A stretch of 39,031 nucleotides of DNA from an uncultured Dehalococcoidia bacterium (lineage in GTDB: Bacteria > Chloroflexota > Dehalococcoidia > UBA2247 > RBG-13-53-26). Made by a program: the position numbers and the translations under genes. The stretch spans positions 1 through 39,031 of the forward strand of contig CAZUZX010000001.1 of the NCBI GenBank assembly GCA_964624525.1, written 5' to 3'. Below the pieces are notes generated by a model. The model was not told where the DNA came from. It was given only the letters and a program-made list of their open reading frames with translations, and did not search any database. Positions 1 through 39,031 of the stretch are shown here, one piece after another. Within the stretch, counting starts at the first letter, position 1, and every line of letters begins with the position of its first letter.

Positions 1-5
1 CCACC

Positions 6-34
6 TTGACAGCATACCAGCGCAGTAAGATAAT
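6..34 (+). promoter_or_regulatory. Candidate sigma70-type promoter (TTGACA-N17-GATAAT)
   Basis: TTGACA at 6-11, 17-nt spacer, GATAAT at 29-34. It lies about 245 nt upstream of the accC ATG. This is a pattern match only, at the window edge. Confidence 0.25.
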
Positions 35-280
35 TAGCGAGGTTAACGAGTAATCATCACGGAGACGAAATTTTATCGCTTTTGCTGCTCACACTATGGT
101 ATCGCGCTAGATATCGCCTGTGAATAAAACATGAGTTGTTACCACAAATTTCTACAGGCTGAGCTGAGAAAGCGACTATTTTACAGGTAATGCTCCGTCC
201 TACTATGTTTGTTGCCTCTTTTTGGATAACCTCATGTAAGGATACCTTTAAAGTTCCATACTACAAAGGAGAACTACATC

Positions 281-1702
281 ATGTTTGATAAAATCATGAT
301 TGCCAATCGAGGCGAAATAGCAGTGAGGGTAATAAGAGCTTGCAAAGAGATGGGAACACGTACAGTTGCGGTTTACTCCGACGTCGATGCTAATTCCTTG
401 CACGTTAAGCTTGCTGACGAAGCTTATCCCATCGGACTGGCCGAAGCGACACAGAGTTACCTCAATGTGGAAAAAATACTGGAAGTTGCTAAACAAAGCG
501 AGGTCGATGCTATTCACCCCGGCTACGGCTTTCTTGCCGAAAATCCTCAATTTGCCGAAATGTGTGAGAGAGAAGGGATTATTTTTATAGGACCACCGGG
601 GCAGTGTATGGCTAGGATTAAACCGAAACATAAAGCACGTCAGCTTATGAGGATGCTTAATATACCTGTAGTCCGGGGTTCTGACGAGCCTTTAATCAAC
701 TCAACGGGTAATGGATTCAGCCGAATTCAAGAAATAGCGGAGGATATTGGCTATCCTGTTATCCTTAAACCCTCGGGTGGGGGTGGTGGCATCGGCATGG
801 CTGTGGCAAGAAACCGGGAGGAGTTAGTTAATGTTGTTCACTCTGTCGAACGAAAAGGAAAGAGGATCTTTGGTATCCCCTCATTCTATGTGGAAAAGTT
901 TCTCCCCGGAGTAAAGCATGTAGAAGTTCAAGTGCTTGCTGATAAGTATGGAAATGTCATTCACCTAGGGGAGAGAGACTGCTCTATTCAGCGAAGATTT
1001 CAAAAGCTAATAGAAGAAGCACCGTGTCATATTCTATCACCGCACTTGAGGATGAAGATGTATGTGGCCGCTCTTGACGTAGCTGTAGCTCTGCAGTATG
1101 TCAATGCATTAACGGTAGAGTTCTTTTACCTACCATATACACAGGAGTTTTACTTTAACGAGGTGAACTCCCGGTTGCAAGTAGAGCATTGCGTAACTGA
1201 ACTTGCCACTGACATAGATATCGTTAAAGAACAAATTAGAATCGCCGCTGGCAATCGGTTAAGTTATAATCAAGACGAGATTAATCTCCATGCCTTTGCT
1301 TTAGAATGCCGGATTGCCGCGGAAGATGTCGCACGCAACTTTTCACCCTGTCCCGGGACTATAACAGGACTCCAGCTTCCCTGTGGTCCGGGTGTCAGGA
1401 TTGACGAAGGAATATACGAAGGGTATGAGATTCCTTTCTACTATGAGTCTCTACTCCTTAAACTGATGACGTGGGGAAGAACAAGGAATGAAGCAATATT
1501 GCATATGAAGAGAGTTCTTAATGAAATAAGAATTGAAGGAACAGAGACAACTGTTCCCTTTCATCAGATAGCATTGGAGGATGAAACGTTCAACAGTGGT
1601 GAATATACTACCGACTTCGTGGTTAGGCAGAATATCGTTCAAAAAGTTCGTGAGAGAGCAAAGAGTAGAGTCTGCAATGAGATTGACCCAGTCTCTCGGT
1701 AA
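281..1702 (+). CDS. accC: Biotin carboxylase (acetyl-CoA carboxylase AccC / pyruvate carboxylase subunit A type)
   Basis: 473-aa ORF. Motifs match ATP-grasp biotin carboxylases: MFDKIMIANRGEIAVRVIRACKEMG, glycine loop KPSGGGGGIGM, RDCSIQRRFQKLIEEAP, EVNSRLQVEHCVTE and ECRIAAED. SD aaaggaga lies upstream of the ATG. Confidence 0.93.
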   Translation: MFDKIMIANRGEIAVRVIRACKEMGTRTVAVYSDVDANSLHVKLADEAYPIGLAEATQSYLNVEKILEVAKQSEVDAIHPGYGFLAENPQFAEMCEREGIIFIGPPGQCMARIKPKHKARQLMRMLNIPVVRGSDEPLINSTGNGFSRIQEIAEDIGYPVILKPSGGGGGIGMAVARNREELVNVVHSVERKGKRIFGIPSFYVEKFLPGVKHVEVQVLADKYGNVIHLGERDCSIQRRFQKLIEEAPCHILSPHLRMKMYVAALDVAVALQYVNALTVEFFYLPYTQEFYFNEVNSRLQVEHCVTELATDIDIVKEQIRIAAGNRLSYNQDEINLHAFALECRIAAEDVARNFSPCPGTITGLQLPCGPGVRIDEGIYEGYEIPFYYESLLLKLMTWGRTRNEAILHMKRVLNEIRIEGTETTVPFHQIALEDETFNSGEYTTDFVVRQNIVQKVRERAKSRVCNEIDPVSR

Positions 1703-1759
1703 GAACTGACGTACACTGATGAGAAATAAAGTTAGCATACTTGGCTCATTTCTTCAATC

Positions 1760-1778
1760 CCCCTCTTCAGGGGTTCTT
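1760..1778 (+). terminator. Weak hairpin plus T-rich tail downstream of accC
   Basis: cccct (1760-1764) pairs with agggg (1769-1773) around a cttc loop, followed by ttctt. The stem is only 5 bp. Confidence 0.2.
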
Positions 1779-1944
1779 ACTAGCTTACTATTTTCTAAAA
1801 CATTTAGCCTCTGCAATTATTGACAAAGCGCTCGAACCCATAAGATGACTGGCAACATTAACTAATTAATCGCTGCAATTAAAATGAGGGCTGCACGGAG
1901 GAAAAACCTTATCCGGAGGAGAACCATATCACTTTCCATCCGAT

Positions 1945-2478
1945 TTAGGAGAGCATGCCCAAGAAAATTCCAGTCAGCACTGAAGTAGCAATAGCCCCCA
2001 CCATATTAGCACCCACAGCATGCATCAATCCCCCACGCACAAAGCTAGGAGGAAGGTCAACACATCTACAACTACAGTGCTCGCTGATTCAGCTAGCCTA
2101 TCAGTCACACCACTGGCTCGCAACAAATTTCCAAACACGAGCATACCAATAAGAGGTGCTGACTTCGGGACAAGTAAAGTAGCCACGATAAAAACTATTA
2201 TAGGGAAAATAATCGTCTCCAGCCTAGAGACCTCACGCACCCGGGGCTTTATATACATACTCCGCTCCCTCTTAGTGGTGAGCAATTTTATTATCGGCGG
2301 TTGAATGAGAGATACAAGAGCCATAATAGGAATAAGCTGCCAGCGTAATTGGACCAAGCAAGTGGGGTGCAAGAGCAACAGCAAGATAGACTGTTGGTAG
2401 TCCATCAGAACCACCAATGATGCCTATACAGGCTGCCTTTCTTATAGTGAGCCAAGCAGCAAGGAAGTTTTTAGGCAC
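1945..2478 (-). pseudogene. oadB: Degraded Na+-translocating oxaloacetate/methylmalonyl-CoA decarboxylase beta subunit (OadB family) remnant
   Basis: Three minus-strand segments in different frames match successive OadB regions. Segment 2478-2330: [33 protein letters not shown]. Segment 2330-2025: [21 protein letters not shown]...SAPLIGMLVFGNLLRASGVTDRLAES...FLLALCVG. Segment 2040-1945: LMHAVGANMVGAIATSVLTGIFLGMLS-stop. The N-terminal third and about 100 aa between segments 2 and 3 are absent. Confidence 0.75.
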
Positions 2479-2531
2479 TTTAGATTAGTAGGTTTGACGT
2501 TAAGTTTAACCCTAGATAGAATACAGTCTAA

Positions 2532-2619
2532 GGAGAGGTGACCGAGAGGCTGATGGTGCCGCTCTCGAAAAGCGGTCTCCGATTATATCGGAGCGTGGGT
2601 TCGAATCCCACCCTCTCCG
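2532..2619 (+). tRNA. tRNA-Ser (anticodon CGA), no encoded CCA
   Basis: Cloverleaf read by hand. Acceptor GGAGAGG/CCTCTCC, anticodon stem CCGCT/AGCGG with loop CTCGAAA, long variable arm CTCCGA-TTATA-TCGGAG, T arm GTGGG-TTCGAAT-CCCAC. Confidence 0.9.
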
Positions 2620-2620
2620 T

Positions 2621-2710
2621 GGAGAGGTGCTGGAGTGGACTATCAGGCGCGCCTGGAGAGCGCGTGGTCGATTTATCGGCCCGTGGGTTCGAATCCCACC
2701 CTCTCCGCCA
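2621..2710 (+). tRNA. tRNA-Ser (anticodon GGA), CCA encoded
   Basis: Acceptor GGAGAGG/CCTCTCC, anticodon stem CGCGC/GCGCG with loop CTGGAGA, long variable arm GGTCGA-TTTA-TCGGCC, T arm GTGGG-TTCGAAT-CCCAC, 3' GCCA. It starts 1 nt after the previous tRNA. Confidence 0.9.
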
Positions 2711-2733
2711 ATTAGAAGGAAGGTTAATAGATT

Positions 2734-4086
2734 ATGAAAATCTCCCTCGTAGAGCCAAAAACTCCCGGTTATAATTTTTATACTTGGATTATTAAACATA
2801 TGCCTCTACTAGGTGCAATCTATCTGGGCACTATCCTTAAAAACGAAGGTCATGATGTTACCATCTATAATGAAAATTTAAAGAAGGTTGATTACTCCAA
2901 AATCAAGGACTCAGATATTTTGGGTATTTCAATTATGACCTCTACTGCCCCCCGCGGTTACCAGATAGCTGAAAATTTCCGATTGCTTAACCCAAAAGGT
3001 AAGATCATCATTGGTGGCTGCCATGCTACTTTTCTGCCTCAAGAGGCGGCACAGTATGCCGACCATGTGGTAACCGGAGAGGGAGAACTAGTGATTTCTG
3101 ACTTGGTCAATAACGGTGGAGAAAGAATTATCCGAGGTAAACCAGTGGAAAATCTTGACGAGTTGCCCTTTCCTGACTTCTCACTGATAGAGGGATTCAA
3201 ATTCAAGAAGCCTATGCGTATTACTCCAATATCTACTTCAAGAGGTTGTCCTTATGAGTGTAGTTTTTGCTCCGTCAGTCCCATGTTCGGCAGGAGATAC
3301 AGATTCCGAACTGTTGATAGTGTAATTGCCGAGTTATCCCGGTTTAAGCTGAAGCATATTTTCTTCTATGATGATAATTTTGCCGCTAATAAAGAAACAA
3401 CAAAGGAATTGCTCGCGCGAATGATTGAGCTCAGAATGACCCCGGGGTGGACAGCACAGGTTAGAGCTGATATAGCTAAAGATGAGGAATTAGTAAAGTT
3501 AATGGCAAAGGCAAATTGTCAACGATTATGTATTGGCTTTGAATCTATGAACCCAGAGAGCCTGAAGCAATATAATAAAAAGCAGACCCCAGAGGACGTA
3601 ACAAAGTGTATAAAGGTATTGCATAAATATGGCATTAAGGTTCATGGGATGTTCATCTCAGAGGGATATTCTGATATTTACAATAGATTGGGACTGGATA
3701 GCCTTCAATTGAGCATCTTAACTCCCATCCTGGGTAGTAAACTATATACAGCTATAAAAGATGCCAGAAGTTTTATTGTAGAAAAATATCCCACTGACTG
3801 GAAACTCTTCGATGGGCTCCATGTGGTTCATTTGCCCGATAATCTTTCACCTTTTGAGCTTCAGAAACAGACCCTTCAAGTGCTGAAAAAGTTTTATTCC
3901 CGAGCCAGTATAGTTAAGATGTTCCTTAAGGGTAGACTCGGTGATTTCTATGTACGTTGGCTGGGATACAGCCTGATCAAAAAGTGGGAATCCCAAAATA
4001 AGGATTACCTTGCCAAACTTAAACAGATCCGCACCTTTGAAAAAAGCAGCCCTGCGGGAAGACCAGATACCCTTAAACTATTCTAA
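2734..4086 (+). CDS. B12-binding-domain radical SAM protein
   Basis: 450-aa ORF. It has an N-terminal Rossmann-like cobalamin-binding-type domain (GISIMTS...IIIGGCHATFLP) and a CX3CX2C cluster motif, TSRGCPYECSFCSV. SD aggaagg precedes the ATG, which is 23 nt after the tRNA CCA. Confidence 0.85.
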   Translation: MKISLVEPKTPGYNFYTWIIKHMPLLGAIYLGTILKNEGHDVTIYNENLKKVDYSKIKDSDILGISIMTSTAPRGYQIAENFRLLNPKGKIIIGGCHATFLPQEAAQYADHVVTGEGELVISDLVNNGGERIIRGKPVENLDELPFPDFSLIEGFKFKKPMRITPISTSRGCPYECSFCSVSPMFGRRYRFRTVDSVIAELSRFKLKHIFFYDDNFAANKETTKELLARMIELRMTPGWTAQVRADIAKDEELVKLMAKANCQRLCIGFESMNPESLKQYNKKQTPEDVTKCIKVLHKYGIKVHGMFISEGYSDIYNRLGLDSLQLSILTPILGSKLYTAIKDARSFIVEKYPTDWKLFDGLHVVHLPDNLSPFELQKQTLQVLKKFYSRASIVKMFLKGRLGDFYVRWLGYSLIKKWESQNKDYLAKLKQIRTFEKSSPAGRPDTLKLF

Positions 4087-4123
4087 TGGTTTTCTGCTAG
4101 AATGATTCGTGGAAAGTTGAAAA

Positions 4124-5209
4124 ATGGACTTGGATGAGGTCAAATACTGGGTAGGCTTTAGCCTCATCCCCGGAATAGGAAGGGCTAAGTTTTACCTTCT
4201 CCAAAACCACTTCGGTAATTTAGGGAGAGCCTGGCATGCTTCTGCTGCTGAACTCCGGTCAGCTGGCTTAGATAGTAAATCAGCCGATACCATCATTGCT
4301 CGGCGTCCTCGCATATCTCTTGATGCTGAATTAGATAAACTGGAAAAGTATAACGTAAAAGTAATCACTGCCGATAATGCCGGCTATCCACGGCGGCTTA
4401 AGGAAATATATGATTATCCCCCGGTACTTTATGTCAGAGGGACTCTTATTCCCGAAGATGAGTGGGCTATTGCGGTGGTAGGTACCCGCCGTGCTTCAAT
4501 ATATGGACGACAAGTTACCGAGGAAATTGTTGCCAATTTAGCCCGCCATAAAATCACCATTATCAGCGGGCTAGCCAAGGGTGTTGATGCCATAGCCCAT
4601 CGGACAGCCTTAGAAGCAGGGGGACGAACTATTGCCGTAGCTGGCTGTGGACTAGATATGGTTTACCCAAGCGAACATGTAAACCTAGCACGACAGATTA
4701 TGGAGCACGGTGCCCTGATTAGCGAATTTCCCTTAGGGACAAGACCTAAGGCGGAGCATTTTCCGCAGCGTAACCGCATTATGAGTGGCATGAGCCTGGG
4801 GGTGCTTGTAGTGGAGGCAGGGGAAAAAAGTGGTGCCTTGATCACAGCACACCAGGCATCGGAGCAGAACCGAGATGTCTTTGCTATCCCAGGGAGTATC
4901 TTTTCCCCGGCGAGCAAAGGTACTAATCGCCTTATTCAAGAAGGGGCAAAGTTAGTTTGTAACTACGCCGATATCCTGGAGGAACTGAATCTAACCGTGG
5001 TAGCGCAGCAGCTGGAAATGAAGGAGCTTGTTCCCACCACTGATACCGAGTCTCAACTATTAAGCTATCTTTCCAAAGAAGTGACGCATATCGATGACAT
5101 ATGCCGTCATAGTGGTCTGCCTGTAGCTACAGTAAGTAGCACCCTGGCTATGTTAGAGCTGAAAGGCTTAGCCAAGCAAGTAGGTGGCATGAAATATGTG
5201 CTTGTCTGA
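4124..5209 (+). CDS. dprA: DNA processing protein DprA/Smf
   Basis: 361-aa ORF with an N-terminal SAM-like region (GIGRAKFYLLQNHFG), a Rossmann-fold core (VVGTRRASIYG...IISGLAKGVDAIAHRTALEAGG-TIAV...GxD..YP) and a C-terminal winged-helix-like tail. The position upstream of topA is typical. Confidence 0.92.
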   Translation: MDLDEVKYWVGFSLIPGIGRAKFYLLQNHFGNLGRAWHASAAELRSAGLDSKSADTIIARRPRISLDAELDKLEKYNVKVITADNAGYPRRLKEIYDYPPVLYVRGTLIPEDEWAIAVVGTRRASIYGRQVTEEIVANLARHKITIISGLAKGVDAIAHRTALEAGGRTIAVAGCGLDMVYPSEHVNLARQIMEHGALISEFPLGTRPKAEHFPQRNRIMSGMSLGVLVVEAGEKSGALITAHQASEQNRDVFAIPGSIFSPASKGTNRLIQEGAKLVCNYADILEELNLTVVAQQLEMKELVPTTDTESQLLSYLSKEVTHIDDICRHSGLPVATVSSTLAMLELKGLAKQVGGMKYVLV

Positions 5210-5222
5210 ATAGGGCAAAGGG

Positions 5223-7118
5223 ATGGCGAAGGAATTAGTAATTGTTGAATCACCCGCCAAAGCAAGGACCCTTACCAGAATTCTGGGAAAACATTTTAAT
5301 GTTAAATCATCTCTAGGACATGTGCGAGACCTCCCCCCAAACCGATTAGGCGTAGATGTAAAGAATGGGTTTGCCCCAAAGTATGTGATTCTCAAAGAAA
5401 AAAGGAAGGTCGTAAAAGAATTAAAGGAAGCAGCAGAGAAAGCTGCAGTGGTATATCTTGCCACTGATCCCGATCGGGAAGGAGAGGCGATCTCCTGGCA
5501 TTTAATTAAGGCGGTTGAACTTAAGACAATACCAGTACATCGAGTAGTTTTCCACGAGATAACTGAAGAGGCAATCAAAGAGGCTTTTCATCAGCCCAGG
5601 CAGATTGATATGAACCTAGTTAATGCCCAACAAGCTAGGCGAATTCTCGATCGCTTAGTAGGCTATAAAATCAGCCCCCTGCTGTGGCGGAAGGTGAAGA
5701 GTAGGCTTTCTGCAGGAAGAGTGCAGTCAGTAGCCCTAAGAATGATTGCAGAGCGCGAGCGTGAGATCGAAAACTTTGTTCCCCAAGAATATTGGACAAT
5801 CGAGGTGGAACTAGCCAAGATAGCGGCATTAGATGATAAAGTTTCTAGCTTTAAAGCCAAGCTTGCTGGTCTTAAGGACGGTGAACGAAAGCTGGAAATT
5901 CACCGTCAAGAAGAAGCAGAGCAGATTGCCAGCCAGCTAAGAGTAGCTAATTACTTTGTTGCCAAGGTAAGCAAGAAAAGGATATCTCGCCACCCCACCT
6001 CACCCTTTACCACCAGCACTCTGCAGCAAGAAGCTTGGCGCAAGCTACATTTTACTGCTCAGCGCACCATGAAGATTGCCCAGCAACTCTATGAAGGGTT
6101 ATCTGTTGGTGAAGAGGGTGTAACAGGGCTTATCACCTATATGCGCACGGACTCTACCAAGGTAGCTGAGTCAGCAATAAAAGAGACCCGTGCCTACATT
6201 CGGGGAAAATATGGAGCTGGGTTCCTCCCCCCCCGCCCACGTCTTTTCGTTAAAAAAGCCAAGGGCGCTCAGGAAGCGCATGAAGCCATTCGTCCCACAA
6301 AAGTTAGTCGTGAACCCAATCTTATTAAGCCCTATCTTACTCCTGACCAAGCAAAACTATATGAGCTTATCTGGAAGCGAATGGTGGCTAGCCAAATGGC
6401 TGATGCCTTATTTGACACCACTACTATAGAGATAGAGGCAAAGGAACCCCTAGAGGGAAGGAGCTACATTTTAAAAGCTACTGGCTCGATACCACATTTT
6501 CTTGGCTTCCTCATCCTTTATAGTGAAGGGAAAGACGAGGTGGAGAGTGAGGAGGAAGGTAAAGCTCCCTTGCCTGCATTAGCTAAGGGTGATGAACTCA
6601 GATTTCTCGACCTCTTTCCGGAGCAACATTTTACTCAACCCCCTCCTCGCTATAATGAAGCTACACTGGTAAAAGCATTGGAGGAAAAGGGTATTGGACG
6701 CCCCAGCACCTATGCCCCTATTATCTCCACGTTGCGAGAGCGTGGCTATGTAGAAAGGAAAGAGGGACGATTTCATCCCTTAGAACTTGGCTTAGTAGTC
6801 AACGACTTACTGGTGGGGCACTTCTCTGAAATCGTCAACATAGACTTCACCGCCCGGATGGAAGAGCAACTAGATGAGATCGCTCGGGGTGAGGAGAACT
6901 GGGTAGGGGTGATTGGAGAGTTTTATACTCCTTTTGACGAAATGCTTCAAAAGGCATCTATGCAAATACCTAAGGTCAAAGTAGCTGATGAGCCAACGGA
7001 TGAGATTTGCCCCCAGTGTGGCAGAGCTATGGTGATTAGAATGGGGCGTTATGGTAAATTCATAGCTTGTAGCGGCTATCCTAAGTGCAAGATGACGAAG
7101 CCGCTAAATATAAAATGA
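5223..7118 (+). CDS. topA: DNA topoisomerase I (short form, single C-terminal Zn ribbon)
   Basis: 631-aa ORF. It has a TOPRIM N-terminus (LVIVESPAKARTL...GHVRDLP...ATDPDREGEAISWH), an active-site region ITYMRTDST and a C-terminal CPQCG...CSGYPKCK motif. Confidence 0.95.
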   Translation: MAKELVIVESPAKARTLTRILGKHFNVKSSLGHVRDLPPNRLGVDVKNGFAPKYVILKEKRKVVKELKEAAEKAAVVYLATDPDREGEAISWHLIKAVELKTIPVHRVVFHEITEEAIKEAFHQPRQIDMNLVNAQQARRILDRLVGYKISPLLWRKVKSRLSAGRVQSVALRMIAEREREIENFVPQEYWTIEVELAKIAALDDKVSSFKAKLAGLKDGERKLEIHRQEEAEQIASQLRVANYFVAKVSKKRISRHPTSPFTTSTLQQEAWRKLHFTAQRTMKIAQQLYEGLSVGEEGVTGLITYMRTDSTKVAESAIKETRAYIRGKYGAGFLPPRPRLFVKKAKGAQEAHEAIRPTKVSREPNLIKPYLTPDQAKLYELIWKRMVASQMADALFDTTTIEIEAKEPLEGRSYILKATGSIPHFLGFLILYSEGKDEVESEEEGKAPLPALAKGDELRFLDLFPEQHFTQPPPRYNEATLVKALEEKGIGRPSTYAPIISTLRERGYVERKEGRFHPLELGLVVNDLLVGHFSEIVNIDFTARMEEQLDEIARGEENWVGVIGEFYTPFDEMLQKASMQIPKVKVADEPTDEICPQCGRAMVIRMGRYGKFIACSGYPKCKMTKPLNIK

Positions 7119-7132
7119 GGTGGTAACTAAAA

Positions 7133-7579
7133 ATGAAAATATTAATTATCCATGGACCAAATCTAAATTTGCTGGGAAAGAGAAAGAAGGGAATTTATGG
7201 GGACAAGAACTTGGATGAAATCAATACTTTGCTTCAGCAACAAGCCAAAGAAATAGGTGTAGAAATAGTCGTTTTCCAGTCGAATAACGAGGGCACGCTA
7301 ATCGATTTTATTCAAGCGGAATCACCAACAGCAAATGGCATAATTATCAACCCCGGAGCATTAACTCACTATGGTCTTTCCCTGCGGGATGCTCTGGCTG
7401 ATGCCGAGCTTCCCTTAATCGAGGTTCACCTGTCTAATATCTATGCCAGGGAGGAATTTCGGCATAAGTCAGTGATTGCTCCTATTGCCAGGGGGCAGAT
7501 TAGCGGGTTAGGCTGGAGGGGATATATTGCTGCTCTGCGAGCTTTAGTAGCGGAATTAAGGGGAGAGAATTGGCAATAG
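7133..7579 (+). CDS. aroQ: Type II 3-dehydroquinate dehydratase
   Basis: 148-aa ORF. MKILIIHGPNLNLLGKR...YG, INPGALTHY and HLSNIYAREEFRH are hallmark AroQ motifs. Confidence 0.95.
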   Translation: MKILIIHGPNLNLLGKRKKGIYGDKNLDEINTLLQQQAKEIGVEIVVFQSNNEGTLIDFIQAESPTANGIIINPGALTHYGLSLRDALADAELPLIEVHLSNIYAREEFRHKSVIAPIARGQISGLGWRGYIAALRALVAELRGENWQ

Positions 7580-8634
7580 CTCAGCGATTACAGAAGCTAC
7601 GTCAGAAACTCGCCGAAAAGGAGCTAGACGCCATCTTTATCTCTCAGCCAGAAAACTGCCGCTATCTCAGCGGTTTCACCGGCTCAGCAGGAACTTTACT
7701 AATTTCACAAGATAGCGCCATTCTGGCTACTGATTTTCGCTACTTAGAGCAAGCCAGAGGGCAAGCAACAAATTTTGAGATTTTACGGATTAAAAACCAG
7801 CCGGCAGAGTCGTTAGTAGAATTAATAGCCGGACGAGGGATAAGGAAACTTGGCTTTGAAGCAAATCATCTTTGCTTTGCCAGCTATCACCGTCTGGCTG
7901 AGAAAGCAGATAAACAGCAACTCCAACTTGTCCCTATCGAAGGATTGGTGGACTCCCTACGGGCAGTGAAAGAGGAAGAGGAGCTTGCCTGCTTAGTAAA
8001 AGCATCTCAGCTTGCTGATGCTGCTTTCAAATATATTGCCGACAAAATTTGTCCTGGAATGAAGGAAAAAGAGGTAGCCTGGGAGATAGAGAAGTTTCTC
8101 CGCGGAAGAAGTAGCGAGCCTGTCCCTTTTGATATTATTGTTGCTTCGGGTCCAAATGCTGCCTTGCCACATGCCAAGCCCACAGAGCGCCCCCTCTCTC
8201 CTAGCGAGCCTATCATCGTTGATTTGGGAGCCATGGTGGAGGGCTATTCTAGCGATATGAGTCGAACCTTTTGCCTTGGTTCAGGCGATGAAACTTTTAC
8301 CAAGGTTTATAACCTAATTCTCCAAGCCCAGCTCACTGCCTTAGCTAACCTTAAGGCAGGTATGACCGGTGAGCAGGTAGATAGTTTAGCGCGGAGGCTT
8401 ATTAAGCAAGGTAGCTATGAAGATGCCTTTGGGCATGGATTGGGGCATGGTGTAGGACTGGCTACCCATGAGCAACCTCGTCTCGGCCCCAATTCCATAG
8501 ATATCCTAGTTGAGCACATGGTATTTACTATTGAACCAGGCGTTTATCTCACTGGGTGGGGAGGGGTAAGAATTGAGGATATGGTAATAGTGGAAAAAGG
8601 CAGGGCAAAAACACTCACTAAAGCAAGAAAATGA
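7570..8634 (+). CDS. pepP: Xaa-Pro aminopeptidase / M24B metallopeptidase
   Basis: 354-aa ORF with a TTG start overlapping the aroQ end by 10 nt. It has a creatinase-like N-domain and M24 metal ligands in VDLGAMVEGYSSDMSRTF, HGLGHGVGL, FTIEPG and VRIED. Confidence 0.9.
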   Translation: MAIAQRLQKLRQKLAEKELDAIFISQPENCRYLSGFTGSAGTLLISQDSAILATDFRYLEQARGQATNFEILRIKNQPAESLVELIAGRGIRKLGFEANHLCFASYHRLAEKADKQQLQLVPIEGLVDSLRAVKEEEELACLVKASQLADAAFKYIADKICPGMKEKEVAWEIEKFLRGRSSEPVPFDIIVASGPNAALPHAKPTERPLSPSEPIIVDLGAMVEGYSSDMSRTFCLGSGDETFTKVYNLILQAQLTALANLKAGMTGEQVDSLARRLIKQGSYEDAFGHGLGHGVGLATHEQPRLGPNSIDILVEHMVFTIEPGVYLTGWGGVRIEDMVIVEKGRAKTLTKARK

Positions 8635-8664
8635 CCGATGAGAGCCTTTAGCAATTCCCTATTT

Positions 8665-8858
8665 GTCATTGCGAGCCCTTCGCTTTCTGTCATTCTGAGG
8701 GAGCAAAGCGACCGAAGAATCTTGCTCAGGGCAGGTTCCGCGAAGCAATCTCTTGGTTATCTTTGGGATTGCGGAGCTTGTTCCGAGCGTAAGCGAGGAA
8801 TCCCGCTCCGAGTTTGCTTCGGCTACGCCTCGCAACCGCTGGCGCTCCTCGCAATGAC
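8665..8858. repeat. Nested inverted-repeat (MITE/REP-like) intergenic element
   Basis: Outer arms are gtcattgcgag (8665-8675) and ctcgcaatgac (8848-8858). Inner arms are cgaagcaa (8741-8748) / ttgcttcg (8814-8821) and cggagc (8771-8776) / gctccg (8805-8810). It also contains a gtcattctgaggg...ccgaagaatc unit. It lies in the 262-nt pepP-efp gap. Confidence 0.6.
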
Positions 8859-8896
8859 GATAAACACTCTCTATTCGATTCTAGAGAGGTGCAGCA

Positions 8897-9457
8897 ATGA
8901 TTGACGCTGGTGAGCTTAGGAAAGGTTTAACCATAGAACTGGAGGGTCGAGTCTACCGCATTCTTGATTATCACCACCTCAAGCTAGGGAGAGGTAGTGC
9001 CCAGCTTAGACTGAAACTCCGCGACCTTCGGGCAGGTCATATAATCGAGCGTGCCTTTCAAGCAAGCGAAAGATTTATACAAGCGCGCCTGGAACGTCGC
9101 AACGTACAATATCTCTACCACGAAGGGGGGCTTTATTACTTTATGGATACTGAAAACTTTGAACAGACCCCCCTTAATGCTGCCCTCTTGGGCGAGGCTC
9201 TTAATTATTTGAAGGATGGCATGACTTTAGGGCTGCTAAGTTACAATGATGAAGCTGTCGGGGTAGAGTTACCTGTAGCCGTAGAACTTCAAGTCGCTGA
9301 AACAGGTCCTGGTTTTAAAGGAGACACAGCCACTCCGGGAAGTAAACCAGCTACTCTAGAGACTGGTCTGGTAATCCAAGTTCCTTTCTTTATTAACCGT
9401 GGTGATATAGTTAAAGTTGACACTCGCACTGGCGAATATCTAGAAAGGGTGAGTTAA
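8897..9457 (+). CDS. efp: Translation elongation factor P (Arg at loop tip)
   Basis: 186-aa ORF. GRGSAQLRLKLRDL, ETGPGFKGDTATPGSKPATLETG and VQVPFFI..GD.VKVDTRTGEY match EF-P over the full length. Confidence 0.96.
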   Translation: MIDAGELRKGLTIELEGRVYRILDYHHLKLGRGSAQLRLKLRDLRAGHIIERAFQASERFIQARLERRNVQYLYHEGGLYYFMDTENFEQTPLNAALLGEALNYLKDGMTLGLLSYNDEAVGVELPVAVELQVAETGPGFKGDTATPGSKPATLETGLVIQVPFFINRGDIVKVDTRTGEYLERVS

Positions 9458-9460
9458 TCT

Positions 9461-10108
9461 TTGTTAAAAGCTGACCTTCATATTCACACCGCATACTCTT
9501 TTGACTGCAACATGTCACTAGAAAGTATCACCAATCGCTGTATTAAAGTAGGGATTAATTGTATTGCTGTAGCTGACCATGGTGCTATTACTGGTGCCCT
9601 CAAACTAAATGAAATCGCCCCCTTCACCGTAATTGTGGCTGAAGAGATTCTTACCCCCCTAGGAGAGATTATGGGGTTATTCCTTAGCCATGAAATACCC
9701 AGTGGAATTTCTGCTGAAGAGGCAATTGCTCGGATTAAAGCCCAGGGAGGCTTAGTGTGCCTTCCCCACCCATTCGATCGCCTGAGAGGGGTAAAGTTGC
9801 GGGAAGCAGAAAGGCTTTTACCCGATATTGACATTATTGAGGTATTTAATTCTCGTGCCCTTGCCTTAGGCAATTCCGATAAAGAAGCCAAACTCCTGGC
9901 TCAGAAATATGGGCTTCTTTGCAGTGCTGGTAGTGATGCTCATATTCCCTGGGAAATTGGTCATGCCTATGTGGAGATGCCAGAGTTCAATGGGACGGGA
10001 GAGTTTCGAGTTGCTTTGTCAGAGGGTAAGATCTTTGGTCGCCGTAGCTGCCCCTTGGTTCACATCCCTAGTACCTGGACAAGATATAGGAAGCGATTTC
10101 TAAGCTAA
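9461..10108 (+). CDS. PHP-domain metal-dependent phosphoesterase
   Basis: 215-aa ORF with a TTG start 3 nt after the efp stop. PHP histidine/aspartate motifs are present: DLHIHTAYSFDC, VADHG, LPHPFD and SDAH. Confidence 0.8.
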   Translation: MLKADLHIHTAYSFDCNMSLESITNRCIKVGINCIAVADHGAITGALKLNEIAPFTVIVAEEILTPLGEIMGLFLSHEIPSGISAEEAIARIKAQGGLVCLPHPFDRLRGVKLREAERLLPDIDIIEVFNSRALALGNSDKEAKLLAQKYGLLCSAGSDAHIPWEIGHAYVEMPEFNGTGEFRVALSEGKIFGRRSCPLVHIPSTWTRYRKRFLS

Positions 10109-10110
10109 GG

Positions 10111-10917
10111 ATGCTAAAAATTGGCTGGTTTTCCACTGGACGGGATAAGGCAGCCCGTGACCTGCTAACAGTGGTAGAAGATGGAATAAAGCAAGGTGAG
10201 ATAAAGGCAAATATTTGTTTTGCCTTCAGCAACCGAGAGCCTGGCGAAACTATCGAAAGTGACCTCTTCTTTAAATTAGTGAAAAGCTATCGTATCCCTC
10301 TTGTTTACTTTTCATCTCAGAAATTCAAGCCACAAAGGAGGACTGAATCACTCCCGCAGTGGCGGTTAGAATATGACCGAGAAGTAATGAAACAACTTAA
10401 AGAGTTTTATCCTGACTTATGCGTGCTTGCTGGTTACATGCTTATTATAGGGGAGGAGATGTGCCGGAAATACAACATGATTAACTTGCACCCGGCAGCC
10501 CCGGGGGGTCCTACTGGTACTTGGCAAGAGGTAATCTGGAAGTTAATTGAGCATAGAGCTTCTCAAACAGGAGTAATGATGCACTTAGTAACCCCTGAGT
10601 TAGATAAGGGACCTGCGGTAACCTTCTGCACCTTCTCTATTAGAGGTGAGCCCTTTGATAAATACTGGAAAGATATAGAGAGACATTCTCTCGAACAAAT
10701 AAAAAAGCAGCAGGGGGAAGATAGTCCTCTATTCAAGCTCATCCGCCAGCATGGCTTAGCGAGAGAATTCCCTTTGATTACTGCTACTCTCAAAGCCTTC
10801 AGTGAAGGCGAAGTCAAGATAGATAAAGGAAGGGTAGTCGATACTAGTGGAAAAATTATTCAGGGCTATGATTTGACACTGGAGATAGACAAAATCATAC
10901 GAAAAGAGGCTAAGTGA
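10111..10917 (+). CDS. Formyltransferase-fold (PurN-like) protein, function unknown
   Basis: 268-aa ORF. INLHPAAP (Asn-x-His) and TPELDKGP (Asp) correspond to the PurN catalytic triad. The C-terminal ~90 aa resembles no family I recognise. Confidence 0.65.
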   Translation: MLKIGWFSTGRDKAARDLLTVVEDGIKQGEIKANICFAFSNREPGETIESDLFFKLVKSYRIPLVYFSSQKFKPQRRTESLPQWRLEYDREVMKQLKEFYPDLCVLAGYMLIIGEEMCRKYNMINLHPAAPGGPTGTWQEVIWKLIEHRASQTGVMMHLVTPELDKGPAVTFCTFSIRGEPFDKYWKDIERHSLEQIKKQQGEDSPLFKLIRQHGLAREFPLITATLKAFSEGEVKIDKGRVVDTSGKIIQGYDLTLEIDKIIRKEAK

Positions 10918-11903
10918 GCTACTCTATCTGTTTTGACCTGGAGGGACCCCTATCACCACAAGACAATGCCTATGAGCTAATGAAGCTATTCCCTCAGGGT
11001 GATAAGGTATTTGAGATTATCAGCCGCTATGATGACCTATTAACCTTGGAAGAAAAGCCCAGCTATGAGCCAGGGGATACCCTGGCTCTTATCGTGCCTT
11101 TCCTTCTTCACCACGGTGTAAGAGAGAACGATATCAGAAGGTTAGCCCAGAGGGCAAAACTGGTGGATGGTGCCAGCAAGCTTATTTTCGGTCTTCACTT
11201 TCGGCGTTGGAAGGTATTCTGCATTAGTACCAGCTATGAGCAATATGCCCTCACCATCACCCAGAGATTGGGCATTGCCCCGGAAAATGTTGCTTGCACT
11301 CACTTTCCTTTAGATAGTTACGTTCAGGTATTATGTAAAGAAAGCCTCGCCAGGGTAGAGAAGGTAGAAAAGGACATTTTAACCTTGCCTCTCGGGGACG
11401 ATGAGCAGATAAAGCGTCGTTTAGACCAGTTCTTCTGGTCTGAGTTGCCCACTACAGAGCTAGGTAAAATTATGGAGAAAGTAAAACCTGTCGGAGGAAG
11501 GAGGAAGGTAGAGGTGTTAAGGAAATTTGCCGAAAGCTACGGACAACCTCTGAGCAGCTTTGTTGTTGTTGGTGATAGCATTACCGATTTTAGGATGCTA
11601 CAAGCCATCAACCAATCAGGAGGGTTAGCTATTGCCTTTAACGCTAATGAATACGCCTTGCCCTACGCCACTTTGGGTTTAGCTTCTACCCACTTGAGCG
11701 ATTTAGCCCCAATTCTAGATACCTGGGAGAAAGGTGGCAGGGAGGCAGTAAAAGGGCTGGTGAGAGAAAAGGAAAAAATTAAAAGTATGGGGAACCGCGA
11801 GAACTTTCATTGGCTGGATGGCGTCAAAGACCTGAAGCCACCTCTGGAGGTTCACCGCCGCATCCGTCGCCTTGTCCGAGAGGAAGCAGCCAAATTGGGC
11901 TGA
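10914..11903 (+). CDS. Atypical HAD-superfamily protein (EhaR-like, from memory)
   Basis: 329-aa ORF with a GTG start in a GTGA overlap with the previous stop. The N-terminal CFDLEGPLS is a HAD motif I with Glu in place of the second Asp, and VVVGDSITDF matches motif IV. The EhaR resemblance is recollection only. Confidence 0.5.
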   Translation: MSYSICFDLEGPLSPQDNAYELMKLFPQGDKVFEIISRYDDLLTLEEKPSYEPGDTLALIVPFLLHHGVRENDIRRLAQRAKLVDGASKLIFGLHFRRWKVFCISTSYEQYALTITQRLGIAPENVACTHFPLDSYVQVLCKESLARVEKVEKDILTLPLGDDEQIKRRLDQFFWSELPTTELGKIMEKVKPVGGRRKVEVLRKFAESYGQPLSSFVVVGDSITDFRMLQAINQSGGLAIAFNANEYALPYATLGLASTHLSDLAPILDTWEKGGREAVKGLVREKEKIKSMGNRENFHWLDGVKDLKPPLEVHRRIRRLVREEAAKLG

Positions 11904-11918
11904 GCCTTTCTACTCAGC
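11899..11918. terminator. Hairpin spanning the stops of two convergent genes
   Basis: gctgag (11899-11904) pairs with ctcagc (11913-11918) around an 8-nt loop. It covers the TGA of the HAD-like gene and the stop of the MoaD-like gene. There is no U tract. Confidence 0.2.
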
Positions 11919-12201
11919 CGCCTCCTAGAGGTGGAAATAGCGATATCTCATCACCTTCCCTTAATGGAATATCAAATTCGTATGGGTGAACTATATCTCT
12001 TCCGTTCAACAATACCAATACTGCTACTACACCCTCGGATATACTGTTGGTGTATTGCTTAAATTCCGGATATCTATGCTTGAGTTCCGCTATCACATCC
12101 TTTACTTTGGAGCCCTCCTTCATTTCCAGTATAACTTGTTTCCCGATAGTCTCCCGCAGTGTTGCAAAGGGACATACATTTACCAACATCTTTCGATCCA
12201 A
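11914..12201 (-). CDS. MoaD/ThiS-family sulfur-carrier-like protein
   Basis: 95-aa ORF ending ...EGDEISLFPPLGGG (C-terminal Gly-Gly). The beta-grasp-type sequence lies immediately downstream of the AOR gene. Confidence 0.8.
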   Translation of the reverse strand: MDRKMLVNVCPFATLRETIGKQVILEMKEGSKVKDVIAELKHRYPEFKQYTNSISEGVVAVLVLLNGRDIVHPYEFDIPLREGDEISLFPPLGGG

Positions 12202-12268
12202 AAACTAATTCAGATTTTACTTACGCTGAAGGCGCTCCTTCTCAGCTTTAAAATAGCCAAGCGTGCTC

Positions 12269-14095
12269 TTACAACCCCAATGACTTCATCTTCCTCGCCA
12301 GTGGGCGTCCCTGCCTATCCAGCTTTCTTACCTGATAATACTCATCCAGCATCTGGTCAAATTGCTCTCGGTTTACAACCTCTCCCTTACCAGGTCCCTG
12401 CCGTAGAGGTTCATTAAAATATCTAGGGGGCAAAGTATCATCTTTCCTTCCAAGTCCTTCCCTGGCATTAAACGCTCTCTCGAGGGTAAATATCCTATCA
12501 CCTATAGTCATTAGCTCAGCTTCATCAATATCAAAGCCAGTAGCCTTAGACACCATCTCTGCATACATGGGTCCCGTAATCGCCCAATTGGTGAAGTCAC
12601 ACATTGTCATAGAGTCCATGATTGCTGATACATCCTGAAAGGTCTTGAGCCAGGGACCCTTTCCCTGATAGGAGTAACGATCCACCGGTTTCGGATGCCT
12701 GAAAACCTCCGCCTTTATGATGTTACCTCTATTGTGGGAAGCTCCCATATTGGAAGTGGCATAAGCCAGTGCCATTCCCTTTGCCCCTCTGACATCATAC
12801 CCAGTAAGCTCCAAACCTTTGACGTGCATGGCAAACTTTCCCGAGCCTTTCCCTATTTTTTCAGCAGCTACCTTAACACCATCTGCTAGCAATGACCCGA
12901 TGCCTTCCTTCTTAGCTATCTTCTCCACCACTCGCAGCATTCCTTGGTGATTTCCGAACTTAAGCTCTATACCATCGGTATCTTTCTTAGTTAGCAAGCC
13001 TCTCTCATAGCACTCCATAGCAAAAGCTATTATGTTTCCTGTCGATATTGTATCCAGACCAAGCTGATTGCATAGCTGATTGGCTTTCACCAACGCACCC
13101 AGATTGTCTATCCCGCAGCTCGACCCCATGAGAGCCAAAGTTTCGAACTCCGGACCTGCTCCCTTTATTCCAGCATAGGGTTCCTCCTTCACCTCCACCA
13201 TTTGGGCACAAGCTATAGGACAACCCCAGCAAGGGTTTTTGCCTACGTTAATGGTTTTCTCTATGGTCTCGCCACTAATATTTGAGGCTCCTTCAAAGAC
13301 ACACTCCTGGAAATTCCTTGTAGGCAGTAAACCCCGCGTGTTGAACTGATTAACACTCGACGCAGTACCGAGACGGTTCATTACCCCATCGTGCCGAACG
13401 GTAGGGTGCTTGCTCATTGCTTCCCTAGCTACTTTCACAGCTTCGTCAAACGCTTTAGAGTTGGCTACCTCTATCTTTTGGTCTCCATATACCACAATTG
13501 CCTTGAGGTTCTTCGAGCCCATCACTGCACCAACACCACCCCTCCCCGCTGCTCTATGCTTGTCGTTGATGAGACAAGACCGCTTTACCAGATTCTCACC
13601 GGCTGGTCCAATACAACAGACTCTTGCCTTATCACTGGTTTCCTTCCTCAAGGCATCGTCCGTTTCTGCTGTATCCTTACCCCAAACCCTGCTGGCACTC
13701 TTTATCTCGCATTTGCCGTTGTTGATCCATAGATAAACAGGCTTAGCAGATTTCCCTTCAACAACTATTGCATCAAAGCCAGTGCACTTGAGCATGTGAC
13801 CAAATTGGCCTCCAGACAAGGTGGTTAATATAGCGCCGGTAGCTGGCGATTTGGTAATCACACAATAGAAACCAGAGGAGGGTGCTCTTGTCCCGGTAAG
13901 CGGTCCGGTGGCAAATATCATCTTGTTATCCGGGCTCAAGGGGTCAGTATTTGGTTTAAGTTCGTCATAGAGGATCTTTACTCCCAGTCCTCTCCCCCCC
14001 AGGAAATTGCGCAGAACCTCCTGTTTCGGAGTCTCTACTTTAACAGAGCCCGACGTCAGGTTCACCCTCAATAGCTTACCCATATATCCCTTCAT
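12269..14095 (-). CDS. aor: Tungsten-type aldehyde:ferredoxin oxidoreductase (AOR family)
   Basis: 608-aa ORF. N-terminus GKLLRVNLTSG, cluster motif NPCWGCPIAC plus the distal MCDF cysteine, GLDTISTG and YATSNMGASH are AOR family signatures. Confidence 0.93.
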   Translation of the reverse strand: MKGYMGKLLRVNLTSGSVKVETPKQEVLRNFLGGRGLGVKILYDELKPNTDPLSPDNKMIFATGPLTGTRAPSSGFYCVITKSPATGAILTTLSGGQFGHMLKCTGFDAIVVEGKSAKPVYLWINNGKCEIKSASRVWGKDTAETDDALRKETSDKARVCCIGPAGENLVKRSCLINDKHRAAGRGGVGAVMGSKNLKAIVVYGDQKIEVANSKAFDEAVKVAREAMSKHPTVRHDGVMNRLGTASSVNQFNTRGLLPTRNFQECVFEGASNISGETIEKTINVGKNPCWGCPIACAQMVEVKEEPYAGIKGAGPEFETLALMGSSCGIDNLGALVKANQLCNQLGLDTISTGNIIAFAMECYERGLLTKKDTDGIELKFGNHQGMLRVVEKIAKKEGIGSLLADGVKVAAEKIGKGSGKFAMHVKGLELTGYDVRGAKGMALAYATSNMGASHNRGNIIKAEVFRHPKPVDRYSYQGKGPWLKTFQDVSAIMDSMTMCDFTNWAITGPMYAEMVSKATGFDIDEAELMTIGDRIFTLERAFNAREGLGRKDDTLPPRYFNEPLRQGPGKGEVVNREQFDQMLDEYYQVRKLDRQGRPLARKMKSLGL

Positions 14096-14135
14096 CTTGG
14101 CTGCCTCCTTAATATTTTAAAGGTTGGAAATCTGT

Positions 14136-15002
14136 CTATGTTTTCTTTCTTGACTTGGGAATGTCGCGAGGTACGGGACCAATATATTCCCCGCAGGGAT
14201 CTGGGATGACTCGAAACGGTGTCCCTTCTCTTATCTCCTCAACTGCCATAGCAATCATCCCCGGTATCATTGTTACTGCGTAGACTAGCTCCATCGCCAG
14301 TGGGTCGAATCCCATATCAGCCATAAGAGCACCTGCCAACCCGTCCGTATTTTGCACCATGGCTCTTCCCAGATCTTTCTCCAGCTCCTTTTGAATAAGG
14401 TCATACATCCTCACGTGTGGTCCTTCCATTTTAAGCTTCCGAGCTAACTTGCGAAGCTTTACTGTCCTCGGGTCCTCTGTGTGTATGGGATGTCCAAATC
14501 CAGGTAATCTCTCTCCCCTCCCCCGAGCTTCCCTAACGACCCTTTTGGCTGCCTCCTCCATAGTTAAACCATAATCTGCACTATCAAAGGACTTCTTGAC
14601 CATCCCATAGGCCTTCATGAGCATCTCAGCACAATACCGAGGAGCCCCAGCCTGATACTGGCCTACAGTAAGGACACCAGCAGCAACAGCAGCTACTGCA
14701 TTTGGGTTACCTGAGGCGACGAATTTAGCTACAGGCTCAGCCTCGTCTATGAAATAGTGGCTGATGCCACTACTGAGTATGGCTTCAAACATCGCCGCTG
14801 TTCGCTCATCAGGCAACTCCCCCTGGATAGTGAGATACATTATCTCGGCAAAGGTGAAATTCCCTATAAGGTCAGAGAGCAAATAACCACGGACGCGGAT
14901 TTCATTCGGGGCAACCGAGCTTACCTTAGTCTTAAAATAGCCTTTCCACTCGTCATACTCCTTCAGTATCCGCTGTACTTCTTCCTTCGTCCTTTCTGGC
15001 AT
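14136..15002 (-). CDS. Short citrate-synthase-family protein (citryl-CoA lyase-like)
   Basis: 288-aa ORF with the citrate synthase active-site-type motif RLPGFGHPIH. Its length fits the short citryl-CoA-lyase branch rather than a full citrate synthase. Confidence 0.7.
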   Translation of the reverse strand: MPERTKEEVQRILKEYDEWKGYFKTKVSSVAPNEIRVRGYLLSDLIGNFTFAEIMYLTIQGELPDERTAAMFEAILSSGISHYFIDEAEPVAKFVASGNPNAVAAVAAGVLTVGQYQAGAPRYCAEMLMKAYGMVKKSFDSADYGLTMEEAAKRVVREARGRGERLPGFGHPIHTEDPRTVKLRKLARKLKMEGPHVRMYDLIQKELEKDLGRAMVQNTDGLAGALMADMGFDPLAMELVYAVTMIPGMIAMAVEEIREGTPFRVIPDPCGEYIGPVPRDIPKSRKKT

Positions 15003-15068
15003 AACATTGACCTCCTTACTTCATAATTAGACAAATTGCCTAATTTAACCCACTCAAAGATTGTTAGT

Positions 15069-15521
15069 TTACGCTACTATCTTCTTCGCTATTAGTAAAG
15101 TATGCTCTCCTCTCTGGACTTGCTCACCTCTCTGATTCACAATAGACATGTCAAAGCTAACAATCCCTCTATCGGCTTTCTTCGTCTCCTTCTTGGCAAT
15201 AACTTTAGTCTTTGATCTTATTGTGTCTCCTAACATGATGGGAGCTTTAAATTCCCAAGAGGACAAACCTAAATAAGCCAAAGCCGTAGTAGTCATCAGC
15301 CCCATTCTCTGAAACAATCCAAATCCTATTGACAGCCCTAATAATCCATGGGCAACCCTTGCTTTGAACATGGTGGTCTTAGCAAATTCTGCATCAGTAT
15401 GAAGTGGGTTATAATCCCCGGTGAGCCCGGCAAAAAGCATTACATCTGCTTCAGTGACTGTTCTAGAAGGGGAAACGAATTCATCGCCTATTTTGTAGTC
15501 TTCAAAATAAAGCGATTCCAT
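15069..15521 (-). CDS. MaoC-like (R)-specific enoyl-CoA hydratase / hot-dog dehydratase
   Basis: The ORF track gives 15069-15560 (TTG start). I prefer the ATG at 15521 because MESLYFEDYKIGDEF is a typical MaoC N-terminus. GDYNPLHTD...A.......VAHG is the MaoC hydratase motif. Confidence 0.85.
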   Translation of the reverse strand: MESLYFEDYKIGDEFVSPSRTVTEADVMLFAGLTGDYNPLHTDAEFAKTTMFKARVAHGLLGLSIGFGLFQRMGLMTTTALAYLGLSSWEFKAPIMLGDTIRSKTKVIAKKETKKADRGIVSFDMSIVNQRGEQVQRGEHTLLIAKKIVA

Positions 15522-15604
15522 TTGCGGTATAATTATAACCAGAGTAATAAAATTGGTCAATTTTCAAAGGCTCTCTCCTGGCGAAAATAGTAGGGGCTAA
15601 GACT

Positions 15605-16588
15605 ATGAAATCCATTGAGGTTATCGGAATAGGAGCGATGAACATTGACCAGTTGTATTGTGTAGAACGCATTCTTGCTGATGGTGAAGCTTCGGTGAAA
15701 GAATTTAGCTCCCAGCCCGGCGGCTCAGCAGCTAACACTATCTATGGACTAGCCAGGTTGGCGATAAGGTCGGGCTTTATTGGCGCCGTGGGCGATGACG
15801 AAACAGGGAAGACATTAGTAGAAGATTTCGCTCGGGGAGGCGTTGACATCAGTCAGATCAAAGTTAAAAAAGGGTCAGAAACAGGCTCAGTACTTTGTCT
15901 CAGCGATAAGCAAGGCAGACGTTCTCTCTATGTCCTGCCTGGCGCCAACAGTCTATTAGATGAAGAGGATGTAGATTTAGAGTATATAAATCAGGCAAAA
16001 GTCCTTCACCTTTCCTCTTTTATCAACGACCGACAGTTTGAGCTACAAAAGCAAATAGTAGCTCGCCTTAGTCCCTCAGTTAAAGTCAGCTTTTCTCCCG
16101 GGTCAATATACGCCACTAAAGGTATTCATCAACTTGCCCCGCTGCTGAACAAAACTTACGTGCTATTTCTCAACCGGAACGAAATGGAGCAACTAACTGG
16201 GGAGGATTTTATTACCGGGGCAAAAAGGTGCTTAGAGCAAGGTTGTTACCTAGTGGTGACCACCTTAGGAGGCACTAAAACCAAGCTATCCGAAAAGGGC
16301 GGTCAAAGGGCTACCCTTGCCTGTTACATCCTCCACGACGACGGAGAATATCTGATTGAGTCGAAAGGAGGTCAAGAAGAACCTAGCGTGGATACCACAG
16401 GGGCTGGAGATGCTTTTGCCGCTGGATTTCTTTATGGACTCCTAAAGGGAAAGGATTTGCCACAATGTGGGTTCTTAGGTGATATTATGGCTCGTTTTTC
16501 CATCACTAAAATAGGTGCGAGAGAGGGTCTCCCCTCTCTCGCTGAGCTGTCTCAAAAATACTATGCCAGCTTTGAGCAATGGCTATAA
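15605..16588 (+). CDS. PfkB-family carbohydrate/ribokinase-like kinase
   Basis: 327-aa ORF with GGSAANT near the N-terminus and the PfkB signature DTTGAGDAFAAGFLYGL near the C-terminus. Confidence 0.88.
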   Translation: MKSIEVIGIGAMNIDQLYCVERILADGEASVKEFSSQPGGSAANTIYGLARLAIRSGFIGAVGDDETGKTLVEDFARGGVDISQIKVKKGSETGSVLCLSDKQGRRSLYVLPGANSLLDEEDVDLEYINQAKVLHLSSFINDRQFELQKQIVARLSPSVKVSFSPGSIYATKGIHQLAPLLNKTYVLFLNRNEMEQLTGEDFITGAKRCLEQGCYLVVTTLGGTKTKLSEKGGQRATLACYILHDDGEYLIESKGGQEEPSVDTTGAGDAFAAGFLYGLLKGKDLPQCGFLGDIMARFSITKIGAREGLPSLAELSQKYYASFEQWL

Positions 16589-16597
16589 GATAAAATC

Positions 16598-17380
16598 TTA
16601 TCGCCCTTTGAACTCTGGCTTTCTCTTTTGAGCAAAGGCTATGGCACCTTCTTTGGAATCTTCACTTGCACCAAGGGATTTCGAGAAATATTGCTCCAAG
16701 CGTATCCCGTCAGCTAGGCTCATCTGCATTCCCCGATAAGCAACCTCCTTTATTGCCATAACTGCCAAGGGTCCATTTTCAGCAATTCGATTAGCCAGTT
16801 CCTCAGCTGCCAGCATAAGCCCTGCTAGAGGAACCACCTTATTGACCAATCCAATGCGATAAGCCTCTTGGGCATCAATAAAGTCGCCAGTTAAGAGTAT
16901 CTCCATCGCCTTACAAAAGGGCACAAGACGGGGCAATCGCTGGGTCCCACTCATAGAGGGCATAAGAGCTTGCTTCACTTCCCTCAGACCTAAGGTAGCA
17001 TTCTCAGCGGCGATCCTGATATCGCAAGCCATTGCCAGCTCTAGCCCACCGCCAGTAGCAATGCCGTTGATAGCAGCGATGAACGGTTTCCATACCTCCA
17101 ATCCACGCATGGGGGTAATCTCAGGCACTGGAGAAAGGGGTCGCTGCTCTTCTGGCATCATCATCCACTGAGCTATTTCCTTCAGGTCTGCTCCAGCTGA
17201 GAAGGCTTTATCTCCAGCACCAGTTACAATGGCTATCCTCACCTCACGATCATCCCTAACACTTATCCAGGCATTGATTAAACCTTCCCATGCCTCCGAA
17301 TTAATAGCATTCCGTGCTTCGGGGCGATTTAATGTAATGTAAGCAATATGCCCCTTTTTCTCATAAAGAACTGCTGGCAT
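16598..17380 (-). CDS. Enoyl-CoA hydratase/isomerase (crotonase) family protein
   Basis: 260-aa ORF. ITLNRPEARNA, FSAGADLKE, AAINGIATGGGLELAMACDIRIA and C-terminal AFAQKRKPEFKGR are crotonase-fold motifs. Confidence 0.9.
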   Translation of the reverse strand: MPAVLYEKKGHIAYITLNRPEARNAINSEAWEGLINAWISVRDDREVRIAIVTGAGDKAFSAGADLKEIAQWMMMPEEQRPLSPVPEITPMRGLEVWKPFIAAINGIATGGGLELAMACDIRIAAENATLGLREVKQALMPSMSGTQRLPRLVPFCKAMEILLTGDFIDAQEAYRIGLVNKVVPLAGLMLAAEELANRIAENGPLAVMAIKEVAYRGMQMSLADGIRLEQYFSKSLGASEDSKEGAIAFAQKRKPEFKGR

Positions 17381-17394
17381 AACAAACCTCCTTC

Positions 17395-18015
17395 CTATTT
17401 TAGCTTTGCTTCTTCCTTAGGTGCTTTAATTAAGACCTCATCTATAATGCCATATTCTACCGCTTGCGCCGGATTCAGATAGAAATCACGGTCAGTGTCA
17501 TGGGCAATTTTCTCTACTGGCTGACTGGTATGCTTCGCCAAGATACTGCGAATTATTTCTTGTAGACGCATAATCTCCCTGGCAGCAATGGCTATATCTG
17601 CCGCTTGACCTTGAGCACCGCCCACTGCCTGGTGCATGTGGATAGTGGCATTAGGGAGAGCATAGCGTTTCCCTTTAGCCCCTGAAGCTAAGAGAAGAGT
17701 ACCCATACTAGCGGCTAAACCAACACAGATAGTGGATACATCAGGGCGGACGAGCTGTATAGTATCATAGATAGCCAAGCCAGCGCTGATTATACCACCA
17801 GGACAATTGATATAAAGGTGTATGTCCTTATCAGGGTCCTCTCGCTCCAAATACAGAAGCTGAGCAATAATAAGATTAGCTATTTGGTCAGTAATGGGTG
17901 TCCCAAGGAAAACAACGCGCTCTTTCAACAGTAACGAATATATATCGAAAGCACGCTCACCACGAGCTCCAGATTCAATCACCATGGGTATTATTCCTCT
18001 AGGCAAACTCTGCAT
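17395..18015 (-). CDS. clpP: ATP-dependent Clp protease proteolytic subunit
   Basis: 206-aa [31 protein letters not shown] (Ser), IHMHQ (His) and DTDRDFYL (Asp) are present. Confidence 0.96.
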
Positions 18016-18043
18016 CGTTAACTCCCTCCCAAAAATCTAGTGT

Positions 18044-19339
18044 CTACCCTTCCTCCCCAGCATCACTACTGGTGGCTATTTCTACTAGGCGCTGCAACGC
18101 TTTCTGGGTAACTAACTTTTTCTCGACCCAATGCCGTCCCGGTGCTGTGCCTAACACCCTTCGTAGTTCATCACCTTGCTTACCACTATTTCTTAGCATG
18201 TTCTCGATCTCTGTCTCAATCTCCGTTGTATTTGTCTCAATCTTCTCCTCTTCGGCTATCTTGTTTAAAACTAACGATTGAATAAGCCTTTTGGTTGCTG
18301 TAGAACGAAGTTCCTCTCGCACCTCCTTTTCTGTCTTATTGAAGTTTCGGAGATAATTCTCCAGTCCTTCTTTTCCACCTAATAACTCCTCTCTTTCACT
18401 GAGGAGACGATTAATTTCCTGCTCTACTAAAATGGGTGGAAATTCCACCTTAGCTAGTTCAACTGCTGCCTCTACCACTTTCTGTTCGAATTCTCTCCTA
18501 GCTTTTTCTTCCGCCAAGCCTCTTAAGCTAACAGTAATCGAGTTTCGAAGAACATCAAGACTTTCGAATCCCTCACCAACACTCTTAGCAAATTCATCGT
18601 TCAACTCAGGAAGACGTTTTTCTTTAACCTCAATAAGCTTTACTTTAAAATTATACTGCTTACCAGCAAGTTCTCTTATCTTATAATCAACGGGATAGGA
18701 GAGCGAAAACTCCCTTTCTTCACCCTTACTCATCCCCACTAAATGTTCCGTAAAACCTGGGAGAGGAAGCATTGAATCCTGAATTACTGGGTATTGCCGC
18801 CCTTGATAGCTATTAATAACCTTTTCTTGGCTTTTATCCTCAATATCAATAGTGACTAGGTTCCCAAAGCCTACTGGGTGCTCTACCGGCTCCCACACCC
18901 CGTACCGGTCACGAAGTTGCTCTAACAAATTACTAATTTGCTCTTCAGTAACTTCAACAGGTTCAGGGGTAAGCCTGATATGATGATAATTACCCATCTC
19001 AACCTTAGGGCGGAGTGGGAAGGTTACCCTGAAAACCACCGGGTCAACCTGGAGGATCGCTACTTCAGGCTGAGCGATAACCTCAATTTTTTGTTCCTCA
19101 ACAGCCTGGCTACAAAGTTGAGGAAGTAAATGCTCGAGAGCCTCTTTTTGAAGCCCCTCTTTGCCAACATATTGCTCCACCACGAGCCGGGGTGCTTTTC
19201 CTTTGCGGAAGCCAGGTATATTAGTTCGTCTTACTAAGCGATGGTAAGCTATTTCTAATGACTGTTCCATCTCAACTGACTCGACTTCTATATCAAGCAC
19301 CGCCAGACTATTCTCCATACTTTTTGTTAACACTTTCAC
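18044..19339 (-). CDS. tig: Trigger factor
   Basis: 431-aa ORF. The N-terminal ribosome-binding motif IPGFRKGKAPR is followed by an FKBP-like middle and a helical C-terminal domain. It lies upstream of clpP, as in many bacteria. Confidence 0.93.
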   Translation of the reverse strand: MKVLTKSMENSLAVLDIEVESVEMEQSLEIAYHRLVRRTNIPGFRKGKAPRLVVEQYVGKEGLQKEALEHLLPQLCSQAVEEQKIEVIAQPEVAILQVDPVVFRVTFPLRPKVEMGNYHHIRLTPEPVEVTEEQISNLLEQLRDRYGVWEPVEHPVGFGNLVTIDIEDKSQEKVINSYQGRQYPVIQDSMLPLPGFTEHLVGMSKGEEREFSLSYPVDYKIRELAGKQYNFKVKLIEVKEKRLPELNDEFAKSVGEGFESLDVLRNSITVSLRGLAEEKARREFEQKVVEAAVELAKVEFPPILVEQEINRLLSEREELLGGKEGLENYLRNFNKTEKEVREELRSTATKRLIQSLVLNKIAEEEKIETNTTEIETEIENMLRNSGKQGDELRRVLGTAPGRHWVEKKLVTQKALQRLVEIATSSDAGEEG

Positions 19340-19397
19340 TTCTTTAGCCTATCCACTATTATTATAAATAAAGAGGAACCCCAAAGCGAATAGCTTT

Positions 19398-21185
19398 CTA
19401 TGACTTGTCTCTCAAGGCAAGACCTAATTCCTTAAGTTGTTCCTCAGACACTTCAGAGGGAGCATCAAACAGTAAGTCATAGGCACTCTGATTCTTGGGA
19501 AAGGCTATCACCTCTCGAATACTCCGCTCACCCGCTAAAAGCATCACTAGCCGATCAATGCCTGGAGCGATACCACCATGAGGGGGAGCTCCATATTCAA
19601 AAGCCTCAAGCAAGTGACCAAAGCGCCTTTCTATTTCCTCTCGGCTATATCCCAGGAGCTGGAATACCTTCTCCTGGATCTGGCGATTGTGGATTCTGAT
19701 GCTTCCGCTAGAGATTTCATAGCCATTGCATACGATATCATAATGTCGAGAGCGCACCTTTTTCGGCGCTGTATCCAACAGTGGGATATCTTCCTCTTTG
19801 GGAGCAGTGAACGGATGGTGCATCGGCTCCCAATGCTTTTCTTCCTCATTCCACTCAAAGAGTGGATAATCAATAATGAAGACACAGGCAAAGAGATTGG
19901 GGTCAATAAGCCCAAGCCGCTGAGCCATCTCCTGTCTTATTTGTCCTAGGGCTTTATTGACTACATCAGCTTTCCCAGCCACAATTAGAAGAAGGTCTCC
20001 TCCCTTAGCCCCAAAGCGGGTGGTTATCTCCTTAATCTGCTCCGAAGTCAAGAACTTAGCCATCACAGACTTTGCTGTGTCTACAACTATACTAGCTGAA
20101 TCCTTCTTTAAGGGTAGAGTTATTAATCCCTTCGCTCCATAAGCTTTGGCTAATTCTGTTAGCTCATCAAGCTGATGGCGAGAGTAGGTAGCACAACCAG
20201 GGGCACAGATACCCTTTATCTTTCCTCCCTCTTGCACTACGGTGCGAAAGACAGTGAAATCAGACTGAGCCGCCACATCAGTGAGATCCTTGAATTCTAA
20301 ACCGAAGCGAATGTCGGGCTTATCAGTCCCATAGCGTTCCATTACTTCAGTATAGGAGAAACGAGGGAAAGGTTTAATCACCCGCATTGATGGCTTGATT
20401 GCTTCTACCAAGGAGGTAAACAACTCCTCCAGCAGATGGAGTATATCCTCCTCTTCCACAAAGCTCATTTCTAGGTCTAACTGAGTGAACTCTGGCTGGC
20501 GATCAGCACGTAAGTCCTCATCACGAAAACACCTGGCTATCTGAAAGTATTTCTCGAAACCAGCTACCATCAGCAACTGTTTTAGCTGCTGAGGAGACTG
20601 AGGGAGAGCATAAAATTTGCCACTATGGAGGCGGCTGGGCACAAGAAAGTCCCTTGCTCCCTCCGGGGTACTCTTAATCAAAATAGGCGTTTCAATCTCA
20701 ATAAATCCTTTAGTATCAAGGAAGTCGCGGATAAACTTTAATACTCGATGACGAAGGATAATGTTCTCTTTTATCCGCTGACGACGTAAGTCCAGATAAC
20801 GATACTGCAACCGTAGACCTTCCTCCACTTCGGTCTCTTCATTAATGTAGAAGGGGGGGTTCTTTGAAGGGTTAAGGATTTCAGCCCGGGAGGCGATGAC
20901 CTCAATCTCCCCAGTAGGCAATTTGGGATTCTCGGTACCGGGAGGACGGCGAGAGATTTCACCAGTAATCCTTACCACATACTCATGACGCATTTTATTT
21001 GCTATCTCGTGTCCCGCTTGAGAAATCTCTGGGTTAAATACTACTTGGACAAAGCCATCCCTATCTCTGAGGTCAATGAATATTAGTCCCCCATGATCCC
21101 TTCGCCGATGCACCCAGCCAGCGAGAGTTACTACCTCACCAATATGTTCCGCAGTTAAATTCCCGCAACTATGAGTCTTAAGCAA
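19398..21185 (-). CDS. aspS: Aspartyl-tRNA synthetase (bacterial type)
   Basis: 595-aa ORF with a TTG start. WVHRRRDHGGLIFIDLRD (OB fold), QSPQQLKQLLM, FRDEDLRADRQPEFTQLD and GGIAPGIDRLVM (motif 3) are present. Confidence 0.96.
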   Translation of the reverse strand: MLKTHSCGNLTAEHIGEVVTLAGWVHRRRDHGGLIFIDLRDRDGFVQVVFNPEISQAGHEIANKMRHEYVVRITGEISRRPPGTENPKLPTGEIEVIASRAEILNPSKNPPFYINEETEVEEGLRLQYRYLDLRRQRIKENIILRHRVLKFIRDFLDTKGFIEIETPILIKSTPEGARDFLVPSRLHSGKFYALPQSPQQLKQLLMVAGFEKYFQIARCFRDEDLRADRQPEFTQLDLEMSFVEEEDILHLLEELFTSLVEAIKPSMRVIKPFPRFSYTEVMERYGTDKPDIRFGLEFKDLTDVAAQSDFTVFRTVVQEGGKIKGICAPGCATYSRHQLDELTELAKAYGAKGLITLPLKKDSASIVVDTAKSVMAKFLTSEQIKEITTRFGAKGGDLLLIVAGKADVVNKALGQIRQEMAQRLGLIDPNLFACVFIIDYPLFEWNEEEKHWEPMHHPFTAPKEEDIPLLDTAPKKVRSRHYDIVCNGYEISSGSIRIHNRQIQEKVFQLLGYSREEIERRFGHLLEAFEYGAPPHGGIAPGIDRLVMLLAGERSIREVIAFPKNQSAYDLLFDAPSEVSEEQLKELGLALRDKS

Positions 21186-21238
21186 AATTTCCCCCTTGCA
21201 CTAAAAGGATTATAATAAAAACAAAGTAACTTTTTCAA

Positions 21239-21952
21239 TTGGGGTTAAGTGTTGTGAATTTAGGAAGGCAACTATATGATTTGCAGCAGATCGACATAGA
21301 TTTAGAAACAAGAAATAGAACGCTAAGACATATAGAGCGCCAATTAAGTGATAATAAGGCATTGGTTGAAGCCCAAGCGGAGGTGGTGAAGAAGCAGGAA
21401 AACCTGGCTGAGCTAAAAAAGAAGCAGCAAACAGCAGAATGGGAGACTGAGGATCTCCAAGCTAAGGTGGCTCCTTTACAGGAGAAGCTTTATATCGGTT
21501 CGGTAAAGAATCCTAAAGAGTTATTAAGTATACAACAGCAAGTTGAACTGATTAAGACTCAGATAAGAAGCAAGGAAGACGAGATACTAGAGATAATGAC
21601 TCAGGTGGAAGCATTACAAGAAGAGATAGCGCTGAAAACCATTGAGGTAGAAAAACTAGAGGAAGAGTGGCAGAAGAAGCAAGAGCAATTAGTAGCCGAG
21701 AGAGCAGAATTAGAAGCAGCAATAAGTAGAGCAGAACAAAAACGAGATGAACTTGCCACCACCATTGAGTCTACCTATCTGGAACTCTACGAAGTGCTCC
21801 GGGCAAAGAAACAGGGACAGGCAGTGGCCAGAATAGAGCAAGGGAGATGTCAAGGGTGCCGCATTACCCTCCCTATGAGTGAGCTACAGCGAGCTAGAAT
21901 GGGAGAATTAGTGCAGTGCAGTAGTTGCCATCGGGTTTTATATCTAGGTTAG
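21239..21952 (+). CDS. COG1579-type coiled-coil protein with C-terminal C4 zinc ribbon
   Basis: 237-aa ORF. A long heptad-rich region is followed by CQGCRITLP...CSSCHRVLY. The start is uncertain: TTG at 21239 or GTG at 21254. Confidence 0.75.
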   Translation: MGLSVVNLGRQLYDLQQIDIDLETRNRTLRHIERQLSDNKALVEAQAEVVKKQENLAELKKKQQTAEWETEDLQAKVAPLQEKLYIGSVKNPKELLSIQQQVELIKTQIRSKEDEILEIMTQVEALQEEIALKTIEVEKLEEEWQKKQEQLVAERAELEAAISRAEQKRDELATTIESTYLELYEVLRAKKQGQAVARIEQGRCQGCRITLPMSELQRARMGELVQCSSCHRVLYLG

Positions 21953-21954
21953 AC

Positions 21955-22392
21955 ATGAGCGATGCAAAGAAGTATCTCACCATCCATGTGGATGGGGCTT
22001 CGCGAGGCAATCCTGGTCCTGCTGGAATAGGTGTCTTTATAGAAGATGAGGCAGGCATGATTAAAGCCAAGCTCTCTCATTACATTGGAGAGGCTACTAA
22101 TAATCAAGCAGAATATAAAGCCCTAATTATGGGATTGAGGGAGGCAGTAAAGTTAGAAGCGGAACATATAAATATCAGGACAGATTCAAAGCTATTGGCA
22201 GAGCAGATTCGCGGCAACTACAAGGTGCGGAGTGCTAATTTGATGCCTCTATTTCGGCAAGTGAAGCAGCTTTTAGCCGGCTTCAATTCCTATAATATAG
22301 TCTGTGTACCGCGCCAGCAGAATGTAGTTGCGGATACCTTAGCCAACCGAGCTCTCACCAAGCAACTTAAAAATGTGGTAAACTATAACTAG
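21955..22392 (+). CDS. rnhA: Ribonuclease HI (RNase H type 1 fold, archaeal/actinobacterial-like short form)
   Basis: The ATG at 21955 gives MSDAKKYLTIHVDGASRGNPGPAGIG. DEDD residues lie in VDGAS, NNQAEY, RTDS and VADTLAN. The track start at 21925 overlaps the previous gene and looks less likely. Confidence 0.88.
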   Translation: MSDAKKYLTIHVDGASRGNPGPAGIGVFIEDEAGMIKAKLSHYIGEATNNQAEYKALIMGLREAVKLEAEHINIRTDSKLLAEQIRGNYKVRSANLMPLFRQVKQLLAGFNSYNIVCVPRQQNVVADTLANRALTKQLKNVVNYN

Positions 22393-22755
22393 GACCAAGT
22401 AGGCTGGGTGACCGCTGCCTCAGGGGTGAGAACCTCTAAGGGGGAGGAAAGTCCGGGCTCCACCGGGCAGGATGCTGGGTAACACCCAGGAGGGGCGACC
22501 CTACGGAAAGTGCCACAGAAATATACCGCCTGACATAATCGGGCAAGGGTGAAATGGTGAGGTAAGAGCTCACCGCTCCGATGGTGACATCGGTGGCAGG
22601 CAAACCCCATCCGGAGCAAGACCAAATAGGGGGGCATTAATGTGCCCGGCTAAGCCCTCGGGTTGGTCGCTTGACTCCAATGGTAACATCGGAGCTAGAT
22701 AGATGGTCACTAGTCCATTTGGACTACAGAACCCGGCTTACAAGCCTACTTGGTC
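22393..22755 (+). ncRNA. rnpB: RNase P RNA, bacterial type A
   Basis: P1 pairs gaccaagtaggct (22393-22405) with agcctacttggtc (22743-22755). Universal elements gaggaaagtccgggctcc (about 22443) and acagaacccggctta (about 22726) form P4. ggtaagagctcaccg is the L15/P15 region. Confidence 0.93.
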
Positions 22756-22761
22756 TGTTAA

Positions 22762-23379
22762 TCATATCTGTGGCACGAATCTAGAGGTTTTGTTATTATG
22801 CTGCCTGAGCTTTGGAGATAAGACCTGATTACTATTACTGAAACACGAAGTTCCTTTTATTACTTCCTCAAGCTCTAGCCAGGGAATACCCTTACCTGTT
22901 TCAAGTCCTGCTGCTCCCGATAGATGATTATGCAGCCTCTCTAAATACTCTACGAACTGCTCCAACTCACTCTCAGAAAAAATAAACATTGCTCTTTGAG
23001 CAAGGTCGGGTGTTTTGAGCAGCTGGTGATAAATAAACTCTTTACCTTTCTCAGTAAGCTCAATCCTTTTTATTCTCTTGTCCTTACTATTCCTAGATCT
23101 TCTTATATAATTGCTCTGCTCCATACGGCTAAGCAATCCAGAGATACTTGGACTCTCCCGCTGCAGGTAATAGACTAGCTGTCGAGCTGAGAGCTGAGAG
23201 CCTAAGTAATGCAGAAATACTAAGACTAGAGCCTGCTCACAAGTAATTCCGTCCTCACTAAGTTCAGCCGAGGCAAACTTGTGTAGAGCATTTACACTCT
23301 CCTCAAGTAGCATCCATGCTTTCCGCGCCAGTTTAGATGGAGTATATCCTTTTTCTTCTAACCTAGAGAGCTGATTCAC
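22762..23379 (-). CDS. MarR-family transcriptional regulator with extended C-terminus
   Basis: 205-aa ORF with a GTG start. It has the winged-HTH pattern ...LSARQLVYYLQRESPSISGLLSRMEQSNYIRRSRNSKDKRIKRIELTEKG. About 50 extra C-terminal residues are present. Confidence 0.8.
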   Translation of the reverse strand: MNQLSRLEEKGYTPSKLARKAWMLLEESVNALHKFASAELSEDGITCEQALVLVFLHYLGSQLSARQLVYYLQRESPSISGLLSRMEQSNYIRRSRNSKDKRIKRIELTEKGKEFIYHQLLKTPDLAQRAMFIFSESELEQFVEYLERLHNHLSGAAGLETGKGIPWLELEEVIKGTSCFSNSNQVLSPKLRQHNNKTSRFVPQI

Positions 23380-23546
23380 GAACCTTTTCCCAAATCAAAA
23401 AATCTTATCATAATAGCCAAGTAATTCTGCCTTATTCACAAAGCAAAACCACCTCATCAGGAAGGGTAAGTTACATTATTTTATACCACGAAAGTGATGG
23501 AACTTGTCAAATTATGACAGCACCGTTTAGATAGTTTGCATGCTCC

Positions 23547-23576
23547 TTGATTAAACCAGACGATAGTTGTTAGAAT
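23547..23576 (+). promoter_or_regulatory. Candidate promoter of the ALDH operon (TTGATT-N18-TAGAAT with TGT extension)
   Basis: ttgatt at 23547-23552 and tagaat at 23571-23576, preceded by tgt. It lies 115 nt upstream of the GTG at 23691. Pattern match only. Confidence 0.3.
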
Positions 23577-23600
23577 GGAAAGAAGTTTATCCCCTTAATT

Positions 23601-23614
23601 TTTGAAATTTCAAA
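23601..23614. promoter_or_regulatory. Perfect 14-bp palindrome, candidate MarR operator
   Basis: tttgaaatttcaaa is its own reverse complement. It lies about 25 nt downstream of the candidate -10, between the divergent MarR gene and the operon. Confidence 0.35.
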
Positions 23615-23690
23615 GCTGCTTATTTGATTCTGATGCATTTTTCTGGTGCGAACTTGGAAAATTTAATACCTCATTAATCTTAGATAATTA

Positions 23691-25160
23691 GTGGGAAAAT
23701 TCGTGGCTGAAAAACTGGTAGAGGCGAAGATACTCATTAATGGGAATTGGGTGGAGGGGAGGACAAAAGGCACAGTAAGAAATCCTGCCTGTGTGGATGA
23801 GGTGGTAGGGCATTTCAATATTGCTAGCGAGGCTCAAATTGATGCTGCTGTGTCTGCTGCCGAAAGGGCTGCCCCATCATGGGCAGCGATACCTGTTAGC
23901 CGCCGCGCAGAGCTTGTGCGAGAGGCAGCGCGCTACGGAGATAAGGTTATCGAAGAATTAGCACCTTTACTCACCAGAGAGCAAGGTAAAGTGCTATATG
24001 AGGCAAGACTAGATGTTGGCACGGCGTCATCATTCTTCAATCACGCTGCTGAGATGGCTGAAATCTGGGCTCAATCGCAAACAATCGAGGATAAGTTAGG
24101 AAAAATAATCATCAGGAAGGAGCCCATTGGCGTAGTTGCCATTCTTAGTCCATGGAACTGGCCAGTAACACTAACCGCGCTTTCACTGCATCAGGCACTT
24201 GTAGCCGGAAATTGCGTCGTAGTCAAACCATCGTCCTTCACCCCTCTAACCGTAACCAAGTGGTTTGAGGCAATAGCCAAATTGTTTCCCCCCGGTGTCA
24301 TTAATGTTATCCATGGCTCTGGCTCCACCATAGGTAGAATACTTACCCGGCATCCGCGGGTGCGTAAGGTATCCTTTAGAGGCAGCACTGATACCGGAAG
24401 CGAAGTGATAATGGACATCGCTCCGACAAAGAAGAAGATTAGCATGGAACTGGGAGGGAACGATGCAGCCATAGTCCTCCCCGATGCAGAAGTGAACGAA
24501 AGTTTGTGTGCTCCAATGTTTGCTGGAGTATTTATGACCACTGGACAAGTTTGTATGGCTATCAAGCGCATCTATGTTCACCAATCGTCTTTTGACAAGT
24601 TTGTGAAGGTCTTCACTGAGATAACTGATGAGATAACTGTTGGCAATGGGCTGGATGAGAGAGCAATTATGGGTCCACTGAATAATGCCCAGCAGCTTGA
24701 GACGGTTAAAGGATTGTTAGCGGAGGCGAAGTCACGGGGTGCCAAAGTAGTCGAGGTAGGTAAGAAGTTAGACCCCGAAGGTTGGGAGAGAGGCTACTTT
24801 TACCTGCCTACCATAGTAACCGGCGTGGATGCTTCCTACCGGATTGTATCTGAGGAGCAATTCGGTCCAGCCATCCCCATTATGCCCTACCACGATATTG
24901 ATGAGGCGATTCGCCTCGCTAATGATACCAAGTACGGACTATGTTCCTCTATCTGGACAAGTGATGTAGAAAAGGGATTCGAACTAGCAAAAAGGCTGGA
25001 AGCAGGATATACCTGGATTAATCAACACGGTTGCATGGCAGTGGATCTAGAAGCTCCCTTTGGCGGCTGGAAGGAGAGCGGCATCGGGCGCAGCTTCGGA
25101 GTGGTCGGCTTCGACCATTATATTGAATATCATACCCTGTGTAATAGAGGGGTGACTTAA
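23691..25160 (+). CDS. NAD(P)+-dependent aldehyde dehydrogenase
   Basis: 489-aa ORF with a GTG start. SPWNWP, the catalytic Glu in MELGGND, the catalytic Cys in TTGQVCMAIKR, and EEQFGP are ALDH superfamily motifs. Confidence 0.92.
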   Translation: MGKFVAEKLVEAKILINGNWVEGRTKGTVRNPACVDEVVGHFNIASEAQIDAAVSAAERAAPSWAAIPVSRRAELVREAARYGDKVIEELAPLLTREQGKVLYEARLDVGTASSFFNHAAEMAEIWAQSQTIEDKLGKIIIRKEPIGVVAILSPWNWPVTLTALSLHQALVAGNCVVVKPSSFTPLTVTKWFEAIAKLFPPGVINVIHGSGSTIGRILTRHPRVRKVSFRGSTDTGSEVIMDIAPTKKKISMELGGNDAAIVLPDAEVNESLCAPMFAGVFMTTGQVCMAIKRIYVHQSSFDKFVKVFTEITDEITVGNGLDERAIMGPLNNAQQLETVKGLLAEAKSRGAKVVEVGKKLDPEGWERGYFYLPTIVTGVDASYRIVSEEQFGPAIPIMPYHDIDEAIRLANDTKYGLCSSIWTSDVEKGFELAKRLEAGYTWINQHGCMAVDLEAPFGGWKESGIGRSFGVVGFDHYIEYHTLCNRGVT

Positions 25161-25175
25161 AAAGGAGGGATGGCA

Positions 25176-25973
25176 ATGCCAATCACGGTGAAGGACAAGG
25201 TTATCATTATCACTGGGGCAGGGCAAGGAATAGGCAGAGCCTATGCGGAGACATTGGCAGCAGAGGGAGCAAAGGTAGTGATTGCTGAACTTAATTTTGA
25301 AAGAGCTAAAGAGGTGGAGGCAAGCATTAAAGCCAAGAGGGGTGAGGCTTTAGCTGTACGCACTGATGTGAGCAAGGCAGAAAGTACCCGTGAGATGGTA
25401 AGGAGAGCGGGAGAAAAGTATGGGCGTGTTGATGTGTTAGTTAATAATGCCGCTGCTTACTACGGGCTGAAAATGACCTTCTTCCCTGACTTAGATGAGG
25501 CTGAATTTGATAGCCAGTGGCAGGTTAATGTCAAAGGCCTTTGGCAATGCTGCAAGGCAGTGCTTCCGCAAATGATTAAACAAGGCAAGGGTAAGATTAT
25601 CAATATTGCCTCGACAGTAGCTTGGGTTGCCCCCTATGGGATGCTACACTATATAGCTTCCAAAGGGGCGGTGCTCTCCATGACCCGCGCTCTGGCTAAG
25701 GAGGTGGCTGAGCTGGGGGGACCAGACTCCCAGATAACGGTTAACACCTTGGTTCCTGGGATTACCTGGACAGACGCCACGGTCCACCTTTTTTCCGAGC
25801 AGCCGATGTTTGGCGACATGGCTTTAGAAACCCAGATCCTCAAACACAGGCTAATGCCTGAGGATCTGGTGGGGGCCATGTTATTTATGTGCTCTGATGC
25901 CTGCGATTTTATGACCGGAAGCACCGTAGTAGTGGATGGAGGCATGGCTTTCGATTTAACTTGTGCGAAATAG
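25176..25973 (+). CDS. Short-chain dehydrogenase/reductase (classical SDR)
   Basis: TGAGQGIGRAY (TGxxxGxG), NNAA and YIASKGAV (YxxxK) are present. The ATG at 25176 is 7 nt from SD aggagg; the alternative ATG at 25170 is only 1 nt from it. Confidence 0.9.
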   Translation: MPITVKDKVIIITGAGQGIGRAYAETLAAEGAKVVIAELNFERAKEVEASIKAKRGEALAVRTDVSKAESTREMVRRAGEKYGRVDVLVNNAAAYYGLKMTFFPDLDEAEFDSQWQVNVKGLWQCCKAVLPQMIKQGKGKIINIASTVAWVAPYGMLHYIASKGAVLSMTRALAKEVAELGGPDSQITVNTLVPGITWTDATVHLFSEQPMFGDMALETQILKHRLMPEDLVGAMLFMCSDACDFMTGSTVVVDGGMAFDLTCAK

Positions 25974-25993
25974 GAATTAGAAAGGAGGGTGAC

Positions 25994-26416
25994 ATGGCAG
26001 TTTTTAAGGATAGCAAGGAATTGCTGGAGTATATTGCTGGTGCCTGGGAAAGGGTCTTGCAAATTCCGGAGCTGGAGAAAGAGCTACGAAAAGCTAACGC
26101 CGTGGCTCTGCTCCGCTACACTGATCCAGAGGCTTTCTTCTATGTTGATTGCTCCAAGGACCCGAGCCGGGTTGTCTATGAACATATGGAGAGACCAGCG
26201 GAGTTGGATATGGTCATGTCGGGAGACTTTGGCAACAAGTTCATGTGTGGCAAGACAAGCATGCCGGTAGCCATGATGAAGGGAGAAATCAAGATTAAAG
26301 GACCGACTTCACTCCTATTCTCCATGCTGCCAGTAGTCAGAAAAAGCTTTGATGTCTACCGCAAGCTACTTGAAGAGAAAGGAAGGAAAGATCTGCTTGA
26401 GGCTGCCGAAAAATAG
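25994..26416 (+). CDS. SCP2 sterol/lipid-binding domain protein
   Basis: 140 aa from the ATG at 25994, with SD aaggaggg upstream. ELDMVMSGDFGNKFMCGKTSMPVAMMKGEIKIKGP fits the SCP2 fold consensus (...Gkl....Afm.Gklki.G). Confidence 0.75.
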   Translation: MAVFKDSKELLEYIAGAWERVLQIPELEKELRKANAVALLRYTDPEAFFYVDCSKDPSRVVYEHMERPAELDMVMSGDFGNKFMCGKTSMPVAMMKGEIKIKGPTSLLFSMLPVVRKSFDVYRKLLEEKGRKDLLEAAEK

Positions 26417-26451
26417 CTTAATTAGCTAAACCTTAAAAGAGGAGGTTAGAA

Positions 26452-28089
26452 ATGGCAGACGCAACTTACGATGCGGTCATAGTAGGGGCAGGGACTAAAG
26501 CTCTAGTTACCGCAATGTATTTGACCAAATACGGTAGGATGGATGTAGCTCTATTTGAGGAGAGGGTTGAGGCTGGAGGGGGTTGGGGTGGCGAAGATAC
26601 CCCCGCTCCTGGATTTATCCATAATGTGCATTCCACCGACCATACTGCCTGGCATATAGGTCCAGTATATGATGACTTCCCTGATTTCGAAGAGAAAGGT
26701 GCTAAATACATCCAGCCTAAAGCTACCGGGGCATGTATCTTCCGCGAAGATCAGCGGTGTTTGATTTTTTACGGTGATAAATACGACCCCGAGGGAGAAC
26801 TTACCGCTAAAAGCATCGCTCAGTTCTCTGAGCGGGATGCAGCAATCTACAAACAGGTTGTGGACGCATTCAATGGTATCTGGCGTCCAATTATATATGA
26901 ATGGTTCTTCACTGTGGCACCTCCCCCAGAGGAATTAGATATACTTGAGAGGACTTTACACAACCCAGCAGTTGGCATAGACCCATTATGGTTGGAGATG
27001 TCGCCGCTCCAGGTAATAGAGGAGTTATTTGAAAGCCCGGAGATGAAAGCAGCCATCTTACGCCAGATGGAGTCTTTTCCCACCGTGCACCCGGATATGC
27101 CCGGGGGGTGGCTCGGGGTATGGGGCTTAATTGCCGCTGTGGGCTGGTATGGGCTCAATTTTGCCGTCGGGAGTAGTCACAGTACCGCCCACGCTGCCGT
27201 AAGGGTTATCCTGGAAAACGGAGGAAAGATCTTCACCAAGAACAAGGTGGACAAGATCTTGATAGAGAATGGTAAGGCGAGAGGCATCCGCCTCACCAAT
27301 GGCACTGAGATAGAGGCAAGAAAACTGGTGGTCAGTACTCTGAACCCTTACCAGCTCTGTTTCAATTTAATCGGTCGAGAACATCTGAGCGCCAATATAT
27401 TAAACAGAGTAAGTAACCTGCGCAGCAACCTTATTACCGTAACCTGGTACGGATGGGCTATCCATGAGCCGCCAAGGTATACCGCAGCTAAGTTTAATCC
27501 TGATATAAATGAGGTTCAATGGACCACGCTGTGCGATAGGGATTATAAAAAACAGGTAAGATTTTGGCATATGCGTTCCGCAGGTATAATGCCACCGGAT
27601 CCCTATTTAGCCACTTGGTGTCACAGCCGTTTTGACCCCACACAAGCACCCCAGGGGAAGCAGACAGCCGCCCATGAGGCTTATGTTCTCAACGCCACCG
27701 CCCTTACTGAAAGGGAGTGGCTAAAGTTCAAGAAAGAACATGCCGAGTATGCGATAAAGACCTGGCAGGAGTATGCCCCTAATATGACCTGGGATAATGT
27801 GATTGGATACGACCCTATTACCCCCTACGATATAGCCAAGAGGCTCTCAAATATGGGTCCCGAGGGTAATTGGGGGGTTATTGACCACCTCGCTTCCCAG
27901 GTGGGGAAAAACAGACCTATACCTGAGTTGGCGCAACACAGAACTCCAATTAAAAACCTTTATGCCACGGGGTCGGCTTGGCCCCCGTTTGGTATGGCTA
28001 CCACCAATCAGGGTTATACTTGTTACAAGGTTATCGCTGAAGACTTTGGGCTGAGGAAACCCTGGGAAGAAAAGAATCGCCCCTACTAA
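26452..28089 (+). CDS. FAD-dependent oxidoreductase, phytoene-dehydrogenase (CrtI/COG1233) family, paralogue A
   Basis: 545-aa ORF with an N-terminal dinucleotide fold [19 protein letters not shown]...[10 protein letters not shown] and a C-terminal [14 protein letters not shown] agaggagg is upstream. Confidence 0.82.
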
Positions 28090-28102
28090 TAAGGAGGAAA
28101 AT

Positions 28103-29725
28103 ATGCCAACGAAACATGACGTCATAATCATCGGTGCCGGTCCCAATGGGTTGACCACCGGGGCTTACTTAAGTAAAGCAGGGTTGAAGGTCTTAGTTTT
28201 AGAGAGGCGAACCGAAGGCGGTGGAGGTTTAGCTACTGAAGAGGTAACAATCCCTGGCTTTTTCCATAATACCCATTCTATCTACCATATGATGGTGGAC
28301 TATGCACCGCCCTACAAGGACTTCCAGATTGAAGAAGTCTACGGTTGCAAATACATCCGTCCTCCTCTGCAATTCGCCTTACCCCTTTCTGACGGACGCT
28401 GCCTCTGTCTCTATACCGATGTGGACAAGACCTGTAATTCCATAGCTCAATTTTCCCAGCGGGACGCCACATCCTATCGCAACTTTTATCATAAACTTAA
28501 CAGATATATGGAGGCATTCCTTGGTCCAGCTACTTACGTGCCACCCCTTGGTCTCCTGGAGCAGGTAGCCAAGTTGGAGAAAACTGAGATCGGCAAGGAG
28601 ATAAATGCCTATACAGAGAAAAGCCCAAGAGAGATTGTTGATGAATTCTTTGAAAACAAGCACGTCAGGGCAATGATGTTATATATTGCCTGCCACTGGG
28701 GGCTGGAGCACGATGTTGAGGGGGTAGGGTATCTCGCTCTCGTCAATCTAAATAGATCAACCAATTATCAGTTGTGTGCTGGCGGCTCCCACATGCTGGC
28801 TCAGGCACTAATGAAGGCAGTGATAGAAAACGGGGGGATGATCTGGGGTAGTCAGCAGATAAAGCGGATTGTGCTTCAAGATGGCGCCGCTACAGGGGTA
28901 GAGCTAGATGATGGCACAATAATTGAAGCTGATAAGGGAATAGTCAGCAGTATTGACCCCTATCAGACTTTCTTCAAGCTTGTAGGAGAAGGTAATCTAG
29001 AGAAGGACTTTGTGAAAAAACTCAAAACATGGAAGTGGGAGAAATGGAGTCTATTTGTTTCCCACCTGGCACTAGAGGAGCCACCTAACTTCTCCGCTGC
29101 TGCCGCCAACCCCGATGTCAATAAAGCCTTTGTATATATCATCGGGTGTGAGACTGAGGAAGAACTCATAAAACATTGGGAAGCAATAGGACGGGGAGAA
29201 CTGACAAGCGCCGGCTTCAACTGCTGCTTCCCAAGTATTCATGACCCCAGCCAAGCACCGCTCGGAAGGCACACCGGTCTTATTTCCCAGATGGTCCCTT
29301 ACCAACTGAAGGAGGGAGCAGACAAGTGGTACCGCATAAAGTTCAAAGAGGAGCATGGGGAGAGATGCTTAACCACCCTCAGGAAATATGCTCCAAACCT
29401 GACGGCAGATAAGATATTATGGAGTTCTTTCTGCACTCCTATGGATATAGAAAATAAGTTCACTGATATGGTGGAAGGCTCTATCAAGCAAGGGCAGTAC
29501 CACCCCCTCCAGATGGGCTACAACAGACCCAACGACGAATGCTCTCAGAATATAACCCCTATTAAAAGGCTCTATCTTTGTGGTTCGAGCTGCCACCCTG
29601 GTGGTTTAATAACCTTTGGAGCGGGATATGTGGCAGCTAACCGCATCGCTGAGGAGCTAGGAGTTAAAAAATGGTGGACAGAACCCGAGATTATCACCAA
29701 AGCCAAGGAGGTAGGTCTATTATGA
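28103..29725 (+). CDS. FAD-dependent oxidoreductase, phytoene-dehydrogenase (CrtI/COG1233) family, paralogue B
   Basis: 540-aa ORF with [19 protein letters not shown]...[11 protein letters not shown] and a C-terminal [14 protein letters not shown] taaggagg is upstream. It starts 13 nt after paralogue A. Confidence 0.85.
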
Positions 29726-29967
29726 GAGTGAGATCAACCGGGTTGGGCAAAACGGAGCTGATATGTGGTATCGAAGGTATAAGCCGAAAGGAGGATTTTC
29801 TTATTATGTCGGTCCGCTCTACGGAGCCAGTAGCTTGGCATATCAGGGTGGCTCTAGAGTACAAGGACCTACTAAAGCTTATCGTAAGCTGTTTGAAAGG
29901 CTCGGTTATGTGGTTCGTTCTCTCCGGCTTCACTATCAGAAGTCCCAAGGTGCCGGAGAAGTACTAA
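29722..29967 (+). CDS. Hypothetical 81-aa protein, translationally coupled to paralogue B
   Basis: The ATG at 29722 overlaps the TGA at 29723-29725 (ATGA), and SD aaggaggt lies at 29705-29712. I recognise no family. An internal echo is present: MRVRSTG... / MSVRSTE... Confidence 0.5.
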
Positions 29968-30044
29968 AACTCACTAGATGATAAGGGAAGGGTTTGATTT
30001 GAAAGCAATAGAATTTTGTTGAAGTCCCATCAAGGAGGTGTGAA

Positions 30045-31472
30045 ATGGCATTTAAAGACAATCGGGAATTTATAGTCGCTTTAGAGAAGACGGGAGACAT
30101 AGTTCGGGTGAGGAGAGAGGTGGATTGGGACTTAGAGGTAGGAGCAATTATTCGCCGCCTCAATGAGACAGAGGGTCCAGCTGCTTTTTTCCAGAAGATC
30201 AAGAACTATCCCGGACATACCATCTTTGGGACACCACTGGCTACCTTCAGACGGATGGCTGTTGCCCTAGGGCTCCCTGCCGATACTCCCAGGGCTGTGA
30301 TCCAGCAACACTACGAGAGTCTCATAGAACAGCCGATAAAACCTATTATTGTCAAAGATGCCCCTTGCAAAGAGAACATCATCAAAGGCAAGAACATAGA
30401 CCTTTATGAGTTCCCTGCTCCTATGGTCCATGAGGGAGACGGGGGGCGCTATATTGGCACTTGGCATGTGGTGGTGGGCAAGGACCCTGATAGCGAGTGG
30501 GTCAATTGGGGGATGTATCGCCTACAGATTCTGGGGCGAAGAGCTATGGGGGGTGTAATCGGTCCTTGGGCAAATCAGTTCCAGCTCTTTTATGGGAAAT
30601 ATGTACCCCGAGGTCAGAATATGCCCTTTGCCATAGCCATCGGGGCGGATCCCGTTAGCTCTTTTCTTGCCGCTTCTTATCTACCCCCGGGAGTAAGTGA
30701 GGCGGATTACGCCGGGGGCTTACGTCAGGAGCCAGTGGAGTTGATTAAATGCGAAACTAACGACCTGTATGTGCCCGCCTATGCTGAGATAATACTCGAA
30801 GGGGAAATCCTGAAGGATGTCACGGTAAACGAGGGACCCTTTGGAGAATATGTCGGCTACCGGGCTGGTCCCCGCACTGCTCGACCGGTTTATCAAGTAA
30901 ATTGCATCACCCACCGCAACAATCCTATTCTTACTGTATCGAATATGGGACTTCCTATTGATGACTGTGCTCTGGGGATGTCTATAAGCTTAGCCTATCA
31001 AATAAAAAAGCGCTTACGTGATTTTAGGATACCCTTCATTGATGTTAATGTGGTGCCAGAGGGAATTACGTTTCTGGCGGTAGTAAGCACCATACCCTTC
31101 TATAGTGGTATAGCCAATCAGATCGCCCATATAGCTAGCCAAACTATAGAACCACATATGGTGATAGTAGTGAATAACGATGTAGACGTCTTCGATATCC
31201 GTCAAGTATTACATGCCCTGGCTACCAAGTGTCATCCGGTGAGAGGAATAAGGGCGTTCGAAAGCGAGATGGGGTTACCTTTCTGCCCTTACTTAAAACC
31301 AGAAGAGAGGCGTATCATGAAAGGGGCTCGTGTAGTATTTGATTGCACCTGGCCCCTTGATTGGCCAAAGGAAACAGCTATCCCACCTCGCTCTTCCTTC
31401 AATGAGATGTATCCTCAAGAAATTAAGGATAAGGTTCTCGCTAATTGGAAGAAATATGGATTTAAATCCTAA
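30045..31472 (+). CDS. UbiD-family prenylated-FMN-dependent (de)carboxylase
   Basis: 475-aa ORF. FKDNREFIVALEKTGDIVRV, VNWGMYRLQ and NEGPFGEYVGYR are UbiD family signatures. SD aaggaggt is upstream. Confidence 0.9.
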   Translation: MAFKDNREFIVALEKTGDIVRVRREVDWDLEVGAIIRRLNETEGPAAFFQKIKNYPGHTIFGTPLATFRRMAVALGLPADTPRAVIQQHYESLIEQPIKPIIVKDAPCKENIIKGKNIDLYEFPAPMVHEGDGGRYIGTWHVVVGKDPDSEWVNWGMYRLQILGRRAMGGVIGPWANQFQLFYGKYVPRGQNMPFAIAIGADPVSSFLAASYLPPGVSEADYAGGLRQEPVELIKCETNDLYVPAYAEIILEGEILKDVTVNEGPFGEYVGYRAGPRTARPVYQVNCITHRNNPILTVSNMGLPIDDCALGMSISLAYQIKKRLRDFRIPFIDVNVVPEGITFLAVVSTIPFYSGIANQIAHIASQTIEPHMVIVVNNDVDVFDIRQVLHALATKCHPVRGIRAFESEMGLPFCPYLKPEERRIMKGARVVFDCTWPLDWPKETAIPPRSSFNEMYPQEIKDKVLANWKKYGFKS

Positions 31473-31499
31473 GCTAGGTCTTAAATCAGGAGGAATAGC

Positions 31500-31781
31500 A
31501 TGGCAAAGAAAAAAGAATACGATACTTTTGTAGCTAGCCTAGAGGAACTCACCCAAGGGCAGGAAACAGACATCAGCATCAGAGATTTAACTCCCGGTAG
31601 GCGGAAGTATGAATGGAAATATGTGAAAGCGATAGTATCTAGTTCGCCAGACAAATTGAAGGGTGGAGATGTTCTCTGGCTCAGGTTTAATGACACTGGG
31701 TTTCGACACCCTCAACCTTGGGCAATAAAGGTTAAGGAGATACTGGGCGAGTATGTTTCCCAAGAAAGAGTAGCTTATTAA
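31500..31781 (+). CDS. Hypothetical 93-aa protein downstream of UbiD
   Basis: SD caggagga precedes the ATG, which is 27 nt after the UbiD stop on the same strand. I recognise no family. Confidence 0.55.
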   Translation: MAKKKEYDTFVASLEELTQGQETDISIRDLTPGRRKYEWKYVKAIVSSSPDKLKGGDVLWLRFNDTGFRHPQPWAIKVKEILGEYVSQERVAY

Positions 31782-31994
31782 ACTGAGACAGGGATGACGT
31801 GTCGGCGAGAGCGAAACAGAAGGTGCGGAAGATGGAGTAAAAATGCCCTTTTGTCTCTATTTGGCACAAGAAAATGTGAGACCGAGAGCTTGTGAGGGGG
31901 CTTTTTAAAGGTTAGGCGAGGGTGGTTTTAAATTAATTGATTTGTCTGGAACAACTTTGATTTTGAGAAATTTTTAGGTTACTCTTCCCATGGA

Positions 31995-32252
31995 ATGCAG
32001 GTTCATCCCCAAGTTGCTGGCTTTATCCTTTTCTGCGTCCAGCGTCGCGGCGAGAAATGGCCTGAGCTTTATGACGAAATGTGTCGAGTAGCTGGGCGAG
32101 GTCTTTTTCAAGGTCTACATTATAAGGAATTAAGAAAGCTTGGACTTTCACTCAGCCTGAATCATATTGAAGAGACCATCAGCATGGTGGAGGCAGTAAC
32201 GAACCACCAGTTTGATAACCGATCTTTAGACCAGATCGTTAACAAACCTTAA
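31995..32252 (+). CDS. Hypothetical 85-aa protein (orphan small ORF)
   Basis: This is the only sizeable ORF in the 590-nt gap. Its composition is protein-like (PELYDEMCRVAGRGLFQGLHYKELRKLGLSL). There is no clear SD and I cannot name a family. Confidence 0.4.
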   Translation: MQVHPQVAGFILFCVQRRGEKWPELYDEMCRVAGRGLFQGLHYKELRKLGLSLSLNHIEETISMVEAVTNHQFDNRSLDQIVNKP

Positions 32253-32315
32253 GTTAAATTCCTTTCATTTTTTGGGTTTTGGGTTTCTCTGTTAAGCATA
32301 CCCTCTTGCCTCAAA

Positions 32316-32344
32316 TTGCGGTAAGAAGTAGTTCGTGCTAAAAT
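32316..32344 (+). promoter_or_regulatory. Candidate promoter of hisZ-hisG (TTGCGG-N17-TAAAAT, extended -10 TGC)
   Basis: ttgcgg at 32316-32321 and taaaat at 32339-32344, preceded by tgc. It lies 28 nt upstream of the hisZ ATG. Pattern match only. Confidence 0.3.
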
Positions 32345-32372
32345 ATGCGCCGATTTTTAGAATCTCAAAACT

Positions 32373-33647
32373 ATGAAAGTGCAAAGATGCAAAGGTAGTC
32401 GAGATCTGCTTCCTGAGGATATAGCAAGGTTTCGATATGTCGAGCAAGTTTTTAGGTCTTGTTGCCAGAGGTGGGGTTATAAGGAGATAAGAACACCCAC
32501 CTTAGAGTATCTCCATTTGTTTACTTCCGCGGGAACTCTTACCCCTAGTATGCTTAATAAGGTGTATTCTTTCCTTGATTGGGATGGCTGGAGCGGAGAG
32601 AGAGTAGTATTGAGACCCGAGGGCACTATCCCAGCAGCTCGACTTTACATTGAAAATTTCAAACCGTCCGGTCTAGCTAAACTATTCTATGTAGAAAATA
32701 TCTTTAGTTTCGAAGAGACCGGAAAGGAATCGAGGGAACGTTGGCAGTGTGGAGCTGAGTTAATAGGAAGTAATAAACCGTCTGCAGATGTGGAGTTGGT
32801 CTTGCTTGCTTTGGAAACTTTGGAAAGAATGGGTATCAAGGAAGTAAAGTTATGCCTCTCCCACGCTGGGCTGATAAAAGCTCTGCTCCGAGAATCAGGA
32901 TTGACACCATCAAAAGAAATCCAAATATTTGACCGAATTCTGGATGGAGACACAGAAATAGCAAGGGAAATTATAAAGGATAATCCCCAGCTTCGGGACT
33001 CTTTACCTTTACTTTTTGAACTCAGGGGGAAATCGCCTGGTTTCCTTGAGAATCTAAAGGTTTCCCTGACAAAAGCCTCACCTAATCTTAAGCTAAGCAT
33101 GGAAAACTTTATAACTATTGCTCAACTGCTGACTGATATGGGCTGTAAATATCAGATTGATATTGCTTCAGGCAAGGGCTTCGAGTATTATACGGGGATT
33201 ATTTTCCAAGTTTATCTTGGAAGCCAGAAAGTAGGAGGAGGGGGAAGATATGACGATCTAATTCCTCTCCTAGGAGGGAGTGATACTCCTGCCTCTGGTT
33301 TCGCTCTTTACATTGACCAGCTTATGAGCCTCCTCCCTTCCGGGGATTCGGGAGAGGATGCTTCAAAAATGATTCTAGTTCGAAACGAGATCGATGGAGT
33401 CAAGGGATGGAAGCTATCCTTTGAAATTGTTAGCCTACTACGGGAAGCTGGATATATAGTGGAGCTTGACCAAGGCTATAAAGAGCTAACCGAGCATCAA
33501 TGGATTCTCAAAATCCAAGAAGAAGGAGAAAGGCTCTTCTTCCTTTTGACTCATCAAGCTAGTGGTAAAAGCCTAGAGGCAGATTCACCAACCGGGATTT
33601 TGAGCATATTGCAGGGAACAAATGCAAATAAAGCTGGCTCTTCCTAA
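32373..33647 (+). CDS. hisZ: ATP phosphoribosyltransferase regulatory subunit HisZ (full-length HisRS paralogue)
   Basis: 424-aa ORF. KGSRDLLPED, LRPEGT, KGFEYYTG and GGGGRYDDL are HisRS-like. The motif 2 and motif 3 arginines appear replaced (NIFSFEE, ALYIDQL). It overlaps hisG by 26 nt. Confidence 0.8.
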   Translation: MKVQRCKGSRDLLPEDIARFRYVEQVFRSCCQRWGYKEIRTPTLEYLHLFTSAGTLTPSMLNKVYSFLDWDGWSGERVVLRPEGTIPAARLYIENFKPSGLAKLFYVENIFSFEETGKESRERWQCGAELIGSNKPSADVELVLLALETLERMGIKEVKLCLSHAGLIKALLRESGLTPSKEIQIFDRILDGDTEIAREIIKDNPQLRDSLPLLFELRGKSPGFLENLKVSLTKASPNLKLSMENFITIAQLLTDMGCKYQIDIASGKGFEYYTGIIFQVYLGSQKVGGGGRYDDLIPLLGGSDTPASGFALYIDQLMSLLPSGDSGEDASKMILVRNEIDGVKGWKLSFEIVSLLREAGYIVELDQGYKELTEHQWILKIQEEGERLFFLLTHQASGKSLEADSPTGILSILQGTNANKAGSS

Positions 33648-35052
33648 GGGACGTTTGCTTCCTTACACAAATATTTTATTGCAAAAGGCAAGGCTGGAAC
33701 TCAGCGACTACGAGGAGCAATCTCGCTCCTATCGACCTCGATGCAATGGTCTTCCTAACCTCTTTCTAAAGATGTTTCATGAAAAGGATATACCTATACA
33801 AGTAGCAGTAGGAAACTACGACTTAGGGATCTGTGGGCTGGATTGGGTTGAAGAGCTTTTAGTTAAATATCCTAGCAGTGCCTTGGTCAAGGTGCATGAC
33901 CTGGGGTATGGCAAAAGCAATCTATATATAGCTATTGGTAGATCGGCTGGTATATCATCGTTAGAAGAGCTAAAGGCTAAGGCGGAGATAATACGTATAG
34001 CTAGCGAATACCCCAATCTAGCTGAATCCTTCGCCTTAAACATGAGGTTGAGGCGATTTAAGATTTTCCCACTTTGGGGGGCGGCTGAGGTTTACCCCCC
34101 AGAAAGTGCTGATCTCGCCTTGGTCTCTCATGCTTCTCCCGATAGTCTTTTCAAGCATGGGCTAGTTCCTCTGACTTCGATTCTTCAGTCGAGTGCTTTT
34201 CTAGTTGCCCACCGGCATAGCTGGGAATATAAGGATATGAGCTTCTTGCTCCATTGCTTTCATGCTGTAGAGGGTATAGAGAAGGAGACAGTAAATAAAG
34301 AGTTGGAGACTAGAGGCAGTATGGAGAAGCAGGGATTCAGCCCCCAGTTTCCGGCTGCTGGTTTGTGGCTTGCTCTTCCTAATGGACACCAACAGCAACC
34401 TACCCTTGAATTCTTAAACCAGGTTGGTCTCAAAGTCTGGGATTACCCTTCGGAGTCTCGCCGCCCCAATATCAGCCTTGATGGTGTTAGTGTGAAAGTG
34501 ATTCGACCTCAAGATATGCCTCTTCAGATTGCCAATAAGAATTTTGATCTAGCCATCACCGGTCAAGACTGGCTTTATGATCACCTTTGCCGTTTCCCCT
34601 CCAGCCCAGTGAAGGAACTTCTCAAATTGGGATTCGGTAAGGTGCGGATTGTAGCTGTAGTGAGCCAGGAATTGCCAGTAAGTAGTATTCAGAACTTAAG
34701 GGAACTATTGAGGGAAGGCAAACTCTCTACTCTCAGGATAGCCTCAGAATACATTAATATTGCCGACAGGTATGCTCGAGATAACCACCTTAGCCCTTAT
34801 AGATTGATCCCCACATGGGGGGCAAGTGAGGTCTTCCTACCAGAAGATGCTGACTTGCTTATCGAGAATGTTCAGACAGGGCAAACTGTGGCCCAGCATA
34901 ATCTCAAGATTATCGACACCATTTTCGAATCATCAGCTTGTCTTATTGGCAATGTACATACCTCTCCGCTTAAGCAACAGAAGATAGATTATGTTGTCCA
35001 AGTTCTCCGCCAGGCAGTAGTGACTAATGATAAAACTTTAAAGAGGGGGTAG
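33622..35052 (+). CDS. hisG: ATP phosphoribosyltransferase, tandem-duplicated short-form HisG fusion
   Basis: 476-aa ORF made of two HisG-like halves: aa 1 to about 215 (IKLALPKGRL...) and about 245 to 476 (LWLALPNGHQ...). The halves align with each other along their length. Only the second half carries the DLLIENVQTGQTV PRPP-loop motif. Confidence 0.85.
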   Translation: MQIKLALPKGRLLPYTNILLQKARLELSDYEEQSRSYRPRCNGLPNLFLKMFHEKDIPIQVAVGNYDLGICGLDWVEELLVKYPSSALVKVHDLGYGKSNLYIAIGRSAGISSLEELKAKAEIIRIASEYPNLAESFALNMRLRRFKIFPLWGAAEVYPPESADLALVSHASPDSLFKHGLVPLTSILQSSAFLVAHRHSWEYKDMSFLLHCFHAVEGIEKETVNKELETRGSMEKQGFSPQFPAAGLWLALPNGHQQQPTLEFLNQVGLKVWDYPSESRRPNISLDGVSVKVIRPQDMPLQIANKNFDLAITGQDWLYDHLCRFPSSPVKELLKLGFGKVRIVAVVSQELPVSSIQNLRELLREGKLSTLRIASEYINIADRYARDNHLSPYRLIPTWGASEVFLPEDADLLIENVQTGQTVAQHNLKIIDTIFESSACLIGNVHTSPLKQQKIDYVVQVLRQAVVTNDKTLKRG

Positions 35053-35060
35053 ATGTTATT

Positions 35061-35891
35061 ATGGAGTTTCAGGCTATCATCTTTAAAAAAGAAGACCGAA
35101 TCGCTACTATCACCCTAAATCGCCCTGAAGTCTTAAATGCCATAAACGAGCAAATGGGTGATGAACTATCCCGAGCAATCAAGGATGTATCACAAGATGA
35201 TGATATCAGGGTACTAATCATTAAAGGGGCTGGTCGCGCCTTCTGTGCTGGGGCAGATTTCAGGTTTGGGATGGTAAGAGCTGAGGAGGTTACCCCTGAA
35301 AAGGCAGAGGCATTACCGGGATTTCACGAGGACTTGAGGAAAGGGAAACTTCTTCACAAAGGGCAACTAGATATAATCCTTGCCCTTCAGCGCCTGGATA
35401 AACCAACGATTGCTATGGTGAATGGACCAGCTGCTGGTTTTGGGTTTGACCTGACTTTAGCCTGTGACATGCGGATAGGCTCCCCTGAGGCAAGGTTTAT
35501 GGTAGGCTTTACCAGGATAGGAATTCCTTCCGATACTGGAGGAACCTGGCTAATGCCACGGATTATGGGCTTGGGCAAAGCCCTGGAATATATCTTTACC
35601 GGTGATTTTTGTAATGCTGATGAAGCTTATAGAATAGGGCTGCTGAACAGACTCGTGCCTGCTGAGCAACTCGAAGAAGAAGCAATGGCATTGGCTCGCA
35701 AGATAGCAATGGGTTCCCCTATAGCTTATAGATTATCAAAACTGCAGGTATATCGAGGGTTGGAAACAGACCTAGAAACGGCACTAGCATTAGCTACTGC
35801 TTGTGTCTCAATAGCTATCTCTTCGGAGGATCATAAGGAGGGGATTAGAGCCTTCGCTGAAAAGAGACCACCCCAGTTCAAAGGTAGATGA
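35061..35891 (+). CDS. Enoyl-CoA hydratase/isomerase (crotonase) family protein
   Basis: 276-aa ORF. ITLNRPEVLNA, FCAGADF, AMVNGPAAGFGFDLTLACDMRIG and C-terminal AFAEKRPPQFKGR show it is a paralogue of 16598-17380. Confidence 0.9.
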   Translation: MEFQAIIFKKEDRIATITLNRPEVLNAINEQMGDELSRAIKDVSQDDDIRVLIIKGAGRAFCAGADFRFGMVRAEEVTPEKAEALPGFHEDLRKGKLLHKGQLDIILALQRLDKPTIAMVNGPAAGFGFDLTLACDMRIGSPEARFMVGFTRIGIPSDTGGTWLMPRIMGLGKALEYIFTGDFCNADEAYRIGLLNRLVPAEQLEEEAMALARKIAMGSPIAYRLSKLQVYRGLETDLETALALATACVSIAISSEDHKEGIRAFAEKRPPQFKGR

Positions 35892-35941
35892 AAAGGTTAA
35901 GAGAAAGCACGCCGAGCAAGACTCGGGATAAAGGTTAAAGG

Positions 35942-36694
35942 TTGAAGGAAAAGATTAAGCTTTTGGTAGTTGTCTGGAGCATTGGACTTTTAGGTGGTTT
36001 ACTCTTTTGGCTTCTTCGAATAACCAAGAGGGTTAAGGTTGACGGCTACGATCGAAGAAAGTTAATCCCCAAGGATAGAGGACTAATTTTGATTCATAAT
36101 CATCCCTCACTATGGGAACCAGCTTTATTACCCTTCTTATTTTTCCCTTGGTATCTTTTTTCATTGAGATTTGTTCCCTTTTCCGCCCCGGACAAGAAAA
36201 ATTATTATGATAAATGGTGGTTTTGCTTCCTTAGACCAATTTGCATTCCTATTGAGAGGGGAAACCCGAAGGGGGAAGCGAGAGCTCTAAAAGAGATACA
36301 GGAGCATTTAGTCCAAGGCAAAGTTCTAATCTTAGCTCCGGAAGGGGGAAGAACTTTTAAAGGCGAGGAGTTTAGAGTAACCAGAGAGGGGAGAATAGAT
36401 AATGTGGTGAGAGGCTTACCTGAGATTTATTTGGGGGATAATAAACGATTAAGAAGATTTAAGCCGGGAATCAGCTGGCTTATTTTTAATACCAAGACTA
36501 AAATTCTGCCGGTCTGGACGGAGGGAGGAGAAGGGGTTATTCCTAATGAATTTTCCTTTAAGCTTCCTTTCCCTCGCTTATGGAGACAAACCCGGATAAA
36601 GATTGGAGAACCATTACACTTAGGAGAACTGCCCAAGGATGAAATAATCGAATTTTTGGAAGATTCAATTCTAAAAGTAGGAGCCGGGGTCTAA
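35942..36694 (+). CDS. Lysophospholipid/1-acylglycerol-3-phosphate acyltransferase-family protein
   Basis: 250-aa ORF with a TTG start and an N-terminal TM helix. It has the acyltransferase motif I variant IHNHPSLWE and motif III-like LAPEGGRT. Confidence 0.7.
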   Translation: MKEKIKLLVVVWSIGLLGGLLFWLLRITKRVKVDGYDRRKLIPKDRGLILIHNHPSLWEPALLPFLFFPWYLFSLRFVPFSAPDKKNYYDKWWFCFLRPICIPIERGNPKGEARALKEIQEHLVQGKVLILAPEGGRTFKGEEFRVTREGRIDNVVRGLPEIYLGDNKRLRRFKPGISWLIFNTKTKILPVWTEGGEGVIPNEFSFKLPFPRLWRQTRIKIGEPLHLGELPKDEIIEFLEDSILKVGAGV

Positions 36695-36726
36695 GTTTAA
36701 TAGGTGCTTGGGTTAGAATGAGGTAA

Positions 36727-37587
36727 ATGCAGGTCGAAAAAGCTAAGGAAACAGGGTTTTGCTTCGGAGTCAAACGAGCTCTAAAACTTCTAGAGAAGGC
36801 TATTGAGGAGTATGGGGATGTAGAAACATTGGGCTTTGTGGTGCATAATCGCCAAGTAATTGACAACCTCAGTAAGTTTGGTGTAAAGGTAATAGAGAGC
36901 TTGGACCAAGTCAGAGGTAATGTGGTTATTATTCCTTCCCACGGGGTGTCCCCCCGTATAATAGAAGAGCTCCAGACTAGGAGTTTGAGGATAGTTGATG
37001 CTACATGCCCTATTGTTAAAAAAGCACATATGGCTGCCAAAGGGCTATCAAAAGGAGGGTTTAGCATAATTGTATTCGGGGATCCAGAGCACCCTGAGGT
37101 AAAAGGGTTGCTTGGTTGGGCTGGAGAGGGGGGGCTAGCAACGTTGGATACCGGGGTGGTTTCGAAGTTAGATGAGTTACCCCACCGCTTGGGATTCCTC
37201 TCCCAAACCACCCAAAATCCTGCCCACTTTGCCCATTTCGTGAATAATTTTATTGCCTTGTCTTTACCCCAGATTAGGGAATTACGCATTATTAACACTA
37301 TATGTGATGTCACCAAACGACGTCAGACAGCAGCATTTGAGCTAGCCAAGAGAGTAAACCTAATGATAATAGTGGGGGGGGAGAGCAGTGCTAATACTCG
37401 CCGCCTCACTGAGATATGCAGTTCTACCGGGGTAGAAACACACCAGATTGAAACGGCGGCAGAAATTCAACCAAGCTGGTTGAGGGAGAAAAGCCGTGTC
37501 GGTGTGACCAGCGGTACTTCTACACCAGACCAGATCATAGAAGAGGTAATACTAAGACTAAAGGAACTTAGCGAAGACTCGGTCTGA
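36727..37587 (+). CDS. ispH: 4-hydroxy-3-methylbut-2-enyl diphosphate reductase
   Basis: 286-aa ORF. GFCFGVKRA, VHN, DATCPIVKKAH, SQTTQ, NTICDVTKRRQ and VGGESSANT include the three cluster cysteines. Confidence 0.95.
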   Translation: MQVEKAKETGFCFGVKRALKLLEKAIEEYGDVETLGFVVHNRQVIDNLSKFGVKVIESLDQVRGNVVIIPSHGVSPRIIEELQTRSLRIVDATCPIVKKAHMAAKGLSKGGFSIIVFGDPEHPEVKGLLGWAGEGGLATLDTGVVSKLDELPHRLGFLSQTTQNPAHFAHFVNNFIALSLPQIRELRIINTICDVTKRRQTAAFELAKRVNLMIIVGGESSANTRRLTEICSSTGVETHQIETAAEIQPSWLREKSRVGVTSGTSTPDQIIEEVILRLKELSEDSV

Positions 37588-37654
37588 GAGATTTGGAGTC
37601 TAACCGAGTTTAAGAAATAGGTGGAAGATAATTTCAACCATTGAGGTAGTAATT

Positions 37655-38185
37655 ATGCAGATCAATGTAGCTCAACTACTTAAACAACCTATAGGGTCGA
37701 GTCACAGCTACAAAATAGATAGTGTTGTCAGCTTTGCTGAGAAAGAAATAGTTCAATACTATGTCCAAGGAGAGGTAGAGCTAATACGTATTGACCGGGG
37801 TATTTTGGTTAAAGGTACAGTTGGAGGCAAACTTAGCTTGACGTGTAGCCGCTGTTTAACCTTGTTTGATTATCCACTAACCTTTGAAATAAAAGAGGAG
37901 TTCTTCTCTTCCCTAGATGTGACTAGTGGTACTTCTTTACCCTTAACCGAGGATTCGGCCAACTTCATTATAGATGAGCATCATTTATTGGATCTGAGCG
38001 AGGCAGTGCGTCAATACGCTCTACTTGCTATACCAATGAAGCCATTGTGCTCTCCCAATTGTGCCGGGCTCTGCCCGGAGTGTGGAGCGAATCTCAACCA
38101 AGGAACTTGCCAATGTATACCAGGTTCTCGAAGGTCACCTTGGAGTGAGTTAGAGAAGCTGAATTCAGTAAGAAAGATGAGGTAA
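37655..38185 (+). CDS. yceD: DUF177 / YceD-family protein
   Basis: 176-aa ORF with a C-terminal CSPNCAGLCPECGANLN..C.C motif. It lies immediately upstream of rpmF, which is the conserved arrangement. Confidence 0.85.
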   Translation: MQINVAQLLKQPIGSSHSYKIDSVVSFAEKEIVQYYVQGEVELIRIDRGILVKGTVGGKLSLTCSRCLTLFDYPLTFEIKEEFFSSLDVTSGTSLPLTEDSANFIIDEHHLLDLSEAVRQYALLAIPMKPLCSPNCAGLCPECGANLNQGTCQCIPGSRRSPWSELEKLNSVRKMR

Positions 38186-38189
38186 TCAA

Positions 38190-38384
38190 ATGGCGCCGTT
38201 ACCCAAAAGAAAATATGCTAAGGCACGCCGCGGTAAAAGGCGAAGTCACCTATCCTTAACTTTACCAGCTACTGAACTTTGCCCTCAGTGTCATAACCTC
38301 AAGCTCTGTCACCACGTCTGCCCTACTTGTGGAAGTTATAGTGGCAGAGAGGTTATTGAGATCAAAAGTAAAAAGAAGCCGTGA
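38190..38384 (+). CDS. rpmF: 50S ribosomal protein L32 (zinc-ribbon form)
   Basis: 64-aa ORF with MAPLPKRKYAKARRGKRRSH and CPQC...CPTCG. Confidence 0.93.
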   Translation: MAPLPKRKYAKARRGKRRSHLSLTLPATELCPQCHNLKLCHHVCPTCGSYSGREVIEIKSKKKP

Positions 38385-38440
38385 GTATTAACTTTGGTTC
38401 CCCTCTAAAGTTTACAGAAATTTAACTTGGGATTAACCTC

Positions 38441-39031
38441 TTGTTAAAGACTGCTCTTATTGAGCTTTTTGGCATCGAACATCCTGTTATCCAAGGCGGA
38501 ATGACGTACTTAGGGAATGCAGAGCTCGTGGCTGCAGTATCCAATGCTGGAGGACTGGGAGTCCTTGGCACAGGCAATGCCCCGCCTGAGTGGGTAAGGG
38601 AACAGATTGCTTTAGTCCAAATGTTAACGGATAGACCCTTTGGGGTAAATATTCTGCTGACTTCACCTTTTGTTAAAGAAGTGGTAAAGGTTGTCATCGC
38701 AGCCAGGGTACCTATTGTAGCCACTGGTGGGGGTAACCCGAGCCCTTATATCCCTGAGTTAAGAGTAGCTGGTCTAAAGGTGATGCCTGTAGTTTCAAGC
38801 GTTGTCTTAGCAAAGCACTTAGAAAGCTTAGGAGTCAATGCTCTGGTTGCCGAAGGGATGGAATCTGGGGGACACATCGGAGAATTAACTACCATGGCTT
38901 TAGTACCCCAAGTAGTGGACAGTGTGAGAATTCCGGTGGTGGCTGCTGGGGGGATTGCCGATGGACGAGGGCTGGTAGCTGCCCTGGCACTAGGCGCTCA
39001 AGGTGTTCAAATAGGAACCCGCTTTATCTGT
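38441..39031 (+). CDS. fabK: Enoyl-[ACP] reductase II / nitronate monooxygenase family (FabK-like), 3' end outside the window
   Basis: This ORF is not in the supplied track because it runs off the window. Hand translation from the TTG at 38441 gives LLKTALIELFGIEHPVIQGGMTYLGNAELVAAVSNAGGLGVLG...GMESGGHIG...VVAAGGIADGRG...GAQGVQIGTRF, the FMN TIM-barrel signature. Confidence 0.8.
   Translation, partial: MLKTALIELFGIEHPVIQGGMTYLGNAELVAAVSNAGGLGVLGTGNAPPEWVREQIALVQMLTDRPFGVNILLTSPFVKEVVKVVIAARVPIVATGGGNPSPYIPELRVAGLKVMPVVSSVVLAKHLESLGVNALVAEGMESGGHIGELTTMALVPQVVDSVRIPVVAAGGIADGRGLVAALALGAQGVQIGTRFIC

Follow-up and report, generated by a model that had tools for sequence, protein, structure and literature searches.

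In order to discern what a strict anaerobe of the Dehalococcoidia might do with two flavoprotein genes set beside a UbiD gene, we analysed a 39-kb stretch of its DNA (39,031 nt; hereafter the window), together with related loci from other genomes. We tentatively read the genes as a MarR-controlled catabolic operon for the O2-independent oxidation of an allylic or benzylic methyl group and the processing of the acid so formed, a reading to which we give somewhat less than an even chance. In agreement with the preliminary description of this locus, full-text literature searches returned no description of such a flavoprotein–UbiD operon combination.

Gene content and layout

Between 23691 and 31781 the plus strand carries eight co-directional genes (Table 1). 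All eight ORFs of the preliminary description were confirmed, as were the short gaps it reported (9, 20, 35, 13, −4, 77 and 27 nt, in order from ALDH to the PpcG-like gene) and the ATGA shared by the FlavB stop and the s81 start (29722–29725). Its Shine–Dalgarno sites held for seven of the eight genes, each with a GGAGG-type ribosome-binding site 6–9 nt 5' of the start (AAGGAGG in the case of s81), whilst none was present at the ALDH GTG at 23691. As the exact product from this GTG was absent from the protein collection searched, the true ALDH start may be GTG 23703. For the SCP2-like gene, the longest ORF begins at TTG 25961, and the GGAGG-preceded ATG at 25994 yields the 140-aa form that is on record in the collection. 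Gene order and family assignments were observed directly: seven of the eight products matched curated families, the exception being the 81-aa ORF (s81), which we accept as a real gene because dozens of other genomes have conserved homologues adjoining a FlavB gene. On both grounds, the operon ORFs are genes rather than chance ORFs. Their co-transcription we infer from the spacing. The operon is flanked by the housekeeping genes rnpB and hisZG.

Table 1. Features of the operon and its control region (positions in the window)
Feature	Position	Strand	Basis
MarR-family regulator	22762–23379	−	PF01047, PF12802
Putative divergent control region, 311 nt, AT-rich	23380–23690	.	
ALDH	23691–25160	+	ORF
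SDR	25170–25973	+	ORF
SCP2-like	25994–26416	+	ORF, 140 aa
FlavA	26452–28089	+	ORF
FlavB	28103–29725	+	ORF
s81 (81-aa ORF)	29722–29967	+	ORF
UbiD	30045–31472	+	ORF
PpcG-like (93-aa ORF)	31500–31781	+	ORF

The divergent MarR gene was likewise confirmed (PF01047, 38.4 bits; PF12802, 35 bits), its start lying 311 nt from that of ALDH; every NCBIfam equivalog scored far under its cut-off for this protein, which is probably a ligand-responsive repressor. Within the control region we found weak direct repeats, GAACTTGTCAAATT and GAACTTGGAAAATT, spaced 150 nt, as well as promoter-like hexamers at 23387–23414 and 23547–23576. In simple promoter and terminator scans, sites were no more frequent than in shuffled sequence.

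The flavoprotein pair and the small protein s81

FlavA and FlavB, both of which matched curated flavoprotein folds, are adjacent paralogues of 32 % identity and share the motif G-F-x-x-N-x-H, which reads GFIHNVHS in FlavA (residues 54–61, with His60 at the flavinylation position) and GFFHNTHS in FlavB (residues 52–59, with H55, N56 and H58 invariant in 18 homologues). They belong to the same fold superfamily as the carotenoid enzymes CrtO, which functionalizes an allylic carbon, and CrtI. Indeed, the CrtO ketolase model was the top NCBIfam match for both, and the best PDB match for FlavB was CrtI (4dgk; only E 8.8e-9). Their scores, however, were far under the cut-offs (162 and 220 against 1000 bits for CrtO; 41 and 83 against 238 bits for crtI_fam), and here the enzyme would be a heteromer of two paralogues, in a non-carotenoid context and with anaerobe hosts. 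The 39-kb window contains no carotenoid gene; crtB, crtE and prenyltransferase genes were all absent from it. The pair is therefore assigned, from sequence features, to the CtmAB/delta-24-steroid desaturase type rather than to carotenoid enzymes, as originally suggested; kinship with CtmAB was judged from paralogy, the His motif and family scores rather than from direct identity figures to CtmA or CtmB.

The limonene dehydrogenase CtmAB of Castellaniella defragrans was reportedly treated by Puentes-Cala et al. in 2018. [quoted passage not shown] CtmA and CtmB are adjacent paralogous COG1233 flavoproteins of 27 % identity, and the best database match of CtmB is a protein of strain NaphS2 at 41 % (PMC4109377). 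In contrast to CtmAB, the window's operon lacks CtmEF ferredoxin and ferredoxin-reductase genes, belongs to a strict anaerobe rather than a denitrifier, carries the conserved 81-aa gene directly 3' of FlavB, and has a UbiD/PpcG pair in place of CoA ligase and ring-cleavage genes. Delta-24-SD of Sterolibacterium denitrificans similarly consists of alpha/beta paralogues (∼60 kDa, 26 % identical), each with covalent FMN at the His of G-F-L/R-X-N/S-T/L-H-A, and performs O2-independent allylic oxidation of a hydrophobic (sterol) substrate; it differs in that it desaturates, hydroxylation being left to a separate molybdenum enzyme (PMC11061730), and in that a small third subunit and a UbiD partner are unreported there.

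FlavB shares 55–69 % identity with proteins of Dehalococcoidia, Desulfomonile, strain NaphS2 (57 %) and Syntrophales; the nearest non-self relative of FlavA reaches only ∼52 %, and in related loci FlavA-type genes form tandem arrays adjoining a single FlavB gene. FlavA is the variable and probably substrate-binding subunit, and FlavB the conserved partner.

The preliminary description left both small ORFs unassigned, an omission that can now be repaired. Although s81 had no match in Pfam and NCBIfam searches, a profile search recovered 207 representative clusters among 1.84 billion proteins, and in 63 of 158 loci homologues lie ≤ 5 kb from FlavA/FlavB, mostly beside FlavB. Residues M1, S5, G7, L8, G9, P36 and W39 are invariant, and the C-terminal segment is hydrophobic; the AlphaFold model (pLDDT 68.5) had no fold match in the PDB. 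As the family adjoins FlavB in anaerobe genomes, s81 is probably a third subunit of the flavoenzyme or, in the same vein, its membrane tether or assembly factor. It belongs to an unannotated family and would be a previously unnoticed small partner of the limonene-dehydrogenase-type flavoenzyme.

Companion enzymes and related loci

ALDH (PF00171, Aldedh, 471 bits) reached the cut-off of no NCBIfam equivalog and has generic ALDHs as its closest solved structures; it is predicted to oxidize an aldehyde to the acid with NAD(P)+, and the SDR (adh_short, 188 bits) to convert an alcohol to the carbonyl. The SCP2 assignment made earlier survives marginally: PF02036 was passed at 21.7–22 bits against a cut-off of 21.3, the best PDB sequence match had only E ∼0.5, and the single-sequence AlphaFold model was unusable (pLDDT 42). 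The protein is a candidate carrier of a hydrophobic substrate.

The UbiD protein contains UbiD_N, UbiD and UbiD_C domains (UbiD matches of 225+68+56 bits) and exceeds the TIGR00148 cut-off (298.6 against 244.85 bits). Its best NCBIfam model is phenyl_P_alpha, the PpcA model (478 bits, under the cut-off of 564.6), ahead of UbiD proper (170 bits) and MqnL-type models (202 bits). Residues N154, R159, E219, E263 and E268, which we take to be equivalent to Fdc1 N168, R173, E233, E277 and E282, are conserved, and the catalytic residues are thus intact. The protein is predicted to be a prFMN (de)carboxylase of a PpcA-like clade, whose relatives are numerous among MAGs of Dehalococcoidia and Desulfobacterota. 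The 93-aa ORF that follows resembles PpcG, the small subunit accompanying UbiD (PF09662, Phenyl_P_gamma, 37 bits, over the 25-bit cut-off; TIGR02725, 38 bits, under 135.55); homologues of 39–62 % identity share loci with related UbiD genes, directly 3' of UbiD in L087, L089, L092 and L060, and with two FlavA genes intervening in L116. The arrangement recalls Ppc of Thauera and Aromatoleum and the UbiD-type arene carboxylases, in which a PpcA-like UbiD is likewise joined by a ∼10-kDa PpcG-family protein. Unlike in Ppc, there is one UbiD paralogue here rather than alpha and beta, both scores fall under the equivalog cut-offs, and the window contains no Ppc beta paralogue, delta phosphatase, phenylphosphate synthase or ubiX gene. 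Nor does the window encode a CoA ligase. The UbiD family claimed earlier is thus upheld, but, since the protein is closest to PpcA, it could as plausibly carboxylate, and act on an aromatic or phenolic substrate, as decarboxylate an isoprenoid acid.

Two linkages recur among the 158 FlavA/FlavB loci, namely FlavA/FlavB–s81–SDR and FlavA/FlavB–UbiD. The enzyme that most often accompanies the module, after s81, is an SDR; SDRs 38–50 % identical to that of the window lie ≤ 5 kb away in 45 loci. Most loci have no UbiD gene; in 16 it lies ≤ 600 nt from FlavA/FlavB (14 co-directional), and in only eight more at 600 nt to 5 kb. These UbiD genes belong to differing subfamilies (25–60 % identical to the window's), occur in unrelated lineages, are interleaved with flavoprotein genes in L116 and L142, and in L087 repeat the order FlavA–FlavB–UbiD–PpcG. 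An AMP-forming CoA ligase gene lies just 5' of FlavA–FlavB–UbiD in L085 and L087, an arrangement consistent with carboxylation and subsequent activation with CoA. In L060, UbiD, PpcG, a second UbiD and UbiX are near FlavB–FlavA–SDR and a molybdenum hydroxylase. In NaphS2 the module is followed, after a few genes, by a full acetone/acetophenone-carboxylase-type subunit set, and in L004/L006 (Dehalococcoidia) by only the gamma-subunit gene, on the opposite strand. On the contigs recovered, which are often short, several FlavA/FlavB–UbiD loci have neither an SDR nor an ALDH in view. Hosts include the aromatic degraders NaphS2, Syntrophorhabdus and the TRIP phenanthrene culture. Across ∼170 related loci, ALDH and SCP2-like homologues were confined to the window's own contigs. 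As such, the gene families and the flavoprotein–UbiD linkage of the preliminary description hold up, whereas its complete gene set is not syntenic elsewhere.

Proposed pathway and alternatives

Here we infer hydroxylase over desaturase chemistry, together with how the steps follow one another, which way UbiD works, the substrate and the electron acceptor. The CtmAB-type flavoenzyme, composed of a variable catalytic FlavA, the conserved FlavB and s81, would take a hydride or a hydrogen from a carbon that adjoins a C=C bond or an aromatic ring in a substrate that the SCP2-like protein may deliver, and would add water to give a primary alcohol. The SDR would convert this to the aldehyde and ALDH, essentially irreversibly, to an α,β-unsaturated or aromatic carboxylic acid, which the PpcA-like UbiD and its PpcG-like subunit would decarboxylate, so that the methyl group is oxidatively removed as CO2. 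This scheme, in which a methyl group becomes an acid that is then decarboxylated, is the reading we find most economical, held with limited confidence. In its favour are the tight operon, the match of FlavA/FlavB to CtmAB and delta-24-SD as O2-independent oxidizers of allylic carbon, the recurrent SDR linkage, the adjacency or interleaving of differing UbiD subfamilies (including the L087 order) and the intact catalytic residues. Ketone-carboxylase genes near the module (NaphS2, L004/L006) point to an alcohol as the flavoenzyme product; the ALDH beside the SDR implies that this alcohol is primary and the target therefore a methyl group, and ALDH chemistry fixes the oxidative direction.

Functional analogues only are the anaerobic ethylbenzene, p-ethylphenol and p-cresol routes (EBDH/Ped/Apc; PCMH), where O2-independent C–H hydroxylation with water leads through an SDR/ADH to an ALDH or ketone carboxylase. 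The NaphS2 locus has the same hydroxylase–SDR–carboxylase order, and its ketone-carboxylase genes, like those of L004/L006, parallel the ethylbenzene route, in which CH2 becomes CHOH, then C=O, and is then carboxylated. The hydroxylases of the analogous routes, which are either molybdenum enzymes or flavocytochromes of the VAO type, have no sequence relationship with FlavA/FlavB. Other observations weigh against methyl oxidation with decarboxylation: UbiD is closest to a carboxylase, SDR and ALDH are missing at several FlavA/FlavB–UbiD loci, and the full pathway, with ALDH and SCP2-like homologues absent from related loci, is without comparative support. The operon has no ferredoxin, ETF or cytochrome genes. 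Furthermore, limonene dehydrogenase depends on an acceptor of high potential, and those who described it doubt that it functions in highly reduced systems (PMC4109377), which, with the lack of ubiX in the window, also counts against methyl oxidation.

With a lesser though appreciable probability, carboxylation would come first or be coupled: UbiD/PpcG would carboxylate an aromatic or alkenyl compound, and FlavA/FlavB–s81, SDR and ALDH would oxidize its alkyl side chain to a (hydroxy)dicarboxylate or hydroxy-acid for a CoA-dependent pathway encoded elsewhere, as in cresol to hydroxymethylbenzoate to hydroxyphthalate. Phenylphosphate, benzene and naphthalene carboxylases are precedents, and the PpcA-like score with a PpcG-like subunit, the CoA ligases of L085/L087, the L060 gene set and the aromatic-degrading hosts agree with it; the sub-cut-off alpha and gamma scores do not, nor do the Ppc beta, phosphatase, synthase and CoA ligase missing from the window, helpers without which UbiD carboxylation is thermodynamically uphill. 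We consider it unlikely that FlavA/FlavB is a desaturase or saturase that makes or consumes a carboxyl-conjugated C=C bond, enabling UbiD to act on an acrylic-type acid or alkene, while SDR and ALDH only supply the acid from a natural alcohol (e.g. cinnamyl-, coniferyl- or perillyl-type). Delta-24-SD, one of two characterized relatives, does desaturate rather than hydroxylate, FlavA is paired directly with UbiD at several loci with no visible SDR/ALDH, and Fdc1-type enzymes, which act on acrylic acids, are among the solved structures nearest to UbiD; however, the SDR linkage and NaphS2 ketone-carboxylase set indicate an alcohol product, and UbiD is nearer PpcA (478 bits) than Fdc1 chains in the PDB (∼250–270 bits), a rough comparison across differing search types.

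Less credible still is the absence of any single pathway, with ALDH–SDR–SCP2, FlavA–FlavB–s81 and UbiD–PpcG serving two or three independent functions between rnpB and hisZ. The restriction of ALDH and SCP2 to the window's organism and the 77-nt gap 5' of UbiD would suit this, yet the remaining genes overlap or are spaced by 9–35 nt with strong Shine–Dalgarno sites, and both the SDR linkage and the UbiD adjacency, in independent lineages and differing subfamilies, recur. Carotenoid or isoprenoid-quinone biosynthesis (CrtI/CrtO-type enzymes with a quinone UbiD), or O2-independent prFMN maturation for UbiD, is very improbable. Beyond the CrtO model topping both searches, to our knowledge oxidative prFMN maturation in anaerobes is unresolved, which favours a maturation role; we disfavour these ideas given the sub-cut-off carotenoid scores, the low UbiD-proper and MqnL-type scores beside that for PpcA, and the pathway genes missing from the window, and because UbiD is absent from the majority of FlavA/FlavB loci and FlavA has diversified strongly, a poor fit to housekeeping maturation.

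Returning to the methyl-oxidation reading, these findings reveal an undescribed yet recurring pairing of a flavoenzyme with UbiD, which probably carries out the O2-independent oxidation of a methyl-type carbon in a greasy compound, followed by the loss or gain of CO2.

Gene order and setting of the operon

The eight genes downstream of the divergent MarR-type regulator gene are separated, in order, by 9, 20, 35, 13, −4 (an ATGA overlap), 77 and 27 nt, and seven of them carry a GGAGG-type site 6–9 nt before the start codon. The exception is the aldehyde dehydrogenase (ALDH) gene, whose start position is uncertain (GTG 23691 or 23703) and whose translation from GTG 23691 was not in the protein collection searched. 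The regulator contains a winged-helix MarR domain that scores above the Pfam cut-off, and its start lies 311 nt from that of the ALDH gene. The RNase P RNA gene ends 5 nt short of the MarR stop codon, and the operon is an insertion between rnpB and hisZ.

Features of the operon and of its surroundings
Feature	Position	Strand	Score or remark
tRNA genes, two adjoining	2532-2619; 2621-2707	+	Rfam tRNA model
Tungsten-type aldehyde:ferredoxin oxidoreductase, citryl-CoA-lyase-like protein, MaoC dehydratase in a row	12269-15560	-	
Crotonase	16598-17380	-	
rnpB, class A bacterial RNase P RNA	22396-22756	+	321.9 bits
MarR regulator	22762-23379	-	PF01047 38.4 bits, cut-off 24.6
ALDH	23691-25160	+	PF00171 471 bits
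SDR	25170-25973	+	adh_short 188 bits
SCP2-like	25994-26416	+	PF02036 21.7-22 bits
FlavA	26452-28089	+	amine-oxidase/phytoene-desaturase fold
FlavB	28103-29725	+	amine-oxidase/phytoene-desaturase fold
s81 (81 aa)	29722-29967	+	homologues beside FlavB in related loci
UbiD	30045-31472	+	UbiD_N, UbiD and UbiD_C domains
93-aa ORF, PpcG family	31500-31781	+	PF09662 37 bits, cut-off 25
85-aa ORF	31995-32252	+	3' of operon; no SD site, no family
hisZ/hisG	32373 onward		downstream flank of operon
hisG ORF	33622-35052	+	476 aa by first-start rule
Crotonase	35061-35891	+	

The remainder of the window holds housekeeping genes (aspS, tig, clpP, topA, efp and ispH) and anaerobe-type metabolism, including a tungsten-type aldehyde:ferredoxin oxidoreductase, a citryl-CoA lyase and a B12 radical-SAM enzyme, and near-identical pieces of the contig, which is 39,031 bp long and part of an NCBI assembly, are present in JGI, ENA and Logan assemblies. 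Its best hits suggest a Chloroflexota/Dehalococcoidia-like bacterium, a likeness that falls short of a taxonomic assignment. The row of three genes at 12269-15560 and the two crotonase genes represent anaerobe-type acid/aldehyde and acyl-CoA metabolism near the operon, and are not co-oriented. The 85-aa ORF, found only in the window's own contigs, probably lies outside the operon. As the HisG model begins only at residue 249 of the hisG ORF, translation may in fact start near 34.36 kb; if not, the protein has an N-terminal extension without assignment.

The flavoprotein pair and its small neighbour

The two paralogous flavoproteins FlavA and FlavB, encoded 13 nt apart, are 32 % identical over 540 residues (E 6e-87). 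The sole characterised enzymes of this type, both from denitrifiers, are limonene dehydrogenase (CtmAB) of Castellaniella defragrans (PMC4109377) and the steroid desaturase delta-24-SD of Sterolibacterium denitrificans; each is a heteromer of two paralogues that are 26–27 % identical (for delta-24-SD, PMC11061730). In both enzymes each subunit binds its flavin covalently through the His in a motif near the N-terminus, G-F-L/R-X-N/S-T/L-H-A (PMC11061730). Their subunits have the accessions CDM25290 (CtmA), CDM25289 (CtmB), WP_067170564 (delta-24-SD alpha) and WP_067170561 (delta-24-SD beta). The corresponding motifs of FlavA (GFIHNVHS, residues 54–61) and FlavB (GFFHNTHS, residues 52–59) deviate conservatively from the published one at positions 3, 6 and 8, and the flavinylation His is invariant in an alignment of 18 FlavB homologues. 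Additionally, CtmB found its best database match of 2014 in strain NaphS2, at 41 % identity (PMC4109377), and a NaphS2 homologue is 57 % identical to FlavB. As such, adjoining paralogues, a His motif in both and the link through NaphS2 all favour the term CtmAB-like that the preliminary description had used for the pair, a likeness that runs through published features. At the flavinylation position of 141 FlavA-type ORFs we counted 101 His and 30 Cys (e.g. the FlavA homologues L015 8338- and L008 2108- in related loci); the presence of Cys in about a fifth of these proteins hints that some of them may attach the flavin by an 8-alpha-S-cysteinyl bond.

All carotenoid models of NCBIfam scored below their cut-offs for both proteins: 41 and 83 bits (FlavA and FlavB, respectively) against 238 for crtI_fam, 162 and 220 against 1000 for CrtO, and 40 and 77 against 580 for CrtD. 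The best PDB match of the flavoproteins was CrtI, at an E-value of only 8.8e-9, and no phytoene synthase gene was found in the window. A carotenoid reading of the pair was rejected on these cut-offs together with the gene context. A difference from the limonene dehydrogenase operon concerns electron transfer, as the ctmABCDEFG operon has a dedicated ferredoxin and reductase (CtmE and CtmF), whereas no Fer2, Fer4 or reductase gene lies within 22762-32372.

The FlavB family returned 2884 matches, of which the best 120 are 58–69 % identical to FlavB; its hosts include Dehalococcoidia, other Chloroflexota, Desulfomonile, Syntrophales, Syntrophorhabdus, strain NaphS2, the TRIP phenanthrene culture and Actinomycetota, among others. 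FlavA is far more divergent, with non-self relatives reaching about 52 % identity at most, a metagenome scan included. In a plasmid collection there were only relatives of about 30 % identity with generic annotation. FlavA-type genes are frequently repeated in tandem next to one FlavB gene, with four copies in one metagenome locus (L112) and three in two others (L134 and L142), which suggests a conserved core of FlavB, with or without s81, combined with a variable, specificity-determining FlavA.

The 81-aa ORF (s81) that overlaps the FlavB stop codon matched no Pfam or NCBIfam family. Homologues with 28–50 % identity occur within 5 kb of FlavA or FlavB in 63 of 158 related loci, mostly directly beside FlavB, and they follow closeness to the window's FlavB: s81 is present in 31 of the 53 genome-set loci with a FlavB that shares 48 % identity or more with it and in 2 of the 27 more distant ones. 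A profile search of 1.84 billion proteins gave 207 representative clusters, nearly all of them stand-alone proteins of 80–125 aa. The signature consists of M with 12 further letters (not spelled out here) and, further on, P-V-x-W, followed by a hydrophobic C-terminal segment. An AlphaFold model of moderate confidence (pLDDT 68.5) has four strands and two helices, and a Foldseek search of the PDB returned nothing below E = 1. A relationship to the PpcG-like protein was considered on account of a pairwise BLAST E-value of 0.015, but was rejected given a profile–profile probability of 0.2 %. From its sequence and position, we infer that s81 may be a third subunit, a membrane tether or an assembly factor of the flavoenzyme in this anaerobe clade; the hydrophobic tail would be the sole hint of a membrane link for electron transfer.

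Companion genes in the window and in related loci

The window's UbiD has the three-domain architecture of the family and its conserved metal, phosphate and catalytic residues, and scores 298.6 bits with TIGR00148 (cut-off 244.85). The conserved residues N154, R159, E219, E263 and E268 we take to be equivalent to N168, R173, E233, E277 and E282 of Fdc1. Residue 177 is Asn, aligned with the Fdc1 Mn2+ ligand His191, in a column where the 16 clade members have H, D or N. The best specific model was phenylphosphate carboxylase alpha, at 478.3 bits and thus below its cut-off of 564.6. The 93-aa ORF that follows, judged from sequence, is a PpcG-family small subunit; it scores 38.1 bits with TIGR02725, below the cut-off of 135.55, and homologues 39–62 % identical to it follow related UbiD genes elsewhere. 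Of the ORFs scanned in the window, none matched PF02441 (ubiX).

The remaining enzymes are less specific. No NCBIfam equivalog cut-off was reached by the ALDH or the SDR, and their closest solved structures are generic and uninformative on substrate. The SCP2-like protein matches PF02036 only marginally (cut-off 21.3), has a best E-value of about 0.5 against PDB sequences and gave a single-sequence AlphaFold model with a pLDDT of 42; a jackhmmer search over all related-locus ORFs found its relatives only in the window's own contigs.

In order to place the operon among its relatives, we used FlavA or FlavB as the only bait and retrieved 158 loci, whose median length of about 10 kb makes all neighbour counts lower bounds. 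Within 5 kb of the flavoprotein genes an SDR was found in 45 loci and a UbiD-family gene in 24. The UbiD genes were within 600 nt in 16 loci (co-directional in 14), and only eight fell in the much wider zone of 0.6–5 kb, a distribution that serves as a control against chance within the data. Identities of 25–60 % between the adjacent UbiDs and that of the window indicate that several UbiD subfamilies were recruited independently. Of the gene set listed in the preliminary description, the linkage of FlavA and FlavB to an SDR and their linkage to UbiD each recur, whilst no homologue of the ALDH or the SCP2-like protein was found in any related locus except the window's own contigs.

The order of the flavoprotein, UbiD and PpcG genes is repeated in L087, where a CoA ligase and a ferredoxin gene precede FlavA-FlavB-UbiD(56 %)-PpcG(57 %). 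The closest FlavB relative (67–68 %), in the Dehalococcoidia locus L085, belongs to a FlavA-FlavB pair followed by a UbiD of another subfamily (33 %). UbiD genes are interleaved with the flavoprotein genes in L116 (FlavA-PpcG(62 %)-FlavA-FlavA-UbiD(53 %)-FlavB-s81, with gaps of 1–106 nt) and in L142 (FlavA-FlavA-FlavA-UbiD-FlavA-UbiD); together with L112 and L134 these loci show up to four FlavA copies by a single FlavB and s81, and such arrays suggest interchangeable specificity subunits. A different arrangement is seen in strain NaphS2 (L022, ADZZ01000306.1, 111-20980), where the order SDR-FlavA-FlavB-s81-s81-SDR is preceded by two NCR-like old-yellow-enzyme genes and a sigma-54 activator and followed by acetone/acetophenone-carboxylase-type genes, making it a candidate for an uncharacterised hydroxylation–carboxylation route in a naphthalene degrader. 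Two near-duplicate Dehalococcoidia loci (L004 and L006) have FlavB, an s81-like gene and an SDR as in NaphS2, and the gene for an acetone-carboxylase gamma subunit lies a few genes further downstream, on the other strand. Furthermore, the window's own samples contain a paralogous cluster (L172 594-4719; also L124 and L173–L175) with the order FlavA(49 %)-FlavB(56 %)-145-aa protein-s81(81 %)-URO-D-like gene; the 145-aa protein is weakly SCP2-like (E 0.06) and the URO-D-like gene possibly encodes a corrinoid methyltransferase.

Proposed chemistry, alternatives and significance

The preliminary description had proposed an O2-independent oxidation of a methyl group to an acid followed by decarboxylation. 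We keep this as the leading and most economical reading, re-weighted to somewhat below an even chance; its ALDH and SCP2-like components are the part that comparison with relatives does not bear out. By this proposal, FlavA and FlavB would oxidise an allylic C-H bond without O2, as their characterised relatives do, and the product of the anaerobe-clade flavoenzyme would be an alcohol, as judged by its habitual SDR companion and by the ketone carboxylases of NaphS2-type loci. The logic is that of ethylbenzene degradation, in which ethylbenzene dehydrogenase, an alcohol dehydrogenase and acetophenone carboxylase act in turn. The added ALDH of the window points to a primary alcohol and hence to attack on a methyl group and, as NAD(P)-dependent ALDH reactions are practically irreversible, fixes the oxidative direction. 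The ALDH would yield an aromatic or alpha,beta-unsaturated acid, of the very class that UbiD enzymes act on, and UbiD would then decarboxylate this acid in the downhill direction, so that the net reaction would convert R-CH3 to R-H and CO2 with the release of six reducing equivalents. Problems for this pathway are that limonene dehydrogenase requires a high-potential acceptor, that no CtmEF-like genes are present in the operon and that the window shows no ubiX gene.

The main rival, which we regard as possible though somewhat unlikely, is that a PpcA-like UbiD/PpcG enzyme carboxylates a ring or alkene whilst a side chain of that molecule is oxidised by the flavoenzyme together with the SDR and the ALDH. 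It is favoured by the affinity of UbiD to PpcA, by the presence of a CoA ligase in both L085 and L087, and by a locus (L060) in which ubiX adjoins the UbiD genes. The likeness to the alpha-beta-gamma-delta phenylphosphate carboxylase (Ppc) is nevertheless limited, as the window's UbiD and 93-aa ORF stay below the alpha and gamma equivalog cut-offs, and the operon contains neither another UbiD gene as a counterpart of the Ppc beta paralogue, nor a HAD phosphatase gene for the phosphatase subunit, nor a PEP-utilising synthase gene for phenylphosphate synthase. A role of FlavA and FlavB as desaturase or saturase, the former being the activity of delta-24-SD, is unlikely beside the SDR companions that point to an alcohol. 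We consider it quite improbable that the genes form unrelated sub-operons; scans for promoter and terminator consensus sequences gave no signal beyond that of shuffled sequence, so the single-operon reading is based on spacing. Biosynthetic or maturation roles appear very improbable, and maturation of prFMN by FlavA and FlavB was judged unlikely because most FlavA/FlavB loci have no UbiD gene.

Every enzymatic part of the methyl-oxidation and decarboxylation proposal except s81 is a known family. What appears undescribed is the clade of CtmAB-type enzymes that strict anaerobes have together with s81, the recurrent and sometimes interleaved linkage of that clade to UbiD/PpcG, and the full alcohol–aldehyde–acid extension of the window. 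Full-text literature searches for limonene or phytoene dehydrogenase in connection with carboxylases, UbiD or Dehalococcoidia returned nothing relevant, and only nine of the papers searched name limonene dehydrogenase; this agrees with the preliminary description, whose author knew of no described operon with this combination. We offer, as a doubtful idea, a modular system independent of O2, molybdenum and glycyl radicals, in which a FlavB and s81 core with interchangeable FlavA, each having a UbiD-type enzyme of its own as genetic and perhaps also physical partner, would allow strict anaerobes (Dehalococcoidia, Syntrophales and Desulfobacterota) to release methyl or alkyl carbons of aromatic or isoprenoid hydrocarbons as CO2, or else to link the oxidation of C-H bonds with carboxylation. 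If true, this would be a fourth general strategy of anaerobic hydrocarbon activation. "Anaerobic demethylation" of cresols was reported for methanogenic consortia in the early 1990s, and such a system could account for it.

These findings show that strict anaerobes have a large and well-conserved clade of this enzyme type, which has its own small partner and repeated links to SDRs, ketone carboxylases and UbiD-type (de)carboxylases, the window being a UbiD case. If FlavA and FlavB do hydroxylate C-H bonds, this would challenge the view that such chemistry needs a high-potential acceptor, and would give terpenoids, alkyl-aromatics or sterol-like lipids a new way into the anaerobic carbon cycle of sediments and aquifers. 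The regulator and the eight genes span 9 kb and form a compact, clonable set, which makes the question open to experiment. The locus is real and compact and, should its function be as we infer, could open up a new O2-independent attack on methyl groups in strict anaerobes.

Follow-up and report, generated by a model that had tools for sequence, protein, structure and literature searches.

The window, a 39,031-nt stretch of DNA from an uncultured Dehalococcoidia bacterium, carries two divergent COG1233 paralogues side by side on one strand. We refer to their products as subunits A and B. The genes and features of this region are:

22762–23379, minus strand: MarR-family regulator, divergently oriented, 205 aa
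23691–25160, plus strand: NAD(P)-dependent aldehyde dehydrogenase (ALDH), 489 aa, candidate for an aldehyde-to-acid step
25170–25973, plus strand: short-chain dehydrogenase (SDR), 267 aa, candidate alcohol dehydrogenase acting after the A/B step
25961–26416, plus strand: SCP2-like protein, 151 aa, marginal match to PF02036 (22.0 bits, cut-off 21.3), possible carrier of a hydrophobic substrate
26452–28089, plus strand: subunit A, 545 aa, ATG start, A1-type, with the GxGxxA motif GAGTKA and a putative flavin-site His60 in PGFIHNVHS
28090–28102, plus strand: A–B spacer, 13 nt, with the Shine-Dalgarno sequence AAGGAGG for B
28103–29725, plus strand: subunit B, 540 aa, ATG start, B1-type, with the motif GAGPNGL and a putative flavin-site His58 in PGFFHNTHS
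30045–31472, plus strand: UbiD-family (de)carboxylase, 475 aa, best model phenylphosphate carboxylase alpha (478 bits, under the cut-off of 564.6)
31500–31781, plus strand: phenylphosphate carboxylase gamma-like protein, 93 aa (PF09662, 37 bits, cut-off 25)

The two reading frames of 545 and 540 aa, 13 nt apart, lie as the first-pass annotation had described them, and the differing dinucleotide-fold motifs that it had read by eye are found at residues 9–21 of A (GxGxxA) and 8–20 of B (GxGxxG); every other peptide that it cited is present as well. From the stop codon of A to the start codon of B the sequence reads TAA TAAGGAGGAAAAT ATG. A and B lie in different reading frames, and both are complete genes that have their own Shine-Dalgarno site and are translated independently. 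No terminator-like site lies between them (28090–28102), and a promoter and terminator scan returned the same counts as in shuffled sequence. The SCP2-like gene overlaps the SDR gene at its 5' end, and the UbiD gene follows B after 320 nt, a position from which it may be linked to the pair.

Aligned over 540 columns, A and B are 32% identical (E 6e-87), where the earlier estimate by eye was about one third for the first 150 aa; values like these place their homology well outside chance and speak for an old divergence. B is 57–65% identical to proteins of Dehalococcoidia, Binatia, Planctomycetota and Deltaproteobacteria, and A is 40–51% identical to the partners of B's homologues in the same groups, so that each is less similar to its neighbour than to proteins from other phyla. 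The two are old paralogues, as had been proposed, rather than the products of a recent duplication.

Homologues of A and B are publicly named 'phytoene desaturase family protein', CrtO (NF045689) is the top NCBIfam model, and the closest solved folds are the carotenoid desaturases 4rep and 4dgk, all of which would fit carotenoid or other isoprenoid desaturases or ketolases of the CrtI, CrtD or CrtO type. The window proteins share with CrtI-type desaturases the overall fold (Foldseek E 5e-25, TMq 0.72 to 4rep) and the FAD-type Rossmann motif, and the oxidation by CrtI next to existing double bonds is a further likeness, but their identity is only 14–16% and every score falls far under the curated cut-offs: on crtI_fam (TIGR02734, cut-off 238.1) A reaches 41.0 bits and B 83.3 bits, and on CrtO (cut-off 1000) they reach 161.7 and 220.3 bits. 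The crtI_fam cut-off is likewise passed by none of the relatives' COG1233 genes. Furthermore, no match to phytoene/squalene synthase (SQS_PSY, PF00494) and no carotenoid pathway genes were found in the window's own genome, which is 86.8% complete; the gene context is catabolic; and A and B carry the putative covalent-flavin His that is absent from outgroup COG1233 proteins, whereas CrtI is a single-subunit enzyme with non-covalently bound FAD. A carotenoid function is thus extremely improbable, in agreement with the initial rejection of carotenoid desaturases.

Phylogeny and co-inheritance

To place A and B, the trees included the characterised alpha and beta subunits of the sterol delta-24 desaturase (delta-24-SD) of Sterolibacterium denitrificans (WP_067170564 and WP_067170561; supplement of PMC11061730). 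B shares 36.6% identity (E 1e-109) and one clade (support 100/99) with delta-24-SD beta, and on sequence grounds this places B firmly in the beta (CtmB-type) subunit group, CtmB itself being outside the comparison. A is part of a distinct partner clade, A1 (100/98); it is 26.6% identical to delta-24-SD alpha and lies outside the alpha clade, with A1 and alpha grouped at just 59/51 in the IQ-TREE maximum-likelihood tree and A1 set beside B by FastTree. The expectation that each protein would group with a different Ctm-type subunit holds for B, which joins beta; for A, which falls into a clade of its own, the link to alpha and CtmA differs from tree to tree. Lineage-specific duplication within one CrtI/CrtD clade, named beforehand as the contrary outcome, is not what the trees contain; the pair is ancient.

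The positions of CtmA and CtmB, the subunits of limonene dehydrogenase, were inferred from published identities, their own sequences being outside the tree. None of the 120 closest protein homologues listed is named Ctm, and a DNA-pattern search returned at least 120 loci, strain NaphS2 included, with Castellaniella not among the matches listed. The best match of CtmA in 2014 was a NaphS2 protein (30%), and a NaphS2 contig encodes a B1 protein of matching length (545 aa) with an adjoining A1 gene. If these two NaphS2 proteins are one and the same, CtmA probably falls outside the A1 type.

We examined about 80 A1/B1 and alpha/B2 loci from many phyla. B1 pairs with A1 only (38 loci) and B2 with alpha only (38 loci), without a single cross pair among the 76; these 76 scored pairs, all from other genomes, share with the window pair the arrangement of two divergent COG1233 paralogues side by side on one strand. 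The median intergenic gap is 36 nt for A1/B1 and 12 nt for alpha/B2. Distance matrices of the partners are tightly correlated (41 pairs, r 0.86; 36 pairs, r 0.89), and 0 of 2000 permutations reached such values. Altogether, this indicates that the family split long ago into two systems, A1/B1 and alpha/B2, with strict matching of subunits within each, and the window pair is of the A1/B1 system, the one without a characterised member. The suggestion that the adjacent genes were retained as a CtmAB-type pair is strengthened accordingly: this is an ancient pair of the CtmAB and delta-24-SD kind, strictly co-inherited (76/76 type-matched, r 0.86).

Three A–B pairs are present in the window's own genome, and B-type genes number one to six per genome in 12 of 12 genomes searched from the same Dehalococcoidia family, in which this multi-copy system is accommodated in genomes of 1.2–2.8 Mb. 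In some relatives (L025, L031, L257, L258) A1 genes outnumber B1 genes by two or three to one, and a simple 1:1 picture of A and B does not fit these. Such unequal arrays, the completeness of both genes with their own Shine-Dalgarno sites, and the homodimeric sub-complexes suggested within the alpha4beta4 assembly of delta-24-SD (PMC11061730) would also suit two separate homo-oligomeric enzymes that act on related substrates, in succession or in parallel, and stand together only as an operon. Against this speak the type-specific pairing across many phyla in all 76 scored pairs, the correlated divergence of the partners, the duplication of the pair as a unit, three times in the own genome, and the two-subunit nature of both characterised relatives, by purification (PMC11061730) and by genetics (PMC4109377). 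We regard separate enzymes as improbable and favour two subunits of one heteromeric enzyme.

Putative flavin site and predicted fold

In delta-24-SD, flavin is bound covalently by His57 of alpha and His58 of beta (PMC11061730), and His60 of A and His58 of B align with these residues. Both window proteins have the surrounding motif G-F-x-x-[NS]-x-H-A (GFIHNVHS in A, GFFHNTHS in B), the final residue being Ser, not Ala. In the alignment, the flavinylation position is His in all B1 (51/51), B2 (47/47) and alpha (37/37) proteins, and His (29) or Cys (22) in all 51 A1 proteins; non-paired COG1233 outgroups have Gly. Both His and Cys are known as covalent flavin ligands. On this pattern of residues, flavin is most likely bound covalently in each subunit, at the putative sites His60 of A and His58 of B.

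The GxGxxA copy had been suspected of binding flavin differently or of being a non-redox partner. This idea is not supported, because such variants are widespread in the A1 clade, about 40% of whose proteins have Ala, Ser or Thr in place of the third Gly of GxGxxG; moreover, A retains His60 and the E-x-GG ribose motif, and the single-chain models of A and B both show a confidently predicted CrtI-like fold (pLDDT 92). A related possibility is a heteromer in which B alone is catalytic and A is structural, relays electrons or has lost its redox function. It would account for the faster evolution of A-type subunits (mean pairwise distance 0.59 vs 0.45 for B-type), for the Ala in place of the third Gly in the window's A and for the lack there of the C-terminal PGG motif of B, and the authors of the delta-24-SD study consider that one subunit type perhaps serves only as an electron relay or in a structural role (PMC11061730). 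Yet delta-24-SD is flavinylated on both subunits (PMC11061730), the retention of His or Cys throughout A1 contrasts with the Gly of the outgroups, and a clade-wide variant in a protein of intact predicted fold does not look like decay of one gene. We thus consider catalysis by B alone rather unlikely, though less so than separate enzymes, and keep to a heteromer with a flavin in each subunit.

Gene context

The order ALDH–SDR–A–B occurs twice in the own genome, in the window and on contig C63. The pair on contig C7 is flanked by a MarR gene and adjoined by URO-D/corrinoid and VAO/PCMH-type genes, and an A1/B1 pair of Syntrophorhabdales adjoins Phenol_MetA_deg and split PEP-dikinase genes. In the relatives' genomes the ALDH, UbiD, gamma and SCP2 genes are not conserved beside the pair. 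We therefore dropped the idea that the operon is conserved as a whole, and any inference on the substrate drawn from these flanking genes is correspondingly weak. Proteins of 145 and 140 aa are encoded beside the other two pairs of the own genome; neither has detectable kinship to the window's SCP2-like gene.

With this in mind, the window context suggests that a methyl group of a phenolic or similar compound is oxidised to a carboxyl group, and the phenylphosphate carboxylase alpha- and gamma-like genes, taken with the surroundings of the other pairs, favour a phenolic or alkyl-aromatic substrate over a terpene.

Discussion

To our knowledge, studies of this family have been confined to limonene dehydrogenase and sterol delta-24 desaturase, two enzymes of denitrifying Betaproteobacteria that act on isoprenoids; limonene dehydrogenase CtmAB is reportedly also the subject of a study by Puentes-Cala et al. 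from 2018. By its published description, CtmAB of Castellaniella defragrans 65Phen (CDM25290 and CDM25289) likewise consists of two divergent, adjacent COG1233 flavoproteins (PMC4109377), CtmA and CtmB being 27% identical and the window's A and B 32%. Its published flavin-binding consensus is the same, its genomic island also has a MarR regulator, and its product passes to the alcohol and aldehyde dehydrogenases GeoA and GeoB, from methyl group to alcohol, aldehyde and acid (PMC4109377), a role for which SDR and ALDH are the candidates here. In contrast, the operon in the window contains no ferredoxin or reductase like CtmE and CtmF, and the organism that carries it is no denitrifier but a Dehalococcoidia bacterium with a small genome. 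The delta-24-SD, too, is encoded by two adjacent COG1233 paralogues (about 55–63 kDa), has the N-terminal G-F-x-x-N-x-H in both subunits as do A and B, and performs O2-independent chemistry at activated C–H bonds (PMC11061730). It differs in belonging to the alpha/B2 system and in its sterol side-chain gene context, where the window has ALDH, SDR, SCP2-like and UbiD genes.

From this gene- and sequence-level evidence we consider it likely that A and B combine as subunits of a single heteromeric, O2-independent flavin dehydrogenase of the CtmAB and delta-24-SD family. The complex would abstract a hydride or hydrogen from an activated allylic or benzylic C–H bond of a hydrophobic substrate, possibly held by the SCP2-like protein, and pass the electrons to an acceptor. 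Either water would be added to yield an alcohol, as with CtmAB, or a double bond would be introduced, as with delta-24-SD; the SDR and ALDH context is compatible with an alcohol, which the two upstream enzymes could oxidise to the acid, and the MarR protein may regulate the operon. Against this reading, limonene dehydrogenase has been argued to require a high-potential acceptor (PMC12583861), a need that would be awkward for a strict anaerobe.

In summary, our analysis points to an A1/B1 system in which the putative flavin-attachment residue of the A subunit alternates between His and Cys and which in two independent contexts lies beside genes resembling those of the anaerobic phenol pathway. 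The assignment corrects the routine annotation 'phytoene desaturase', which is carried by thousands of proteins. A bolder reading, to which we give a low probability, is that the A1/B1 lineage comprises uncharacterised enzymes that hydroxylate alkylphenols or lignin-derived aromatics at benzylic or allylic positions without O2, a functional CrtI-fold counterpart of p-cresol methylhydroxylase with two covalent flavins, that of A bound to His or Cys. On this reading, small-genome Dehalococcoidia, Syntrophorhabdus and other strict anaerobes would be able to convert methyl-aromatics into hydroxybenzoates, in coupling with phenylphosphate-type (de)carboxylation. If the substrate is indeed alkyl-aromatic, this would be a new O2-free activation of methyl groups in strictly anoxic habitats.

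Results

The two adjacent COG1233 (CrtI-like) genes of the window lie on the same strand:

26452-28089, + strand: ORF A, 545 aa
28103-29725, + strand: ORF B, 540 aa, 13 nt beyond ORF A

The first-pass annotation had described two adjacent, divergent ORFs, and this is confirmed: the coordinates, the 13-nt gap and all quoted peptides were found, and the pairwise alignment gives 32% identity (BLASTP, 540 columns, E 6e-87). The spacer reads TAA TAAGGAGGAAAAT ATG, and a strong Shine-Dalgarno site for ORF B follows immediately 3' of the stop codon of ORF A, which likewise has a Shine-Dalgarno site.

A role of A and B in carotenoid synthesis was considered. Among solved structures, the AlphaFold2 model of A is most similar to the carotenoid desaturases 4rep (E 5e-25, TMq 0.72) and 4dgk and to 3ka7, followed by amine oxidases; the models, built from clade alignments, reach pLDDT 92.2 (A) and 92.1 (B) and pTM 0.92 (both), and the PDB copy searched holds no Ctm-type enzyme structure. 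Pfam finds only generic flavoprotein domains in A and B. The top NCBIfam model, CrtO, scores 162 bits with A and 220 bits with B (cut-off 1000), and crtI_fam scores 41 and 83 bits (cut-off 238), a cut-off that no COG1233 gene among 20 relatives reaches. Furthermore, the window's own genome (1.19 Mb, 137 contigs, 86.8% complete) contains no match to SQS_PSY (phytoene/squalene synthase). A carotenoid role is therefore very unlikely.

In Castellaniella defragrans 65Phen, ctmA and ctmB are adjacent COG1233 genes of 27% mutual identity required for growth on limonene, and after the CtmAB step perillyl alcohol is converted to perillic acid via GeoA and GeoB (PMC4109377). The sterol/steroid delta-24 desaturase of Sterolibacterium denitrificans (delta-24-SD) is an alpha4beta4 enzyme whose FMN is covalently attached at His57 of alpha and His58 of beta; it has the flavinylation consensus G-F-[LR]-x-[NS]-[TL]-H-A in common with CtmA and CtmB, and its alpha and beta subunits are 34% and 38% identical to CtmA and CtmB, respectively (PMC11061730). 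Compared with the reference sequences in the supplement of PMC11061730, window B is 36.6% identical to delta-24-SD beta (E 1e-109), and delta-24-SD alpha shows 29.8% identity to window B and 26.6% to window A.

Trees were computed with FastTree (196 sequences) and an IQ-TREE mixture model (68 sequences) from members of about 80 loci, six own-genome proteins and the two delta-24-SD subunits, with seven non-paired COG1233 proteins of relatives as outgroup. The ingroup comprises three clades, B, A1 and alpha.

Table. Clades, support and residue at the flavin-bearing His column
Clade B, support 100/99: B1 (including window B), His 51/51; B2 (including delta-24-SD beta), His 47/47
Clade A1, support 100/98: window A and the A genes of own-genome contigs C7 and C63; His 29, Cys 22
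Clade alpha, support 95/99: delta-24-SD alpha and the B2 partners; His 37/37
Outgroup: Gly 6/7

A and B fall into separate clades, so they did not arise by a lineage-specific duplication, in agreement with their earlier reading as old paralogues rather than a recent duplication. The suggestion that each groups with a different Ctm subunit holds for B, which joins delta-24-SD beta (100/99); A sits in its own clade, and the trees disagree on its link to alpha, IQ-TREE placing A1 with alpha on one side of a branch (59/51) and FastTree placing it beside B (77).

At the flavin-bearing column, window A has His60 and window B His58, and the A proteins of C63 and C7 have Cys. Covalent flavin attachment is established for His as well as for Cys, the 8-alpha-S-cysteinyl FAD of monoamine oxidase being an example, so A1 proteins look to be flavinylated throughout the clade. 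At the third Gly position of GxGxxG, 28 A1 proteins keep Gly and 19 have Ala, with Ser or Thr now and then; B proteins have GxGPNGL without exception. Judged from these alignments, GxGxxA is a variant of the A1 clade and not decay of window A alone. With this clade-level occurrence and His60, the proposal that the GxGxxA copy is a non-redox partner finds no support.

Table. Pairing of B genes with their partners
B1 with A1: 38 loci; median gap 36 nt (29 loci, partner upstream) or 434 nt (9, partner downstream)
B2 with alpha: 38 loci; median gap 12 nt (35, partner upstream) or 42 nt (3, partner downstream)

No cross pair (B1-alpha or B2-A1) occurs among the 76 scored pairs, and partnerless B genes lie mostly at contig ends or adjoin a truncated partner ORF. 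Partner distances correlate with r 0.86 (41 A1/B1 pairs) and 0.89 (36 alpha/B2 pairs), values equalled in 0 of 2000 permutations for either system; A evolves faster than B (mean distance 0.59 vs 0.45). The correlation shows that the pair is inherited as one unit, paralogous duplications included, but does not prove physical contact. As far as gene-pair evolution, motifs and B homology go, the idea of a CtmAB-type heteromer in place of a carotenoid desaturase is supported.

The nearest loci in public genomes belong to Dehalococcoidia and Chloroflexota MAGs (B identity up to 65%), and further ones to Binatia, Syntrophorhabdus, other Deltaproteobacteria, Planctomycetota, Actinomycetota and Acidobacteriota. 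The own genome has three A-B pairs, on C1 (the window), C63 and C7. All 12 same-family genomes searched carry one to six B-type genes, which are absent from all eight more distant relatives searched.

Some Dehalococcoidia loci have an A1:B1 ratio of 2:1 or 3:1 (orders A-A-B, A-A-A-B and A-B-A), which hints at one B subunit with exchangeable A subunits; a three-gene array of a Thermodesulfobacteriota MAG includes an outgroup-type COG1233 protein, which in some systems may be a third component:

L025:4594-9632, L031:2831-9629, and L257 and L258 (G007:C105, G006:C69): multi-A1 loci
L036:6470-11213: non-His outgroup-type COG1233 gene, then B1, then A1

In the window, the array runs MarR (- strand), ALDH, SDR, SCP2-like, A, B, a 320-nt gap, a UbiD-family protein (478 bits with the phenylphosphate carboxylase alpha model, under the cut-off of 564.6) and a 93-aa protein (37 bits with Phenyl_P_gamma, over the cut-off of 25). 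The ALDH-SDR-A-B order recurs on C63, and C7 carries MarR, A-B, a 145-aa protein, a URO-D-type methyltransferase, a corrinoid protein and a VAO/PCMH-type flavoprotein. More UbiD paralogues, a UbiX-like gene, a second gamma-like gene and several URO-D plus B12 sets lie elsewhere in the genome:

C10:11293-15389, - strand: cluster of a second Phenyl_P_gamma-like gene (47% identity to the window's), UbiX-like flavoprotein and 145-aa-family gene
C131, C29, C94: further UbiD paralogues

Other features of the window and genome were observed alongside:

Window 29726-30044: the B-UbiD gap; it holds a roughly 80-aa open frame (29725-29967) with no Pfam match, which may be a gene or untranslated region
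Window 12269-14095, - strand: tungsten-type aldehyde:ferredoxin oxidoreductase (AFOR_N + AFOR_C), 10 kb upstream, adjoining citrate-synthase-like, MaoC and enoyl-CoA hydratase genes; it could serve as an alternative for aldehyde oxidation
Window 33622-35052: 476-aa HisG with two HisG-domain stretches (tandem fusion), preceded by hisZ
C7:3864-4301 (-), C63:350-772 (+), C59:3867-4289, C10:11293-11715: 140-145-aa protein family with no Pfam match (mutual identity 43-71%), adjoining two of the genome's three pairs as well as sets of URO-D and corrinoid genes; comparison with the SCP2-like gene of the window gave no significant similarity
C7:129-3631 (-), C59, C17: multiple O-demethylase-like URO-D methyltransferase/corrinoid genes and a VAO/PCMH flavoprotein in this roughly 1.2-Mb genome, which suggests that the host uses methoxylated aromatics

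Discussion

Anaerobic phenol metabolism in Thauera aromatica proceeds through phenylphosphate synthase and phenylphosphate carboxylase. Enzyme kinds of this metabolism occur in two independent A1/B1 contexts, that of the window and that of a Syntrophorhabdales locus, where the pair has a Phenol_MetA_deg gene on one side and, on the other, ARMT1 phosphatase, SDR and split PEP-dikinase genes in a row. A phenolic or alkyl-aromatic substrate is therefore favoured over an isoprenoid one, tentatively and with somewhat less than an even chance of being right; the lead is weak because the gene neighbourhood of the pair is not conserved in same-family relatives. The A/B operon contains no ferredoxin or reductase gene, and at least four ETF gene pairs lie elsewhere in the genome; ETFs are candidate electron acceptors.

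CtmB (41%) and CtmA (30%) shared a top database match in 2014, the NaphS2 protein WP_006422074 (PMC4109377). A DNA-pattern scan picked out a NaphS2 contig that encodes a 545-aa B1-type protein, 58% identical to window B, which by length and organism alone is taken to be WP_006422074; 5' of its gene lies an A1 gene, whose alignment with window A covers 212 residues at 40% identity. Delta-24-SD alpha is likewise nearer to B-type than to A1-type proteins, paralleling the CtmA pattern, and its published 34% identity to CtmA exceeds the 25-29% it shows with most other alpha-clade members. From these comparisons we infer that CtmA is probably of the alpha type and not A1. If so, the A1/B1 system would have no characterised member. 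What the window contributes is a clean A1/B1 versus alpha/B2 split, the His/Cys alternation of A1 and phenylphosphate-carboxylase-like neighbours.

Follow-up and report, generated by a model that had tools for sequence, protein, structure and literature searches.

The double hisG gene described here, from an uncultured Dehalococcoidia bacterium, encodes two diverged HisG units in a single chain of 476 amino acids. Judging from how motifs and conserved residues are shared out between the two halves, its product is probably a HisG pair that is regulated by HisZ, is obligately asymmetric, and has a single composite active site, present here as one fused chain. The protein would be the HisZ-dependent ATP phosphoribosyltransferase (ATPPRT) of this bacterium, acting in the initial reaction of histidine synthesis. 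ATPPRT, which converts ATP and PRPP to PRATP and PPi, is an intensively studied model system for allosteric activation and has been named as a target for histidine overproduction as well. It has been described in two forms alone, long and short (PMC8305728), and the ATPPRT of A. baumannii is regarded as a promising antibiotic target (PMC10795190).

Genomic organization of the locus

The double hisG gene is located at 33622..35052 of the window, the 39,031-nucleotide stretch of DNA that was analyzed, and constitutes one uninterrupted open reading frame of 476 aa plus stop, as given by the ORF list, its translation, and the Pfam and NCBIfam matches. All features described here lie on the forward (+) strand. 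Upstream is a hisZ-like gene of 424 aa (32373..33647), a regulatory HisRS paralogue recognized by its tRNA-synt_His match, whose final 26 nt are shared with the beginning of the double hisG; an RBS-like GGGAAC is found 5–10 nt 5' of the double hisG ATG. Apart from these two genes, no other his biosynthesis genes were found in the 39-kb window, nor was there a second HisG match elsewhere in it. The promoter and terminator scan around the operon gave counts that were not above the shuffled expectation.

Two HisG units in one polypeptide

The protein is composed of an N-type HisG unit (aa 1–205; 33622..34236), a linker (aa 206–246; 34237..34359), a C-type HisG unit (aa 247–446; 34360..34959), and a poorly conserved C-terminal tail (aa 447–476; 34960..35049). 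In the full protein, two separate stretches are matched by Pfam HisG (PF01634) and likewise by NCBIfam TIGR00070. When the halves were scanned alone, the N half (aa 1–219) scored 97.9 bits with Pfam and 125.1 bits with TIGR00070, and the C half (aa 247–476) scored 119 and 132.8 bits, respectively, all above the curated cut-offs of 25.5 bits (PF01634) and 75.75 bits (TIGR00070). Each half covers the 183-position hisG model from end to end, and the N half, passing the hisG models by itself, is HisG-like in its own right. The two halves align with each other over 201 aa at 34% identity with eight gaps (E 6e-39), which is far beyond chance. The preliminary description had claimed one frame with two complete short-form HisG-like units that correspond block by block; these scores bear it out, and all four blocks that it quoted fall inside the 201-aa alignment. 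PF01634 was the sole family matched in the Pfam scan, and no HisG_C regulatory domain was found in the double HisG.

The linker had been put at about 30 aa, which is roughly right: the non-conserved stretch at aa 206–246 varies from 33 to 51 residues across the family, with a median of 42, a pairwise identity of 18.5%, and no conserved column. The AlphaFold2 model has pLDDT below 50 at aa 222–245, pointing to a largely disordered linker. The model as a whole (pLDDT 81.9, pTM 0.70) has the same order of strands and helices in both halves, its pTM being only an indirect hint on their relative placement, and the tail forms a helix at 449–474 with 30% pairwise identity among relatives. In a Foldseek search of the PDB, the top 50 matches of the model were all HisG structures with a target-normalized TM of approximately 0.84, up to 0.86; one of the two halves was aligned, with a query-normalized TM of approximately 0.38–0.42. 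The predicted model has the two-domain alpha/beta HisG fold.

Conservation and distribution of the fused form

The double HisG is a class-wide architecture and is not peculiar to the reading frame at 33622..35052. All 120 listed homologues are 424–494 aa long, all but five of them 465–494 aa; a survey of lengths was a check proposed in the preliminary description. In species-representative genomes, a relative is encoded in 582 of at least 600 pattern-matched stretches, and the 80 loci kept from this survey are all titled Dehalococcoidia or Chloroflexota; none of these loci, each at most 13.5 kb long, holds a second HisG-like match. Full-length doubles were found down to 34% identity. They occur uninterrupted in JGI, ENA, NCBI, and Logan assemblies, including the complete chromosomes CP070810.1 and CP070819.1. 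Across the family, the N-type unit has a mean pairwise identity of 62.5%, with 65 of 205 columns at least 95% conserved, and the C-type unit has 70.6%, with 85 of 200 such columns; both halves are constrained, whereas the linker is not.

Motifs and active-site residues of the two halves

The PRPP-binding loop of HisG has the PROSITE-type signature D-[LIV]-x2-[ST]-G-x-T-[LM]. The loop predicted from this motif in the C half, ENVQTGQT (aa 415–422; 34864..34887), reads E415-N-V-Q-T-G-Q-T-V, with TGxT present and Asp replaced by Glu; E415, N416, T419, G420, and T422 are invariant among the 120 homologues listed. This Glu is found in 29 of 29 C-type sequences, whereas 20 of 21 canonical HisG have Asp. 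The N half carries a degenerate loop, VSHASPDS (aa 168–175; 34123..34146), with no match to the signature, having neither the Asp nor TGxT. Across the family, the Asp position of this loop is hydrophobic (I, V, or L), and aa 169–180 are freely variable, with no conserved residue and a varying length.

The PKGR motif shows the reverse distribution. It is kept in the N half (aa 8–11; 33643..33654), where A6–G10 are invariant and R11, the equivalent of P. arcticus Arg32, is Arg in 82 of the 120 listed homologues (68%) and E, D, or G in split N-type proteins. The C half has PNGH at this place (aa 253–256; 34378..34389; family consensus PDGH), with G255 and H256 invariant, Asp or Asn at 254 in all, and Q257 and Q258 conserved at 97–99% in the 120 listed homologues; His occupies the Arg32-equivalent position in all 29 C-type sequences. 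The complementary loss of PKGR and TGxT reported earlier is, like the duplication, conserved in every relative examined.

Two further arginines are distributed in the same asymmetric manner. Arg35 of the N half (33724..33726) is equivalent to Arg56 of P. arcticus HisGS and Arg53 of A. baumannii, an assignment based on the numbering of PMC10795190 and on an alignment to A. baumannii HisGS that pairs "EQSR" with "EKSR", and it is proposed to act in trans on the active site of the C half. It is Arg in 118 of the 120 close relatives listed (98%) and in 35 of 37 N-type sequences, comprising 20 of 22 diverse fused and 15 of 15 split ones. The equivalent position of the C half, Arg280, is Arg in 91% of the listed homologues and is lost in deeper and split members, which have A, D, or T before a conserved R-P, the alignment around it being uncertain by one to three residues in C-type sequences due to a two-residue deletion there. 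Arg295 of the C half (34504..34506), equivalent to P. arcticus Arg73 and A. baumannii Arg70 (numbering of PMC10795190), is Arg in 29 of 29 C-type sequences, and its counterpart in the N half is His53, a position variable among N-type proteins. The full set of catalytic arginines known from P. arcticus (Arg32, Arg56, and Arg73) would be assembled only by combining both halves, with Arg32 of the C half still being His. The single or composite active site suggested earlier gains support from this pattern, the loop-less N half keeping Arg35 while the C half varies its own Arg56 equivalent in deeper lineages.

Two conserved positions of the canonical site are changed in the C half, and each change is invariant in the family: Asp to Glu in the loop, and Arg32 to His with the adjacent Lys changed to Asp. 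Several sampled canonical HisG carry Ser or His at the Arg32 position, and the closest of these read "EDADMIIDNISTGRTL" where the C half reads "EDADLLIENVQTGQTV". The substitutions would not disqualify the C half from activity, which could be weak, altered, or strongly dependent on HisZ. The invariant features of the N half include ALPKG, EKDIPIQVAVGNYDLGICG, and WG..E.YPPE; given these features, which no mere scaffold obviously needs, the role of the N half may extend beyond donating one Arg.

The upstream HisZ-like protein

In the hisZ-like protein, Pfam tRNA-synt_His covers aa 8–317, and no anticodon-binding domain was found in the Pfam scan. Its best NCBIfam model is hisZ (TIGR00443), with 219 bits against a cut-off of 271.65, and hisS follows at 216.7 bits, likewise below its cut-off. 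The catalytic Arg113, Arg259, and Arg311 of E. coli HisRS align to Ser, Lys, and Gln, respectively. A true HisRS is ruled out for the upstream gene, as it lacks the anticodon domain and has all three catalytic arginines replaced. The histidine-site motifs LRPEGT and GGGRYD are intact in the translation. Wherever a related locus includes enough flanking sequence, a hisZ homologue is found upstream of the double hisG.

The split two-gene form and the origin of the pair

In at least four other lineages (L081-83, L084, L085-87, and L088-89), one of them labeled Desulfobacterales, hisZ, N-type hisG, and C-type hisG are separate overlapping genes, and the stop/start overlap in these split operons sits at the linker position of the fused form. 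Downstream of the split genes, hisD, or hisD plus hisC, is found in L088 and L090. Some apparently standalone N-type or C-type proteins of the representative library, among them P0154 (from a contig of 930 nt), P0192, and L090 (a 26-nt out-of-frame overlap), could be fragments or frameshifts and were left out as evidence for split genes. In a neighbor-joining tree, the N-type sequences form one group (bootstrap 96/100) and the C-type sequences another (82/100), with fused and split members mixed in both. The fusion is one state of an older two-paralogue system that is also present as separate genes. The gene had been described as an internal tandem duplication; the duplication is real, but since fused and split forms both exist, "duplication, divergence and, in this lineage, fusion" fits better.

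The proteins of both forms go by one name in databases, where the fused proteins and the named split C-type proteins are called plain "ATP phosphoribosyltransferase". Taken alone, the N-type copy is probably no enzyme, and the C-type copy may be inactive without its N-type partner. The roles of the two types affect pathway reconstruction and the prediction of auxotrophy in Dehalococcoidia and related MAGs.

Proposed mechanism and alternative explanations

In the HisGS dimer, the subunits are arranged head-to-tail, and the active sites lie along the crevice between them (PMC10795190). Arg56 of one P. arcticus subunit crosses the dimer interface and binds the PRPP pyrophosphate of the other, R56A being 42-fold impaired (PMC9734150), and Arg73 (A. 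baumannii Arg70) binds the ATP gamma-phosphate (PMC10795190). An old duplication of a short-form-like hisG would have given rise to two paralogue types that invariably come as a pair, one of each. The C-type unit is the predicted catalytic subunit, having the PRPP-binding loop and the Arg that would hold the ATP gamma-phosphate. The N-type unit, predicted to be catalytically dead, would be a pseudo-enzyme whose own PRPP loop and ATP-phosphate Arg have been lost with the HisG fold retained, and which is kept by purifying selection as an obligatory dimer partner. It would replace the second subunit of the head-to-tail HisGS dimer, pairing with the C-type unit in the canonical geometry, so that Arg35 could reach across the interface into the C-type active site and stabilize the pyrophosphate leaving group. 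One composite active site per HisG pair would result instead of two. In the Dehalococcoidia lineage, the two units are fused via the floppy linker of approximately 40 aa, and as the pair forms one chain, it and the upstream, translationally coupled HisZ would make up a HisZ4:(HisG-HisG)2 complex that has two active sites instead of four. Activation and histidine feedback would come from HisZ.

An assembly or sequencing error merging two neighboring hisG genes could be imagined from the split versions of other lineages, and the 26-nt overlap of L090 could itself be a frameshift. The lengths of all but five listed homologues (465–494 aa), the uninterrupted doubles in assemblies of different sources and in two complete chromosomes, and a coding linker of variable length in all doubles argue against it, and with several hundred uninterrupted homologues this origin is effectively refuted, retaining next to no probability. 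A second active site per chain, with both halves catalytic and a non-canonical mode of PRPP binding in the N half, is very improbable. Although the N half retains Glu156, Asp164, and, in the window, the PKGR Arg11, the absence of any conserved residue and the variable length at aa 169–180, the I, V, or L at the Asp position, the loss of Arg11 in about a third of close relatives and in split forms, and the loss of the Arg73 equivalent all speak against a second site.

The substitutions of the C-type unit (Asp to Glu, Arg to His, and Lys to Asp) could alternatively mark a phosphoribosyltransferase with another acceptor or role, a canonical HisG elsewhere in the genome making PRATP. The changes are fixed in all 29 C-type sequences, 20 of 21 canonical HisG having Asp in the loop, and the window has no other his biosynthesis genes; both observations fit such a neofunctionalized pair. 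It is nevertheless an improbable explanation, considering the tight and universal linkage to hisZ, the linkage to hisD and hisC in split operons, scores of each half well above the NCBIfam hisG equivalog cut-off, the lack of a second HisG-like match in any of the 80 loci, and the two Dehalococcoidetes genomes then available that were counted as His+ by Fani et al. A mainly regulatory N-type half, which would sense a nucleotide (AMP, ADP, or ATP) or histidine or offer a docking face for HisZ, with the asymmetry serving allostery, is unlikely as the main role. Its Domain-I-like motifs (F52, E54, D56, Q60-V61, and G64-G69) are invariant and among the most conserved of the whole protein, its catalytic PRPP loop is gone, and long-form HisG uses extra modules for feedback control (PMC8305728). 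It leaves unexplained, however, why the Arg56 equivalent is near-invariant (35 of 37) while those of Arg73 and Arg32 drift, and a HisZ with intact histidine-site motifs is already there for feedback. Such a role would be compatible with the composite active site rather than exclusive of it.

Comparison with known systems

The closest known system is short-form HisGS with HisZ, a hetero-octamer (HisZ4:HisGS4) represented by P. arcticus (5M8H/6FU2), A. baumannii (8OY0), L. lactis (1Z7M), and T. maritima (1USY). The halves of the double HisG are of HisGS size, the HisGS chain being 214±9 aa long (PMC8305728), and likewise have no C-terminal regulatory domain; the predicted fold matches HisGS chains (TM approximately 0.8), hisZ is adjacent and translationally coupled, and the Arg56 that acts in trans from the partner subunit of the known enzyme is conserved in the N half. 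HisGS differs in being a homodimer of identical chains with two equivalent sites, whereas the double HisG comprises diverged paralogues (34% identical) in a 476-aa chain with one PRPP loop, and in the site that remains, the loop Asp is replaced by Glu and Arg32 by His. Long-form HisGL, a hexamer with a C-terminal HisG_C regulatory domain (E. coli 1H3D, M. tuberculosis 1NH7, C. jejuni 4YB5, and M. thermautotrophicus 2VD3), shares the same catalytic core family. Among the canonical sequences of the representative library, those closest to the C half include proteins of approximately 290 aa (P0208, P0218, and P0226) with "PPEDAD.I.DN..TG.TL". Unlike HisGL, the double HisG has no HisG_C, its extra mass being a second copy of the catalytic core and not a histidine-binding domain, and it is adjoined by hisZ, while organisms with the long form are expected to have no HisZ (PMC8305728). 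The absence of any described fused double HisG, as presumed in the preliminary description, agrees with reviews that name the long and short forms alone and with the openly accessible full-text literature searched, which gave no description of a double or heteromeric HisG.

The histidine pathway is a textbook example of gene elongation and fusion, to which the present family would add a lineage-specific duplication, sub-functionalization, and fusion with extant unfused intermediates. The elongation of hisA and hisF by half-barrel duplication is ancient and universal and gave one symmetric barrel (Fani et al., 2007; Del Duca et al., 2020), whereas the double hisG is lineage-restricted and joins two whole enzymes, of which one copy has degenerated; hisG is not mentioned in these reviews of his gene elongation. 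HisZ, a HisRS paralogue without catalytic activity that was recruited as a subunit, offers a parallel within the same enzyme, being a pseudo-enzyme paralogue kept as an essential partner. The N-type HisG differs from it in being paralogous to the catalytic subunit and not to a tRNA synthetase, and it is proposed to still contribute a catalytic residue.

If these assignments are true, the hetero-HisG is a natural "half-of-sites by design" version of ATPPRT, and such an asymmetric pair would test both the weight of the trans Arg56 contact in catalysis and the mutual need of the two HisGS dimer sites. There is a slightly better than even chance that it represents a third natural ATPPRT architecture beside HisGL and HisGS/HisZ: an obligate, HisZ-regulated hetero-HisG in which a pseudo-enzyme completes the single site of a catalytic paralogue in trans, encoded by two genes in several lineages (one labeled Desulfobacterales) and fused throughout Dehalococcoidia.

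Organization of the double HisG

The double hisG gene at 33622..35052 (+) is one unbroken ORF in the window translation, and its 476 aa product is composed of an N half (aa 1-205), a linker (aa 206-246), a C half (aa 247-446), and a tail (aa 447-476). The protein matches the Pfam HisG domain (PF01634, E 3e-63) and the NCBIfam hisG equivalog (TIGR00070, 253 bits), each over two matching stretches. The preliminary description had proposed two HisG-like units in one frame, and each part carries the assignment when scanned alone: aa 1-219 reach 97.9 bits with Pfam and 125.1 bits with TIGR00070, and aa 247-476 reach 119 and 132.8 bits, all above the curated cut-offs of 25.5 and 75.75 bits, respectively. 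Both parts cover the hisG model of 183 positions end to end. The alignment of the two halves to each other, which had been suggested as a check, gives 34% identity over 201 aa by BLASTP (E 6e-39), and the motifs reported earlier were found exactly as described, with PKGR (aa 8-11) and VSHASPDS (aa 168-175) in the N half and PNGH (aa 253-256) and ENVQTGQT (aa 415-422) in the C half.

Mean pairwise identity among 120 relatives is 62.5% in the N half and 70.6% in the C half, where 65 of 205 and 85 of 200 columns, respectively, are at least 95% conserved. The linker (18.5%), which ranges from 33 to 51 residues in the family, and the tail (30%) have no such column. The AlphaFold2 model, built on a 32-sequence alignment (pLDDT 81.9, pTM 0.70), shows an identical order of strands and helices in the two halves and disorder at aa 222-245, and a Foldseek search with this model retrieved HisG structures only, with a target-normalised TM of up to 0.86. 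Together, the regional conservation and the predicted fold indicate that both halves fold as HisG and are under purifying selection, with a free linker between them.

Conservation and distribution

The double HisG is no artefact but a conserved architecture. With the window protein as query, 5.8 billion proteins yielded 3831 matches, the best 120 of which share 57-99% identity with it. As for the length survey proposed at the outset, these best 120 are all 424-494 aa long (all but five being 465-494 aa), and where they are named, they are called "ATP phosphoribosyltransferase" from Dehalococcoidia or Chloroflexota MAGs. Two family-specific peptides were scanned against one genome per GTDB species, and at least 600 stretches matched, among which 582 encode a relative; since both peptide patterns lie in the same gene, the number of genomes is perhaps nearer half of 582, which is still hundreds. 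The 80 loci kept all have titles naming Dehalococcoidia, Dehalococcoidales, or Chloroflexota, and two of them, CP070810.1 and CP070819.1, are complete chromosomes. Full-length doubles with as little as 34% identity (library proteins P0135-P0137 and P0143) came out of an exhaustive HMMER search over 1.84 billion cluster representatives; where these proteins have a name, it again points to Dehalococcoidia or Chloroflexota. No PDB chain has the double architecture, the longest HisG chain matched being 352 aa.

Unfused N-type and C-type genes

Among the representatives there were also proteins of approximately 213-253 aa whose match is confined to the N half (N-type) or to the C half (C-type), and their contigs have the gene order hisZ, N-type hisG, C-type hisG. 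Such split pairs comprise 229 + 244 aa in L081-L083, from three samples, with ATGA-type and 8-nt overlaps; 232 + 237 aa in L084; 226 + 253 aa in L085-L087, whose cluster is named Desulfobacterales and whose neighbours include cytochrome c3 and TusA genes; and 241 + 248 aa in L088/L089, followed by a Zn_dep_PLPC-like gene and hisD. Another locus, L090, where hisD and hisC follow, was left out of the count of split genes because its 26-nt out-of-frame overlap is possibly a frameshift.

A neighbor-joining tree of 87 sequences combined the fused halves and split proteins with four PDB sequences and the library's canonical HisG. In it, every N-type sequence falls in one group (bootstrap 96/100) and every C-type sequence in another (82/100), and fused and split members are intermixed within each. 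This mixing indicates that the N-type/C-type duplication predates the divergence of the fused and split lineages and that the covalent link is optional.

Two features of the split operons were also observed. An NfeD-family membrane protease gene lies divergently 5' of hisZ in three independent lineages (L085 1..2766, L087 1..2766, L088 1107..3240, L090 1..219), with a Band_7/FloA flotillin-like gene adjoining it in L085, L087, and L088, so that this neighborhood of hisZ is kept across otherwise distant lineages. In two lineages, a Zn_dep_PLPC-family gene (zinc-dependent phospholipase C fold, approximately 251 aa) is located between C-type hisG and hisD, apparently within the his operon (L088 5747..6502; L090 3977..4735); it could substitute non-orthologously for a his step that is missing, e.g., histidinol-phosphate phosphatase.

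Active-site residues of the two halves

Residues were mapped by HMMER alignments to Acinetobacter baumannii HisGS, the short form of ATP phosphoribosyltransferase (ATPPRT), with numbering from PMC10795190 and PMC9734150. Counts refer, for each type, to 22 fused sequences plus the split ones, and to 21 canonical HisG, with close-family counts kept separate. The D-x3-T-G-x-T loop, which binds PRPP in P. arcticus, has no conserved residue in the N-type (V168...S-P-D-S in the window) and reads E-x3-T-G-x-T in the C-type, with Glu and Gly each in 29/29; canonical HisG has Asp in 20/21. Arg73 of P. arcticus binds the ATP gamma-phosphate (PMC10795190), and its position is variable in the N-type (His53 in the window), Arg in 29/29 of the C-type (Arg295), and Arg (14/21) or Lys (7/21) in canonical HisG. 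At the position of Arg32, the R of PKGR with a role in leaving-group stabilisation, the N-type has Arg11, kept in 68% of close relatives and replaced by E, D, or G in split forms; the C-type has His in 29/29, within an invariant D-G-H-Q-Q; and canonical HisG has Arg in 12/21 and otherwise S, H, or K. Arg56 of P. arcticus reaches over the dimer interface to the PRPP pyrophosphate of the partner, and R56A lowers activity 42-fold (PMC9734150). This arginine is present in 35/37 of the N-type (Arg35 in the window; 118/120 close relatives) and 17/21 of canonical HisG, and in the C-type it is Arg280, conserved in 91% of close relatives; deep and split members have A, D, or T instead.

As aligned, the pattern is complementary: one unit keeps all the cis substrate-binding features, the other has retained the single residue with a known action in trans, and the reciprocal site is degenerate on both sides. 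This would be expected if N-type and C-type units pair head-to-tail as HisGS does, sharing one composite active site, and it speaks against homodimers of the C:C or N:N kind. The changes of Asp to Glu and Arg to His in the C half seem conservative. Several of the 21 canonical HisG have His or Ser at the Arg32 position, and the loop of the nearest canonical sequences, EDADMIIDNISTGRTL vs. EDADLLIENVQTGQTV, differs only in Asp/Glu; for these reasons, the changes are not read as inactivating. They are invariant, which suggests that the C-half site has probably been remodelled.

hisZ and the genomic neighborhood

The gene at 32373..33647 (+) lies directly upstream and shares 26 nt with the double hisG. 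Its product has the HisRS catalytic-core domain, lacks the anticodon-binding domain, and reaches equal scores with the hisZ and hisS models, each under its cut-off. The catalytic Arg113, Arg259, and Arg311 of Escherichia coli HisRS align with Ser, Lys, and Gln. On these three grounds, the product is assigned as HisZ, the HisRS-paralogue regulatory subunit, and not as HisRS. By tblastn, a homologue lies 5' of the double hisG in every locus, among the 80, that has enough 5' flank, mostly overlapping or abutting it. The last approximately 100 residues of the HisZ-like protein (aa 325-424) have no Pfam match, and HisZ length varies from 314 to 426 aa across related operons, so that the extra C-terminal domain is optional.

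The rest of the window consists of ordinary chromosomal housekeeping genes, with no other his genes. An enoyl-CoA hydratase/isomerase family gene at 35061..35891 (+), without an obvious tie to histidine synthesis, starts 9 nt past the double-hisG stop, and a homologue has the same position in approximately 14 of 80 related loci, mainly the closest relatives. At 30045..31781 (+), the gene after that of a UbiD-family decarboxylase (475 aa) encodes 93 aa with a match to the gamma subunit of phenylphosphate carboxylase; together they resemble an aromatic (de)carboxylase module of the phenylphosphate-carboxylase or a related type. A 287-aa protein at 14136..15560 (-), adjoining a MaoC-like dehydratase, matches only the C-terminal part of citrate synthase and resembles a citryl-CoA-lyase-type short homologue rather than full citrate synthase. 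At 2532..2710 (+), 1 nt separates two tRNA-Ser genes arranged head to tail, with anticodons CGA and GGA. The 155-aa protein encoded at 21925..22392 (+) is probably of the RNase H type, given its matches to RVT_3 (reverse-transcriptase-like) and RNase H, and its gene overlaps the CT398-like zinc-ribbon gene that precedes it, at that gene's end.

Proposed mechanism

The hisZ/double-hisG pair most likely encodes the ATPPRT of the cell, and a specific, testable candidate mechanism follows from the comparative data. The C half would catalyze ATP + PRPP -> PRATP + PPi. The N half, as a pseudo-enzyme protomer, would contribute the dimer interface, Arg35 acting in trans on the C-half site, and half of the HisZ-docking surface, with the N:C pair adopting the head-to-tail geometry of HisGS. 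HisZ would serve as activator and confer histidine feedback in a complex of HisZ4:(HisG-HisG)2, having two active sites rather than four. The domain-I motifs ALPKG and EKDIPIQVAVGNYDLGICG are strongly conserved in the N half, which would allow this half a further role, in ligand binding or regulation, beside that of a pseudo-enzyme protomer.

Comparison with known systems

Only two forms of ATPPRT are described in the searchable literature, the long form HisGL (292±11 aa) and HisGS (214±9 aa), and by its account their distribution had not been surveyed in depth (PMC8305728). The preliminary description knew of no fused double HisG, and the literature agrees: the searchable full text yielded no description of a double or heteromeric HisG, and neither of two reviews that treat fusion and elongation of his-pathway genes mentions hisG duplication, although one of them took in two Dehalococcoidetes genomes. 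Thousands of these sequences are in databases under a generic name and are thus not new; what appears new is to recognise the architecture and its asymmetry. The double HisG is without the regulatory domain characteristic of HisGL, and it departs from the HisGS class, whose catalytic subunit is a homodimer of approximately 214 aa chains. Together with HisZ, it would work like the short-form HisGS/HisZ ATPPRT, and it is a real, conserved, and apparently undescribed variant of this well-known enzyme.
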